In this document: positions 1-64,000 of the stretch, piece after piece
Position numbering within the stretch: position 1 is the first letter of the stretch
Layout of the letters: each line of letters opens with the position of its first letter
Source: Bdellovibrionota bacterium
Lineage (GTDB): Bacteria > Bdellovibrionota_C > UBA2361 > CAKMMH01
DNA length: 64,000 nucleotides
Reading direction: 5' to 3'
NCBI GenBank assembly: GCA_050952645.1
Contig: JBMNLI010000007.1
Coordinates: 1-64,000 of the forward strand
Program-made: the position numbers and the translations under genes
Notes under the pieces: generated by a model
Databases searched by the model: none
What the model saw: only the letters and a program-made list of their open reading frames with translations
What the model was told of the DNA's origin: nothing

Positions 1-560
1 AGAGACTTGACCCTAGCAGCGCCTTATTAGGGCATAGAGAATCTGTAGATTTTGATTTTTTTTCCGAGAAAAGATATAACGCTTCAAAAATTTTAGATGA
101 ACTTAAAAGTATGCTTTTAGACGATGAAGCTATAGAAATTAAAGAGCAAGACGCAGATACGCTAATTATATTTATAAATTCTATAAAAATTTCTTTCTTT
201 TTTTATAATCACAAATTATTAGATAGCAAAATAAAATTATTAGACAATATTAAACTTGCAAGTGTAAAAGATATCTTTGCTATGAAACTTATCGCTATAT
301 CTCAAAGAGGAACTAAAAAAGATTTTATCGATATGTATTTTCTATTAAATAATGGTTTTGAGATGTTTGATGCTGTGCAAGTATTAAATGAAAAATACGA
401 GAAAGTTAAATTTAATAAACTCCATATACTAAAAAGTTTTTCATATTTCGATGATGCAGACTTAGACGCAGAACCTAAAATGTTAAAAAAAGTTTCTTGG
501 CAAGAAGTTAAAAATTATATTCAAAACAAAGCAAAATCTTTTTTAAAAGAGCTAGTTTAA
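1..560 (+). CDS. AbiEii/AbiGii-family nucleotidyltransferase (type IV TA toxin-like), 5' end lies before the window
   Basis: The frame is open from base 3 and reads LLGHRESVDFDFF upstream of the listed ATG. Later motifs DIFAMKLIAISQRGTKKDFIDMY and KSFSYFDDAD are typical of this family. Confidence 0.8.
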   Translation, partial: RLDPSSALLGHRESVDFDFFSEKRYNASKILDELKSMLLDDEAIEIKEQDADTLIIFINSIKISFFFYNHKLLDSKIKLLDNIKLASVKDIFAMKLIAISQRGTKKDFIDMYFLLNNGFEMFDAVQVLNEKYEKVKFNKLHILKSFSYFDDADLDAEPKMLKKVSWQEVKNYIQNKAKSFLKELV

Positions 561-626
561 ATAATATAATTTAAAGCCTAAAAATTTTTTATATAAAACT
601 CTAAATTCTTAAAAAAAACTAATACT

Positions 627-2192
627 ATGAATTATGATAAGTACCATTTTATAAGCAAACCATCTCTTGAAAGACATTTAGAAAAGATATCATGCGTCTC
701 GATGCTTTGGGGGCTTAATGTAAGCGCTTTAAATGAAGCTTGTGTTTTAGAGCTAGGCTGTGGGGCTGGGGATAATCTTATCCCTATGGCACTCTCTTAT
801 CAAGATTCTTATTTTGTAGGTGTGGATATTTCGCATTCTCAAGTAAAAAAGGGAAATGAAAATATAAAAAAACTTGGGCTTAAAAATATTATCCTTATTG
901 AAAAAGATTTTTCAAAATTTGCATTATCAGATATAAAATTTGAAGATAAGAAAAAGAAGATTAAAGAGTTTGATTATATAATAATGCATGGAGTGTTTTC
1001 TTGGGTAAGCGATAAGGCGAGAAGAAGTGCATTAAAGATAATAAAAAAATATTTAAGCTTAAATGGCGTTTCTTATATTAGTTTTAATAGCTACCCAGGG
1101 TGTGTGTTTAGAGATTTACTTATAAAGTTATTAAGAAAAAATGATGATAGTAAAAAAAGCTTAGAAGATAGAGTGAAAAATATAAGAGAAAGATTAAGTT
1201 TTTTAGAAGAATGCTTGCAAGATGGGAGTAGTTTTTATTCACTCGGGCTTAAAAATGAGGTTATGAATGTAATAAATCTTTCAGATAGTTTTATAGTTAA
1301 TGAAATATTAAACGATGAGTATCGCTCGTTTACGCTTGAAAGCTTTATTAAAGAAATTAAAAAGTATGGTTTGTATTATTTATCCGATGCAAGTTATATA
1401 AGAGGGTTTTCAGAAAGTAGAAAAGAGGAAAATTTAAAACAAAATTTTGAAGCGTATGAAAGTTATATAGATTTTATTTTTCCTAAAATTACTAGAGGAG
1501 TATTAGCTACGCATTTAAATAAAGGAAAAAATAAAGAAGAAAATAAAGAAGAAAATAAAGAAAGAAATAAAGAAGAAAATAAAGAGAAAGATAAAGAGAA
1601 AGATAAAGAGAAAAATAAAATAGGAAATTTTGAAAGAAAAATAAATCTTGATGCGATGGATGATTTTTACGTATCATCGCCTTTAGTTTACGATGGGGGA
1701 ACTAATAATTTTGCAGAGTTCAGGCTTCCTAATTCTCAAACTTTTGAGTTTGAAAATAGTGCAGAAATAGGTTTTTTTAAAAAGCTTGAGAGCGCTTGGC
1801 CTAAGCCTATAAAGCTAAGAGATATGGAGTGTATCGTAAGGAAAAGAAAGGTTTTAGATTATTTTTCAAAGGAATTTGTAAATTTTTTTACTTCAGATTT
1901 ATGTTTTAAAAACGTGCTAGATGAAGCACCAAGAGTAAGTAGCTTTGCGAAAATTCAACTAGAGACACAAGATTTTGCTACTAATTATAGAAATGAGTAT
2001 GTAATTTTTAATGATTTTCAGAAAAAAGTGTTTAATTTACTCGATGGCAAAAATACAAAACGTGATATACTAAATATTTTAATAAACGATTTAAAGGAGC
2101 AAGGTAAATATAGTATAGATATTTACAGAGAGTTAGACGAAGAGCTTCAAAAGACATTAGAGTTTTTTTTAGAAACGGCTTATTTAAAATAA
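627..2192 (+). CDS. Class I SAM-dependent methyltransferase with methyltransferase-regulatory-type C-terminal region
   Basis: VLELGCGAGDNL, VGVDIS and FDYIIMHGVFSWV motifs; contains an in-frame KEEN/KEKD low-complexity insert. Confidence 0.8.
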   Translation: MNYDKYHFISKPSLERHLEKISCVSMLWGLNVSALNEACVLELGCGAGDNLIPMALSYQDSYFVGVDISHSQVKKGNENIKKLGLKNIILIEKDFSKFALSDIKFEDKKKKIKEFDYIIMHGVFSWVSDKARRSALKIIKKYLSLNGVSYISFNSYPGCVFRDLLIKLLRKNDDSKKSLEDRVKNIRERLSFLEECLQDGSSFYSLGLKNEVMNVINLSDSFIVNEILNDEYRSFTLESFIKEIKKYGLYYLSDASYIRGFSESRKEENLKQNFEAYESYIDFIFPKITRGVLATHLNKGKNKEENKEENKERNKEENKEKDKEKDKEKNKIGNFERKINLDAMDDFYVSSPLVYDGGTNNFAEFRLPNSQTFEFENSAEIGFFKKLESAWPKPIKLRDMECIVRKRKVLDYFSKEFVNFFTSDLCFKNVLDEAPRVSSFAKIQLETQDFATNYRNEYVIFNDFQKKVFNLLDGKNTKRDILNILINDLKEQGKYSIDIYRELDEELQKTLEFFLETAYLK

Positions 2193-2264
2193 TATGTTAA
2201 AATAATATATTTAAAATAAATTTTTTGAGTAGTTGTTAAATAATTATTAAAAAGGATAAATAAT

Positions 2265-3359
2265 ATGGCAGGTGTAAAATCGAAAGAGTTTTTTATGACC
2301 AAACTTTTAATCTCGTTTGCATCGCTAATAATAGTTATAGCGGGCATAAAAGCAGCAAGCTCAGTGCTTATTCCGATCACATTCTCGATATTTTTAGGAT
2401 TGTTAGGCATAGCATTGCTTAAAGGTTTCGCAAAAATAAAAGTCCCTAAATTTTTAGCTATAACGATAGTAATGTTTGTTTTAATATTATCCGTTATTTT
2501 ATTTATCGAGTTATTAAAGAACTCGATCGTGGATTTTAACGATGCGCTTCCAATGTATAGAGAAAAATATGATGTTGCAAGTCAAGCTATATTAAATTAT
2601 TTATCACAAAAGGGCGTTAATGTTCCACAAGGGAAAATAGCAGAGCTTTTTACTTTTGATAAGTCGATGAATTTTTTAGTAGGAAGTTTAAAGAGTGTTG
2701 TAGGAGCGGTGTCGAATGTAGTTTTAGTTTTAGTTTTAGTGCTTTTTATATTATTTGAGGCTGCATCTTTTAGCGATAAACTTAAGTATGCTTTTAAGGA
2801 TTCTGCAAAGCTTGGGCATTTTTCTAGAACGAGTGATGAGATACAAAAATATATTTTAATAAAAAGCGTAACTAGTTTTTTAACGGGGTTATTCGTTTAT
2901 ATATCCGTAGCACTTTGCGGTATAGATTTTCCAGTGCTTTGGGGAATTATAGCATTTTTATTTAATTTCATTCCTATTATAGGCTCGATAGTCGCTGCTA
3001 TTCCTGCGATACTTTTAGCACTTATTCAATTTGGGTTTGTAGATGCGGTAATAGTATCTTTTATATATATAGTGATAAATTGGACTATAAGTTATTTTAT
3101 TGAGCCTTTAATGATGGGAAAAAATTTAGGGCTATCTCCTTTGATAATTATTTTATCAGTGTTTTTCTGGGGCTGGGTTTGGGGTTCTTCTGGAATGCTT
3201 TTATCTATTCCTTTAATGATGGTGATAAAGATTTTATTTGAAAATAGTAAAGATTTTTATTGGGTAGGTGTTTTAATGGGAGATACGGCAAGCGTTAAGG
3301 AGTTATGTAAAGAGAAAGAAAAAGAGAAAGATAGAGAAAAAGATAAAGAAAAAAAATAA
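2265..3359 (+). CDS. AI-2E (PerM) family transporter
   Basis: Multi-TM protein with LWGIIAFLFNFIPIIGS, IEPLMMGKNLGLSP and WGWVWG..GMLLSIPL motifs. Confidence 0.9.
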   Translation: MAGVKSKEFFMTKLLISFASLIIVIAGIKAASSVLIPITFSIFLGLLGIALLKGFAKIKVPKFLAITIVMFVLILSVILFIELLKNSIVDFNDALPMYREKYDVASQAILNYLSQKGVNVPQGKIAELFTFDKSMNFLVGSLKSVVGAVSNVVLVLVLVLFILFEAASFSDKLKYAFKDSAKLGHFSRTSDEIQKYILIKSVTSFLTGLFVYISVALCGIDFPVLWGIIAFLFNFIPIIGSIVAAIPAILLALIQFGFVDAVIVSFIYIVINWTISYFIEPLMMGKNLGLSPLIIILSVFFWGWVWGSSGMLLSIPLMMVIKILFENSKDFYWVGVLMGDTASVKELCKEKEKEKDREKDKEKK

Positions 3360-3449
3360 AAATAAAGAAAAAAGCAAAGACAAAGCCAAAGAAAAATGAA
3401 ACTGATTAAATGTTTTTTTGTAAGATCTAAAAAGGGGCTTTAAGTTTAT

Positions 3450-4181
3450 ATGGCAAATAGTTTTTTAGATTTTTTATATAATGATGAATATTTATTTGCC
3501 ATTAAAAAGCCTGCAAACATTCATTCAGTGATAAATAAAAATAGTCAAAATGTTTCTATTGCGGAAAAACTTTTAGAGGCCTATCCTGCTCTTTCGGTCG
3601 TTTCTAAGAGGGAAGATGCAGGGCTTTTAAACAGGCTTGATTTTGAAACCTCAGGGATTTTATTTGGTGCTTGGAAAAGTGAGTATTATAAAACTTTTCG
3701 CACTAATATAAATAGTGATATAAATAGTGATAATAACAATTCAGTAGAGAAAACTTACGTTGCTATTTGTGAGGGAAAGGTAGAAGGGGTAGTTTTAGAA
3801 ACTTATGTAGGTGGTGCGTATAGGGGGTCTAAAAAGGTAAGAATTTATGCACTAGGTAAGAATCCTAAGAGAGCGCTAATAGGAAAATCTAATATAGAGT
3901 TAGTCTCATTTAATAAAGAGAAAGATTTATCGTTAGTGAGTATAAAAGTTTTTGAAGCTAGGAGACATCAGATAAGAGCCCATTTGTCGTATTTAGGAAC
4001 GCCACTTTTAGGAGACGCTTTATATGGTGCTAAAAGAAATGTTCTAGATTATTTTAAGATTAGCAAAGCGCCTAAATTTTTGCTTCATAATGAAAATTTA
4101 ACTTTAAGAAATCCATTTACTAAAAAGCTAATTAAGATAGCTTGCGAGTGTGAGTGGGAGAAAGAGTTTTTTAAGGTTTGA
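3450..4181 (+). CDS. RluA-family pseudouridine synthase
   Basis: KKPANIHS, NRLDFETSG (catalytic Asp) and RRHQIRAHLSYLGTPLLGDALYG. Confidence 0.9.
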   Translation: MANSFLDFLYNDEYLFAIKKPANIHSVINKNSQNVSIAEKLLEAYPALSVVSKREDAGLLNRLDFETSGILFGAWKSEYYKTFRTNINSDINSDNNNSVEKTYVAICEGKVEGVVLETYVGGAYRGSKKVRIYALGKNPKRALIGKSNIELVSFNKEKDLSLVSIKVFEARRHQIRAHLSYLGTPLLGDALYGAKRNVLDYFKISKAPKFLLHNENLTLRNPFTKKLIKIACECEWEKEFFKV

Positions 4182-4484
4182 GAGCTTTGCTTTTAGACTA
4201 GTGTTTTTTTTGTCGCATTAAGTATCACAATTTACGTTTCAGCTCGCACGCTTTATAGCTCGCAAATCAAAACAAATTCTAATTAACATTTTTACGATTC
4301 GCTTTAAAAAATTTTCCTTAATATTAAACCTTGTCCGTGTTTGAGAAAGTAGCATTGCGATAGAACAAAAATATAGAACAAAATAATAGAATAAATAATA
4401 TAGAATAAATAAAGAACAGAAATAAAAAAACAGAGATAAAGAAATAGAAATAAAGAATAGGGAAAAAAAATAAGAAAAAAAGAA

Positions 4485-4571
4485 CAGAGAGGAAGGGATT
4501 CGAACCCTCGATACCATCGCTGGTATACCCGCTTAGCAGGCGAGCGCCTTCAGCCTCTCGGCCACCTCTCT
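4485..4571 (-). tRNA. tRNA-Ser(GCT)
   Basis: Reverse complement reads AGAGAGGTGGCCGAGAGGCTGAAGGCGCTCGCCT-GCT-AAGCGGG, then a long variable arm and GGTTCGAATCCC T-loop; no encoded CCA. Confidence 0.95.
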
Positions 4572-4690
4572 ATAAAAATGCTTATATAAATAAAATAATA
4601 CTTATATAAAATAACACTAATATATAAATAAATAATTAATATATAAATAAATAATAAGAAAAGATTTCCTAAAAAAACTAAAAATAAAAA

Positions 4691-4775
4691 CGGAAGAAGA
4701 GGGATTCGAACCCCCGAACGCTTTCACGTCTCTGGTTTTCAAGACCAGCGCCATCAACCACTCGGCCATTCTTCC
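4691..4775 (-). tRNA. tRNA-Ser(TGA)
   Basis: Reverse complement reads GGAAGAATGGCCGAGTGGTTGATGGCGCTGGTCT-TGA-AAACCAG, then a long variable arm and GGTTCGAATCCC. Confidence 0.95.
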
Positions 4776-4870
4776 AAAATTTTAACACTTCATACCTTTA
4801 GCGTGTCAATGTTATTTAACGTTATTAAACGTTATTTAATGTTAGCTAAATATAACCCATTAAGTTTTCA

Positions 4871-4933
4871 CTTTTCACATTCAAAAAAATTTCCTAAAAA
4901 AAATTATTTTAAGCCATTTTAAAACGTGAAAAG
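4871..4933. repeat. REP-like inverted pair (family A)
   Basis: CTTTTCACATT ... TTAAAACGTGAAAAG; another half-site, AAAACGCGAAGAACC, lies near 5014. Confidence 0.55.
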
Positions 4934-5040
4934 CTTAAAAAAAATCAAAATACTATAAAATAGTACATTATTATTAAAGAAAATAAAAGAGAAATAGTGT
5001 AAAAACTTTTAAAAAAACGCGAAGAACCTAATTTTTAAGC

Positions 5041-5802
5041 TTAATATTCCCAGTCATCATTATCATCTTTTGGCTTTAAATCTTCTAAAGCTTTTTCAAG
5101 ATTGATAAGTCCCGTAACTTCTGATAATTTATCGATAAGCTCGTAAAGCTCTTGGCAAAAAGCATTGTCATCAATTTTTATAGCGATGCTCTTTTTCTTA
5201 GCAAAAATAAAATACTTTGCCGAATAATGAGTTTTTTCTTTACAAATATTTAACATTATATCATCAAAAGTAGCACTATAAACCATAGCCATGCTATCTT
5301 CACGCTTTTTCCACATTCCATCAGTTTCTTGAAGATGCCTCTTTAAATAATCGAGCTTCTCTATAACTAAATTTTTAAATTCTTCTTTTGCATGGCTGTT
5401 ATATATATCTAGCTTATTTTGCACTAACTCAACTAACTCTTTAGCTAAATGCCCTTCCGCTAAAATTTCATACGTTTTATCTGCATGCTCAGAAACGATT
5501 CTAAAAGGATCTACTAACTCGATAGCATCCCAGCCCTCGGGGCGAAGCTCTATGGTATATCGTGGAGCATCCGCTTCCTTAAATTGATAACCACCAGCAA
5601 CGTAAATCGAAGCTAGCGGGGTAGACTCTCTAAAAACTAAAACTCCATCGTTTATTCTGACGGTATGCATAACTTCCCAAGTTTTTCTAGGTTTTGGGTA
5701 AGCTTTATCGCTTATCAATCTTTCATCATAAGATATAAACTTTTCTTCGGGAGAAACTTCGATAAGCTTTTTTATTTTTTGATATAAGGTAGTGTCTTTC
5801 AT
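5041..5802 (-). CDS. Hypothetical protein (253 aa, soluble)
   Basis: Long ORF with normal amino-acid composition and no recognised motif. Confidence 0.7.
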   Translation of the reverse strand: MKDTTLYQKIKKLIEVSPEEKFISYDERLISDKAYPKPRKTWEVMHTVRINDGVLVFRESTPLASIYVAGGYQFKEADAPRYTIELRPEGWDAIELVDPFRIVSEHADKTYEILAEGHLAKELVELVQNKLDIYNSHAKEEFKNLVIEKLDYLKRHLQETDGMWKKREDSMAMVYSATFDDIMLNICKEKTHYSAKYFIFAKKKSIAIKIDDNAFCQELYELIDKLSEVTGLINLEKALEDLKPKDDNDDWEY

Positions 5803-5974
5803 AAATAAAATTATAAATAAAATAATTTAAAATATTAAAATAAATTTCAAGCATTTCTAATATAACAAAATGATATTAAATTAAAAGAATACTAACTGAA
5901 TATATTTCGACTTTTAAAAGTATTTTCTTTAATTTGCTAGAATTTCTATAAGTTAAAAGCTAAAATAATCGCCT

Positions 5975-8900
5975 ATGACGAAAAATTTAAAAATTATAGA
6001 TGCTTACACAAATAATCTAAAACATATCTCCCTAGAACTCCCCCACAATAGCGTCAATGTAATTATAGGGAAATCTGGAGCGGGAAAATCTTCCCTTGCT
6101 TATGATACGATATATAACGAATCGGAACGTAAATATATACAAACATTTTCATCATACACTAGACAGTTTTTTAACACTGCAAAAAAAAGTAGCGTTGAAG
6201 ATATCGAAAATATACGCCCAGCAATAGCTATAAAACAAAGAACAAAAATTAAAAACTCTCGCTCAACAGTCGGAAGCTTAAGCCACGCAAACGATTACTT
6301 AAGGATTTTCTTTGCAAACTTCTGCGATACTCATTGCCCTGTATGTGGTAGAAAATTAGAATTTTTTTTAGCTAGCATGTTAGCTAAAAAACTTATAGCC
6401 GATTTTAACTCTGATGGTAGCAAAGATAACGATAAAGAAATTAACAAAGATACCAGCAAAGATAGTAGCAAAGATGCCAGCAAAGAAAGTAATAACCCGA
6501 CTCAAAAGCCTAGTGAGTATTTTCTGCTTATTGCTCCTATAAAAATAAATAAAAAAAAAGACACACACTCGTTTATAAAAGAACTTACAGCACAAGGATT
6601 TACTAAATTCTTTGATACTAAAACTAATGGCATTTATAGTGATAATGAAAAAATAATATTAGATGAAAATAATAAAATCTATTTAATAGTAGATAGATTT
6701 ATAAACTTTACATCAACAAAAGAAAAAAGATTAGTAGAGAGTATAAACCAATGCTACAAATTATCTCTAGGATTTTGTAATGTTTTAAAAATTTCAAAAG
6801 ATAAAGTAGTTTACAATAAAGTATTCTCTCTAGAGCCAACTTGCGAATGTATAGATTTTAAAATCCAAGCTCCTTTGCCAGCCTTTTTTTCTTCAAACCA
6901 TCCGCTAGGGGCATGCGATGAGTGTAAAGGCTTTGGAAATTTGCTAAGTATCGATTTAAGTTTAGCCATAAATGAAAATTTAAGCATCAAAGATGGTGCT
7001 ATAAGCATATTTGAAATGCCCTCAACTCTAGTGCTAAAAGATTTGCTTATTAAGTTTTGTAAAAAAGAAAACATTGATATCGATGCTCCATTTAAAGATT
7101 TACAAAAAGAAGAAAGAGACAAAATTATATACGTTCGTGAAAAGGGATTTTGTGGAGTTATGCCTTTTTTCGATGATATAAAAAGAAGAACATACAAAAT
7201 GCATGTAAGAGTTTTTTTAAGTAGATACCAAAAAGAAACTACTTGCCCAAAATGCGGAGGAACGAAATTAAAAAAAAATAAGTTCATGTTATAAAAATAA
7301 ATAATATGACTTACTCAGATTTGCAAAATCTCGAAATAAAAGAACTTTACGATTTTATTTCTAACTTTTCTAAATCACAAAAAAATTTAAAATTAGAACA
7401 AAAGGAAATTATTAAACAGATAGTCTCGAGATTAGAAATTCTTATAACTTTAAGCCTTTCTTATTTAACTTTAGACAGACAAGCTAAGGACGCTTTCTAG
7501 CGGAGAAACACAAAGAGTAAATTTAACTACTGCCATCGGCTCCCCTCTTTCAAATACTCATTTTATATTAGACGAGCCGTCTTGTGGGCTTCACTCTAGC
7601 GATACAAAAAATTTAATAAAAGCTATTTACGATTTAAAAAATAAAAACAACACGGTGACCGTTCTTGAACACGACCCTTTAATTATAGCCGCAGCCGAAC
7701 ACTTAACTGAACTTGGTCCCGGCGGTGGGGAAAGGGGAGGAAGCGTAATTTTTAATGGGAAAAAGTTCTGATTGGGATTACAAAGAACTAGAAAGTGCCA
7801 TAAACGAAAGACCAAGATTAAAAATAAAACCTACTAAGTTTTTAAAAATAAAAAATGCTAACGCCAAGAAACCTAAAAAATAGAGATGTTAGGCATAGGG
7901 CTAAATGCACTAAATGCACTCTCTGGAGTTTCTGGAAGTGGGAAAAAGCACACTTGCAACTAAAGTGCTATTAGAATCTTTTGAAAATTATAAAAAAGAT
8001 TATAAAAAAAGATTATAAAAAAAACGCTCAAAAGACTTTTGAAAAAGGATGCAAAAAAGATAGAGGGATTTGAAAATTTTTCAGACGTTTTATACGTAGA
8101 CCAAACGCCTATTATAAAATCTCCTCGTGCAAATATCGCTACTTACACAAAAATTTGGGACGAGATAAGAACTATTTTTTCAAATACCGATTATGCAAAA
8201 CAAAATAATATAGGAAAAAGTAGTTTTAGTTTTAATGTAGACGGTGGAAGATGTAAAGAGTGTAAGGGTATGGGATACCTTAAAGAAGATATGCAATTTT
8301 TAGAAGATGTTTATATTACGTGCCCAGTTTGCCTTGGAAAAAGATTTAAAGATAAAATATTAAAGGTAGCTTATAAAGGAAAAAATATTAACGATATTCT
8401 TAATATGTCTTTAGAGAATGCAAAAGAGTTTTTTAAAGATAATGAAAAAATATCGAATGCAGTGTTTTTCTTAGAAAAATTAGGTCTATCCTATTTAACA
8501 TTAGGTGAGTCTCTAAGTGAACTTTCAGGAGGTGAAGCCCAAAGATTAAAATTAGTGCCATTATATTACGAAAGCAAAAACGAGTGCGTCAAAAACTAGC
8601 GAGTCAAAAAATAGCGAGTCAAAAAATAAAAATATTCTTTTTATTTTTGATGAGCCAACCTCAGGGCTTTACCCAACAGATATAAATAATCTAATAATTC
8701 TTTTCGATACTCTTATTAAAGAAGGGCATACTATTTTACTTATCGAGCATAACGAGCAAATGTTAAATGCCCGCAGATTATATTATAGAGTTAGGAACTA
8801 GCGGAGGCGCAAACGGTGGAAAGCTAATTTATAACGGACTTAATGAAGATAAACATGGAAAAGAAAAATTTGAATTTAAATCTTTAAATAATAGTTTCTT

Positions 8901-11424
8901 AAAAAGGGCTTCTAAACTTTCTAAAAATGAGATAATTATAAAAAATGCTACAGAGCATAATTTAAAAAATATTAGTTTAAATATTCCACTTAATAAAATG
9001 ATCTCCCTAGTAGGAGTTTCAGGAAGTGGCAAAAGCACGCTTGCAAAAAATATTATATACGCTGAAGGGACAGAGGAATTTTTATAGATTGCCTATCGCC
9101 TTATGCAAGATTTTTTATTAAAGGGCTAAAAAAAATCTAATGTAAGAACGCATAGACAATATCCCCCCAGTTATATTTCTTGGGCAACAAATCTCGAAAC
9201 CCTCAAATATTTCTACGCTTGGAACCGTTTCAGAAAGTTATAACTTTTTTAAGATTACTCTTTTCTAAAGCTGGTGTTGAGCATTGCCCGAAACATAACG
9301 AGCAAAAAATAGGTGCATACTCTGTTAATGATTTTATATCGAATATAAAAAAATATAAAAATGAAAGAATTAAAATTTTATCTCCCGTAATAAATCAAAA
9401 AAAAGGAACGCATATTTGGAGTTCTCGAAAATGCGATAAATTTAGAGTTTGCCGTTAGAGTTGATGGCGCTTTTGGAATGCCCCTCAAAGTTTTTACACG
9501 AGCTAGAGCGTTATAAAAACTCATAGCATTGACTATGTGATAGGTGAGTTTATGCCTGAAAATGTAGATGAAACTACACTAAAAGATTTAGTAGAAACAT
9601 CGCTTCTTTGGGGCGCGATGGGCAACTAATAGTAGTCGATGCTAAAGGAAATGAAAAAGTATTTAATAAAAATATGTCGTGCCCTATTTGTGGATATTCA
9701 TCGCTGAAATTAGACCCAGAGGATTTTTCTTTTTAACTCAAAAAGAGGTGCGTGTAAATCTTGTAAAGGCAAGGGGGGAGATAAAGATGGGCAAGTTTGC
9801 TCAAAATGTAATGGCACTAGACTATTAAAAGAAAGACTTTTTAGTCACTATAAATGGAGCGCATATTGCAAAACTTTCTTCATTAACTAGCAAAGAGCTT
9901 TTAGAATTTTTCAAAAGTTTCGAGTTTGATGAAACTAAAAAAAATATAGCAAAGATAGTGCTAGAAGAACTTTTAGACAAACTAGAGCTTTTAGTAAAAA
10001 TAGGTTTAGGAGATATTCCACTAGATAGAAGCGCTTTAGATATTTCTAGAGGAGAATACCAACGCTTAAGACTTTCTTCGGTTTTAGGAGCAAAGCTAAC
10101 GGACACTTTATATATATTCGATGAGCCTAGTATCGGGCTTTGCAGGGAAGATAATCTAAAAGTGTTAGAGATATTCGATAAGCTAAAATCTTTAGGAAAT
10201 ACGCTTTTAGTTATAGAACACGACAGAGACACTATTTTAAAGGCAGACCATATTATAGAAATAGGGCCTAAAGGGGGAAAATACGGCGGAGAAAATCGTT
10301 GAAAATAGGAGTTTGAAAGATTTTCTTAAAAATTCTAAATCGATTACACATAAATATATAGTAGAGAATGCAGTAGAAAAATACAAGAAATTTAAAAAAA
10401 GAATATAAAATTTTAGATGATAAAAATAAAACAATTTATACACGTTCAAAACTGGCACGCTACATAATGTATCTAATCAAAATGTTAAAATTTTATTTAA
10501 CGCTATAAATACGGTAGTTGGTGTAAGTGGCGCTGGGAAAAGCACGGTAGTAAACGATATAATTTATAATACTTTCTTAAATGGAAAGTTTAATGAAAAA
10601 GTTTGATAAAAGTAAGATGGTTTATAAATATTTAGATCACACTATATTGCTAGATAAGAAAATAGATAGAGTGCTTTTCGTAGATCAAAATCCTATTGCA
10701 AAAAATGTTCGCTCTAACGCCTGCATCGTTTTTAGGAATTTATGATGAGATTAGAAAACTTTTAGCAAGCACTAACGATGCAAAGATTCGGGGCTTTAAA
10801 CGCATCGCATTTTTCTTATAACGCTGGAAAAGGTAAATGCACGTATTGTAAAGGTAGCGTGTTGAGAAACTAGAAATGAGTTTTATGCCAGATTGCCGTA
10901 ATAGATTGGTCCTATATGTGAGGGAAAGAGATTTAACTTAGACACTCTTAGCATTAGTTATTTAGGATATAATGCGTTCGACTTTTTAAATTTAACTTTC
11001 GATGAGGTAAAAGATATTTTAAAAAATCATAAAAAAATTTACGAGATGTGTTATTTTGCAAATAAAATAGGAATAGGATATTTAAAAACTTGGGCAAGTT
11101 TCAGGCACTCTATCGGGGGGAGAGGCACAGCGTTTAAAATTAGTAAAAGAACTAGCGCTTAGAAAAATTGGGCACACCCTTTTTATATTAGATGAGCCTA
11201 GTATTGGGCTCCATCCTAGCGATGTGAAAAAATTAAACGATTGCTTTAATACGCTAGTTGCAAAAGACAATACGATACTTTTAATAGAACACGATGAGGA
11301 TGTTATCAAAAAACTCAGATTATATAATCAAAATGGGGCCTGGAAGCGGAAAAAATGGCGGAAAGGTTTTAAGTTGCTTGCAAACAATCAAATTAAAATT
11401 TCGATTAACTCTAAGTATCATTAG
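5975..11424 (+). pseudogene. uvrA: Double-length (tandem-fused) excinuclease ABC subunit A, broken by many frameshifts (real or sequencing error)
   Basis: Four Walker A motifs (GKSGAGKS ~6070, GVSGSGK ~7925, GVSGSGKS ~9012, GVSGAGKS ~10520), LSGGEAQR signatures, DEPS.GL Walker B motifs and CxxC zinc fingers across consecutive frame-shifted fragments. End coordinate is approximate. Confidence 0.85.
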
Positions 11425-11430
11425 TTTTTT

Positions 11431-11505
11431 TTTTACGTTTTAAGGTAGCTAGCTTTAGCTAGCTAAGATTTTCTTAAAGGCTTTTTGTGTACCTTAAAAT
11501 GTGAA
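11431..11505. repeat. REP-like inverted pair (family A)
   Basis: TTTTACGTTTTAAGGTA ... TACCTTAAAATGTGAA. Confidence 0.65.
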
Positions 11506-11536
11506 CAAGATTTAAATTTTTAAAAGAGTAAATTTT

Positions 11537-13070
11537 ATGATTTCAAAAGTATATTCTAGTTCTATTTGTGGCGTTGATGCTAATAAGATTCAAGTTGAAG
11601 CCACTACGGAAAATCATGAAAAGGAAAGATTTATAATAATCGGTCTAGCCGATAATATCGTAAAAGAATCTAAAGAAAGAGTAACCTCTGCACTTAAAAG
11701 TTATGGGATAATACTTCCTAAAAAAATAATTATAAACTTAGCTCCTGCCGATATCCCCAAAGAGGGTTCCTGTCTAGATTTAGCCATAGCGATGTCTTTA
11801 ATAGCATCAAAAGGAATTATCCCTCAAGAAAAACTTTACGATATAAGTTTCCACGGGGAGCTTTCTTTAGATGGAGAGATAAATCCGATAAGAGGCACTG
11901 TCGCTCTTGTGATAGAAGCTAAAAAAACATAATATAAAAACTGTAATAGTTCCCGTTAAAAATTATAATGAAGCAAAACTTATAAAAAATATCAATATAG
12001 TTCCCGTTAGAAATTTAGAAGATGTCATAAAATATAATTCGTCAAGGCGAAGTTATAAATATAGATGATACGTTAAAAAATGAGGCTTTAAAGAGTGATT
12101 TTTTAAGTATAGATGATGTATGGGGGACAAGAACAAGCAAAAAAGGCTTTAATAATTTCCGCCGTCGGTGGACATAATCTTTTAATGATAGGTAGCCCTG
12201 GGTGTGGAAAAAGTATGCTTGCTAAAAGAATGCCCTCAATTTTGCCACGCTTAGTAGAGAAAGAAATTTTAGAAACCGTTAAAATTCATAGCATCGCAAA
12301 TCAAAGCATAAAAAACATTATTTTAGGCGAGCCTCCCTTTAGAAGTCCACACCATATAATATTAGCGAAGCTGGGCTTATAGGAGGTGGTTCTAATCCAA
12401 CCCCTGGGGAGATTAGTTTAGCACATAATGGAGTGCTATTTTTAGATGAGTTTCCCGAGTTTAGACGAGCCGCTCTAGAGGCTCTAAGAGCTCCGATGGA
12501 AAACCATTTTGTAAATATTTCTAGAAGTAAGGTTAAGGTGTGGATGCCCAGCAAAACTTTCAACTTTTAGCTGCGATGAACCCTTGTCCTTGTGGTTTTT
12601 TACTTTCTAAAATACAAAAATGTAATTGCACAAACTCTCAAATATTAAATTATTTAAATAAACTTTCTGGTCCTATTATAGATAGGATAGATTCTTCACG
12701 TCGAGATGCAAGAGGTAGAACTTTCAAATATTAAAAAATTTAAAAAATCAGAAAAAATCTTATGGAGATATTAAAAGCAAAATTACTGAAATTAAAAATC
12801 TTCAGCTTGAAAGACAGAAAAAACTTAACTCTTCACTTACAGGGAGAGGAGCTTTTATCTAGTAAGCATATCTCAGAAAAAACGGCTCATTTTTTAGAAG
12901 ATATTTCTCAAAAATTAAAAATTAGTGCTAGAAGCTACGTTAAAATATTAAAAGTAGCTAGAACTATTGCAGATTTAGAAAACGAGCCCTTAATATTAGA
13001 AAACGCATTTAGCAAGTGCCTTAGAGTTTAGGAAAGCTAGATAACTTAAGAAACCATGTAAATAAGTTAG
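11537..13070 (+). pseudogene. comM: ComM/YifB Mg-chelatase-like AAA+ ATPase, frameshifted
   Basis: [72 protein letters not shown] and KVARTIADL across frames. End coordinate is approximate. Confidence 0.85.
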
Positions 13071-13205
13071 TAGGGAATTTTTAAACTTAAGTTAAATCGT
13101 GGATATTTTTTTTTAAAAAAGGTTTTAAAGTGTAGTTTATTCTTGAGGGGTGTTGTTATGTGCTATATTGTAGCGTATATTATATTTGCTAAGGCTTGAT
13201 GCGAG

Positions 13206-13262
13206 AGATAGCTAAAAGATGGATAGCTAAAAGGATAGCTAAAAGGATAGCTAAAAGATAGA
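13206..13262 (+). repeat. Tandem 12-bp repeat (GGATAGCTAAAA x ~4) just upstream of the methyltransferase start
   Basis: Seen directly. Confidence 0.85.
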
Positions 13263-13269
13263 TTAAAAT

Positions 13270-14403
13270 ATGAAACAGAATGTATCGGAACATTTATTTT
13301 ATAAAAATAGAATTAATTTAGGTAGTTTTTTACACTCCATATAAATACGTAAAGTTTAGTTGAAGCTTGGTTAAAAAAAGAGCGGGTATCTAAAGATTAT
13401 ATTTTTGCAGATATTACTTGTGGTGGTGGAGCATTCTTTGAAATTTCAAAAGAGTTTAAAAATAATTCCTTTTACGGAAATGATATAGATAAACAAGCGT
13501 TTAAGTTTCGTTTCACAAAACTTTCCTAATGTCCATTTAACAAACAGAAACGCTTTTGAAAATGTTTCTCGTGAGACGTTTAATTTACCTAGTGATAAAA
13601 AGTTGATAATAATTGGGAATCCTCCATGGAATGATACTACGTCCTCAAGTAAATCGTGCTATAAAAAAAGATATTTTTAATATAGATTGCAGATATAAAA
13701 ACTAGAGATTTAGGTTTAACATCTATTTTATCTTATACAAAATTAAAATGCCGATTATGTTGCGATACTCCATCCTCTATCTTATTTAATAAAATATGCA
13801 AACTATAAAACCATCTCAAAATTTTTAAAAAAATATGAGATTAAAAAACATATCGTTTTTAACAGCCAAGAGTTTGCTAACACTTCTAAAACGACTAGTT
13901 TTCCAGTTATCGTAGTCTTGTATAAAAAGTCTAGCAAAGGGACTTCTTATTTAGATATAAAAAATATGACCTTTGAAACTACTTTAGGAGATAAATTTTC
14001 ATTAAACGATAGAGATTACATAGCTGACTATATCGATAAATACCCTCACAATAATAGATATGAACCAGAAATACTTTTTTACACACAAAGAGATATAAAT
14101 GCTTTAAAAAGATGTAGAACTTTTATGAAAGAAAGAACGGCTGCCACTGTCGATATAAACCCCGATAAACTTTCTTATTATTGCTATTTAGATTGCTTTA
14201 AAAGGTTTGCAAATGTTCCTTACTATTTAGGAAATATGAATGTTCCTTTTATTAAGGATACTTTTTCAAATATAGAAAACGATATTTTGACGATTTCAAA
14301 ATATAATAATCCTTTAGTGTTTGGCGTTTCTAAAAAACCGACGCAGAAGCAAATAGAAAACGTTGAAAAATATATTGAGGATGTTTTAAATTATACAAAC
14401 TAA
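13270..14403 (+). pseudogene. Amino (N6-adenine-type) DNA methyltransferase, frameshifted
   Basis: ATG at 13270, RINLGSF, motif I-like DITCGGGAF (~13410) and motif IV IGNPPW (13612-13629); ORF 13918..14403 is the C-terminal part. Confidence 0.75.
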
Positions 14404-14499
14404 AGCATTTTTTACAAAAAACTCTCTTTTACTTATTTATAAACTAGATTATCATAATAGAATACCTATGTTTTAATTAGATATTTTTATAAATATTCT

Positions 14500-17290
14500 A
14501 TGCGTAAATTAAAATTTTTAAGCCACATATATTCTATATATATCACGATAATTCAATTTATCTTTTTTGCTTTTCTTATTTTAGGAAGCGTCTTTGCAAA
14601 GGCTCTATATGCAGAAGATGCCATTGAGAATAGTTCTAAAAATACTACCGAAAATACTACCGAAAATATTTTAAGTGTACCTAGCAAAGATGCGGATAGT
14701 AGCATAGAAGCTAATACAGTAGAAGCTAATATGGTAGAAGCTAACAGTCAAGAATTAGTTAGCAATGAAGCCATCGAAAGTTCTCAAAACTCTAAAATTA
14801 ACGAGGTAAAAAAACATGATAAAGAGTTAGAAGATATAGTAGATAAAAATTTTTTTAATGTAGAGGGTATAAATAAAGAAGAACCGAAAGAAGAACCGAA
14901 AGAAGAAAAGACAGAAGAGCAGAAAGAAGAAGTAGGCAAGGAAGAGGAAAATAAAGAAGAAAATAAAGAAGAAAGCAAAGAAGAAAACAAAGTAGGAAAA
15001 AATAAAGAAAAAGATGCGCTCCCTTTAGAAAATAGCAATTTAAATGTCGTGCTCCTTTTAGATACTTCAGGAAGTATGAACGTTACAGACCCTAAAAGAC
15101 TTAGAGATGAGGGAGTAAGATTGTTTTTGCAGTTTCTAAAAGAGGGTGATAAAGTTTCGATAGTCGAATTTTCAGAAAAAACAAAAGTATTGCTAGAGCC
15201 AACATTTTTTAATAAAGAGGGGCTAGATGCACTATCTTTAGGGCTTTCAAAGGTAGAAAACTTAGGGCTTTACACAGACTTGTATAATGCTATAAAACAA
15301 GCTAAAAAAGTGTTAAACGATGAAAGTAAAAATTTAGAAAATAAAGAAGAATATCAAAATGTAATAGTTCTATTTTCAGATGGCAAAATGGAACCTAATG
15401 AGAAAGTTATTAGTAAAGAAGAAGCTTTAGAAAAGTTAGAAAACGAGGTTATTCTAGAGCTAGAAAAAAATAATATAAAACTTTATACTTTATCTTTTAG
15501 CGATAAATCAGATAGAGAGTTGTTAAAATCGCTAGCTGAAAAAACTGGTGCTCTATCTTGGTATACACCGAGTGCGGAAAAAATCCATGAATCGTTTTCA
15601 AAAATATTTTTAGCAGTTCAAAAACCTCAAATTTTACCTATTAGCGATAAAGGTTTAAGGATAGACGGGCAGATAGATGAGGCTACATTTTATCTAAATG
15701 TTAGAGAAAATAAAAATATAGTTATAATTTCTCCATCTGGAAGAAAGATCGTAAAAGGTAGGAGCGAAGAGGGGGTAAGATGGTTTTCGGGCAATAAGTT
15801 TGAAATGATAACAGTAGAAAAGCCTGAGGCTGGTTTGTGGAATTTCTTAGGGTCTATCTCGAAAGATGATTTTGCAACGGTCGGTGCTAACTAAATTAAA
15901 GCTAGTAACTTACTGGCCTTATAGCGTCAACTCTAACGAGAATAGAGTTTTAAGGGCTAGAGTTTACGACGGTAAGAAGCCGATAGTATTGCCAGAAGTT
16001 AGCAAACTTGCGAAAGTCGCTTTTAGAGTGACGCCTACGGATAGGGTGGCAGCCCCAGTAGCGCAAGGTTTTTTAAATGACGATGGAGCTAATGCCGACG
16101 AGAAAGCTTTAGATGGAATTTTTTCGACAAATTTAAAGCTAGAAACGCCAGGGGAATATGAGCTTTGGCTTCTTATAAAAACTCCAACATTTGAAAGACA
16201 CCAAAAGATACCATTTATAGTAAAACCTAAAATGCTAACCTTGCTAAAACCTACTATGCAAGAAAATAATAATGCTTTATTTAAAGTTCAATTAAGCGAA
16301 GAGGCACTTTCACTTAAAAAGTTAAACGTCAGCTTAGTAGCTAAAAGTTTTAATAAGACTGTTCATATCCCATTAAAAAGAGATATTAACGATAGACATT
16401 TATTACTAGGCTCATCAGAGTATTTAACGGAAGATGGAAGTTATACGATCTATGCTACTCTTTCAGGAACAAATAGAGGAAAGGCAGTTGAAGCAACGAC
16501 GCAAACTATAGATTATACAAAGGGGGAAGTTAAAGAGGAAGTAAGAGAAGATAAGGATTCTTTAGAAGATGCCCGAGCAAAAGAAAATAAAGATAAAAAT
16601 AAAGATAAAAGTGAAAATAAAGAAGAAAGCTTTTTAACTGAGCATATAGTTATGCTAGTAGCTAATTTTATATTACTAATTATCATTTTAATATATTTTA
16701 AGAAAAAGTTTGGTGGGAAAAAAGATTTCGATATGTCCTCGATAAGCGTTTCAGGCGATATTTTAAAACGAATAAAAGATTTAGAAAAGAAATCAAAAAT
16801 CCAAGAGGTGGATACTTCAAGTTTTCTTTTTGTAGACGATGATGATGCGGAGCGGAAACCAAAAGAAGACAAAGAAGATGATAAGGATGATAAAGAAGTT
16901 AAGGATATAAATTTTTCAAAAGTAGCCTCGGTAAGTGATGCAGGTAGTGAGAATAATGAAAATGATAAATCCGCTAAAAACACTGAAAATATAACTGAAA
17001 ATATAACTGAAAATATAGATGATAAAGATGGAGCTACTGAAGATAAAAAAGATGAAGATAAAGATGCGGATAAAGATAATGCTTCGGATAATAAAGAGAG
17101 CAATAAAGAGAGCGATAAAGAAATAAATAAAAAAACGGAAGAAAAACTTAAAGAAAAACTTAAAGAAGAAATAAAAGAGAAAATAAAAGAAGAGAGGCAA
17201 GGAGAAGAGCAAAAAGAAGAAAAAGATAATAAGGAAGAAGAAAACAAAGAAGATAATAAGAAAGAAAATATAGAAGAAAATAAAAAATAA
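14500..17290 (+). CDS. vWA-domain membrane-anchored protein with acidic low-complexity tail; split into two ORFs (14500..15894, 15866..17290) by a 4-bp duplication
   Basis: MIDAS motif LLLDTSGSM, TDL and VLFSDG, N-terminal hydrophobic signal and a TM helix near 16650. Removing one CGGT at 15878-15885 fuses the frames (DFATVLTKLKL). Confidence 0.75.
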
Positions 17291-17314
17291 TTTAGTTTTT
17301 ATAGCGAGAAAATT

Positions 17315-17968
17315 ATGACGTTAATTATAGTTTTAGGAATAGTTGAATCTTTTATAGTTGCACTAATAGTTTTTGCTGTTCTTTTAAAAAAGAGATTGGC
17401 AGTTCAGAGCTTAAATAATAGTCTTAAAGACAATTTATCACACGTCGATTTAACTAAACAAAAGGTTAGCTCAATATTAGAGCAATTAGTGCCATTTGAA
17501 GAATTAAAGTTAAAAGTAAAAGAGCTTACACAAAAAAGAGAAACGTTAAAGCTCGAAAAAGGAAGACTATCCGTAGCAACGGTAGAAAGAGAAACTATAG
17601 ATAGACGTTTAAGAGAGTTAGAAGAGATAGAAAGAGAGTTAGAAGCTAGCAATATAGAGGTAAAAAAAGAACTCGATTTGCTCGAAGGAAGACAAAAGGA
17701 ATTGCAAAGTAGAAACGCATCGCTAAATTTAAAGATTCAAGAAAACACTCAAGAAATAGAAAAGATGACTAGCGAAGCACTACTAGAAGAGAATATTAAA
17801 AAAGAGATGCAATCGGTTCAAGAAAAATTGCTAGCAGTCCAAGCGGAAACTGAGAAATTAACTGAAGCTCACAATGTCGGCAAAAATCAATATTCAGTTT
17901 TAAAAAGAAGATTCGATGCACTCGATATAGAGTATGCGCAGCTTTATGAAAAGTTTGTAACTAAATAA
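17315..17968 (+). CDS. Membrane-anchored coiled-coil protein
   Basis: N-terminal TM segment followed by an E/K/L-rich heptad pattern. Confidence 0.7.
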   Translation: MTLIIVLGIVESFIVALIVFAVLLKKRLAVQSLNNSLKDNLSHVDLTKQKVSSILEQLVPFEELKLKVKELTQKRETLKLEKGRLSVATVERETIDRRLRELEEIERELEASNIEVKKELDLLEGRQKELQSRNASLNLKIQENTQEIEKMTSEALLEENIKKEMQSVQEKLLAVQAETEKLTEAHNVGKNQYSVLKRRFDALDIEYAQLYEKFVTK

Positions 17969-17998
17969 AATTAAATAAGATTAAAAGGATGTTTTTAT

Positions 17999-18898
17999 AT
18001 GAAAGAATATTTATTGTGGTTGTTAAAATTTTTTACAGTATTATTTTTTATTTTTATTTTAATTCCTTTTATGATGATGTTTCTAGCATTAGCGACTTCT
18101 AAAAGTTTAAATAAAGAAAACATAATACCGATGGATAAAAATATGGTAGCCGTAGTTAATGTAAACGGCATGATAATGGACTCTAAGGAGGTGGTTGAAA
18201 AATTACATAAGTTTTCTTCAGATAATAAGTTTAAAGGGATAGTGCTAAAGGTAAATTCCCCAGGAGGCGCAGTAGCACCGTCGCAAGATATTTACAATAC
18301 TATTTTAGAACTAAAGAAAAAGAAGCCTATTTATGCCGTGATGGACTCTATGGCAACGTCGGGTGGATATTACGTTGCAGCGCCTTGCACGAAAATTTAT
18401 GCACAAAAAGGCACTTTAACTGGCTCTATCGGTGTTATATCGCAATTTGTTAATGTAAAAAGTTTAGCAGAGTGGTTCGGATTAAAAGTAGAGGTTATAA
18501 AGTCTGGAAATTTAAAAGATATGGGGTCTAGTTTTAGAGATATGACGGATGAAGAAAGAGAATATTTTCAAAACGTATCTAACATTATCCATGAAGATTT
18601 TATAAGTGATATTGCTAAGGCAAGGAATATAGATATAAATAATTTAAGACAAATCGCAGATGGGCGAGTACTAACGGGGACTCAAGCAAAGAAAGTTAAG
18701 CTTATAGATGAGATAGGTGGAATAAACGATGCTTCAAGAAAAATGTTTGAGGAGTTAAATATAAAACTTAACGAAGGAGAACTTCCAAAGTTATATAATC
18801 CTAGTGATAAACTAAACGAGTTTAAGAAACTTTTAAATTCTAGCGTTAGTTTTTTATCGAGAGCTCATCAAGGTGTTCAAGTGATGTATCTTTATTAA
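17999..18898 (+). CDS. sppA: Signal peptide peptidase SppA (S49, short form)
   Basis: VNSPGG, ATSGGYYVA, TGSIGV, KSGNLKD and ADGRV motifs. Confidence 0.92.
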   Translation: MKEYLLWLLKFFTVLFFIFILIPFMMMFLALATSKSLNKENIIPMDKNMVAVVNVNGMIMDSKEVVEKLHKFSSDNKFKGIVLKVNSPGGAVAPSQDIYNTILELKKKKPIYAVMDSMATSGGYYVAAPCTKIYAQKGTLTGSIGVISQFVNVKSLAEWFGLKVEVIKSGNLKDMGSSFRDMTDEEREYFQNVSNIIHEDFISDIAKARNIDINNLRQIADGRVLTGTQAKKVKLIDEIGGINDASRKMFEELNIKLNEGELPKLYNPSDKLNEFKKLLNSSVSFLSRAHQGVQVMYLY

Positions 18899-18911
18899 AA
18901 GTTCTTAGTTC

Positions 18912-18950
18912 TTCTTTCACGTTTAAAGGAGGTTTTAAAACGTGAAAGAA
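18912..18950. repeat. REP-like perfect 13-bp inverted repeat (family A), may also terminate sppA
   Basis: TTCTTTCACGTTT-N13-AAACGTGAAAGAA. Confidence 0.8.
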
Positions 18951-19115
18951 CCTTAAATTTTAAATTAAAAATTAATGGCGTCGCTAGAAAACTAGCAATT
19001 TTTTATAACTTTATTTATAATAGTTTTGTTTATAGTAATTCTATTTATAATAAGTTTATTTGTAAAAAGTTTGTTTTATAAGTAATTATTTTTTAAAAAA
19101 AAGGATGGGTAGTAT

Positions 19116-20336
19116 ATGAATAAATTATCGATAAAAGATTTAGACTTAAATGGTAAGAAAGTTTTAATGAGAGTAGATTTTAATGTTCCTCTTAAAGATG
19201 GAAAAGTTTCAGATGATACTAGGATAACGGCTGCAATGCCAACGATAAAATATGCCTTAGAAAATGGTGCAAAACTTATCTTATTAAGCCATTTAGGACG
19301 CCCTAAAGGAGAGGTAAACAATGAGTTTAGTTTAGCCCCAGTGGCAAAACATTTAGAAGAGCTTCTAGGAAAAAAAGTAAACTTTGTTAGCGATTGTGTT
19401 GGTGAAAAAGCTCGTGAGGCTGTAAATAAATTATCTAATGACGAGGTGGCTTTATTAGAAAACACCCGCTTTCATAAGGAAGAGGAGCTATTAGATAAGT
19501 ACGATAAGCAAGACGACGAGACTAAAGCTAAGATAGATGCATTCGTAAAGGATATGGCTTCTCTAGGAGAAGTTTTTGTAAACGATGCTTTTGGAACTGC
19601 TCACAGAGCACACGCTTCGACTGCTGGTATAAACAAGTATGTGTCTAAGAGTGCATCAGGTTTTTTAATGGAGAAAGAGATTAACTATTTTACTAAGGCT
19701 TTAGAAAATCCTGAAAGACCGTTCGTTGCTATTTTAGGCGGTTCAAAAGTATCTGATAAGATTCAAGTAATTTTAAATTTACTTGAAAAAGTAGACACTT
19801 TAATAATCGGTGGTGCGATGACTTATACTTTTTTAAAATCTAAAGGGCAAAACGTAGGTAAAAGTTTAGTAGAAGATGATAAACTAGACCTTGCAAAAGA
19901 GATTCTAGAAAAAGCGAAAGCTAAAGGAGTTAATTTTCTTTTACCTATCGACCATAGTGTAGCAGATAATTTTGAGGCAGAGAGCGTAAGGGCGCACGTT
20001 GAAGAATTGTCTGATGGCGACATGGGTTTAGATATTGGACCTAAGACCATAGCATTATTTAGCGATGCGATTAAGAGTGCAAAAACGGTAGTATGGAACG
20101 GGCCTTTAGGCGTATTTGAAAAGGAAGCGTTTGCAGTGGGGACTTTTGCTATCGCTAAAGCTATTTCAGAGACCGATTGCACGAGCATTATAGGTGGTGG
20201 AGACTCAGTTTCGGCAGTTAATAAGTCGGGACTCGCAGATAAGATGACTCATATTTCAACTGGCGGTGGAGCTAGTCTCGAGTTTCTAGAAGGAAAGAAG
20301 CTCCCAGGGGTTTATGCTCTAAGTGATAAATCTTAA
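19116..20336 (+). CDS. pgk: Phosphoglycerate kinase
   Basis: [34 protein letters not shown] and [15 protein letters not shown]. Confidence 0.98.
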
Positions 20337-20407
20337 AGTTAATAAATCTTAAAATTGATAAATAATCAGTAAGAGATTTTAAAAAGAGGGAAGAGAAAGT
20401 TTTTTTC

Positions 20408-21493
20408 TTAAACTTTTTCTTCCTTAAAAGATTTTTTCTTTACATACGCGGTGTTTTTACCAGAACCTAAGCGAGATATCAATTTATTTTCAACTAATTT
20501 TTTTAACGCTGCTTCAACGGATGAACTTCCTATCGTTGGGCAGGAGAGTAAAACGTCTCGTTTTGAAAATTTTCCAATAGTATTTGAAACGTAATTTTTT
20601 ACGATATCGTAAGAGTTTAATTTTTTTCCAAGTTTATTAGTAGTCGTTATTCTTTCTTCTAAATCTTTATAGCATTTGTAAGTAATGCTTAAAAAATATT
20701 TTATAAACGGTTTGTAATCGTTTTTTCCACTATGCCAATTTTTATTAGATAGCCTAATGGCGTTATAGTAATCGTCTAAAGTATCGAGAATTTCTTTTTC
20801 TAAGCTTATGTAGCGTCCTACTAAAAAATTATTTTGGTAAAGTAAAAGGAGAGTTAAAAGTCTACTCATTCTCCCATTTCCGTCTAAAAATGGGTGAATG
20901 CAAAGAAAATCTAAAATAAAGATTGGAATAAGAATTAGTGGTGTAATAGTATTTAATGCTAAGGCATTTTTATAATTTTCACATATACTTTTTACTGCAT
21001 TTGGCGTTTCAAATGGGTCTAGTGGTGTAAATATAACTTTTGTTTCTCCATCTTTCGATGTTTCAGTTAAAAAATTATTAGTCGATTTAAATTTTCCTGC
21101 AAATTCTAAACTACTATATTTGTATAAATTTTTGTGAAGTTGCAATATGTAGTTGCTATTAAGTTGGATATGTTGGTAATTTTGATGTATTAAATCTAGT
21201 AAGTTTTTATATCCTAAGATTTCATATTCTTCTTTATTTTGAGGTTTTATTTTATCATCTACTATCTTTTGTAATCTTGATTCAGTAGTCATAATTCCCT
21301 CTATGCTATTTGAAGCCTTAGTGCTTTGTGTTTTAGAAATATTTATTAATCTATTTAATGTTAATGTAGGGATTTTTTGCGTCTCGTATAGTTTTTGACA
21401 TGTCTTATATTCATGAATTTTAATAACGTTTGATATTATTTCATTATCTATTATTTTTTTATCTTGTAGCTTTGAATAATCAAATTTTCTCAT
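20408..21493 (-). CDS. Fic-domain protein with C-terminal winged-HTH-like region
   Basis: Canonical HPFLDGNGRMSR motif and SNSIEG inhibitory-helix-like motif. ATG at 21493 (MRKFDYSKL) is preferred over the start at 21526. Confidence 0.9.
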   Translation of the reverse strand: MRKFDYSKLQDKKIIDNEIISNVIKIHEYKTCQKLYETQKIPTLTLNRLINISKTQSTKASNSIEGIMTTESRLQKIVDDKIKPQNKEEYEILGYKNLLDLIHQNYQHIQLNSNYILQLHKNLYKYSSLEFAGKFKSTNNFLTETSKDGETKVIFTPLDPFETPNAVKSICENYKNALALNTITPLILIPIFILDFLCIHPFLDGNGRMSRLLTLLLLYQNNFLVGRYISLEKEILDTLDDYYNAIRLSNKNWHSGKNDYKPFIKYFLSITYKCYKDLEERITTTNKLGKKLNSYDIVKNYVSNTIGKFSKRDVLLSCPTIGSSSVEAALKKLVENKLISRLGSGKNTAYVKKKSFKEEKV

Positions 21494-21519
21494 ATATAAC
21501 CTTTTTACTTTAAGTTTTA

Positions 21520-21571
21520 TTCTCACAATTATAGCTATATTTTGGGAGAACGCAAGTATTGTTTGGGAGAA
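21520..21571 (-). promoter_or_regulatory. Putative sigma70 promoter of fic overlapped by three TTCTCCCAA-like boxes
   Basis: Minus strand TTGCGT-N16-TATAAT (21555..21528); boxes at 21520-21528 (inverted), 21542-21550 and 21563-21571. Confidence 0.55.
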
Positions 21572-22146
21572 TGTTTTTTTATGCCTTACCCTAGCTTTTT
21601 ATTTGACTTAAAGATATTTTAATATCTTCAATCAACTATTTTTTAATTTGTCAACGTTTTTATTTAAAAAATGTATTGACGTTTTATTTTTTATAATGTA
21701 TCTATTTTACCAAATAAAGAAATCAATTTACTAAAAATAATCAAAATCGTGAATATGTGAAGTTTTTTTTGTTAGCTTAATGCCTATTTTCTAGTGTATT
21801 TTAGCCTTTTTCAAGCTTTTTTAGAAAATAGCGTTTGACTTTTTTTAGTTTTAAAAACTTTAGGTTTTTTTAAAAAGTTTTAGGTTAATTTAAAAATGCT
21901 TTCAGAAAAATTTCAAAAAGATTTTTACTAGTGGGAAAATAAAATTTTTTTAAATTTGTTTTTAATTTTTAAAAATTTTGTAGGGACACTTGGCTAGGAG
22001 AGATCTATCTAAAATTTAAGATAAAATTTAAGATGTTGGTTTTAATTATTTTAGTTTGTAAGCAATTTTATTTTCTTACTTAATCTTAAAATTTTCATAT
22101 TTTTTATTTTACAATTTTTATAACTTTTTTTAAAAGGCTGTGCGCT

Positions 22147-25100
22147 ATGAAAAAATCTACTTTTATACTATCCGTTCTCTTTCTTTCAAGCTTTTTTGTT
22201 TTTTCAAATTTTGCATACGCCTTAGAAGTCATCTGGGCTACGCCTCTAGGAGATGGTATTGCTGTCGATAGGAAAGAGATAGTAATCTCATTTGATAAAG
22301 ATGTAGTGCCATTTGGGATTGGGAGTAAAAAAGCTAGTGTTGATGATACTAGTAGTGATACTAGTAATGATGCCGATAAAAATAACCCTGTATTTAAAAA
22401 CGTTTTAGAAGATAATGAAAATATAAAAAATAATAAAGAAACAAATAATAAAAAAGCAAATAATAAAGAAAATAACAAAGATAAAAATAAAGATAAAAAT
22501 AAAGATAAAAGCAATAAGATAGATTATGAAAACATCGCGCAATGATATATTAAGATTACACCTAATGTAAATTGTTCTTTTACTTGGCTCTCTCCTAAAA
22601 AACTTGTATGTAGATTAAGCCATGTTAGAGAAACATTTGATTATGCAACTAAGTATGAAATAAGGGTTTTAAAAGGTCTAAAGGCTCTAGATGGAAGCAA
22701 GCTTAAAGAAGATTACGTCGAAAGCTTTCAAACTGAGCTTGCAAAAGTTAAATATGTAAATATCACTTATGATAATAATGATGAAAAAATTTTTAAGCCA
22801 ACTATTAATTTTGATTTTAATACTATAATCGATCCTTATACATTAAAATTTGAGATTTCAGATGGTGATAAAAAGTATGATCATAAAATTTTGTGTAAAA
22901 GAAGATGGTCGTATCGTGATGCTGATATTTGTTTTGATTCTAGTAATGCAAAAAATAAAATTGAAGTAGCATCTTGCCTTTTTAAAAAATCCTCCAGAGA
23001 AATTTCTTGCGAAGTTTTGCCATTAGAAGATCTTCCGTATGATAAAACAGTATCGATATGGCTTAAAGATGGTCTTAAAACTTTTGAAGGAGATTTAAAA
23101 CAAACAAGAAAGCTAGTAAAAGAATTTAAGATTTCTGACAATTATAATTATAAACAGTATGTAGATAAAAGTGAGTTAACGTTTTTAGAAGCTAATATGC
23201 CTTCATACTTAATAAAATTTGAGGATTGGTTTTATAAAAATATAAAGAGATTTAAATTTTATTACGTTGTAGAAAAAAATAAGAAAGGCGTAGCGTTTAA
23301 AATTCCTGCTAAAATAAGAAAAATAGAATATAACAAAAATAAAAAATATAAAATTTTTAAGGAGATATATTATTCCAATTATGGTAGAGAGCAGCACACT
23401 TATTACCCTAAAGGCAAAGATAGTTATTTATATAACAAAGATATTTTTGAAATAGTTCCTTTAAGACCGCTTCCTTTTAACGCTAATTATAAATTAGTTA
23501 TAGACGATATCAAAGCGGTAAATAGAGAACGCCTAAAGGCTAAAACTTTAGATAAGCATAAAACGTATAAAGAATCTCTAAAATTAAATAAAATTATCTA
23601 CAAACTAAATGATGTAAAAAATGTTTCTCTTTATAAAAATTATAATGCTGCTCGAAAATTAAGAAAAAAAATACTATTAAAACCTGAAAATTATATTAAA
23701 TTAAATTTTAATGCACCAATAAAGATATATACTGTTAACTATATAGAAAATGGCAAGATAAAAAAATCATTTTCAGATTATTTGCCAATGAACCCTGAGA
23801 GCGATTATAGAATATTAAATATTTATGCTAAGGATATATTTAATAGAGTGTATAAAAAGAAATTAAATATAAGATATGGCGTAGAAGCATATGCACCAGC
23901 ACACGGGCAGCCTAATGACGATATATCAGTTCTAGAAAAAGATATAGATTCTCATTTGCCACTTTATGCTATTAACCTTGATACGATATCTCTAGATTAT
24001 GAAAAGGTTTCAAATAACGAAAGACGTATAGGAAGTAAAGAGTTTAGTCTAGATAGAAGAAGAAACGTGTGGTTTAAAGTTCCTTTAAAAATTAAAGAGA
24101 TTTTTAAAACTGGTTCAGGAATCGCAAAATGGAAATTATCTGATAATAAAAATGAGTATAATGATAATCTAATTATAGTAACTCCATTTCATGTTCATTT
24201 TAAAATTGGAACGTTTAATAGTCTTACTTGGGTTACTAATTTGAGCGATGGAAAGCCTGTTAAAGATGCTAAAGTTGAAATCATCTTAGACGATAGCCAA
24301 AAAAGATGTGGTGATGAATGTTATGAAAAATATTATATCGGGCTATTAAATTCATATAAAATTTTAGCTACGGGAAAAACCGATAGTGAAGGGATAGCTA
24401 TTTTAGATGGCATGAGAAAGTTTAGCGAGCATATAGATAGTGAAGAACCCGAACGCTTATATACTAATGATGTTTACCAAAACAAGCAAAATTTATTAGT
24501 AAAGGTGACTAAGGGAGATGATGTAGCTTTTTTGCCAGTTAATTACGATTTTTTAAATAAGCATAGCAAAGAAGATTGGTGGGATTATCGAAATGCTAGA
24601 ACTTCTAAAAAAGATTTTTCAAAAGTTTGGGGAACGACCTCTCAAGGTGTTTATAAAAGAGAAAGCACAGTGCAAGGTAAAATCGTTGTGCGAGAGATAG
24701 ATAACGAGTCGATAAAACTCCCAGATGTAAAAAAATATAATATGTGTGTATATAATCCTATGAATAATCTAATACATGAAAAGCAGAATATAGCTTTATC
24801 AGAGTTTGGAACTTATGATTTTGAATTTAAATTATCAAAGAGAGTATACACAGGGTATTACAATATATATTTACAAGATAAAGATTTTCAATGTCAAAGA
24901 GATTTTCCTACCTATCGTGGGGAACCAAGAAATTCTAGCTTTGTGTTAAAGTTTTTAGTAAGTGATTTTACGCCACCAAGTTTTACCGTAAAATCTTTTT
25001 TAGATAAGCAAGATTATGTATTAGGAGATGTCGCTATTTTAAATGTAGCTTCTAATTTATATTCGGGAGGTCCACTTTCAAATGGAAAATTAAGCGTATT

Positions 25101-28100
25101 AGCAAAAGTTTTCCCTAAAACTATAATAGCTAAAAATAAAGAGTATTTAGATTTTGATTTTAGAGAATCAAATATTGCGTGTGGTGAGCGCTATGAAGGG
25201 AAAGAAAGATTATGTAGCTCACATTATGTATATTCTTATAATAAAGTGTTATATAGAAATAGTAATTTAACTCTTAAGAATGATGGTACTAAAAAACAAG
25301 AAATTAGCATTAAAGATCTAAATATTCCATACGGAATAATCAATGTAGAAAGTTCTGTTATAGATGAAAGAGGTGTATCGAGAGCATCAAATTCTATGGC
25401 AAAATATTCTGATAGAAACCAATTTTTGGGCATAAGGCACAATGATTATTTTTTATATACGAAAGAAGTATATAGCCCTGAGTTTTTAGTAATAGATAAT
25501 AATGGGGAAGTTTCAAAAAATGATGCGAAAATAAAAATTAAAATTTATTATGAAGATATAAAAATTGTTAAAGAAAAAAATGCTAGTGGAGTTTTTAAAG
25601 ATTTTAAATATGAAAATTGGCATATTATCAAAAAAGATTCGATCGATTTTAAAGGAAAAAAACTTAAATACGATTTAAAATTTAATAGAGCAGGAAATTA
25701 TATTTTATACGCTTATATTAAAGATGGTAATGGGGAAGTTTATGGCGTTACTAAATCGTATTTTGTAAAGGACGAAAAATATGGTACTAGCTCGCAAGAA
25801 TTTAGCGAAGAGACCGATTATTTTAGACCTGAAAGAGAAGAGTATAAAGTAGGAGAGACTGCTAAATTTCTATTAAGAAGCGATTATAAAAATTCTTTAG
25901 CGCTTATTACTAAGGAAAGATATGGGATAAAGTCTCATTACACAAAATTTTTAGAACAAGAAAATAATATTATAGAAGTTCCTATCGATGAAAATGATAT
26001 CCCTGGTGTTCATGTATCGGTCGTTTTGATGAAGCTAAGAGAGGGGGTTGAGTTCGATAAAAAGTGCATAGAAGAATATACAAAGCTATATGGACATTTA
26101 AAGTATAAAAATAAATTCTATAATGAACTTAGCGATAAGTGTGATGCACAAAAACCTAGTTATGTTAGGTATAGGAGCCAAGTTAAGGTGTTAGGAGATG
26201 ATAAAGAGTTAAAGATAAAAGTTAGCACTAGTAAGCCTGAATATAAACCTAGTGAAAATATTGATATAAATATAAGTGTAAAAAATAAATCCGGGAAAGG
26301 TGTTGCTAGCGAACTTGCGATAATAGTGTTAGATCAATCTGTTTACGATCTAATACAAGGTAGCATAGATTACTTTAATCCATATAAGGCATTTCGTGGC
26401 ACTTTAGGGAGTCTTAATATTTTTAATTTTAATATTTTAGAAAAGCTAGTAGGTTTTATACCTTTTGATCAAGGAGATAAAGAGTTAGCTAGACTTGAAA
26501 AAATTAAAAGAGAAAAGAAAGGCGAGAATCCAGGGGGAGACGGTGTAAGTAGCGAGTTACGAAGCAACTTTAAATATTTAGCTTATTGGGAGCCAAGCGC
26601 AATTACTGATGAAAATGGCGATGCAAATATTTCATTTAAGCTTCCAGATAATCTTACCACTTTTCGAGTTATCGCTTTTGCAGTCGATAAAAAAGATAAA
26701 ATGGGAGTAGGCTTAAATACATTTAAGGTAAATAAGCATACAGAGATAAGACCTGTAATGCCTAACCAAGTTCGAGTTGGAGATAAGTTTGATGCTAGAT
26801 TTACGGTGTTAAACAAACGTGGCGTTAAAAAACGATACAAGATAAATTATAGTGTAAAGCAAGGCAAAAATGGAGTTAAGAAAGAGTATTCAAAATTAGT
26901 TTGGATAAATCCTTTAGAAAGGTTCGAGTTGTCGTTCCCTGTAGATGTAAAGAAAAGGAAAAATTATTACTATGAAGTTTTTGCTAGCGATCTAAACGAT
27001 AAAGATAATTTTGATGGTGTAGTATCGAAAGTAAAAGTTCTGCCAGTAAGAAACAGGGAAACTTTAGGCGTGTATAATGAAATTAAGGCGACGAAAAAAG
27101 GAAATAAAAAAACGCTTCAAGTTAAGCTTCCTGATGGAATTTTAAAAGGGCAATTAAAATTAAATGTAAGCGCTATAGCTATCAATGCTTTAGAGGGGGT
27201 GTTTGAATATATGAAAGATTATTCTTATACTTGCTGGGAGCAAAAGTTAAGTAGAGCATTAGTATCTGCTTATTATGAAGTGTTTAGAGATTTTGTCCCT
27301 AAAAGTTTCGTTTGGAAAGATGGTGGAAGAGTTTTTACAAACAAAATGCTTCAATTAGCAAAAAATTACCAAGCATCACGTGGCGGAATGACTTTTTTCG
27401 TTCCTGAAAATGGTAATATAAGTGAGTATTTAAGTTCTTTTACAATGTTTGGTTTTAGTATTTTAAAAGATTTAGGATATGAAATACCGAGTGATGTAAG
27501 TAGTAAGTTAAAAGAATATATTTTAAAAATGTTAAATAAGGATTCTGAATTAACTTCACGAGTAATGGCTGTATATGCATTATCGAAAGAAGGCGCTCTC
27601 GATAAGAGTGAGATAATAAGAGTCTTTAATGATAGAGAAAGAATGAGTTTATTTGCTAAGTCGATTTTGCTAGAGACGATATCGCATCGTATAAAAAGCG
27701 GCGAGAAAGATTTTAAGAAAGAAGCTGAAGTTCTTTTTAAAGATATTATAAATTATGGTGATGAGACTTCTAGTAAACTTAATTTCGTAAGTACTAGTGA
27801 TGAAAGTTGGCAGGAGTTGTATTCTAGTGGTAGAACTAATTGTAGTATTTTAAGTTCTTTTGCTAGTTATAGTGGTGTAGTAGATAGGAAAGGAAAAGAG
27901 GCTGAATATCTTAAAGAGCAAAGTTCTAAGCTTTTTAAAACGATACTAGAAAATAGGAGGCAAGATGGCTCTTTTGGTAATACTCAAGAAAATATTTTTT
28001 GTTTAAAGGCGATAAGTGATTATATCAAAAAACCAGAAATGAGAGGAGTTGATTTGAATTTTAAGGGAACTCTATTTAATAAAGAATTTGCTAACTTTAA

Positions 28101-28743
28101 TCCTAAAAAAAATATTAAGGCAGAGAGTGTAGTAAAACTTTCTAAGGCTGATAGTAATAAGCAAGGCGAGTTAGTCGTTAATGCAAAGGGTAAAGGGGAT
28201 GTTTATTATAATACTAGTATTTCTTACTATTCAAAGTATCCACTCGAATATAAGAATGCGGGAATTGCGATTCAAAGAGAGTATAGTGTAAAAAGAGGGA
28301 ATCGTTTTAAGTTGCTAAGAGATGGCGAGAAGTTAGAGGTTGGTGATATAGTAAGAGTCGATTTATATCTTTCGACGCCTTCTCAAAGAAGTTTTGTCGT
28401 AGTAACCGACCCACTCCCAGGGGCGTTAGAGCCTATAAATACCGATTTGGCAGGCAATGACAGATTAGATGATGAAGATGTAGATGATTATTATGAAGAT
28501 GATTCGTATAGGAACACTCGTTTAAGATGGAATACGTATTATTTTTATTATAATGAACTTTTACACGATAATGCTAGATTTTATTCTGAGTATTTGCCTA
28601 AAGGGTATCATCATTTAAGATACAAAGCAGTCGTAGTTGCAAGGGGAACTTTCCAAGCTGGTGGTACATTTGCAGAAGAAATGTATAACCCAGATATTTT
28701 TGGAAGAGGAAAAGAGGCTAGCTTTGTAGTCGGAAAAAAATAA
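22147..28743 (+). CDS. Bacterial alpha-2-macroglobulin family protein (~2198 codons) interrupted by one in-frame TGA at 22543-22545
   Basis: Signal peptide, Ig-like N-terminal domain continuing in frame past the TGA, MG2 region, LRSNF..LAYW, LPDNLTTFR, thioester motif CWEQ (27232-27243) and C-terminal DPLPGALE / AEEMYNPDIFGR. Confidence 0.88.
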
Positions 28744-28758
28744 GAGCATAAGATATTG

Positions 28759-28829
28759 TTCTTTGACGTTTTAAATAGGTGATGTTAATTTTTTTAGAAT
28801 TTTAAAAACCCCTTTAAAACGTCAAAGAA
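28759..28829. repeat. REP-like perfect 17-bp inverted repeat (family A) between convergent genes
   Basis: TTCTTTGACGTTTTAAA-N37-TTTAAAACGTCAAAGAA. Confidence 0.85.
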
Positions 28830-28851
28830 TCTTTTTTAAAAAAAGAAAGCT

Positions 28852-29379
28852 TTATTCTGTAAATGCTTCATTGATGATTTCTTTATTTTTGTTTCTAATA
28901 TATTCAAATGCTGCGGTTAAAAAAATAATTATATTCATTACAAACATTGGGTAGGCTTTAATATAAAAATCAAAGATTGCCCATTGGGCAGCTTTGAGCA
29001 TCAGGGCGATTCTCATATATTTAACGGATTTTATTAGGTATGCTAATATAGCAAATGAGATAGATGCGGTAATTGGAAAAATTCCAATCCAAGAATTTTT
29101 ATTGAAGGCTAGTCCTAAAATAGTCATAGCGACGCATATAAAGATTGTGATATTTTTAGTAAGTTTTCCTTTTATTTCTAAAGCGTGTCTAGTAGCCATT
29201 AGCAAGTGAGCAACGATACCAGAGTATCCACCAAGGCAAAGGCAGGAGAGTGCGCAAAAAAGGTTAGTTATCATTATTAGCAAAATCATATTTTTTTTAT
29301 GTTTGCTAAATATAGAAGAAAGAGTAAATGATGCACCAATAAAGGACAAAGCTTGTCCTATTAAAGTTAAATTATTCAT
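28852..29379 (-). CDS. YgjV-family inner membrane protein, paralog 1
   Basis: GQ..SFIG..K.KK.M, LGGYSG, R and W..YD/FD pattern; multi-TM. Confidence 0.75.
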   Translation of the reverse strand: MNNLTLIGQALSFIGASFTLSSIFSKHKKNMILLIMITNLFCALSCLCLGGYSGIVAHLLMATRHALEIKGKLTKNITIFICVAMTILGLAFNKNSWIGIFPITASISFAILAYLIKSVKYMRIALMLKAAQWAIFDFYIKAYPMFVMNIIIFLTAAFEYIRNKNKEIINEAFTE

Positions 29380-29401
29380 AATTTATAAGTCTTAAAAAAA
29401 A

Positions 29402-29479
29402 GTTCTTTGACGTTTTAAGGTAGTTTAAGCTAACCTATTACAAAACAATTTTTCCTGCCCCACATAAAACGTGAAGAAG
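29402..29479. repeat. REP-like inverted pair (family A)
   Basis: GTTCTTTGACGTTTTAAGGTAG ... TAAAACGTGAAGAAG. Confidence 0.75.
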
Positions 29480-29760
29480 TAAAAAAATATTTGTCTAGTG
29501 TAAATGATTTTTTAGTAATATAAAATTTAAAAATTTTATAATTTTTATTGTGGTTTTATAACTATATAAAAAATCTAAGTTTTTTCTTAATAAAAATGTT
29601 TTAAAAAAAACCTTAAATTATAGGATTAAATGTGGTCTGAATGAGTTTTTATTTTTTCGCGTATTCTAAGTTAGTTTTAAACTCTTCGCAAAAAAAAGAT
29701 TTTTTTAATCCTCTTTAAATGTGTGAAGAACTAAAAAATTTTTATTTCTAATTAGCATTA

Positions 29761-30279
29761 CTAACTAGCGTCGGCTATGTTTTTATTTTTTCTTCTTAGA
29801 TATTCTAGTGCACAGGTGATTATAATTATTATATCCATTAAAAATGTTCGGTATGCTTGAATATAAAAATCAAAGATTGCCCATTGCACCGTAGCGAATA
29901 TGTAGACTATCCTCAAGCCTTGTGAAGATTTTACTAAATATGCTAAAATAGCGAATGATACTTCAGCGGTAATCGGAAGGAGTCCAAGAGAAGAGTTTTC
30001 GTTAGAAAGAATTCCTAGGAATATTATTCCAGTGCATATAAGAAAGGTGTTAAATTTAGTTAGTTTTCCTTTTAAGTCTAAGATATGTCTTATTATAAGC
30101 ACGGCAGTAGAGGTAAAACCTGAATATCCGCCTAAAACGAGATAAGAAAGTGCGTAGCAACTATCATTTAGTAGTATAAAAGCTACCATATTTTTTTTAT
30201 TTTTACCAAATATTGAAACTATAGAGAAAAACACGCCGATTGCTGATAAAATTTACCCTAATATAAATGAGTGTCTCAT
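29761..30279 (-). pseudogene. YgjV-family paralog 2 with nonsense codon 9
   Basis: ATG at 30279 reads MRHSFILG*ILSAIG; paralogs have LGQ/IGQ here, so CAA to TAA at 30253-30255. Confidence 0.75.
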
Positions 30280-30408
30280 AACTTTTTTTTATTTTTTTTA
30301 ATAACAAATACGCAACTAAAATAGGTTATCACTTTTAGATTTATTATTCAAAATTTTTAGTAGAAGGTGTTGTGTAGTTTTTCTCCTTTAATTTTATTTT
30401 GAGGGAAT

Positions 30409-30927
30409 TTAGTTAGGAACTTCCTTGTTTTTATTTATATTTTTAATGAATGCGAATGCGGAAGTTAAAAAAGTTGATACGTCCGTTATGAAAGCTGGAT
30501 AAGCTTTAATATGAAAATCGAAGATACCCCATAGAAAGACGCTTAGCATTAAAACGGCTCTCATATTTTGTACGGATTTTATGTAATAGGTTAAAATAAT
30601 GAGTGATACTGAGGCGATAATGGGAAGAATACCGATCCAAGAATTTTTATTAAAATAGAGTCCAAATAATATGATAATTATGCATATAGTGTAAGTTATA
30701 GTTTTAGTTAATTTACCTTTTACTTCTAAAATATGTCTAATTGCCATAGATGTATTAGCTATAAATCCTGAATGTCCACCTAAAACAAGGTTAGAGAGAG
30801 CGCAGAACGTGCAAGTTAAGGATATTAGCATGATCATATTTTTTTTGTTTTTACTAAATATAGAAAAAAGAAGAAAAGTAGCACCAGTAAAAGATAAAAC
30901 TTGCCCCAATATAAACAGTTTGTCCAT
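30409..30927 (-). CDS. YgjV-family paralog 3
   Basis: Clearly alignable to paralog 1 (GQVLSF.GA, KNKKNM, LGGHSG, NKNSWIGI, FDF.IKAYP). Confidence 0.75.
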   Translation of the reverse strand: MDKLFILGQVLSFTGATFLLFSIFSKNKKNMIMLISLTCTFCALSNLVLGGHSGFIANTSMAIRHILEVKGKLTKTITYTICIIIILFGLYFNKNSWIGILPIIASVSLIILTYYIKSVQNMRAVLMLSVFLWGIFDFHIKAYPAFITDVSTFLTSAFAFIKNINKNKEVPN

Positions 30928-31024
30928 AACCCAAATAGCCTTTAATAAAAAATAATGTGTTAGTTTAGTATGAACGATTTTTATAAAATGTGGAATAAGA
31001 AGTTTTTATTTCTAATTAGCATTA

Positions 31025-31330
31025 CTAGCTAACATCGGCTATGTTTTTATTTTTTCTTCTTAGATATTCTAGCGTGGTAGTGGTTAGAGTTATTATGTCC
31101 ATGGTAAACATTGGGTAGGCTTTGAAATGAAAATCAAAGAGCGCCCACTGCATAGTGCAAAATAATAAAACGATTCTCATATTTTGTGTAGACTTTATAT
31201 AATAAGTTAAAATAACGAGCGATACCGAAGCAGTTATAGGAAGAATGCTAATCCAAAAAATTTTATCTTCATCGATATAAGTATTAAAATAAAGTCCTAA
31301 AATTATGATGGCAACACATATTAAAAAAGT
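31025..31330 (-). pseudogene. YgjV-family paralog 4, 5'-truncated remnant
   Basis: Manual translation gives TFLICVAIIILGLYFN...ILTYYIKSTQNMR...QWALFDFHFKAYP...EYLRRKNKNIADVS*. There is no start; homology ends at a repeat. Confidence 0.8.
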
Positions 31331-31399
31331 GGCTCTTCATGTTTTAAGTTAGGTTTTAGACCTTAAAGTTAGTATCACTCACCTCGACGAAGCCCAAAA
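31331..31399 (-). repeat. Long copy of family A repeat (left inverted repeat)
   Basis: Reverse complement differs from 34999-35066 at about 6 positions over 68-69 bp. Confidence 0.9.
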
Positions 31400-31507
31400 G
31401 AAAATTGACTTTAAAGAAATTTGCATAAAATAAATTACTTTAAATATAGTTGTAATTTTTCTTTAAACTATAGATAGTTTTCTATAAAAGCCAATTTTCT
31501 TTTAAGC

Positions 31508-33401
31508 GTGTGCCGGGCACGACATAGTTCTAGCGGGTGAAAGTCCCGTCACGGGTAGTTGTCACCAAGTGTAGTGATGCCACAAGCTCGAAGCAGTAAT
31601 GTTAGAGTGAAGGAAGTGGCGGATCAAAACCAAGGAGCCTACGAACAGAAACCAGATACAAGGCTAAATGGTGGGTGAGGTTGCGCTACAAACCGAAGCC
31701 CTAAAGACAAACGTAAAACCAAACGAGTAAATCTGGAGGTTGTCTGGTGAAAGAACTATGCCTTACCCCGGGAGGTCCAGATAGCGTGCTATGCACGTGC
31801 GATATAAAGCTTATATCTGGAAGTCAGTTGATACCATAGTACTTGAGACACCACTCAAGGAAGGGTTGAACGTTAATATATTGTGAATCACTGTAAGCAA
31901 GGCTAGAAGAGTCCGAAATTGAAGATATGCCTAACAAACAGGAACGTAACCTGTGGGGGCAGAAGATAGAGGGGGTGTTTTCTAGTAGCTTTACAAACAG
32001 AGGGAGGAGCAACAGGTGGAATTGATTGAATTGATTATATCAGACAAAAATATAGATGAGGCTATAAAGGCTGTTAAGCGAAATAAAGGTGCATCTGGTG
32101 TAGATGATATGCCAGTAGATGAGCTTGAAGACTATTTTGCCGTTCACAGAGAAGAGATAAAATCTCAGATACGTGAAGGGAATTATAAGCCGAGTCCAGT
32201 TAAGAGAGTGTATATACCTAAAGCTAATGGTAAGATGAGACCTTTAGGAATACCTACAGTAGTAGATAGGGTAATTCAACAAGCGGTAGCGCAAATACTA
32301 GCACGCGGATACGAAAAGTATTTTAGTAATAGTAGCTATGGCTTTAGACCTAGAAGGAATTGCCATCTAGCAGTATATAGAACTCTTGAGTACTTGAAAA
32401 GAGGCTATGATTGGGTTATAGACCTAGACATAGAGAAATATTTTGATACTGTTAATCACGACAAATTAATTTCGATAATCAGGGAACGCATCAAAGATGC
32501 GAAGACACTACGATTGATAAGACAGTTCTTAAGAGCTGGTATAATGGAAGATGGATTGTTTACTGTAAGTGAGAAAGGAGTTCCGCAAGGAGGTCCATTA
32601 TCCCCAGTATTATCTAACATATACCTTGATAAGCTCGACAAGGAACTGGAAGCAAGAGGACTTAAGTTTGTTAGATATGCCGATGACTGTAATATATTTG
32701 TTAGAAGTGAAAAGGCTGCTAATAGAGTAATGAAGTCCGTTGCGAGTTGGTTGGAGCGTAAGCTACGACTTAAAATTAATTCAAGTAAGAGTAAAATCTC
32801 TAGGCCGACGGAAAGCACTTTCTTAGGCTTTACCTACTGGAAGAGTGGGTATAAAACTTGGAAATGTAAACCTGCTGAAGATCGCAAACGAAAACTCTAT
32901 GATAAAACTAGAGAAATTCTTTGTAGACGGAAGGCAATGGCACGAACGTTAGGTTCGACATTTCAACAGCTAAGCTGGTTAATTAAAGGTTGGATAAACT
33001 ATTATAAGATAGGAACTCTTAAGACTTTTATAGATAAATATGGTCAATGGCTTAGACACAAAGTGAGGGTTATAATACTTAAACAGTGGAAATTGCCGAG
33101 ACGAATCTATCTAAATCTTAAGAAATTGAACCGAATGCTTGGTTGCAATTTTAGAAATGAAGAAATCTATAAGGTTGCTAACAGCAGACTCGGCTGGTAT
33201 AGACGCAGTTCGTGGTACGTAGTGAATTATGCATTAAGCCCTAAAATATTGGGGCGTAAAACAAAGGAACGAATTGGTTTAATCGACCCTTTGACGTATT
33301 ACCTGAGTATTACTTGATATTATATTAATGGAGCGCCGTATACGAGACCCGTACGTACGGTGCGACGGGAGGGAGAGGGTATAGCCCTCGCTCTACCCTA
33401 T
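31508..33401 (+). mobile_element. Group II intron, class C (IIC), apparently full length (~1.9 kb)
   Basis: 5' end GTGTGCCGGGCA; domain I motifs (GGTGAAAGTCC, CCTTACCCCGGGAG, GAAGTCAG..CATAGTA); domain V with CGC triad GAGCGCCGTATACG..CGTACGTACGGTG; domain VI hairpin ending CCCTAT. GC content is visibly higher than the host. Confidence 0.92.
32016..33317 (+). CDS. ltrA: Group II intron reverse transcriptase/maturase without endonuclease domain
   Basis: RPLGIPTVVDRVIQQA, SYGFRP, DLDIEKYFDTVNH, GVPQGGPLSP, RYADD, FLGF and domain X GWINYY; Shine-Dalgarno GGAGGAG upstream. Confidence 0.95.
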   Translation: MELIELIISDKNIDEAIKAVKRNKGASGVDDMPVDELEDYFAVHREEIKSQIREGNYKPSPVKRVYIPKANGKMRPLGIPTVVDRVIQQAVAQILARGYEKYFSNSSYGFRPRRNCHLAVYRTLEYLKRGYDWVIDLDIEKYFDTVNHDKLISIIRERIKDAKTLRLIRQFLRAGIMEDGLFTVSEKGVPQGGPLSPVLSNIYLDKLDKELEARGLKFVRYADDCNIFVRSEKAANRVMKSVASWLERKLRLKINSSKSKISRPTESTFLGFTYWKSGYKTWKCKPAEDRKRKLYDKTREILCRRKAMARTLGSTFQQLSWLIKGWINYYKIGTLKTFIDKYGQWLRHKVRVIILKQWKLPRRIYLNLKKLNRMLGCNFRNEEIYKVANSRLGWYRRSSWYVVNYALSPKILGRKTKERIGLIDPLTYYLSIT

Positions 33402-33404
33402 TAT

Positions 33405-33470
33405 ATCTTTTATTATTTCTTTTATTATTTCTTTTATTATTTCTTTTATTATTTTCTTTATTATCTCTTA
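33405..33470 (+). repeat. Tandem 12-bp repeat (TCTTTTATTATT x ~5) immediately after the intron
   Basis: Seen directly. Confidence 0.85.
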
Positions 33471-33722
33471 ATTATTCGTTTCTTTTAATTTAGATTCCAA
33501 TTTTTGTTTTCAAATTATAAATTTTATAATTAAATTTTCTTGTAATATAAGTAGCTTTGCTAAGTAGTAGCAAATGCATAAAGTCTAAAGTAAAAGTAGT
33601 TAATGTTTTGCTAAAAACGTGGAGACCTAAATGCTTATTTAGGTTATATTTTGCTATTAAAATAAACCTAGTTATTTTCAATAAGTTATCTTTTAAAGGC
33701 GTTTTAAACTAAAAAAATAATT

Positions 33723-33749
33723 TAAGTTTCGTAATATTCTTGCCGTTAT
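33723..33749 (+). promoter_or_regulatory. Putative sigma28 (FliA/SigD) promoter of flagellin
   Basis: TAAG-N15-GCCGTTAT versus consensus TAAA-N15-GCCGATAA, upstream of a flagellin. Confidence 0.7.
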
Positions 33750-33896
33750 ATTAAATTGAAAGGATTGAATGTGTGTGATTAAAGAAAGGTTTTTCTTGAA
33801 TGTGTGTGAAAATAATCTTTCATTTAAAGGTATCTTTTTTAAAGCGACTTTAAAAATAATCACTATTAGACAAAATAATTTGTTACACATTTTAAT

Positions 33897-33934
33897 CCTC
33901 CAAGGAAGGTAAATTAATTTATTTCAAGGAGGAA
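33897..33934 (+). promoter_or_regulatory. Two putative CsrA-binding GGA sites in the flagellin leader
   Basis: CCTCCAAGGAAGG hairpin and TTCAAGGAGGAA overlapping the SD, the arrangement known for Bacillus hag. Confidence 0.6.
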
Positions 33935-33940
33935 ATGAAA

Positions 33941-34801
33941 ATGGCAATAACAATTGGTAGTAATATTACTTCTCTTAAAGCCCAAAGGCAGTTGACTAAA
34001 TCGACTGCAGGTCTTAGTGCAACGTACTCAAGACTAAGTTCGGGTTTAAGAATTAACAAAGCAAGCGATGACGCAGCAGGATTAGCAATCGCAGACTCAT
34101 TAAAAGCTGACCAAAGAGTAGCAGCAGTAGCTATAAGAAACGCTAATGATGGTATTTCAACTATAGCAATCGCTGACGGTGCTCTTTCTCAAGTGTCAGA
34201 CGTGTTAACTCGTTTAGCAGAGTTAGCAGAGCAATCGGCAAACGGTGTGTATTCAACATCGCAACGTAATGCTCTACAAAATGAGTTTAGCGCATTAGGT
34301 TCTGAGATACAACGTATCGCTACAACAACGGAGTTTAACGGCGTTAAACTTCTTGATGGAGCTGGCTCGGGTATTACTCTGCAAGTTGGCTTCGATTCTA
34401 AAGAAACATCTAGAATATCGATTACTAACGTAGCAGGTACTCTTCAAAGATTAGGCATAGGTAATGCTGATGGAGATATGACTATTTCTATTAGTGGTGA
34501 AACCATTGAAGAGGGGCAAGCTGCATCGAGAGACGCTCTAGATAAAGTAAACTTAGCAATCGGAAGCTTAGCATCTACTAGAGGTAATTTAGGTGCTGTA
34601 GAGTCAAGGTTATCAGTTACGATAAATAACCTAGAAGTTGCTAAGGAAAACTTTGCATCAGCAGAAAGCCAAATTAGAGACGTAGACGTGGCTTCAGAAG
34701 CTGCCGAGCTTACAAGATTAAATATCTTACAACAAGCAGGTGCTTCAGTTCTTGCTCAGGCAAACCAGCAACCAGCTATCGCTTTAAGCCTGTTAGCTTA
34801 A
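33941..34801 (+). CDS. fliC: Flagellin (short, essentially D0/D1 only)
   Basis: RLSSGLRINKASDDAAGLAI, RNANDGIS, FNG and C-terminal AESQIRDVDVA..ILQQAG.SVLAQANQ. ATG at 33941 is 8 nt after AGGAGG. Confidence 0.95.
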   Translation: MAITIGSNITSLKAQRQLTKSTAGLSATYSRLSSGLRINKASDDAAGLAIADSLKADQRVAAVAIRNANDGISTIAIADGALSQVSDVLTRLAELAEQSANGVYSTSQRNALQNEFSALGSEIQRIATTTEFNGVKLLDGAGSGITLQVGFDSKETSRISITNVAGTLQRLGIGNADGDMTISISGETIEEGQAASRDALDKVNLAIGSLASTRGNLGAVESRLSVTINNLEVAKENFASAESQIRDVDVASEAAELTRLNILQQAGASVLAQANQQPAIALSLLA

Positions 34802-34936
34802 AACTTAATATAGCTGATTTAAAAGCTTTGTTTCTTTTAAGTTTTGCATAATAATGAGGTTAGCAAGCCATGTAGAATGGTGCTAACCTTAGCAAAACTT
34901 TAGCAAAACTTAAAGACGTAAAACTAAAATTTTTTT

Positions 34937-34971
34937 AAAGAGATGCTAAAGTTGTCCTAGTATCTCTTTTA
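34937..34971 (+). terminator. Putative intrinsic terminator downstream of flagellin
   Basis: AAAGAGATGCTA-N9-TAGTATCTCTTT; a larger nested hairpin lies at 34839-34900. Confidence 0.55.
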
Positions 34972-34998
34972 TAAGTAAAAGTTCTTTTACGGTATAAT

Positions 34999-35066
34999 TT
35001 TTGGGCTTCGTGGGGTGAGTGATACTAATTTTAAGGTCTTAAACCTACCTTAAAACGTGAAGAGCC
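34999..35066 (+). repeat. Long copy of family A repeat (right inverted repeat)
   Basis: TTTTGGGCTTCGTGGGGTGAGTGATACTAATTTTAAGGTCTTAAACCTACCTTAAAACGTGAAGAGCC. Confidence 0.9.
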
Positions 35067-35389
35067 TAATTTTTTAAATTTTAGTAGAAATTTATCGCAA
35101 AAGAAGCTGATTTCTAAAACAAGATTATAAAAAATCTGTTTTGTAGAAAACTTAAGGATAACAAGCAGTTATAAAGAATCTACTTCTATGGCTTTTGGCG
35201 TTTTGTAAAGATTTAGCTTAATCTTTAAATACATCAAGAGCCTTTTTCTTTTATTTTTCATCTATAAACATTGAGTTCTTAAAATATATAGCTCTTCATA
35301 TCTCTGACGTTTTTTTCTATAAAGAACTTTGTTAGAGTTTTAAAATGTATTAAAGATATGGAGGACTTTTTTTAAGGTTAATTTATTAG

Positions 35390-36058
35390 ATGAAAAAGAA
35401 AATAATAAAACTAATTATAGCATTATTTATTTTTACCGTAATATTTTTAGTCCCGAGTGCTTTTGCAAAGCCTATATATGTAATTAGAAAAAACGATGGT
35501 TCAGTTTTAATTACTAATAGGACGCCACCTAAGGGAACTAATGCCGTAGTTTATACGGGACAAAGAATATACAACAACACTAAAAGTGCATATGGCAATA
35601 CTCAAGGAACATTTAGCAGAGTTCAAGGGAGCAATGCTAGTAATAATAGTGGTTATGGGGGAAAATTATTTTTAAGATATTGCGACCTTATAAAGGATGT
35701 ATCACGTTATTATAATGTATCTGAAAGTTTGATAAGAAGTGTTATCCACGTTGAGTCTTTTTATAATCCATATGCAGTTTCTAAAAAAGGCGCTCAAGGG
35801 CTTATGCAACTAATGCCTTTTGTAGCTAAAGAGTTAGGAGTTTCAAACCCATTCGTTCCAGAGCAAAATATTGAGGGAGGAACTAGACTCTTGTCGAAAC
35901 TATTAAAAAAATATAACGGCAATAGGGCTCTTGCGCTTGCGGCTTATAATGCAGGTGAGGGGGCTGTCGATAAATTCAATGGTATCCCACCTTATAAAGA
36001 AACTAGAGATTATGTAAGAAAAGTTTTAGCCTTGCAAACACGCTATGAAAGGATGTAA
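35390..36058 (+). CDS. Lytic transglycosylase (SLT domain), secreted
   Basis: Signal peptide plus VIHVES, AVSKKGAQGLMQLMP, ALAAYNAG and ETRDYV. Confidence 0.92.
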   Translation: MKKKIIKLIIALFIFTVIFLVPSAFAKPIYVIRKNDGSVLITNRTPPKGTNAVVYTGQRIYNNTKSAYGNTQGTFSRVQGSNASNNSGYGGKLFLRYCDLIKDVSRYYNVSESLIRSVIHVESFYNPYAVSKKGAQGLMQLMPFVAKELGVSNPFVPEQNIEGGTRLLSKLLKKYNGNRALALAAYNAGEGAVDKFNGIPPYKETRDYVRKVLALQTRYERM

Positions 36059-36070
36059 ACTCTTTTAAGA

Positions 36071-36227
36071 AGTTTGCAAGTTTGCAAAAATTGCGTTTAG
36101 CGAAGCTTAAGGAAAATTTGCGTTTAGCGAAGCTAAGTGTAAATTTTCCTTGGGCTCTTTGAGTGTGCATGGTTATGTGCTAATTATCTGGCTATATTTA
36201 ACTTTAGTTTGCAAGTTTGCAAAAATT
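36071..36227. repeat. Palindromic element bounded by 22-bp direct repeats
   Basis: AGTTTGCAAGTTTGCAAAAATT at 36071 and 36206; inner hairpin AAGGAAAATTT...TTAGCGAAGCTAA...AAATTTTCCTT. Confidence 0.75.
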
Positions 36228-36298
36228 TTTGTTTAGTTCCTAATATTTATAACGTGAAGAATTAGAATTTTTTTAAATTTTGTTATTAGTAAAAAATT

Positions 36299-36859
36299 AT
36301 GAAAAGACTACCTAATATTCTTACATTTACTCGTTTGTTTTTAGTTCCATTGATGGCTATTTTTATGCTTTTTCCTTATTCGCCATATATTTATATTGCT
36401 ATGGCATTATTTATTATTGCTGGACTTACAGATTTTGTTGATGGTTATTTTGCTAGAAAGTATGATGCGGTGACGGATTTGGGAAAAATTCTCGACCCCA
36501 TAGCAGATAAATTGCTAGTAATGATTACTCTTATTATGTTTTTAGGTATAAAAACTGGGAATGGTGGCAGACCTTGGGTATCTGTTATATTAGTGGCGAT
36601 TATTTTTGCGAGAGAAATTTGGATTATGGGATTAAGAACTGTGGCATCTGCAAAAGGAGTAGTTGTTCCTGCTTCAAAGGTTGCAAAATATAAAACTACA
36701 TTTCAAATGATAGCGATTGGATTTTTATTTTTAAGTAATTATACATTTCCTTTTCTTTTATGGGATTGTTGCACTATAGGCAATTTCTTGCTTTTAATTT
36801 CCACAATTTTATCTGTAATAAGTGCAGTCGATTATTCAAAAAGAATTTTAAGTTTATAG
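36299..36859 (+). CDS. pgsA: CDP-diacylglycerol--glycerol-3-phosphate 3-phosphatidyltransferase
   Basis: LPNILT..R, TDFVDGYFAR..VTDLGKILDPIADKLL and K.KT.FQM. Confidence 0.93.
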   Translation: MKRLPNILTFTRLFLVPLMAIFMLFPYSPYIYIAMALFIIAGLTDFVDGYFARKYDAVTDLGKILDPIADKLLVMITLIMFLGIKTGNGGRPWVSVILVAIIFAREIWIMGLRTVASAKGVVVPASKVAKYKTTFQMIAIGFLFLSNYTFPFLLWDCCTIGNFLLLISTILSVISAVDYSKRILSL

Positions 36860-37131
36860 AGAAATTTGAAACGTTTGTTAAATACTTATTTCATTACAGT
36901 TATTATTTTTATATTGTGAATTAAGGTTTGTAATTATATAATCTTCTTTAACCGAGTTATTTTTATTACTTATCGTAATGTATTTATAGCAGTATATACT
37001 TTTTTAAGTTTTAAAATTTTCCAAATATTATTTTCAAAAATATAATTTTTTTAAAATGTTGTAAAAGTATTATATAAGATTTTAATTATGTTAAACCTAA
37101 ATAACAACCAAAAAAATTTTATCAAAAATAG

Positions 37132-40100
37132 GTGCAAGCTCTATCTAAAGATTGTCCTACTATATGTAAATTTTGGATTACGGCTTATAATTTAGCATTA
37201 TCGAAAAAGGTGGCAACCCCTAAGCAACTAGGCTTTAAATATTTTGAGTTAAAAGGGGAGCCGTGTATAGCTAAGTATGCTATTTTAATTCCTGGTATAA
37301 AATTAGATAATGATAGTATAAAGACTACTAAACTCCCTGGGAGTTTGTGGAAGAAGGAAGAATATGCAGATTTTGTTCCCGTTGATAAAGAAAGTGAGAC
37401 GATAAAACTTAGGACAATGAAGGGAGGGAAGATTTTTATTAAGTCTGGTATAATATTAGATATATTTAAGTTGTTAGATGAGGAGTTTCCTGTAGCAGGT
37501 TCGTTTCATGTAGGTTTTTTTAGGACTGCGCAAATTTTCGATACATCTAGTTCACCTAAGGGGAGTTCGTCTAGTAGTAGTTCATCATCTAGCAGTTCAT
37601 CGTCTAGTAGGAGTAGTAGTTTATCTAGTAGCAGTGCATCTAGTAGTAGCAGCTCATCTCTAAGTTCTTCTAGCAGTAGTAGTTTAAGTAGTTCTAGCTC
37701 ATCACCAAGTAGTAGTTCGTCTAGTTCTTTAAGTTCAAGCTTATCATCTAGTAGTAGTAGTTCATCTAGTAAGAGTTCGTCTTCTAGTAGCAAAAGTAGC
37801 TCATCTAGTTCTTCTAGCAGTTCTTTAAATCCTAGTTCATCTTCTAGTAGTAAGAGTCCGTCGTTTAGCAGTTCAAGTAAGAGCAGTTCTAGTTCTAGTA
37901 AGAGTTCTTCGCCTAGTAGTAGTAGTTCATCTAGTTCTTTAAGTTTAAGTTCTTCTTCTAGTAAGAGCAGTTCGTCTAGTAGCAGTTCTTTAAGTTCTAG
38001 TTTATCGTCTAGTAGTAGTAAAAGCAGTTCTAGTTCTAGTAAGAGTTCATCGTCAAGTAGCTCTTTAAGTCCTAGTTCAAGCAAGAGTTCTTCATCTAGC
38101 AGTTCTAGCTCTTCATCTAGTAAGAGTTCATCGTCATTTAGCAAAAGCAGTTCGAGCAAGAGTAGTTCGCCAAGTAGCAGTTCTTCTAGTTCTTTAAGTA
38201 GTAAGAGTAGCTCACCAAGTTCATCAAGTAAAAGCAGTTCATCACCTAGTAGTAGTTCTTCTTCTAGTAGTTTAAGTAGCTTGCCACCAGAGCCTCCTAT
38301 TACATCGCCTAGCACTAGTTCTTATTCTAGTAGTTCTTCGTCTAGTAGTAGTAAGAAGCCACCACTACCGCCAGTAAATCCATCTAGTAGTAGCTTTTCT
38401 AGTGAAAGTGAAGATTCCACTTCGAGTGTGCCAGTTGGTGGCTGCAAACCAGATGAAGATTTTTGTTTTGGATTATGTTGCAAGAAAGGAATGTGTCGTT
38501 ATATGACCGATGGGCTTGGAAATGTTATTGCTTGGTGGTGTGATACTCAAAGTTCTTCAGCATCATCTTTACCGCCAGTAATTATAAGTGAAAGTTTTTC
38601 TTCTTTCTCGAGTGAAAGCTCATCAGAAAGTAGCTTATCTAGTGAGAGTTCGTCTGAGAGTTCTTTTGAAAGTGTTTCTGAAAGTGTTTTATCGAGTGAA
38701 AGTGAAAGTTCGGCTAGTTTTTCTTCAGCGTGTCCTCCTGAGAGGCAGTGTGATTATCTTTGTTGTGAAGAGGGGGAGGAGTGTAAAACGTATTTACAAG
38801 AAAATGCAGACGGTGAGATTATTCCAATTCCTAGTTGTGAGAAAGTGAGTGAAAGCTCGTCTAGTTTTTCTTCTGAGACGTTTAGCAGTGAAAGTTTATC
38901 TAGTGCTTCTTTAGCGTGTCCTTCTGATAGGCAGTGTGGGCATTTATGTTGCGAGGAAGGCGAAACGTGTAGTATAGAGGTGCAGGAAGAAGGAGAAGAT
39001 ATTTATATCGTATATAATTGTGTAAAAGAGAGTGTAAGTTCTAGTGAAAGCTCTTTAAAAAGTGTAGCTTCGAGCGAAAGCTTAGAAAGTAGTAGTTCAA
39101 GCAGTTCTTCTAGTTCTTTAAGTTCTAGTTCGAGTAAGAGTAGCTCACCAAGTTCATCATCTCCAAGTAGTTCAAGCAGTTCTTCTAGCTCTTCACCTAG
39201 TAGTAGCAGTTCGCCTAGTTCTTCTAGTAGTTCTAGTAAAAGCAGTTCGAGTTCATCTAGTTCTAGTAAGAGTAGCTCGCCTAGTTCATCTAGTTTAAGT
39301 AGCTCTTCTTCTAGTTCATCATCTTCAAGTAGTTCAAGCAGTTCTTCTAGTTCTTTAAGTTCTAGTTCATCATCTAGTTTTAGTAGTAGCAGTTCTTCTT
39401 CATGCAGTGAAGGTACGGAAATGTGCGGAGACGTTTGTTGCGACCCTAATAAATGTAATTCTGATACTTGTTGCCCTAACGAAGATCCTGTGCCGTGTGG
39501 AGATGAGCCGTGTTGTGATAGAAATCAATGTAATTCTGATGATTTCTGTTGCCCATCTGATCAAGTTCCGCTAAATGATGAGTGCGTAGATCCTTGTGAT
39601 AATTGTTGCGATGATAGAGAAGATACTTTTGTATATACAAATTCTTATGGGACTGAAATAACTCGTTGTTGTCCTCAAGGGACTGTTTATCGCACACCAC
39701 AAGGTAATTTATGGTGTGATGCTAACACATGTCGAAATGGTGATGGAACTGTAAATGCGACAGAAAAGCCGTGCAAAGTTGGTTATATTTATTCTTCGCA
39801 TCCTCACCCTGTTTTTGTGTGTTGTCGCCCAGAGCTATGCATAGCAGATGAAAATAATCCAGGTTATTATATATGCGATAACCAGTCTAGCAGTAGCGTT
39901 TCTTCTTCGCAAAGTCAAGATAGCGATAGCTTATCTAGTAGTAGTTTATCTTCAAGCAGTAGTTCATTATCTAGTAGCTCATCTAGTAAAAGTTCTTCTT
40001 CAAGTAGTAGTTCGCTATCTAGTTACTCATCTAGTAGCGATACTAGTAAAGAATCTATTTCCTCTGCTTCTATTTGTGTAAATGGAAGTGATGCAAGAGG

Positions 40101-40602
40101 AAATTGTTGTGAAGATGGGACAACAGAATGTGGTGATGTGTGTTGTACTATTGGAAAGTGTTTAAAAGCTCGTCGTGAATGTTGCCCAGAAGGGACTACT
40201 CCAAATGAAACTACAAAAAAATGTGAGGCACAGTGTTCAGATTGTTGCGACCTTGAATATGAATATCAGGTATATAGCAATATGTATGGTATGCAGGTTA
40301 TCACGTGTTGCCCAATTGGTGCTACGTGCGATGATTCTGGAAATGTTCAATGTGTAGGAGGGAAAACCCTTAGAACTGTTTATGCATATAGTACCGACCC
40401 AAATACTTATAAGAGTTATAGTGGGTGCTGTATAGATGAAAATTGGGAGCCAAATGGACAATTTGTTCCATGTTCTGGTTGTGTTCCTATTCAATTATAT
40501 AAATGTGGAAGTGGTTCTACTAGTAGTTCAATATCTGAAAGTACATCTATAGATAGCTTAGATGCAAGCACTTCGGCTACTAGTCATAGTAGTAATACGT
40601 GA
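37132..40602 (+). CDS. Large serine-rich / cysteine-rich repeat protein (start uncertain)
   Basis: 1156-codon ORF with three poly-Ser tracts using mixed Ser codons, alternating with duplicated CC-containing modules. Confidence 0.75.
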   Translation: MQALSKDCPTICKFWITAYNLALSKKVATPKQLGFKYFELKGEPCIAKYAILIPGIKLDNDSIKTTKLPGSLWKKEEYADFVPVDKESETIKLRTMKGGKIFIKSGIILDIFKLLDEEFPVAGSFHVGFFRTAQIFDTSSSPKGSSSSSSSSSSSSSSSRSSSLSSSSASSSSSSSLSSSSSSSLSSSSSSPSSSSSSSLSSSLSSSSSSSSSKSSSSSSKSSSSSSSSSSLNPSSSSSSKSPSFSSSSKSSSSSSKSSSPSSSSSSSSLSLSSSSSKSSSSSSSSLSSSLSSSSSKSSSSSSKSSSSSSSLSPSSSKSSSSSSSSSSSSKSSSSFSKSSSSKSSSPSSSSSSSLSSKSSSPSSSSKSSSSPSSSSSSSSLSSLPPEPPITSPSTSSYSSSSSSSSSKKPPLPPVNPSSSSFSSESEDSTSSVPVGGCKPDEDFCFGLCCKKGMCRYMTDGLGNVIAWWCDTQSSSASSLPPVIISESFSSFSSESSSESSLSSESSSESSFESVSESVLSSESESSASFSSACPPERQCDYLCCEEGEECKTYLQENADGEIIPIPSCEKVSESSSSFSSETFSSESLSSASLACPSDRQCGHLCCEEGETCSIEVQEEGEDIYIVYNCVKESVSSSESSLKSVASSESLESSSSSSSSSSLSSSSSKSSSPSSSSPSSSSSSSSSSPSSSSSPSSSSSSSKSSSSSSSSSKSSSPSSSSLSSSSSSSSSSSSSSSSSSSLSSSSSSSFSSSSSSSCSEGTEMCGDVCCDPNKCNSDTCCPNEDPVPCGDEPCCDRNQCNSDDFCCPSDQVPLNDECVDPCDNCCDDREDTFVYTNSYGTEITRCCPQGTVYRTPQGNLWCDANTCRNGDGTVNATEKPCKVGYIYSSHPHPVFVCCRPELCIADENNPGYYICDNQSSSSVSSSQSQDSDSLSSSSLSSSSSSLSSSSSSKSSSSSSSSLSSYSSSSDTSKESISSASICVNGSDARGNCCEDGTTECGDVCCTIGKCLKARRECCPEGTTPNETTKKCEAQCSDCCDLEYEYQVYSNMYGMQVITCCPIGATCDDSGNVQCVGGKTLRTVYAYSTDPNTYKSYSGCCIDENWEPNGQFVPCSGCVPIQLYKCGSGSTSSSISESTSIDSLDASTSATSHSSNT

Positions 40603-40630
40603 TTATAAAATCTTATTAAATAAAAAAATA

Positions 40631-40655
40631 GGCAAGAAGAAAATTTCTTCTTGCC
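40631..40655. terminator. Hairpin between convergent genes, probable terminator
   Basis: GGCAAGAAGAA-AAT-TTCTTCTTGCC, with an A-run on the left (U-tail on the minus strand). Confidence 0.75.
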
Positions 40656-40691
40656 CTTCAATGGAAAGCTAGCTAAATGCAAAGGTTTTCA

Positions 40692-41444
40692 TTATTTATA
40701 AATCTCAATAACGTAAAGTATTCTTTCTAAAATACCTTCATTCTTGTTTTCACGATTTAAACCAATGATGTAGACATTTTCCTTAGTAAACATTCCAAAA
40801 GTTGCGGCTTTACACATCCACCAATGATTTTGAAATTGAATTCCAGAGTCTAATGTATACTCATCTTGCATGGATTTCAAAAACACCCCAGGATCTAAGA
40901 TTACATCTTCACCATTACTATCAGCGACATATCTTTTTTCCCTTACAATAGGGTTAAGCGTATTGATTCCATCAATTAATGGCTTTTTACTCTTATTAAC
41001 CCAAATATAAGGGCTAGCATCTATTGGCTCTTTATCAAAATCCCAATTGTAATCGAGTCTTCCGTAAAAATCTTCTTCACTGTCTTCAACGACAGTAATT
41101 TTCTTTGAATAATTCTCTATCTTTTTAGGTTTAGCTCTTCCATCCCTGAACCAATAGCCATCTTTTTCAACAGCACTAACGATTTTAGAAAGCTCGTTGT
41201 TAATAGGTTCAGTGCTAACTTGTGAAACCTCTTCATTGAGAAGATTAGTTGCATCGACTGCCTTTGTAGCTTCTTGATTTTCATCGACTGCATCGTTTGG
41301 ATAAGATGCTACGTTGTCATTTTTTTCCACCTTAGTTGCGTCGGGTGGAACGATGGGAGTTTCTGGTTTTTTTTCTTTGCAACCTCCAAGAAGCAAGCAA
41401 AGGGAAACGACAAATAAGGCTGACAGGATAGAAAATTTATTCAT
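40692..41444 (-). CDS. Lipoprotein of unknown function, paralog 1
   Basis: ATG at 41444 after AAAGGAGA; lipobox LLGGC; shares the AV.KDGYWF.DG motif with the next gene. Confidence 0.75.
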   Translation of the reverse strand: MNKFSILSALFVVSLCLLLGGCKEKKPETPIVPPDATKVEKNDNVASYPNDAVDENQEATKAVDATNLLNEEVSQVSTEPINNELSKIVSAVEKDGYWFRDGRAKPKKIENYSKKITVVEDSEEDFYGRLDYNWDFDKEPIDASPYIWVNKSKKPLIDGINTLNPIVREKRYVADSNGEDVILDPGVFLKSMQDEYTLDSGIQFQNHWWMCKAATFGMFTKENVYIIGLNRENKNEGILERILYVIEIYK

Positions 41445-41780
41445 TTTCTTTCTCCTTTTTTTTCTAGTTATCAAACATGTAAAACATATTTGAAAATATC
41501 TTTGGAACGCTTTACATAAACCCATATTATGTAAAGTTTTGCGTTAGATCCTAGCGATATAGTAAAGAATATTGCAAATCTTACGCAAATATACATATAA
41601 AATCAAAATTCTTATCAATTTAAATCAAAGAAACTTTGATAATGACAACCTTAAAGTGTTCTTAAACACTTTAATTATTTTCTCAAAAATAAGCTTTTTA
41701 GTCAATTTTTATGAATATACGTTAGAGTTTTTTTTGTGGGGAGACATTTTTTATATAGATATGTATTGATGTTAAATAAA

Positions 41781-41827
41781 ATTTTAGGCAAGGATAACAG
41801 ATAGTTTGCCGTTTCCTTGCCTAAAAT
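41781..41827 (-). terminator. Hairpin downstream of lipoprotein paralog 2
   Basis: ATTTTAGGCAAGGA...TCCTTGCCTAAAAT, a 14-bp stem. Confidence 0.7.
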
Positions 41828-41836
41828 AAGGTAAAA

Positions 41837-42517
41837 CTAGTTCAGTTTAAGTACAGCGATATATTCTTTATTTTTCCAATCCCACCAAAACACCCAAATT
41901 TCCTCTTGTGCATAAAACCCCTGCTTTGACATGTCTGAGCAGTATAGTTCTACATTTATGAACGTTACGCCATTTTCGAATTTGTATTCTTCTAATGGTC
42001 CTTTCTTAAAGAGTGTGCAAGCGTCGATATTATACAACACGTTTTTCGTTTTAGCAGAAGCTAATGCTTCAAAGGTATCCATTCCAACTGTTAGTGGCTT
42101 TTTGTTCTTATTTATCCATATAAGAGTATAAGTATTTGAAGGAGTTTTTTCATCATTAAGTAAAAATCGATTAATAAAATGACCAAAAACTCCATCTTCA
42201 GAATCAAGCCAAACTCTCAACCGATCGGCGTTATTTTCCATTCTTTCAGGCTTTGTTCCATCTTTAAACCAATAGCCATCTTTTTTAACTGCTTTGATGA
42301 TTTCAGCGAACTTGCCACTAATAGGTTCGTCTGTATTTTGAGAAACGTTTTCTCGGGTAGCGTCGAGTTCTCCGTCAGTATTTTGTGTCTGTATTGCAGG
42401 TTGCTGAGCTTCTGTAGGCATGGCGTTTTCATTGTTTCCTTTGCAACCAACGACAAAGAAAGCAAGGCAAATGACCAAAATAACCGATACAAACAAATTA
42501 GTGTTAAACTTTTTCAT
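41837..42517 (-). CDS. Lipoprotein of unknown function, paralog 2
   Basis: Lipobox VVGC; motifs EPI....I..AV.KDGYWF.DG, DSE and IW.NK.KKPL..G shared with paralog 1. Confidence 0.78.
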   Translation of the reverse strand: MKKFNTNLFVSVILVICLAFFVVGCKGNNENAMPTEAQQPAIQTQNTDGELDATRENVSQNTDEPISGKFAEIIKAVKKDGYWFKDGTKPERMENNADRLRVWLDSEDGVFGHFINRFLLNDEKTPSNTYTLIWINKNKKPLTVGMDTFEALASAKTKNVLYNIDACTLFKKGPLEEYKFENGVTFINVELYCSDMSKQGFYAQEEIWVFWWDWKNKEYIAVLKLN

Positions 42518-42916
42518 TTTTGTTTCCTTTAAAAATTCAACCTTGTTGATGTAAAACCCTTTTTAGAGTATACGTTGTTATATACAAAAACGTTTATAAA
42601 ACGTCTTATGTCAAAAATAAATACCCTAAATCCCTTAAGATAAAGTTTATGAAATCTAATAAAGTTAGAAACTTATAAACTCACAGACTACTAATATTTT
42701 CTCAAAATAGCAATTTTTAGTCAATTATGTTTTGAAATAGTTAAAGGAAACCTCTAACTTTAATTAGAGTTGTAATAGCTAGGCAAACTAATTATTATAA
42801 GCTAAATCATAGAGTTAGCCTAATAATATTAAAGAGCTACATTGTTAAGCATCTTTATAAATGTTATTATTTTTCTGTTTAAAAAGAAATTTAATAGCAT
42901 TTAATAGGTTTATAGT

Positions 42917-44113
42917 ATGCCAAAATACGATTTAATAATTATAGGTGGTGGGAGTGCTGGGCTAGGAGTTGCAAAAGCTGCAAGCACGGAAAATAATAAA
43001 AAAATCCTACTTATAGATAAAGATAAATTATCATCAAAAACATCGAACGCAAGCTTAAGAATTATCCACGGCGGGCTTAGATACCTTCAAAATTTAGATA
43101 TTATTAGAGTATGCGAATCTCTTCACGCACAAGATAATCTCCTAAAAAAATATAATGATCATATAGAAAGATTACTATGCGTAATGCCTCTTAATAAATT
43201 CGGACTTAAAAGTAAATACCCGATGATATGCGGTAGCATTTTATATAATATAATTTCATTTTTAATTACAGGAAAATCTAACGGCGCATACGTCGGAAAA
43301 ATTAAAAATTATAAAAATGATATAGATATTATAAAAAATAAAAATACATACGCACTTTTTTGGCACGATGCATTACTAAAATCACCACTCTCATTTGCTG
43401 AAACCATAAAAGACGAACTTATTAAAAATAATGTAGAAATATTAGAAAATGAAAAAGTTTTAAGTATAAAAAAAGATAAACAAGATTTTATAGTAGAGAC
43501 TATAAATAACGAAACTATAAATAATAAAACTAGAAATAATAAAACAGGAAATAACGAAGCTAGAAATAATAAAACTAAAAATAATGAAACTAGCGATACC
43601 CAAGAATTTAGTGCAAAATACGTAGTTAATACTACCGGCCCTTGGCTAGAAGAGATAAAAACTAGCGATAATTTAAAAATATATAATAAAAATTATAAAT
43701 GGTGTAAAGCTTTTAATATTATACTAAACAAGAAAGCTAATTTTAAAGAAGCAGTTGGAGTGTTCGGCGAAGATAATAGAGCATTCTTTATAGTGCCTCG
43801 TGATGGCTTTATTTGCGTTGGCACTTGGTACGTGCCATTTAGTGGAGATTTAGAAAATATCGCCCCTTCAAAAGATGAGGTTCAAGCATTTATGTCTTCT
43901 TTTAATAAGGTTGATTTAAATGTAAAGATAACTCTAGATAATATAAAAGAATTAGAAGCTGGGATACTCCCTATGAAAAAAGTCGGAAAAGCAGGACCGG
44001 TTTTATATGGATTAGAAAAAATAAGCATAAACGATAACTACGTAAGAGTATTAAGCACAAAATACACGACATTTTTATCGCAAGGAAAAAAGGTTAAGAA
44101 GTTGATTAAGTAA
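42917..44113 (+). CDS. FAD-dependent oxidoreductase, GlpD (glycerol-3-phosphate dehydrogenase)-like
   Basis: DLIIIGGGSAG, TS.AS.RIIHGGLRYLQ, VVNTTGPW and KYTT; in-frame NNKTR repeats. Confidence 0.8.
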   Translation: MPKYDLIIIGGGSAGLGVAKAASTENNKKILLIDKDKLSSKTSNASLRIIHGGLRYLQNLDIIRVCESLHAQDNLLKKYNDHIERLLCVMPLNKFGLKSKYPMICGSILYNIISFLITGKSNGAYVGKIKNYKNDIDIIKNKNTYALFWHDALLKSPLSFAETIKDELIKNNVEILENEKVLSIKKDKQDFIVETINNETINNKTRNNKTGNNEARNNKTKNNETSDTQEFSAKYVVNTTGPWLEEIKTSDNLKIYNKNYKWCKAFNIILNKKANFKEAVGVFGEDNRAFFIVPRDGFICVGTWYVPFSGDLENIAPSKDEVQAFMSSFNKVDLNVKITLDNIKELEAGILPMKKVGKAGPVLYGLEKISINDNYVRVLSTKYTTFLSQGKKVKKLIK

Positions 44114-44276
44114 GAGGTTTGCACGTTTAGGTTTGCACGTTTTAAAGCGAGAAAAAAAATTAAAGCGAGAAAAAATTAAAGTAAGAAAAAAAATTTGCGA
44201 ATTTTAACTTAAAAAAATCGTGCAATATATATTTTTTTTTAAATGCTAAATAGCTTTTTATATTTTAGAATATTTT

Positions 44277-47200
44277 ATGAAAAATTTTTTTAAAAATAAT
44301 AAGATACTTATTTTTATATTATTATTTGCAGCAACGCTAAGGTTCTTAAATTTAGGCTTCCAAATAGGAAGCCACCCCGATGAGCGTGGGATAGTGATGA
44401 TTTCACTAAACACGGCTACAAATAATTATAATCCTCAAAACTTTCACTATGGACATTTCGTTTATTACTTGCTTTTTTTCTCATCACAATTTTTTAAATA
44501 CTTAAGCGGCACTTTCCCTAAAATAGAAATTTTTAAATTTTTATCATCTTACGACGGTGCATTTTATATAGGTAGAAGCTACGCCGTAGTGCTAAGTTTA
44601 ATTACAATTTTTTTTACATACTTATTAAGTTATAGATTGTTTAATAAAAAAATAGCACTATATTCTTCATTTTTTTTAGCGACTAATCCCTTTTTTATTT
44701 CTCTTTCTAGATATTATACGACAGATATATTCGTCGTATGCTTTATGGTAATGAGCGCTTACTACGCCTTAAAAGCATACGAGTTAAGTTCATACAAAAA
44801 TTATTTACTAAGCGTTTTCTTAGCATCTTTAGGCTTTACTAGTAAAATAAGCATAGCTATGCTTGTTTTCCCTTTAACGTATATTTTTATCTTGTTTTTA
44901 CTTAAGAACAAAAACTACAAATCTTTTAAATTCTATTTTCAATACGTTTTAGTTCCAATAGCACTAAGTCTTTTAACGATTTTTATTTTTGAGCCGTTTT
45001 TATTTTTAGATTTTAGTTCGTTTATAAAAGACAACAAGTTGCAACTAGATATGATTAAGGGAAAATATATGCCTCCTTACACGAGACAATATCTTGAAAC
45101 TAGCAGGGTTTTATACCATCTAGAGCAGATGCTTTTTTATACTATTAGACCAGTAGGCTTTATACTTATGATTTTAGGATTTTATTCTTTGTATGGTAAA
45201 TGTAGCAAATGCACTAAATATACTAAAAAAGAAAATTTTAAATTAGCAAAAATATTTTTATTCTTACTTGTAGTTCCCGCATTTTTAATTACTAGCACTT
45301 ATTTTGTAAAGTTTCCAAGATATTTACTAAGCATTTATCCATACCTTATGATTTTCGTAGCGTTAGGAGTAGTTTTCTTTAAAAATTATAAAGAAAAAGT
45401 GGTTGGAATTTTTGCTATAATTGTTTCAATTATTCTTGCGCTAGATAGCATTTCAATATATTTTAAAGAGCATTCATACGTTGTAGCTTCAAGATGGATT
45501 TATGAAAATGTGCCAAAATTTTCTACTATCGCAAATCCTCATTGGGATGATGTTTTGCCGCTTCATCTTCCTAATATTTCAGCAAGCGATTTTAAATATA
45601 ATTATCACACTAGAGAACAAGAGTTAGCTCTTTATGAAGAAAGCACTGATAGCAACTTAGAAAAATTTGCAAACACTCTATTAAATGCTGATTATATAAC
45701 GTTTCCTGCTGATAGAATGTTTCGTGGTATTTTAGATAAGTTTTCACAAAATAGAGAGTATTCAATAAAAATATTAAGTAGCCTATTTGATGGTTCTCTA
45801 GGTTTTGAAAAAGTCTACGTTTATAAATCGCTCTCTTTGTTATCGACGCTTGGAGTTTATAGCGATGATTTAGCTGACGAGAGTTTAACTGGATATTCAA
45901 ATCCTAAAACGTATATTTTTAAAAAAGTAAAGCAATTAAACTTAGATGAGTTAAAAGATACGATAAAAACGCCGAATAATAAAAAGATATTAGATAAAGT
46001 TTTAAAAGAGAAAAACTTTGATATCAATTCTCTCGTTGTAGATTTATCTACGCCTAGAAAATCTTCTACATTTTTTACTTCTATTTATTACATAATTTTT
46101 TGGCTTATCGCCGTCGACTTGATGTCGATGTATATATTGCCATTCTTATTTATAGTTTGTAAAAATTTTCGAGATAAAGGCTACGGAATATTTAGAGTTT
46201 TAGGCTTGGTAGTTTTTGCATTCGTAGTTTGGATATTAGCTATCGTATTTGGCTTTAAAATTACGAGATTTAATCTATTCGTCGTTTTACTTTCTCTTTA
46301 CGTAGTTTCATATTGGTTTGCAAAAATAAAAAATATAAAAATTTTAGATATTAAAGAAGCGTTCTTAAAAAATATACTAAAAATAGAAGTGTTTTATTTA
46401 TCTATATTTTTAATTTTTGCAATTTTTAAATTTCTTTCTCCTGAAATTGTGTGGGGCGAAAAAACTATGGACTTAGGTTTCTTAAATTATTTTATAAGAT
46501 TAGAAACTCTTCCTTGCGGCGACCCTTGGTCTGTCGGCAGTAAGTTATCTTATTATTTCTTTGGATATTTTACGTTTAGTCTAATACATAAATTATTCTT
46601 AATTCCTTCAGAATACGGCTTTAATTTATCGCTTATCTTATCGGCTTCAATGCTTGCAACATCGCTTCTTACATTGTTTTACTACTTTAAAAAATCGATT
46701 AATTTTTCAATCTTTGCATCAGCTAGCGTTTTGCTTCTTTCAAATCTTGAAATGTTTTATATATACTTTTTTGATAAAACTAAAGTGTGGCAATTAAACT
46801 TTGATTTATATTGGAAAGCCGCTAGAGTTCATGAAAAATATTCGCATGCTATAAGTGAGTTCCCTTTCTGGTCTTTTATTTTTTCCGACCTTCATCCACA
46901 CGTAATGGCGATGCCAATTTTTATTTGTATGCTTATATGCTTTGCTTATATCTACAAAGAAGAAAAATATAATAAATTATTTTTTATACTTTTTCCTATA
47001 ACTGCAGTAGTTTTATGTATGACAAATACTTGGGATGTAGTGTCTATTTCTTTTCTTGCAACCGTTTTTACGCTACTTTTAATATTTTTTAAATGTAGAA
47101 AATCTCTCTATGTAATAAAAACTTTTTTTATTTTAAGCATAATTTCATTAGTCTTCTTTTGCCCATTTTATCTTTATCATTTATCGGCTTCGGATAATAG

Positions 47201-48245
47201 TATAAATTGGGTTCAAGCTTCCGAGTTTCATAGAGCGTTTCACGTCTTTAGACATTTTGGCGTTTGGCTTTTTCTAATATTTTTAAGCTTTTTAGTAAAT
47301 ATTAAAAGCCTTCTTAAAAAAACTAGCCTACTAAAAATCTTCTTATATTTAGTAGCATCGAGCGTGCCTTTTATTTTCGCTAGCTTTTCGCCTTTTGAAA
47401 ACATTTCTTTAGGTATTCAAGCGATAAGTGCATCGTTAATTTTTATTGGGTTAATAAGTCTAGGTGATGATAATTTTTTAAGAAGTGTTTTTATCGTTAC
47501 CTTTGCTATCTTACTGTCTTTTACTGAGCTTTGTTATATTGCAGATAGACCTAACACGATATTTAAGTTTTATTTAGGGATGTGGTTTTTAATAGGAGTT
47601 GCTAGTCTTTTATCGTTAGAAGATATTTTAAAATATAAAATATCAATATTTTTGTGTTCAGTATTATTTTTTATAAGTTTAGCAAGCTCGTGCGTTATAT
47701 ATTATATAATGGCAAAACATACCCATGTAGGAACTGAAAAAGTAATAGGAACGTTAAATGGGACGGAGTTTTTAAAATCACGCTACCAAGACAGGCTAAA
47801 CGTTGTTTCTTATATAAATTCTCATATATTTAAAACTCCAGTTTTAATGGAGGCTTATGGGAAACCTTATATGCCAAACACCACTTTGCCGTACCAAAAA
47901 TACACTGGGCTTCCTATCGTTCAAGGATGGGCTCATCACACTTTTCAGCGTGGCACTAGTAGAGAAAGCATAGCGGAGAAAAAAAGAGATATAGATAGCT
48001 TCTATTTAACTTTAAATAAAAATGAGATTAAAAGAATAATAGATAAGTATAATATCTCTTTAGTAGTAGTAGGAGAAAAAGAACGAGAAAAATATCCGCT
48101 TCTTTCTAATGATGCTAGTAATAAATTTAAGCTATATAATGATATTTTTATTAGTTTATATTCCTCTAATGGTGAAGCGGTGTATTTAGTTCATAAGAAC
48201 AGGGCAGATTTTAAAAATTCGGTAGATTTTTTTGTTGGATATTAA
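44277..48245 (+). CDS. GT-C glycosyltransferase (PMT_2/ArnT-like) fused to a DUF2298 (Chlor_Arch_YYY-like) membrane domain
   Basis: N-terminal HPDE..NP..F.YG, KFPRYL and HWDD.LP; C-terminal GEKTMD, DPW..G...YYFFG, EFPFWSF...DLHPH, NTWD, NTIFKFY and TGLP...GW..H..QRG. Confidence 0.8.
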   Translation: MKNFFKNNKILIFILLFAATLRFLNLGFQIGSHPDERGIVMISLNTATNNYNPQNFHYGHFVYYLLFFSSQFFKYLSGTFPKIEIFKFLSSYDGAFYIGRSYAVVLSLITIFFTYLLSYRLFNKKIALYSSFFLATNPFFISLSRYYTTDIFVVCFMVMSAYYALKAYELSSYKNYLLSVFLASLGFTSKISIAMLVFPLTYIFILFLLKNKNYKSFKFYFQYVLVPIALSLLTIFIFEPFLFLDFSSFIKDNKLQLDMIKGKYMPPYTRQYLETSRVLYHLEQMLFYTIRPVGFILMILGFYSLYGKCSKCTKYTKKENFKLAKIFLFLLVVPAFLITSTYFVKFPRYLLSIYPYLMIFVALGVVFFKNYKEKVVGIFAIIVSIILALDSISIYFKEHSYVVASRWIYENVPKFSTIANPHWDDVLPLHLPNISASDFKYNYHTREQELALYEESTDSNLEKFANTLLNADYITFPADRMFRGILDKFSQNREYSIKILSSLFDGSLGFEKVYVYKSLSLLSTLGVYSDDLADESLTGYSNPKTYIFKKVKQLNLDELKDTIKTPNNKKILDKVLKEKNFDINSLVVDLSTPRKSSTFFTSIYYIIFWLIAVDLMSMYILPFLFIVCKNFRDKGYGIFRVLGLVVFAFVVWILAIVFGFKITRFNLFVVLLSLYVVSYWFAKIKNIKILDIKEAFLKNILKIEVFYLSIFLIFAIFKFLSPEIVWGEKTMDLGFLNYFIRLETLPCGDPWSVGSKLSYYFFGYFTFSLIHKLFLIPSEYGFNLSLILSASMLATSLLTLFYYFKKSINFSIFASASVLLLSNLEMFYIYFFDKTKVWQLNFDLYWKAARVHEKYSHAISEFPFWSFIFSDLHPHVMAMPIFICMLICFAYIYKEEKYNKLFFILFPITAVVLCMTNTWDVVSISFLATVFTLLLIFFKCRKSLYVIKTFFILSIISLVFFCPFYLYHLSASDNSINWVQASEFHRAFHVFRHFGVWLFLIFLSFLVNIKSLLKKTSLLKIFLYLVASSVPFIFASFSPFENISLGIQAISASLIFIGLISLGDDNFLRSVFIVTFAILLSFTELCYIADRPNTIFKFYLGMWFLIGVASLLSLEDILKYKISIFLCSVLFFISLASSCVIYYIMAKHTHVGTEKVIGTLNGTEFLKSRYQDRLNVVSYINSHIFKTPVLMEAYGKPYMPNTTLPYQKYTGLPIVQGWAHHTFQRGTSRESIAEKKRDIDSFYLTLNKNEIKRIIDKYNISLVVVGEKEREKYPLLSNDASNKFKLYNDIFISLYSSNGEAVYLVHKNRADFKNSVDFFVGY

Positions 48246-48365
48246 AATCGTTTTAAAAAAAAATTAAAGTTTTAATACTAAAATTTAAAAGCTAAAAATT
48301 TTTACAAGCTAAAATTTTAAAACAAAAATAGTATAAAAAATTTATTATAACAAAAGGAAGCTTAA

Positions 48366-50576
48366 ATGATATTACTATTATTTATATGTCTTTTAATGTT
48401 CGTGTTTTTATTCTTTTCAATTCCAGTTATAGAAGCGTCTTGTATATGTTATATAGCGATGGTTATTTTCTATTTTATTTTAGGGAAAATGGGAGTAGCA
48501 AGCAGTGCATCTATTATTATATCGTTTCTTCTTACATTGCTTTTATTGATATCTTTAAAAAAATTACAATCTGATAAAATTACTAAGGAAAATTTAGATA
48601 AAAAAAAATTTAATATAAATTTTAATATTAAAGAGTTAAATTATATTTTAGCGTTTGCTTTTCTTTATACTTGTTTTTATATTTTAAATTTATCTTGGGG
48701 AGATTTTATATCTATAGGAGAAAGGCTAAGGGATTATTCAATTTTAGCAAGCGTAATACATTCACCTATCGATGTAAAGGAGCCTTGGTTTTCGGGATTA
48801 ACTTTAAATTACTACGCTTTCTGGTATCGGGCAGGGGCTCTTGTAAGTTATGTGTTTAATTATGAAGTTTTTGAGACGTACCATATTTTATCTACGCTTA
48901 ACACGACTTTTTTCGTAATGCTAGTTTTCGTCATATTAAATAAGTATTTAAGTTTTTCTTTTTTTCGATCTGTGCTTCTTACTTTTTTAGTATTCCCAGG
49001 GAGTAATATTAACGGTATAAAATTCTTTTTTTCAGCCGATACTAATTGGTGGGGACCATCTAGAGTTATTAAAGGTGCCATTACGGAGTTTCCAGCTTGG
49101 TCATTCGTATTAGGAGATATCCATCCTCATTTTTTAAACTTATTATTTTTTCCTTTAATTGTTTTACTTTTACTTTCTTTTACATTTTCTAAACAAGATT
49201 TAAGGCAGGATTTAGAGCAAGATTCAAATCAAAACAAGATAAATAATATTTTATTATTTATATCTTTTTTTATTTATTCCAACTCTTTTCTCATATAATG
49301 CTAATGTTTGGGATGTTCCAATTTACTTATTACTGTTTTTTGGACTTTTAACCTTTTTATATATTTTAATTTCTTGTTATAAAAAAAGTTTTACATCTTT
49401 TAATAGCAAATTAAAAAAATAAGATAAATTTAAATCAATGTTTTTTAGCATTGATTATTTTTATTTTAATAGTTTCATTATATTTATCTTCTAGAAATAT
49501 TACTTCCGTTGGTGCGTCTTTAAAGTTTGTAAAAGGAGAGGTTGAAAGAACGACGCTTTATGAATTTATAGACGCTTTTGGAATGCAGTTTTTCTTAATT
49601 TTTGTAGGACTATTTTTACTTATAAAAAATAGGTGTGCAAAAGTTTTGCTTTCTATATTACTAGTAGGAGCGATACTGTTTTGTAAAGTAGCGCTTTTCC
49701 CGATAGTTATTTTGCTATGTTTTAATATATATAGAATACATGAAGATGTAAAAAGCAGTGATGATTATTTAAAAGATAATAAAAAGCTAGTGTTTGAAAC
49801 ATTAGGCGTAGTTTCTTTGCTTCTATGGGCAATTCCTGAAATTGTATATCTTCAAGATGGCTATGGTGTTTTACATGCTAGAATGAATACTATTTTTAAA
49901 ATTTATAGTGCTAATTGGGCTATTAGTTTTTTATTTGTTTTTTATTTAATAAGACGTGTTTTAGAAAAATATAAAGAAAGTAATAAAGAAAATTATAATG
50001 ATAATGAAAATTATAATAGTAAAAATAAGCAAGTCGTTTTAACTTTTAATATATTATTTTCTTTTATTTCGCTTATATCTGTGCTTTGTTTTTTTAAATT
50101 AATCGACTTAAGAAAAACGGATTATAAGGCTAGTTTTAAGGAAAGAAGTGCTGGGCTTATAGAGTTAAATAAGATAGATGGCGGTAAGTTTAGCGGAGTT
50201 AAAAACACGATAGAAGATTTAAGGACTAGAGAAAGGGGTGTGGTTTTAGAAGCGACTAATGGAGCTTATAATTACGCTTCTCACGTAGGAACGCTTTCAG
50301 GCAATACGTCATATTTAGGCTGGATAAACCATGTGGGGTTATTATATAAAAATCATGATGATATAAATATTAGAAAGCAGAATATAGATGATTTTTATAC
50401 GAAAATGAGTTGCTCTGAGAGGAAAACGGTTTATGAAAGATAATAATATATCTTACGTAGTTCTTGGGCCTTTAGAAAAGGAAGAATATAAGGATAGAAT
50501 AAATAATGATTTTTATTGTTTGAAAAATATTATACAATACGGAAAGTATAGTATTTTTATGCCCTTTACTTTTTAG
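48366..50576 (+). pseudogene. Second DUF2298-family membrane protein, split by frameshifts (possibly sequencing error)
   Basis: GERLRD, EPWFSG..LNYYAFW, EFPAWSFVLGDIHPH, NVWD, RMNTIFKIY and LGWINH; the last frame ends ...IFMPFTF* at 50576. Confidence 0.75.
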
Positions 50577-50743
50577 TGGAGATTTTCTTTTACGTCCTTT
50601 GCTTTTATGAGGGGGGTGGCTTAAAAGAAAATCGACACGAGCGAAGCTCTAGGGGCGATTTTCTTTTAAGGCCTATGCGTAATCGATGATAAGTGTGGGA
50701 ACTAAAAGTAAAGGGCTGTAATTTTTATGTCCTTTACTTTTTA
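50553..50743. repeat. Nested palindromic element with 23-bp direct repeats
   Basis: Direct repeats at 50553-50575 and 50721-50743, an inverted copy at 50701-50716, and an inner 15-bp inverted repeat at 50620-50634 / 50656-50670. Confidence 0.85.
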
Positions 50744-50798
50744 AGCATAAAGAAGCTTGTTTTTGTAAAGCAATAATTTTATAAAGGAATAATATTTA

Positions 50799-51770
50799 AT
50801 GGATAATCTTTATTTAGAAAAGCGCAAAGCTTCTCTGCAAAGTATTTCAGTAGTAGTTCCGTGTTATAATGAAGAAGAGGTAATTACAGAAACTTATAAG
50901 CGGTTAAAGGCAGTATTAAATAAGGTCGGTATTCCTTATGAGATTATTTTTGTAGATGATGGAAGTAAGGACAATACTTGGGGGTTATTATCAGAGCTTT
51001 CAGATAATGATAAATGTGTAAAAGCTATAAAACTTGCTAGAAATCATGGACATCAATTTGCACTTACTTGCGGGCTTGATCAGAGCAAAGGAGAGGTGGT
51101 GCTTATAATCGATGCCGATTTACAAGACCCTCCCGAGCTTTTAGAAGAAATGCTTGAAAAATGGAAGGAAGGCTACTACGTAATTTACGGCAAGAGGATA
51201 GCGAGAGATGGCGAGAGTCGCTCGAAGAGATTTTTTGCTTTTAGTTTTTATAGAATTATTTCAAAAATTTCAAAAATAGAAATTCCAAGAGATACTGGAG
51301 ATTTTAGGCTAGTCGATAGAAAGGCTTTAGATGTTTTGCTTAAGATGCGTGAACCGCAAAGATTTATTAGAGGCATGGTAGCTTGGATAGGTTTTCCGCA
51401 AACGCCTATTTTATACCATAGACAGGAACGCTTCGCAGGAAGCACTAAGTATCCTTTTAAGAAAAGTTTGCTTTTAGCCTTCGATGCTATTACATCTTTT
51501 TCATACGTGCCGTTAAGGCTTACTACTTATTTAGGAATGTTTTTCTCGTTCTTTTCATTTATATATTTTATAGTAGTAATAGTATTAAAATTTAAGGGGG
51601 TAAACTTTTCAGGATACACTTCTTTAATGGGAGCGATTTTAATGCTCGGTGGCATTCAACTTATAATGCTAGGAATTATAGGAGAGTATGTAGGAAGAAT
51701 TTTTCAGCAGGGGCAAAAAAGACCGTTATATATAATTCAAGATATAAAAGGAGAACCGTTTGAAAAATAG
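50799..51770 (+). CDS. GT2 polyprenol-phosphate glycosyltransferase (GtrB/ArnC-like)
   Basis: [34 protein letters not shown] and TGDFRL, with two C-terminal TMs and [10 protein letters not shown]. Confidence 0.92.
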
Positions 51771-53066
51771 CAAAGAAAGAGTAGCTATCGTAGGAGCTGG
51801 ATTTGCAGGACTTGCTTGTGCATTCGATTTAGCAAAAAATGGGTTTGATGTTACTGTATTTGAAAAAGAAAGCGAAGCTGGAGGGCTAGCAGGAAGTTTT
51901 ACTTTAAAAAACGGCACATCCGTTGAAAAGTTTTATCACCATTTATTTACTACCGATAAAGATATTTATGATTTTCTAGAAGAGTTAGGTTTAAAGTCGA
52001 AATTAAGAGCGTATGAAAGTAAAACTGGAATATATTGCGATGATAAAATTTATTCACTTTCATCGCCTTTAGATTTATTAAAGTTTAAGCCGTTAAAATT
52101 TTAGAAAGAATAAAAATGGGATTAGGAGTGCTAAAAGCAAAGGCTATAAGAAGCTATCTTCGTTTAGAAGATATGTTTGCAACTACTTGGCTAAAAGATA
52201 ATTGTGGAAAAGAAGCTTATAAGAAAGTTTGGCTTCCACTATTAAAGGGCAAGTTTGGTGATTGCTACGAGGAGATTTCTGCCGTTTGGATATGGAATAA
52301 ATTTAAGTTAAGAGGCGGTAGTAGGAATAATGGAGGACACGAAGTTTTAGTGTATTTTGAAAATGGATTTAAGGAAATAATTAGTAAAATATGTAGCAAG
52401 CTTGAAGCACTCGGAGTTAAGTTTTTATTTGATAGTCCCGTAGATAAGGTAGAAAAAGAGGGCGATGAGTTTTTAGTTTATTCTAATGGGAGTGTGTATA
52501 ATTTTAAAAAACTTTCGTTTACTACATCTCCTAAAGATTTTGTAGATGTAGTAAAATTTTTGCCTACCGATTATAAAAACTCTTTAATGCGTATTAGGCA
52601 TTTAGCAAATATTTGTTTAGTTTTAGTTTTAGATAAAAAATTTTCAGATATTTATTGGCTAAATGTAGCAGATGAGAATTTTCCTTTCGTAGGGATAATA
52701 GAGCATACTAATTTTCATAGTAGTGAGCATTACGGTGGAAAGCATATATTATATTTATCAAAGTATTTAAAAGAATACGATGTGCTTTACTCTTATTCAA
52801 AAGAAGAGCTAGTAGACTATAGTTTAAAGTTTCTACAAAAAATAAATCCAGATTTTAAAAAGGATAGCATAGAAGAAGCGTATCTGTTTAAGTCTAAGTG
52901 TAGCCAACCAATTATTGAAAAGGAGTATTCTAAATTATTATTTAGCATGAAAACTAAGGTTGATAATTTGTTTTTTACCTCGATGGCGCAAATTTATCCT
53001 CAAGATAGGGGGACTAATTTTGCGGTTAAGTATGGAAGAATGTTAGCTAAGGAAATGTTAGGATAG
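51760..53066 (+). CDS. FAD/NAD-dependent oxidoreductase (HemY/amine-oxidase-like), split by a 1-nt deletion in a T-run near 52100
   Basis: [26 protein letters not shown] and [10 protein letters not shown]; adding one T restores LKFLERIKM. Confidence 0.8.
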
Positions 53067-53110
53067 TTTTAGCTAAAATTAACTTAAAGGATAAAAGGAA
53101 AGTTTATTAA

Positions 53111-55108
53111 ATGAATAGTAATAAAGAAAAATATTTTACGAAAGGACAGTGGGTGCTATATGGGACTATAATAATTTTAGCACTACTTTTTAGAGGCTCT
53201 GGGCTGGAAGATAGACCTATTCATCACGATGAAGCTATCCATTTAATGCAAGGATATTATTGCTACGCTTGGCCTATGGAGCGCCCAGGCGAGCCTTGCT
53301 ATAAATACGACCCTATGACGCATGGTCCTTTTTTATACCATTCTTTAGGTGTAGTTTACAGGCTTTTAGGTAGCTCTGTATTTTCAGGAAGAGTATATAT
53401 GGCATTTTTAGGTTTTATCTTTGTGCTTCTTCCTTTCTGTTTTAGAAAGTATTTAAAGCCTAAAACTACATTATTTTTAACGATGCTTATAGGACTTTCG
53501 CCTACTATGATTTATTGGTCTCGGTTTGTTAGAAGCGACTACTTGATGCTTTCTTGGTGGTGCATGATTTTATTAGGAGCCGTGCTTGCTCCGCCTAAGT
53601 GGAAATCGTTTTTCGTTATATTAGGTTTAAGTTTGCAGATTTGCACTAAGGAAAATTCGTACGTTTTCTTTGCGATAATGTTAGGGTATTTGTTGTTTGA
53701 GTATTGTTTTTGTAAGTTTAAAGATAATAGTTATAAGGAGACGTGTTTATATAAAATATATAAGAATTTTTTATCTTATAAATTTATGTATCTTGTATCG
53801 ATAAGTGTTTCTCTTTTTGTGATGTATTATTTTTTCTCTAGTGGATTTAAATATTTTTTAGACTCTCCTTCTTTCTTTGAAAAATATTTTGGCACATTGC
53901 TAGATGGTATTTATAGAAAAAGTTTTGCATATTGGTTAGGCTTACACGGGGAGGAAAGAATAAAGGGACCTTTCTTGTATCAATTTTATATGATGGCTTG
54001 GCATGAGTTTTTTTTAGTGCTCGTGTTTTTAGGGCATATTGTTTATCTTATGAAAAAAGCTATTTGGGCAAGATACGTATTTATTTTATCTTTCTTAACA
54101 TCGATAGTTTTAGCTCTAACGCATAGTTATATCGGGCTTACAGATACAGTGATTTGGAATTTTTTTAAATTAAAAAATACTTATGATTTTTTTGGCTTAT
54201 GTATTTTGCCTACTTATTCAGTTGTAGTGACTATTTATCATTTATTAAGAAATGAAAAGGCTTTAGCCTTTTTTGGTTATTTTGCATCGGCAAATATGGC
54301 GACTTACTGTTATCTAGGAGAAAAAGTTCCTTGGCTTAGTGTATATCCTATTTTAGCTTTTATGATTTATTATGCTTTGTTATTTAACGAAGTGCTTAAA
54401 TCGCCTTTTTACGATAAGGCTAAAGAGTTTAGTGTAGCGCTTATGATGAATATTATTGGTGGCATTAGTATATTGCTCGGTATAATTTTTATACTTCAAT
54501 CTGAAAATTATAAGGTATTAGGCAATATTGACTTTATAGTATTTGGTATTATTTTATGTATATTAGCGAGTAGTTTTAAGGAAGCTAAGTTTAATCTTAT
54601 AAAATTTATTTTTATAGTCTTTTTTATTTATGATATTCGAGTAGCTAGGATAGTTAATTTTCAAAATGCTGGAAGTGAGCGTGAGGTTTTTAGTCAAGTT
54701 CATACATCGAGAGAACTACATAATGTTTTAAATGGCATAAAAGATACGATAGATTCTTATAGGTTAGGCTATGAGCCTTTGATGTATGTAAAGGGAGAAA
54801 CTGAGTGGCCTACCGTAACTTATATGATCGGCTATAGGCAATTAAAGTATTCTATGGCAGGGCATAAGTTAGAAGATTTTAAGTATTTAATTGAAGACCA
54901 GGAGTCGACTAGGAAAGAGAAAAAGCAAGAGAGCATCGTTAAGGGGCATGAAGATAAGTATAATTCTAGCTTGATAAAGACTAGATATTGGTGGGCTCCA
55001 GATTACGACAAGATGACGTTAAAGGCATTTTTAAATTACTCTTTTAATCACGTTCCTTGGAGTGGGCCAGGGTATTTTCATGCGATGTTTCATGTTAGGA
55101 AAGAGTAA
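53111..55108 (+). CDS. Agl23-like (TIGR03663) GT-C fold membrane protein
   Basis: RPIHHDEAIH, YKYDP..HGPFL, SP...YWSRF.R.D, TKEN, GEKVPWL and QVHTS. Confidence 0.78.
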   Translation: MNSNKEKYFTKGQWVLYGTIIILALLFRGSGLEDRPIHHDEAIHLMQGYYCYAWPMERPGEPCYKYDPMTHGPFLYHSLGVVYRLLGSSVFSGRVYMAFLGFIFVLLPFCFRKYLKPKTTLFLTMLIGLSPTMIYWSRFVRSDYLMLSWWCMILLGAVLAPPKWKSFFVILGLSLQICTKENSYVFFAIMLGYLLFEYCFCKFKDNSYKETCLYKIYKNFLSYKFMYLVSISVSLFVMYYFFSSGFKYFLDSPSFFEKYFGTLLDGIYRKSFAYWLGLHGEERIKGPFLYQFYMMAWHEFFLVLVFLGHIVYLMKKAIWARYVFILSFLTSIVLALTHSYIGLTDTVIWNFFKLKNTYDFFGLCILPTYSVVVTIYHLLRNEKALAFFGYFASANMATYCYLGEKVPWLSVYPILAFMIYYALLFNEVLKSPFYDKAKEFSVALMMNIIGGISILLGIIFILQSENYKVLGNIDFIVFGIILCILASSFKEAKFNLIKFIFIVFFIYDIRVARIVNFQNAGSEREVFSQVHTSRELHNVLNGIKDTIDSYRLGYEPLMYVKGETEWPTVTYMIGYRQLKYSMAGHKLEDFKYLIEDQESTRKEKKQESIVKGHEDKYNSSLIKTRYWWAPDYDKMTLKAFLNYSFNHVPWSGPGYFHAMFHVRKE

Positions 55109-55155
55109 GTATTTTGGTTCTAAAACCCACTTAAAACGTGAAGAGTAAGTATTTT
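55101..55155 (+). repeat. Partial family A repeat between 15-bp direct repeats
   Basis: AAGAGTAAGTATTTT-GGTTCTAAAACCCACTTAAAACGTG-AAGAGTAAGTATTTT. Confidence 0.75.
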
Positions 55156-55169
55156 AAGGTGTAGCAGAG

Positions 55170-55640
55170 ATGACAAGAAATACAAAAGGAGCGATAAAAG
55201 TAGTAGCAGAAAATAGAAAGGCTTCTTTTAATTATGAGCTTTTAGAACGCTTTGAAGCTGGGCTAGTGCTTAGAGGGGCTGAAATTAAGGCTCTAAGGGA
55301 AGGGAAGATAAGTTTACAAGAGTCGTATATTCGAGTTATAGATGGAGAGCTTTATTTACTTCAAGCGCACATAAGCGAGTATTCTCATAGCAATGATAAA
55401 ACTTACGATCCTGTAAGAAAGCGAAAGCTTTTAATGCATAAGAAAGAGATTTTAAAACTTGGAGCGAAAGTTGAGACGAAAGGTTTGACGCTAGTTCCCG
55501 TAAAAGTTTATTTGAAAAACGGATTTGCTAAGCTCGATATCGCATTAGCTAGAGGAAAAAAATCTCTCGATAAAAGAGAAGCGATAAAAGAAAGAGAGCA
55601 AAAGATAGAAGCTAGCAGGGCTTTAAAGTATAGAAGATAA
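55170..55640 (+). CDS. smpB: SsrA-binding protein SmpB
   Basis: NRKASFNY, EAGLVL.G.EIK.LR, RKRKLLMHKKEI and ARGKK..DKR. Confidence 0.97.
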   Translation: MTRNTKGAIKVVAENRKASFNYELLERFEAGLVLRGAEIKALREGKISLQESYIRVIDGELYLLQAHISEYSHSNDKTYDPVRKRKLLMHKKEILKLGAKVETKGLTLVPVKVYLKNGFAKLDIALARGKKSLDKREAIKEREQKIEASRALKYRR

Positions 55641-55716
55641 TAAATATTTTGCTTATTTGCAGTTTTGTTTTAGTTTATTTTATTTTAGTTTCCGTGAGAG
55701 GAGTGGGGGAAGAATT

Positions 55717-56124
55717 GTGGAAAAACTTAAGTTAGATGTATCAAGGCTTAGAAATGCCTTAGCGTCTTTAAGAAGGTGCTTTAATGATTACAAGGCTAAT
55801 ACTAATGCTACAATGCAGGAGTATATAGAGGATGCTTGTGTAAAAAGATTTGAGTTTACCATAGAAACTTCATGGAAGATTATGAAAAAATATTTAAAAG
55901 AGGTTTATGGTGTGCAAGATAGAGAACTTACGATAAATAATATTTTTAGACTTATGCAAGGTTATGGATTTATAAAATCATGGGAAAGTTGGAAAAGTTA
56001 TTATGAAAGGAGAAATGAAGAGTATAGCCCTAAAAACACTAAAGAGATTTTAAATTATATAGGGCCTTTTTTAGAAGACGTAACATTTTTATACGAGAAG
56101 CTTAACTTTGCATTAGATAAATAA
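55717..56124 (+). CDS. HEPN (HI0074-like) toxin of a HEPN-MNT pair, lacking the catalytic His
   Basis: DACVKRFEFTIETSWK signature; GTG start at 55717; adjacent to an MNT gene. Confidence 0.8.
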   Translation: MEKLKLDVSRLRNALASLRRCFNDYKANTNATMQEYIEDACVKRFEFTIETSWKIMKKYLKEVYGVQDRELTINNIFRLMQGYGFIKSWESWKSYYERRNEEYSPKNTKEILNYIGPFLEDVTFLYEKLNFALDK

Positions 56125-56140
56125 CGAAAGGGAGAAATAG

Positions 56141-56449
56141 ATGAAATACGGGATAAACGAGAAAGAATTAGAGATTGTAAATAGTATTTTAAGCAAGTAT
56201 GAAGAAGATTATTCTTTTTATTTTTATGGTTCTAGGATAAAAGGTAATTTTCAAGCAACGTCGGATTTAGATATTTTAATTAAGGGGGGAAGTGAGATGC
56301 CTTTAAACGTGCTAAACAATTTAAAAAATGGGTTTGATGTATCGCCTCTTTCTTTCATTCCTAATTTTTGTGATTATCATAAAATTTCTAAAGAGTTTTA
56401 TGAACTTATTAAGGCAGATCTTATTTCTAATAGGGAATTGATAGTTTAA
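56141..56449 (+). CDS. Minimal nucleotidyltransferase (MNT) antitoxin
   Basis: FYGSRIKG....SDLDILI motif. Confidence 0.85.
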   Translation: MKYGINEKELEIVNSILSKYEEDYSFYFYGSRIKGNFQATSDLDILIKGGSEMPLNVLNNLKNGFDVSPLSFIPNFCDYHKISKEFYELIKADLISNRELIV

Positions 56450-56451
56450 CT

Positions 56452-56530
56452 TTTTTATTCTTTGTTTTTATTCTTTGTTTTTATTCTTTGTTTTTATTCT
56501 TTGTTTTTATTCTTTGTTTTTATTTTTTTT
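56452..56530 (+). repeat. Tandem 13-bp repeat (TTTTTATTCTTTG x5 plus a degenerate copy)
   Basis: Seen directly between convergent genes. Confidence 0.9.
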
Positions 56531-56535
56531 GTTCT

Positions 56536-57201
56536 TTACTTAATCACATTAAAAATTCTTTTTAAATCGTTAAACGACCAATAGATAAAAAGTGCTTTGC
56601 CTTTAACTCTTTTAGTAGGGAGAAAGTGGCTGTTCCAATATCTCGAATCTTTCGACCTATCTCTATTATCTCCTAGTAAAAATATATGTCCTTTTGGAAC
56701 CGTTATTTCATCGAACTCTCCGCTTGGTAGACCGCCGTAAACCCATTGAGCGTAGTCTTCGTGCGTAGGTTCTCCATTTATGTAGACTATCATATTTTTT
56801 AGCGAAACCTTATCGCCTTCGACAGCTATTACTCTTTTTATAAAATTCATATTTTCTTCTTCTTCGCTATCTATATCTTCTTTAGTAAACACTACGATAT
56901 CGCCTCTTTTAGGTTTCGAGTATTCATAGACGGCATTATCGACAAAGGGGAGCCTTATTCCGTAAGCAAGTTTATTTACTAGTAGATAGTCGCCTATTTG
57001 TAAGGTAGGTATCATAGAGCCTGACGGGATTTTAAACGCCTCGATAATCGTTCCTCTAATAAACAGCCATAAAACTAGAAATATCGCAGCGGTTTTGATA
57101 AAAGAAACTATTTCGTTATTACGTTTTTTATTTTCATTATCGCTTTGTTCGTTTGGCTCGCTTTGATCATTTTGATTTTCTTTATTTAATTTTTCTTGCA
57201 T
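56536..57201 (-). CDS. lepB: Signal peptidase I
   Basis: IPSGSMIPTL..GD, RGDIVVF, FIKRVIA and GDNRDRSKDSRYW. Confidence 0.96.
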   Translation of the reverse strand: MQEKLNKENQNDQSEPNEQSDNENKKRNNEIVSFIKTAAIFLVLWLFIRGTIIEAFKIPSGSMIPTLQIGDYLLVNKLAYGIRLPFVDNAVYEYSKPKRGDIVVFTKEDIDSEEEENMNFIKRVIAVEGDKVSLKNMIVYINGEPTHEDYAQWVYGGLPSGEFDEITVPKGHIFLLGDNRDRSKDSRYWNSHFLPTKRVKGKALFIYWSFNDLKRIFNVIK

Positions 57202-57521
57202 AACTAAAAAGGGTATAACGAGTTTAGTAAAAAAACAAGATTATATCGAAGTTCTTTTATATTAGTTCTTTTATATTACACTAATTTATACTAGTTTATT
57301 TATATTAATTTATTTATATTCCGCATTTTCAATGCGACTTTAAACTCCTAAAACCTTAAAAGGTCAATAGTTTTTTTAGTTTAATAAAAAACCTATTCTA
57401 TATATCTAGTCATTATCTTAAAATCGTAATAAAATTTACTATGTTTTGTATTTTAAAAAATTCCTTTTTATTAGAGTAAATTTTACTTGATTTTAAAAAA
57501 TATTTTTAAAAAAGAGGCTTA

Positions 57522-60500
57522 ATGAATTTTTCAAAAAGTAATAGTTTCGTAAATTTTAATAAAATTTCTTTTATCTTATTAAAATTTTTTCATTCGATAT
57601 TCGATTTTCTTATTTTCATTACGGTATTTTTTTATATAAGTGGTAGATATAGTGGGGAAGACGAGTTTTGGATTACGATGCTTGCATTCGTTTCTTTCTG
57701 CGTGCCTTACTTAATATTTGCCGCATTTAATGGAAGCTTTATAGATAAGTATTCAAGCGTTAAAGCTTTTAGAGCTAGTAGCATCGTAATGCTTTTTTTA
57801 TCGTTAAGTGTAAATTATTTTTTCTCATTAGAAAGCGTTTCAGCACTCTTTATTTTACTATTTTTAGTGGGAGCAAACCGTTCGCTATACGTGGCATCTA
57901 ATTTTGTTTATCTATCTGAAAGATTTAAAGATTACGATAAAAGTAAAGCCTTTATAGCAAATCAAGGTCTTTCATTTTTAGCACTAATAACTATCTTGTT
58001 TTTAGGTGCGGAAAAAGAGCCTTTCTTTGTAAGAAGCGTTTTAATAAGTGTAAGTTTTTTAACGGTAATAATAAGTTTTTTGCAAAAAGATGTTAAGCAA
58101 ATAGAAACTAAGCATATTAAAATAGATTATTTTCCATTAAGTATTTTTAAAACTTTTGAAAAGATGAAAAGACATTTTGGAATAAATATTTCAATATACG
58201 CTTTATCTTCTTTCTGGGCCTTAATATCTATCTTTTGCTTTGTTTTAGTTTATAGAACTTGCCTAGGTATGTCTAATATAAATACCTTGTTGCAAACATT
58301 AGCGCTATTATCTTTAGGTGCCATAGTAAGCGGTATTGCTACTTCCTTTTTATTTAAAGACAAGGTGGAACTCGGCGTAATTCCGCTAGGCGCTTTTTGT
58401 TCTTCCGTATCGTTATTTTGTTTTTCTTTTTTATCTCCTGATGGAATATTTTACGATTTATTAACATTTTTAATGGGCTTTAGTTTAAGTTTTTTTATAC
58501 TTCCAACTTATGGATACGTTCAAAGCAAAATTCCTTATAGACAATCTGGAAGATACAATGCGGCTATTTTAATGATAACAGTTTTCTCTGCATCGATAGT
58601 AGTCGGATTATTCGTATTTGCAGGTTTCGCTTTAGGATTTACAGATAAATCGATTTTAAGAGTAGTTTCAATTTTAAGTCTTGGGTTGACGGTGCATGCC
58701 GCTTTTTTACTTCCTAAATTATTTTTAAGATGTCTAGTCTGGGCTTTAGTAAATATAGTATATAAATTAAAAATAATAGGTATAGAAAATGTGCCTAAAA
58801 AGGGCGGTGCAATAATAGTGTGTAATCACATGTCGTATTTAGACCCTTTTATAATAATGGCTTCGATGACACGTTCGGTTAGGTTTTTAATTTACGATAG
58901 CATCTATAATTTAAAGTATGTAAAGCCGATAGCAAAAATTCTTCGTGCTATTCCTCTCCCAGAAAAAGGTTCAAGAGAAACGGTTCTAGCATTTAGAGAG
59001 GCTGCGAATGCTGTAAAAAAAGGTGAGATAGTAGTTATCTTTGCGGAAGGGCAAGTGTCGAGAGTCGGCAATATGCTTCCTTTTACGTCGGGCTTTACTC
59101 GCATATCAAAAATGACTAAAGCACCAGTTATCCCTATGTACCTAGATAGAATTTGGGGAAGTAGCTGGATATTAAATGATGGAAAGTTTGCTAAAAGTAT
59201 GCCTAAAGAGCTTCCTTATCCGCTAACTATCGTAGTTGGAACTCCGATAAAAGAGCGCACGGACACTTATAGGATAAGGCGTGCAGTTCAAGAGTTAGGG
59301 GCAGATGCATCAAAGTATAAAAAGGAAGTTTTTCAGCTTTTGCACACCTCGTTTATTAGGTCTGCAAAAAGAAAGCCTTTTAGAAAAGTAGCTATCAACG
59401 CTACTGGGCTTTCTTTAAATTATATTACGATTCTAGGAATGTCTCTTTTAATTTCTAGAAAATTAAAAAATGAACTTAAGAACGATAAGTTTGTAGGAAT
59501 AATGATCCCTCCATCTGTAGAAGCGGCCTTAGTAAATATTTCGCTATATTTTATAGGAAAGATTCCTATAAATTTAAATTACACAGCAGGAAATGATTTT
59601 TTACTATCAGTTGAAAAACAGACTGGAATGAAAAAAATAATTACTGCTAAAAAAGTTTTAGAAAAACTTAACAAAGAAAAACTAGATTCTATGTTTTTTT
59701 TAGAAGAGTTATTAAGCGGAGTTAAAAAATCAGAAAAAATTAAATACGTATTGTATGCTCTTTTAATCCCAAGAATTTTAATAGAAAAAATATTCTTAGT
59801 TAAAAGACCGTCTAGACATGATATGGCAACTATTATATTTTCTAGCGGAAGCACTGGAGATCCTAAAGGCGTAATGCTTTCTCACGATAATATTACATCG
59901 AATATAGAAAGCATACTTTCCGCAGTTGAGTTCAACTCTAGTGATGGGTTAGTAGGGATATTGCCATTTTTCCATTCATTTGGATATACAGTTGCACTTT
60001 GGCTTCCACTTCTTAGAGGGTTTAAAATTTGTTATCACAATAACCCTCTCGATGCTACGACCGTTGGCAATATGGTAAAGGAACATAAGCTTACAGTGTT
60101 AGTAGCTACGGGAATTTTTATGGCTACGTATATTAAAAAGTGCGATGTTGAACAATTTAAGAGTTTAAGATTCGTTATAGCGGGAGCAGAAAAACTTCAA
60201 AGGCAGATAGCTAAAGATTTTGAAGAAAAGTTTGGTCTTAAAATTTACGAAGGGTATGGTTGCACAGAGTTATCGCCCGTAGCTGCCGTAAATTTATTTA
60301 ACGCTGATGGGTACTGGAAAGAACAAATCGGAGAGAAATCTGGCACTGTGGGGCGTCCTATGCCGCAAATATGTGCTAAGATTACATCTTTAGAAACTGG
60401 TGAAGAGTTAGGCCCAAATGAAGAGGGTATGCTATGGATAAAGGGCCCAAATGTGATGATGGGATATTATGGAAAGCCTGAGCTTACTAAAGAGGTGTTA

Positions 60501-60905
60501 AAAGATGGTTGGTATTCGACTGGTGATATTGCTATTTGCGATAGGGATGGGTTTATAAAAATAGTAGATAGAGTATCTAGATTTAGTAAGGTTGCAGGAG
60601 AGATGGTGCCACATATAAAGTCAGAGGAACTTATTCAAGAAATATACGGCTCTACAGAAAGATGTTGCGTCGTAACTGGCGTGCCAGATGGAAAGAAGGG
60701 TGAAAAGTTAGTAGTGCTTCACGTTATGGAAGATATCGACCCTAAAGAAATATCGAAAGAGTTGCAAGCAAGGGGATTGGCAAATTTATGGATACCAAAA
60801 CCTGAGGAGTATTATAAGGTTGATGCTTTCCCAGTTCTTAGCACGGGAAAACTAGACTTAAGAGGCGTTAAAAAATTAGCTTTAGATATTACTAGTAGGA
60901 ATTAA
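57522..60905 (+). CDS. aas: MFS (LplT-like) / acyltransferase / acyl-ACP synthetase fusion (Aas-like)
   Basis: About 400 aa of TM region, then NHMSYLD and FAEG (PlsC), IFSSGSTGDPKG, EGYGCTE, WYSTGD and RFSKVAGEMV. Confidence 0.88.
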   Translation: MNFSKSNSFVNFNKISFILLKFFHSIFDFLIFITVFFYISGRYSGEDEFWITMLAFVSFCVPYLIFAAFNGSFIDKYSSVKAFRASSIVMLFLSLSVNYFFSLESVSALFILLFLVGANRSLYVASNFVYLSERFKDYDKSKAFIANQGLSFLALITILFLGAEKEPFFVRSVLISVSFLTVIISFLQKDVKQIETKHIKIDYFPLSIFKTFEKMKRHFGINISIYALSSFWALISIFCFVLVYRTCLGMSNINTLLQTLALLSLGAIVSGIATSFLFKDKVELGVIPLGAFCSSVSLFCFSFLSPDGIFYDLLTFLMGFSLSFFILPTYGYVQSKIPYRQSGRYNAAILMITVFSASIVVGLFVFAGFALGFTDKSILRVVSILSLGLTVHAAFLLPKLFLRCLVWALVNIVYKLKIIGIENVPKKGGAIIVCNHMSYLDPFIIMASMTRSVRFLIYDSIYNLKYVKPIAKILRAIPLPEKGSRETVLAFREAANAVKKGEIVVIFAEGQVSRVGNMLPFTSGFTRISKMTKAPVIPMYLDRIWGSSWILNDGKFAKSMPKELPYPLTIVVGTPIKERTDTYRIRRAVQELGADASKYKKEVFQLLHTSFIRSAKRKPFRKVAINATGLSLNYITILGMSLLISRKLKNELKNDKFVGIMIPPSVEAALVNISLYFIGKIPINLNYTAGNDFLLSVEKQTGMKKIITAKKVLEKLNKEKLDSMFFLEELLSGVKKSEKIKYVLYALLIPRILIEKIFLVKRPSRHDMATIIFSSGSTGDPKGVMLSHDNITSNIESILSAVEFNSSDGLVGILPFFHSFGYTVALWLPLLRGFKICYHNNPLDATTVGNMVKEHKLTVLVATGIFMATYIKKCDVEQFKSLRFVIAGAEKLQRQIAKDFEEKFGLKIYEGYGCTELSPVAAVNLFNADGYWKEQIGEKSGTVGRPMPQICAKITSLETGEELGPNEEGMLWIKGPNVMMGYYGKPELTKEVLKDGWYSTGDIAICDRDGFIKIVDRVSRFSKVAGEMVPHIKSEELIQEIYGSTERCCVVTGVPDGKKGEKLVVLHVMEDIDPKEISKELQARGLANLWIPKPEEYYKVDAFPVLSTGKLDLRGVKKLALDITSRN

Positions 60906-60993
60906 AAATTAAATTGCTAAAGATATTTTTTTGATTTTAAATAGTAGCAAATCGCAAAATAAATTTTAATAATTTTTAAAGGAGATAGAGATA

Positions 60994-61416
60994 ATGTTTA
61001 TAAAAAAAATTAATGATAGTAAATATATGATGCGTTTAGAAAAAGATGAAATGGTAATGGAGAGCATAAAAAAGTTCGCAAAAAAGTATAATGTTAAATC
61101 TGCTGAGGTGCGTGCTTTAGGGGCTATCGATTACGTAAGTTTATCTCTCTATAGACCTGCTACAAAAGATTACGATACAAGGGAGTTTAATGAGCCTTTT
61201 GAAATTTCATGTCTTTACGGAAATATTTCTAGTTTAAATGGAGAACCTTATTCTCACATTCATATTAGTTTAAATAATACTAACTATGAAGGCATCGGAG
61301 GGCATTTAAATGAAGCAAGAATCTCTGCAACGCTCGAAGCTTACATAGATGTTTTTGATGTGGTAGTAGATAGAAAAAAAGATGAGAATGTAAATTTAAA
61401 TGTTTGGGATATTTAA
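60994..61416 (+). CDS. PPC-domain (DUF296) protein
   Basis: EISCLYGNI, HIHI and GGHL motifs. Confidence 0.88.
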   Translation: MFIKKINDSKYMMRLEKDEMVMESIKKFAKKYNVKSAEVRALGAIDYVSLSLYRPATKDYDTREFNEPFEISCLYGNISSLNGEPYSHIHISLNNTNYEGIGGHLNEARISATLEAYIDVFDVVVDRKKDENVNLNVWDI

Positions 61417-61419
61417 TAT

Positions 61420-62085
61420 TTACCCTAAGCTCCAATCTATCTCTTTTTTACCTAGTTTTCTTAAAATCTCATTAGTTTTAGAAAACGGCTTTGAGCCAAA
61501 GAAACCTCTATAACAAGAAAGGGGAGATGGGTGTGGAGCTTCTAAAATAAAATGTTTCGTTTCGTCTATTTTTGCACACTTCTTTTTTGCAAAGCCTCCC
61601 CATAAAATAAAAACAACACCCTCTTTTTCTTCATTAATTTTAGAAATTACAAAATCTGTAAAAGTTTCCCAGCCTATATTTTGATGCGATGCAGGCTTAC
61701 TAGCCTCTACACTTAGCACGGCATTTAATAAAAGCACGCCCTCTTTTGCCCATTTAACTAGAGAGCCACTTTTAGGAGTGCTTATGCCGACATCATCATA
61801 AAGTTCTTTAAATATATTTTGAAGTGATGGAGGAAATGGAACTCCATCTTTTACGGAAAAACTTAAGCCGTGAGCTTGCCCCTCGCCGTGATAAGGGTCT
61901 TGCCCTATAATAACGACTTTTATATCACTAAAAGGAGTATAAGAAAAAGCATTAAAAATATCCTTATTTGAGGGATATATGATTTTTCCTTTTTTTCTTT
62001 CACTTTCAATAAAAGAGATAATATTTTTAAAATATTCTTTTTCCTTTTCTTTACCTAAAATATCTTTCCAAGAAATTTGTTTCAT
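61420..62085 (-). CDS. ung: Uracil-DNA glycosylase
   Basis: GQDPYH, AHGLSFSV, PPSL.NIFKEL, VLLLN and HPSPLS. Confidence 0.97.
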   Translation of the reverse strand: MKQISWKDILGKEKEKEYFKNIISFIESERKKGKIIYPSNKDIFNAFSYTPFSDIKVVIIGQDPYHGEGQAHGLSFSVKDGVPFPPSLQNIFKELYDDVGISTPKSGSLVKWAKEGVLLLNAVLSVEASKPASHQNIGWETFTDFVISKINEEKEGVVFILWGGFAKKKCAKIDETKHFILEAPHPSPLSCYRGFFGSKPFSKTNEILRKLGKKEIDWSLG

Positions 62086-62103
62086 AAATAATTTTTTTTA
62101 ATG

Positions 62104-63018
62104 CTAATATTTTTTTATATCATCTATAGATTGCAAAATGCTTAAGTATGATAAATACCTACTTTCTGCGAGCGTTTTATCTTCTACGCATTTTTTTACA
62201 TAACAATTTGGCTCGGCTCCGTGAAGACAATCGCCATACTCGCATTTTGCACTTAATTTATTTATATCTGTAAATAAAAGGCCTACCTCATACTTATCTA
62301 AAAAAGACACATTAAAATTTGAAATCCCAGGTAAGTCTATTATAAATAAATCTTGCTTTTCTTTATCTCTTTTATCGCTACTATAATGAAAACCGAAAGC
62401 TTGAGTAGTAGTCTGTTTGCCGTGTCCTCTTTTTCCTAGTTCCCCTACTTTGTTTTCAGCGGTTTTAATTAGCTTATTTAAAATACTACTTTTCCCAACG
62501 CCTGAAAGTCCACAAAAAAGCACTTGTTCTTCATTAGTGTTATCAAAATACGCTTTTAAATCATCTATACCTACTAAAGTTTTAGCACTAGTTTTTAATA
62601 TATCGATCCTCAAATTCTTATAGAGCGTTAAAATAGGCATAATTTTTTTAGTATCTAAATCGCACTTATTTAAAATTATACTAACTGGTATATGCTCTTT
62701 ATTTGCAACGCATAGCACGTTATCTACAAAATAAGTATTTATCATCGGCCTAGGGGATACCATTAAAAAAATTCTATCGATATTACAAGCTATGTTTTTT
62801 TCTGAATCAAAATAGTATCTTTTAAAAATATTTTTTCTTTCTAAAAAATTAGAAACGTAAAGCTCTCCTTTTTCAATATAACAATTTACTATATCTCCTA
62901 TAATATAATCGCTTTGATTAGAGGCGAATTTTCCCATCATAATTTTTTCGTTATGCCAAACGTATGCATAACGTCTCGATAAACTAACTAGCCTAGATTG
63001 AAAAGTTTCTAAAGTCAT
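62104..63018 (-). CDS. rsgA: Ribosome small subunit-dependent GTPase A
   Basis: Circularly permuted NKCD, GLSGVGKS, G..TT and DLPG, plus the C....C.H..EP.C zinc site. Confidence 0.93.
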   Translation of the reverse strand: MTLETFQSRLVSLSRRYAYVWHNEKIMMGKFASNQSDYIIGDIVNCYIEKGELYVSNFLERKNIFKRYYFDSEKNIACNIDRIFLMVSPRPMINTYFVDNVLCVANKEHIPVSIILNKCDLDTKKIMPILTLYKNLRIDILKTSAKTLVGIDDLKAYFDNTNEEQVLFCGLSGVGKSSILNKLIKTAENKVGELGKRGHGKQTTTQAFGFHYSSDKRDKEKQDLFIIDLPGISNFNVSFLDKYEVGLLFTDINKLSAKCEYGDCLHGAEPNCYVKKCVEDKTLAESRYLSYLSILQSIDDIKKY

Positions 63019-63026
63019 AAAATTAT

Positions 63027-63515
63027 TTAATTCTTAATATCTTTAACATTAGAAAGAGCCCCTAGAAAATCTTTAGTAGTTTCAGTATCTGAGAAATGAT
63101 TTTCTATATACACTTTAAGTTCTTGTAAAAAATTTATAACCCACGTTAAAATTTCTCCCCAATCTATTTCTTTAGCAAGGAATGATACGATAACGCTAGC
63201 GACTGTAAAAATTATTGGTGCAATTAGCGCTGGCCTAAAACCTTGAACCTCAATGCCAGGGAGTATTTTTACTAAAACCCAAAATAGCAAACCATTAGTT
63301 AAAAATAGAATGATCATTTGGTATGTAGGCTCATCGGGAACTTTCATAAAAAGTGCTAAATCCCAAACATTAGCATTTATAAAAGCAAGTGCGGCGACCA
63401 TAAATATCGCTCCAAAGATGCTCGTAATCTTTAATTTAGGAATTAGCCAGCACGTTAAGAGCATTGCGCAAGTTTGTAAAATCCAGTAGTTTAAATTGAA
63501 TGTAGGAATTTTCAT
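63027..63515 (-). CDS. YvlD-like 4-TM phage-holin-family membrane protein
   Basis: Four hydrophobic segments with N.LL.W and PG..V.GF..AL patterns. Confidence 0.65.
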   Translation of the reverse strand: MKIPTFNLNYWILQTCAMLLTCWLIPKLKITSIFGAIFMVAALAFINANVWDLALFMKVPDEPTYQMIILFLTNGLLFWVLVKILPGIEVQGFRPALIAPIIFTVASVIVSFLAKEIDWGEILTWVINFLQELKVYIENHFSDTETTKDFLGALSNVKDIKN

Positions 63516-63724
63516 ATTAAATTTTTGTATGGGAAGTTCTATTTATTATGTAAGAACTCCGATACCTTATAAAAAATAATTTTTAAATCGTTTGCATTAA
63601 GTTTTTTTTTGAGCATAATAAGCACTGCATTTGTTTTTGAGCTCATAAAGTCAATTATAACCATTTTGTTTTTATTTGGAAATAGCAAAGGCGTATAGTG
63701 TTATCTTTATTAAGTATATTAAAT

Positions 63725-63927
63725 ATAAAGATTATATTTAATAAAGATTATCAAAGAATAAAGATTATTAAAGAATAAAGATTATTAAAGAGTAAAGATT
63801 ATAAAGAGAATAAAGATTTTAGATGATTTTTTAAAATTTTTATTGTAATATTTAGCGGTAGTGGTTATATATATAAGTATAAAGATATTTTAGGCACAGA
63901 AGTTTTAGGCACAAAAGTTTTAGGCAA
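63725..63927 (+). repeat. Tandem 17-bp (AATAAAGATTATTAAAG x ~5) and 15-bp (TTTTAGGCACAAAAG x ~3) repeats
   Basis: Seen directly at about 63725-63820 and 63887-63927. Confidence 0.8.
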
Positions 63928-63934
63928 AGCGATT

Positions 63935-64000
63935 ATGGAATTAAAAAAATATACGGAAATTTTAAAAGATATAAAAAAAATAAAAAATGTAAAAAATGTA
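63935..64000 (+). CDS. Possible start of a CDS running off the window
   Basis: ATG followed by an open frame MELKKYTEILKDIKKIKNVKNV; too short to assign. Confidence 0.35.
   Translation, partial: MELKKYTEILKDIKKIKNVKNV

What the first reader, a model, noticed from the sequence alone, without database searches (positions are those of the whole stretch)
42917..55108. Archaeal/Chloroflexi-like GT-C glycosylation cluster
Seen: a co-oriented run of GlpD-like oxidoreductase, PMT-like/DUF2298 fusion, a second DUF2298, a GT2 lipid-carrier glycosyltransferase, an FAD oxidoreductase and an Agl23-like protein. Known: the YYY/DUF2298 and TIGR03663 families were described mainly from Chloroflexi and archaea, and Agl23 is linked to Sulfolobus N-glycosylation. 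Inference: an uncharacterised extracytoplasmic glycosylation pathway in which GT2 loads a polyprenol-phosphate sugar, the oxidoreductase may modify it, and about four GT-C domains transfer it to surface proteins or envelope glycans.
Basis: partly seen in the sequence, partly recalled or inferred. Interest (0 to 1): 0.7.

Follow-up and report, generated by a model that had tools for sequence, protein, structure and literature searches.

The report
Conserved Bdellovibrionota membrane sugar-transfer cluster
An uncultured Bdellovibrionota-related bacterium and most of its order carry a gene set predicted to load a sugar onto a lipid carrier, likely alter it with an untested flavoenzyme, and likely transfer it to the cell surface with four membrane sugar-transferase domains; the design is of a known kind, but two of its protein families have no tested function in the papers searched.

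Summary
The six genes are real. HMMs confirm a PMT_2-DUF2298/YYY fusion, a second DUF2298, a GtrB-like GT2, a PRK07233 flavoprotein and TIGR03663/Agl23. Two genes are broken by four single-base indels that other strains lack. The module is not a local archaeal import: YYY occurs in 56 of 73 genomes of the order and travels with a long Agl23 (55 of 60 YYY genomes, 1 of 36 others). The YYY model has a GT-C fold with an STT3/ArnT-like outer domain but no WWDYG motif. Agl23 (from Haloarcula, not Sulfolobus) keeps ArnT's D-E motif. The GlpD-like gene is a bystander. The most interesting part is PRK07233, often labelled protoporphyrinogen oxidase. It sits beside lipid-sugar synthases and flippases (33 of 39 metagenome loci; 4 of 4 annotated plasmid loci inside PPPRS-DprE1-DprE2-epimerase-GtrA operons), and in one clade a UDP-galactopyranose mutase takes its slot. 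It likely tailors the lipid-linked sugar. Acceptor and sugar are unknown. This scan noted a similar module earlier in Chloroflexota. Verdict: new variant of known three-component extracytoplasmic glycosylation.

The parts
42917..44113 (+). Short GlpD-like FAD oxidoreductase (398 aa); neighbour only, probably not part of the pathway
   Evidence: DAO and PRK12266 below cut-off; PDB hits are GlpD/GlpO; found in 56 of 61 relatives, adjacent to YYY only in this family
44277..48245 (+). Fusion of an ArnT/PMT-like GT-C domain (about residues 1-600, H-P-D-E motif) and YYY-a (DUF2298/TIGR03662, about 605-1322)
   Evidence: PMT_2 58.8 bits, TIGR03662 317 bits; HPDE kept in 12 of 12 homologues checked; fused in many relatives, separate genes in others
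48366..50576 (+). YYY-b, a divergent DUF2298 paralogue; predicted GT-C fold with an STT3/ArnT-like outer domain; three homopolymer indels in this assembly (near 49265, 49413, 50421)
   Evidence: DUF2298 hits on both pieces; intact 688-aa orthologue in G001; model pLDDT 88 and GT-C-only top hits; indels absent in run X2
50799..51770 (+). GtrB/PgfS-like GT2, predicted polyprenyl-phosphate sugar synthase
   Evidence: PF00535 127 bits; PgfS and ArnC best but below cut-off; two C-terminal hydrophobic segments; overlaps the next gene by 11 nt
51760..53066 (+). PRK07233-family flavoprotein, predicted to tailor the lipid-linked sugar; one homopolymer indel near 52098 in this assembly
   Evidence: NF005560 137 + 297 bits on the pieces, 479 on the intact G001 gene, cut-off 252; fold nearest phytoene desaturase/PPO; neighbourhood
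53111..55108 (+). Long-form Agl23 (TIGR03663), GT-C-like membrane protein; transferase or flippase
   Evidence: TIGR03663 195 bits; PMT_2 28 bits on the N-terminal 300 aa; only PDB hit of the profile is ArnT, E 0.018, with H-H-D-E on ArnT's P-D-E; D40 and E41 invariant in 26 of 26

Best explanation
This is a conserved cluster of five genes that likely forms an extracytoplasmic glycosylation line: the GtrB-like GT2 is predicted to put a sugar on undecaprenyl phosphate, the PRK07233 flavoprotein likely changes that lipid-linked sugar, the lipid is likely flipped, and four predicted GT-C domains (PMT-like, YYY-a, YYY-b, Agl23) would transfer sugar to an envelope acceptor in the periplasm. Shown: the genes, their families, their co-inheritance across the order, the neighbourhood of PRK07233 in other lineages, and (as models) the GT-C fold of YYY and the PDS/PPO-type fold of the flavoprotein. 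Inferred, with my odds: GT2 makes Und-P-sugar (0.9, by family); PRK07233 acts on the lipid-linked sugar by redox epimerisation or ring change rather than in another pathway (0.6); YYY proteins are active transferases (0.8); flipping is by one of four unlinked UPF0104 proteins or by Agl23 (about even); the acceptor is surface protein such as the serine-rich Tad-type proteins of this genome (0.45) rather than LPS or a glycan chain. The GlpD-like gene is a bystander.
For: HMM scores above curated cut-offs for YYY-a, PRK07233 and Agl23. YYY in 60 of 96 genomes of the phylum, 56 of 73 in the order; long Agl23 in 55 of 60 YYY genomes and 1 of 36 others, within 12 kb of YYY in 41 of 55; PRK07233 in 49 of 60. 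All 20 Foldseek hits of the YYY-b model at E<=0.001 are GT-C enzymes (DPY19, STT3, AftA, AglB, PglB); VIA: STT3 Z 15.5, rmsd 6.8, 444 aligned; ArnT Z 15.1, rmsd 5.7, 440 aligned; isolated AglB C-terminal domain Z 9.7, rmsd 2.9, 111 aligned. Invariant E105, D109, E227, D237-x-H-x-H, R482-x-N-T in 23 of 23 YYY sequences. GT2 directly upstream of PRK07233 in 22 of 27 loci read in the order, the window included. In metagenomes 33 of 39 PRK07233 loci with at least 2.5 kb upstream have a GtrB-like GT2 (30), UPF0104 (23) or GtrA (2) beside it. Four of 4 annotated plasmid loci read have UbiA-DprE1-like-DprE2-like-epimerase-PRK07233-GtrA, a run whose donor is built on the lipid (pathway logic from PMC11127046). 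In 5 genomes a short GT2 plus a eukaryote-type UDP-galactopyranose mutase (E 3e-136 to 4dsg) fills the slot upstream of Agl23. No hemE, hemH or squalene/phytoene synthase found in the genome, 93.75% complete. Precedent for GtrB + GT-C glycosylating Ser/Thr-rich proteins: PMC12041528 passages.
Against: No activity is shown for any part. The YYY fold match is loose (TM 0.3-0.45, rmsd 5-8 A, 8-12% identity) and sequence profiles find no PDB relative. The mutase swap maps to one clade of the Agl23 tree (quick tree, SH-aLRT 93; G013 not included), so it is about one event; 3 genomes of that clade have the short GT2 and Agl23 with no flavoprotein, and 5 genomes carry both PRK07233 and a mutase on other contigs. 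PRK07233 is adjacent to Agl23 in only 29 of 48 genomes, most of them one family. Its closest folds are phytoene desaturase and PPO, not sugar enzymes, and it lacks most mutase residues. The cluster has no GtrA (none found in the genome) and no UPF0104. The genome has 8 PMT_2-like matches and a separate GT2-UbiA-DprE1-DprE2 operon, so donors and transferases cannot be paired from gene order alone. In this assembly two genes are frameshifted.
Confidence: 0.72

Rival explanations
1. Same pathway, but Agl23 is the flippase for the Und-P-sugar rather than a transferase, so the cluster is a self-contained synthase + tailor + flippase + transferase unit.
For: H. hispanica Agl23 is described as a putative hexose-P-dolichol flippase and flipped M5GN2-PP-lipid in proteoliposomes (PMC11182771 passages). 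Here Agl23 follows GT2-flavoprotein, near where GtrA or UPF0104 sit in other lineages, and the cluster has no other flippase.
Against: Agl23 keeps a GT-C catalytic-type D-E pair in 26 of 26 sequences and matches PMT_2 and ArnT. Four UPF0104 genes elsewhere could flip.
Confidence: 0.3
2. PRK07233 acts on the polyprenol carrier itself (desaturation or saturation of the isoprenoid chain), not on the sugar.
For: Closest solved fold is phytoene desaturase (Z 35.3, rmsd 3.0, 428 aligned), above PPO (33) and UDP-galactopyranose mutase (30.1); HpnE is among the next NCBIfam hits.
Against: Conserved residues are polar (H60, E317, H318, N320, Q385, Y415, D418, R419). It sits after sugar epimerases and before GtrA in four plasmid operons and can be replaced by a sugar mutase.
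Confidence: 0.15
3. The GT-C proteins modify LPS or lipid A, or elongate an envelope polysaccharide, not proteins.
For: ArnT ties with STT3 as the best fold; no WWDYG motif and no STT3 match in the genome; the genome has a fabZ/lpxA-type operon by my reading of ORF starts (not HMM-tested). A same-order run (prenyltransferase, oxidoreductase, SDR, epimerase, 'protoporphyrinogen oxidase', GtrA) lies in Xanthomonas LPS loci (PMC2238763 passages).
Against: YYY and PRK07233 also occur in archaea without LPS (control genomes). The genome has many serine-rich surface proteins.
Confidence: 0.35
4. In this strain the pathway is partly switched off or decaying: the four indels are real.
For: Four indels fall within 2.9 kb while the 8 other G001 genes compared are intact in the window; contigs of run X1 keep the two indels they bridge.
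Against: All four are single bases in homopolymer runs and are absent from X2's contig; X4 and X3 agree where they cover. X1 may be the source of the assembly.
Confidence: 0.3

Closest known systems
Three-component extracytoplasmic glycosylation (GtrB/GtrA/Gtr*; Citrobacter PPPRS-flippase-GT-C with auxiliary epimerases, PMC11127046: abstract, introduction, passages and supplement passages read)
   Same: Lipid-sugar synthase, a tailoring enzyme and GT-C transferases in one locus; Fig. S12 text of that paper lists an uncharacterised 'NAD(P)/FAD dependent oxidoreductase' in elaborate systems.
   Different: Four GT-C-type domains from three families; no GtrA/MATE/SMR flippase in the cluster; tailoring enzyme is of the PDS/PPO fold rather than DprE1/E2 or an SDR.
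Streptococcal Pgf and GtrB-PgtC2 protein O-glycosylation (PMC12041528, passages read)
   Same: GtrB-type GT2 (best NCBIfam hit PgfS) with paired GT-C enzymes; Ser/Thr-rich surface proteins are available in the genome.
   Different: PgfS cut-off not met (285 of 500); the GT-Cs are DUF2298, PMT_2 and TIGR03663, with no YfhO hit listed; diderm host; acceptor not shown.
Haloarcula hispanica Agl22/Agl23 (TIGR03663; Lu et al. 2020 seen only as cited in PMC11182771)
   Same: TIGR03663 above cut-off; next to a lipid-sugar synthase.
   Different: Longer form (about 650-830 aa) tied to a YYY pair; I read it as GT-C-like with a D-E motif, whereas the archaeal protein is described as a flippase.
STT3/AglB/PglB oligosaccharyltransferases and ArnT
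   Same: Predicted GT-C membrane core plus a C-terminal outer domain of the same fold.
   Different: No WWDYG motif, no PF02516 match, 8-12% identity.
UDP-galactopyranose mutase (eukaryote type)
   Same: Same flavoprotein superfamily (hhalign 98.8%); His of the flavin loop and the C-terminal Tyr kept; occupies the same slot in one clade.
   Different: Most substrate-binding residues listed in PMC3624792 Table 3 have no counterpart in PRK07233.

Membership tests
DUF2298 / TIGR03662 (YYY) | HMM score above curated cut-off, YYY-a | tested here: met
   TIGR03662 317.1 vs 300.25; PF10060 193 vs 27.8
DUF2298 / TIGR03662 (YYY) | TIGR03662 cut-off, YYY-b | tested here: not met
   Intact G001 orthologue scores 191 vs 300.25; it does pass PF10060 (147 vs 27.8): a divergent paralogue
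GT-C superfamily (YYY proteins) | GT-C membrane fold with outer domain | tested here: met
   Predicted model pLDDT 88; 20 of 20 Foldseek hits at E<=0.001 are GT-C; VIA Z 15.5 and 15.1
GT-C superfamily (YYY proteins) | Catalytic acidic residue in the first outer loop | tested here: inconclusive
   E105 and D109 are invariant after the first core helix, but residue-level superposition was not available
GT-C superfamily (all four domains) | Sugar transfer from a polyprenyl-phosphate donor | not testable with these tools
   Needs an assay
STT3/AglB/PglB oligosaccharyltransferase | WWDYG motif (recalled) and PF02516 match | tested here: not met
   No such motif in alignment A1; PF02516 finds 0 of 1 in the genome while 4 archaeal controls ring
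Agl23 / TIGR03663 | HMM score above cut-off | tested here: met
   195.4 vs 126.25
Agl23 / TIGR03663 | Flippase activity | not testable with these tools
   Reported for the H. hispanica protein only
GtrB-like polyprenyl-phosphate sugar synthase | GT2 domain plus two C-terminal membrane helices, about 320 aa | tested here: met
   PF00535 127 bits; hydrophobic segments starting near 245 and 276
PgfS equivalog (NF047588) | Curated cut-off | tested here: not met
   285 vs 500
PRK07233 (NF005560) | Curated cut-off | tested here: met
   479 vs 252 for the intact orthologue; 297 for the larger window piece
UDP-galactopyranose mutase | Diphosphate- and uracil-binding residues (R182, Y317, R327, Y419, Y453; Y104, F158 in AfUGM) | tested here: not met
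   Residue list from PMC3624792 Table 3; mapping to motifs is recalled. By alignment the Y453 equivalent is kept, R182 is Lys (Arg in the PPPRS-linked subfamily), R327 is Gly, Y317 is Asn, Y419 is Gln and the uracil-binding segment is absent
Protoporphyrinogen oxidase HemY, phytoene desaturase or HpnE | Family cut-off and pathway partners in the genome | tested here: not met
   TIGR00562 56 vs 97.85, HpnE 78 vs 283; no hemE, hemH or SQS_PSY found in a 93.75% complete genome
GlpD glycerol-3-phosphate dehydrogenase | Equivalog cut-off and full length | tested here: not met
   116 vs 360; 398 aa against a 508-position model
Three-component extracytoplasmic glycosylation system | Lipid-sugar synthase and GT-C in one locus | tested here: met
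Three-component extracytoplasmic glycosylation system | Flippase for the donor | tested here: inconclusive
   No GtrA found; four unlinked UPF0104 genes; Agl23 is a candidate

The most novel reading that the evidence does not exclude
PRK07233 is a widespread, mis-annotated class of flavoenzymes that rearranges sugars while they sit on polyprenyl phosphate (a lipid-level counterpart of UDP-galactopyranose mutase, switching ring size), and the YYY-a/YYY-b pair is an undescribed STT3-like transferase family, shared by bacteria and archaea, that builds glycans on the long serine stalks of Tad-type surface proteins. In the PPPRS-DprE1-DprE2-SDR operons the same enzyme would turn a lipid-linked pentofuranose into a pentopyranose donor.
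Probability: 0.2. Interest if true: 0.75.

Novelty: new variant of a known kind. Interest (0 to 1): 0.45.

Why it matters
It gives testable functions to two large families with no characterisation in the papers searched. DUF2298/YYY is predicted here to be a GT-C with an oligosaccharyltransferase-like outer domain. PRK07233 (at least 5,090 homologues at E<=1e-20, many labelled protoporphyrinogen oxidase) is tied to lipid-linked sugar donors across lineages, so those labels are probably wrong. Both occur in Haloferax volcanii and Methanosarcina acetivorans, so the test does not need the uncultured host. The overall design is not new, which caps the interest.

Tried and rejected
GlpD-like gene as a pathway member: rejected. 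PRK07233 as HemY, CrtI or HpnE: rejected on cut-offs and missing partners. PRK07233 as a UDP-galactopyranose mutase: residues not met. Genome-level mutual exclusion of PRK07233 and the mutase looked strong in 61 genomes but weakened in 96: five genomes have both, and the slot swap is one clade. Complex prediction of GT2 with PRK07233: no verdict, score 0.00, not used either way. Amphipathic-helix test on PRK07233: moments 0.11-0.28, nothing clear. Profile of its C-terminal half against PDB: no real hit. YYY profile against PDB: no real hit; YYY versus Agl23 profiles: no similarity. No PRK07233 match in phages. ESM Atlas returned only DUF2298 and amine-oxidase-type clusters. Promoter scan at chance level, 58 found vs 67 expected. 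No RNA holder listed. Second read laying showed no coding indel from 42917 to 48245 where covered. Papers: 'DUF2298' 2 papers, 1 read as a passage, a table entry only; TIGR03662/TIGR03663 terms had no occurrences among the 20 of 93 listed; PRK07233/PRK07208 none, COG1232 two unrelated listings; Bdellovibrionota + glycosylation + GT-C none; two searches on L-xylose/UbiA/GtrA term sets returned none; two more gave listings without a characterised lipid-linked mutase. The Sulfolobus Agl24 paper gave 0 passages for Agl23 although the listing counted 3. The library lacks most subscription papers; Lu et al. 2020 was not read. No tree against archaeal or Chloroflexota YYY was built, so origin is open.
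Full report
Observation. The stretch 42917-55108 holds six co-oriented genes followed by smpB. The second DUF2298 and the flavoprotein are split by three and one single-base indels in homopolymer runs. One contig of run X2 lacks all four, X4 lacks three and X3 one; X1, perhaps the source sample, keeps the two it bridges. With X2's indels the frames are 735 and 435 aa, 409/683 and 262/435 identical to the intact G001 genes. I read them as probable assembly errors (about 0.7); the species has the intact genes either way.

Host and distribution. The genome is 1.95 Mb, about 31% G+C, 93.75% complete. Two close relatives are titled Bdellovibrionota / Bdellovibrionales MAGs, and matching runs are digester, bioreactor, wastewater and landfill metagenomes. 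TIGR03662 is found in 41 of 61 relatives and in 60 of 96 genomes of the phylum at E<=1e-20: 56 of 73 in the order, 4 of 23 outside. It nearly always comes as a pair, YYY-a then YYY-b, 18-23% identical. A long form of Agl23 occurs in 55 of 60 YYY genomes and 1 of 36 others (three short-form hits, G004, G012 and G016, were left out of this count), and lies within 12 kb of YYY in 41 of 55; 13 of the rest are on other contigs. PRK07233 occurs in 49 of 60. Kin are not independent and one family supplies 29 genomes. The six-gene order of the window is kept only in the four genomes of this family. The PMT domain is fused to YYY-a in many relatives and separate in others.

The GlpD-like gene. It is found in 56 of 61 relatives. 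In 20 loci outside this family none has YYY, Agl23 or the GT2 in the flanks read; 5 of 20 sit with a methyltransferase, an FrhB-like 4Fe-4S protein or a GT4. It is not part of the module.

YYY. The intact G001 YYY-b folded with mean pLDDT 88.4. All 20 Foldseek hits at E<=0.001 are GT-C enzymes. VIA ranks yeast STT3 (Z 15.5, rmsd 6.8, 444 aligned) and ArnT (Z 15.1, rmsd 5.7, 440 aligned) as tied, and the last 130 residues match the isolated AglB C-terminal domain (Z 9.7, rmsd 2.9, 111 aligned). The match is to the architecture, not to one family: identity is 8-12%, there is no WWDYG motif (motif recalled) and no STT3 match in the genome. Invariant G-E-x-x-x-D, E227, D-x-H-x-H and R-x-N-T residues suggest an active enzyme. 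A shared fold does not show function.

Agl23 and the PMT domain. Agl23 comes from Haloarcula hispanica, where it is described as a putative flippase and moved lipid-linked glycan in liposomes (PMC11182771, passages). The profile of 26 homologues has one PDB hit, ArnT (E 0.018, weak), with invariant D40-E41 on ArnT's P-D-E (its catalytic role in ArnT is recalled), and the N-terminal part passes the PMT_2 cut-off. So it is GT-C-like; transferase or flippase is open. The fused PMT domain keeps H-P-D-E in 12 of 12. No GtrA was found in the genome, but four unlinked UPF0104 genes were.

The flavoprotein. The GT2 overlaps it by 11 nt and lies directly upstream in 22 of 27 loci read in the order. Among 80 metagenome loci, 39 have at least 2.5 kb upstream; 33 of these have a GtrB-like GT2, UPF0104 or GtrA beside it (the detecting profiles were built from the same loci, and the scan favoured this subfamily). 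A sister subfamily, also above the NF005560 cut-off, lies in UbiA-DprE1-like-DprE2-like-epimerase-X-GtrA runs in 4 of 4 annotated plasmid loci read (8 hits, 5 opened, 1 unannotated). By the pathway of PMC11127046 such runs build the donor from PRPP on the lipid, so an enzyme placed between the epimerases and the flippase most simply acts on the lipid-linked sugar. That paper's Fig. S12 text lists such an oxidoreductase without a function, and a same-order run with a 430-aa 'protoporphyrinogen oxidase' is in Xanthomonas LPS loci (PMC2238763 passages; bioRxiv 2022.03.02.482478 passages; not tested by sequence). In G013, G022, G030, G049 and G054 a short GT2 and a eukaryote-type UDP-galactopyranose mutase stand upstream of Agl23 and PRK07233 is not found above cut-off. 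Against over-reading this: the swap is one clade in a quick Agl23 tree, G014, G017 and G048 have the short GT2 with no flavoprotein, and five genomes carry both enzymes on different contigs. The model (pLDDT 92) is nearest phytoene desaturase (Z 35.3, rmsd 3.0, 428 aligned), then PPO (33) and the mutase (30.1, rmsd 3.5, 408 aligned). It keeps the flavin-loop His and a C-terminal Tyr of the mutase but not most substrate-binding residues, so it is not a member. No hemE, hemH or squalene/phytoene synthase was found, so the common 'protoporphyrinogen oxidase' label does not fit here.

Mechanism. Most likely: GT2 makes Und-P-sugar; PRK07233 changes the sugar on the lipid; UPF0104 or Agl23 flips it; the PMT-like domain, YYY-a, YYY-b and perhaps Agl23 add sugars in the periplasm. 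A second donor, Und-P-arabinofuranose, may feed in: the genome has a GT2-UbiA/HAD-DprE1-DprE2 operon on C17, and DprE1/E2-like genes lie next to cluster parts in G013, G020 and G011. The acceptor is not shown. Candidates are the serine-rich surface proteins: 20 of 1,477 ORFs have a 40-residue stretch at least half Ser/Thr, about a dozen of them one family with a pilin-like leader (TadE match absent or below cut-off). One copy without its leader lies 2.3 kb upstream of the cluster, and TadE/TadG genes flank the short-GT2 version in six genomes of one clade. GtrB + GT-C glycosylation of Ser/Thr-rich proteins is known in streptococci (PMC12041528 passages). LPS or a polysaccharide remain possible acceptors.

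Novelty. The architecture is the known three-component extracytoplasmic glycosylation, elaborated. The searches named under Tried and rejected found no functional study of DUF2298 or PRK07233 and no report of such a system in Bdellovibrionota, within a library that lacks most subscription papers; of the supplements only that of PMC11127046 was searched. Earlier unchecked notes of this scan describe DUF2298 + TIGR03663 + UPF0104 + PRK07233 in Chloroflexota and a flavoprotein-linked GT-C module elsewhere. What this locus adds is order-wide co-inheritance, the mutase slot swap and the PPPRS-operon context for PRK07233. Verdict: real, new variant of a known kind, interest 0.45.

Noticed in passing
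window 37132-40602 (+): 1156-aa poly-serine, Cys-rich ORF; one of about a dozen copies of a family whose fuller members start with a pilin-like leader. This copy begins at residue 137 of the C17:323835-327158 copy, so it lacks the leader.
   Followed up: partly
window 40692-41525 and 41837-42517 (-): Two lipoprotein-like ORFs with no Pfam family; a 42% identical relative of the second lies next to the C17 poly-Ser copy (L202:831-1769).
   Followed up: partly
L097:9998-14369 (G000 C17 about 162-166 kb): Separate GT2 - HAD/UbiA (PPPRS-like) - DprE1-like - DprE2-like operon, a predicted Und-P-arabinofuranose source with no adjacent flippase or GT-C.
   Followed up: partly
window 42917-44113; L060, L061, L065, L067, L071; L098:7612-9746 and L100:5977-7158: The short GlpD-like family is nearly universal in the order and in 5 of 20 loci sits with a methyltransferase, an FrhB-like 4Fe-4S protein or a GT4; this genome has all three partners elsewhere. 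Possibly a separate uncharacterised pathway.
   Followed up: partly
L042:12533-13894, L048, L050, L103-L107: Eukaryote-type UDP-galactopyranose mutases (E 3e-136 to 4dsg) in 11 of 96 genomes of the phylum at 56% identity or more, plus G049, some in the Agl23 slot and some in unrelated loci.
   Followed up: partly
L197, L198, L209, L210 (plasmids); L077, L079: A second PRK07233 subfamily paired with an SDR epimerase; on four plasmids it lies inside UbiA-DprE1-DprE2-epimerase-X-GtrA operons. Candidate route to a lipid-linked pentopyranose (inference).
   Followed up: partly
window 55657-56449 (+): HI0074-type nucleotidyltransferase substrate-binding gene plus minimal nucleotidyltransferase after smpB, a type VII toxin-antitoxin-like pair; absent at this place in G001.
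   Followed up: no
window about 50590-50690: A palindromic intergenic element between YYY-b and GT2; replaced by a short stretch in run X2 and absent in G001-G003, where the genes nearly touch.
   Followed up: no
window 57522-60905 (+): Aas-type MFS + acyltransferase + AMP-binding fusion (PRK08633 1001 bits, cut-off 1221), kept in G001.
   Followed up: no
L114, L115, L116: Families lacking YYY carry a short Agl23 (about 490-550 aa) that forms a distant clade and lies among unrelated genes.
   Followed up: partly
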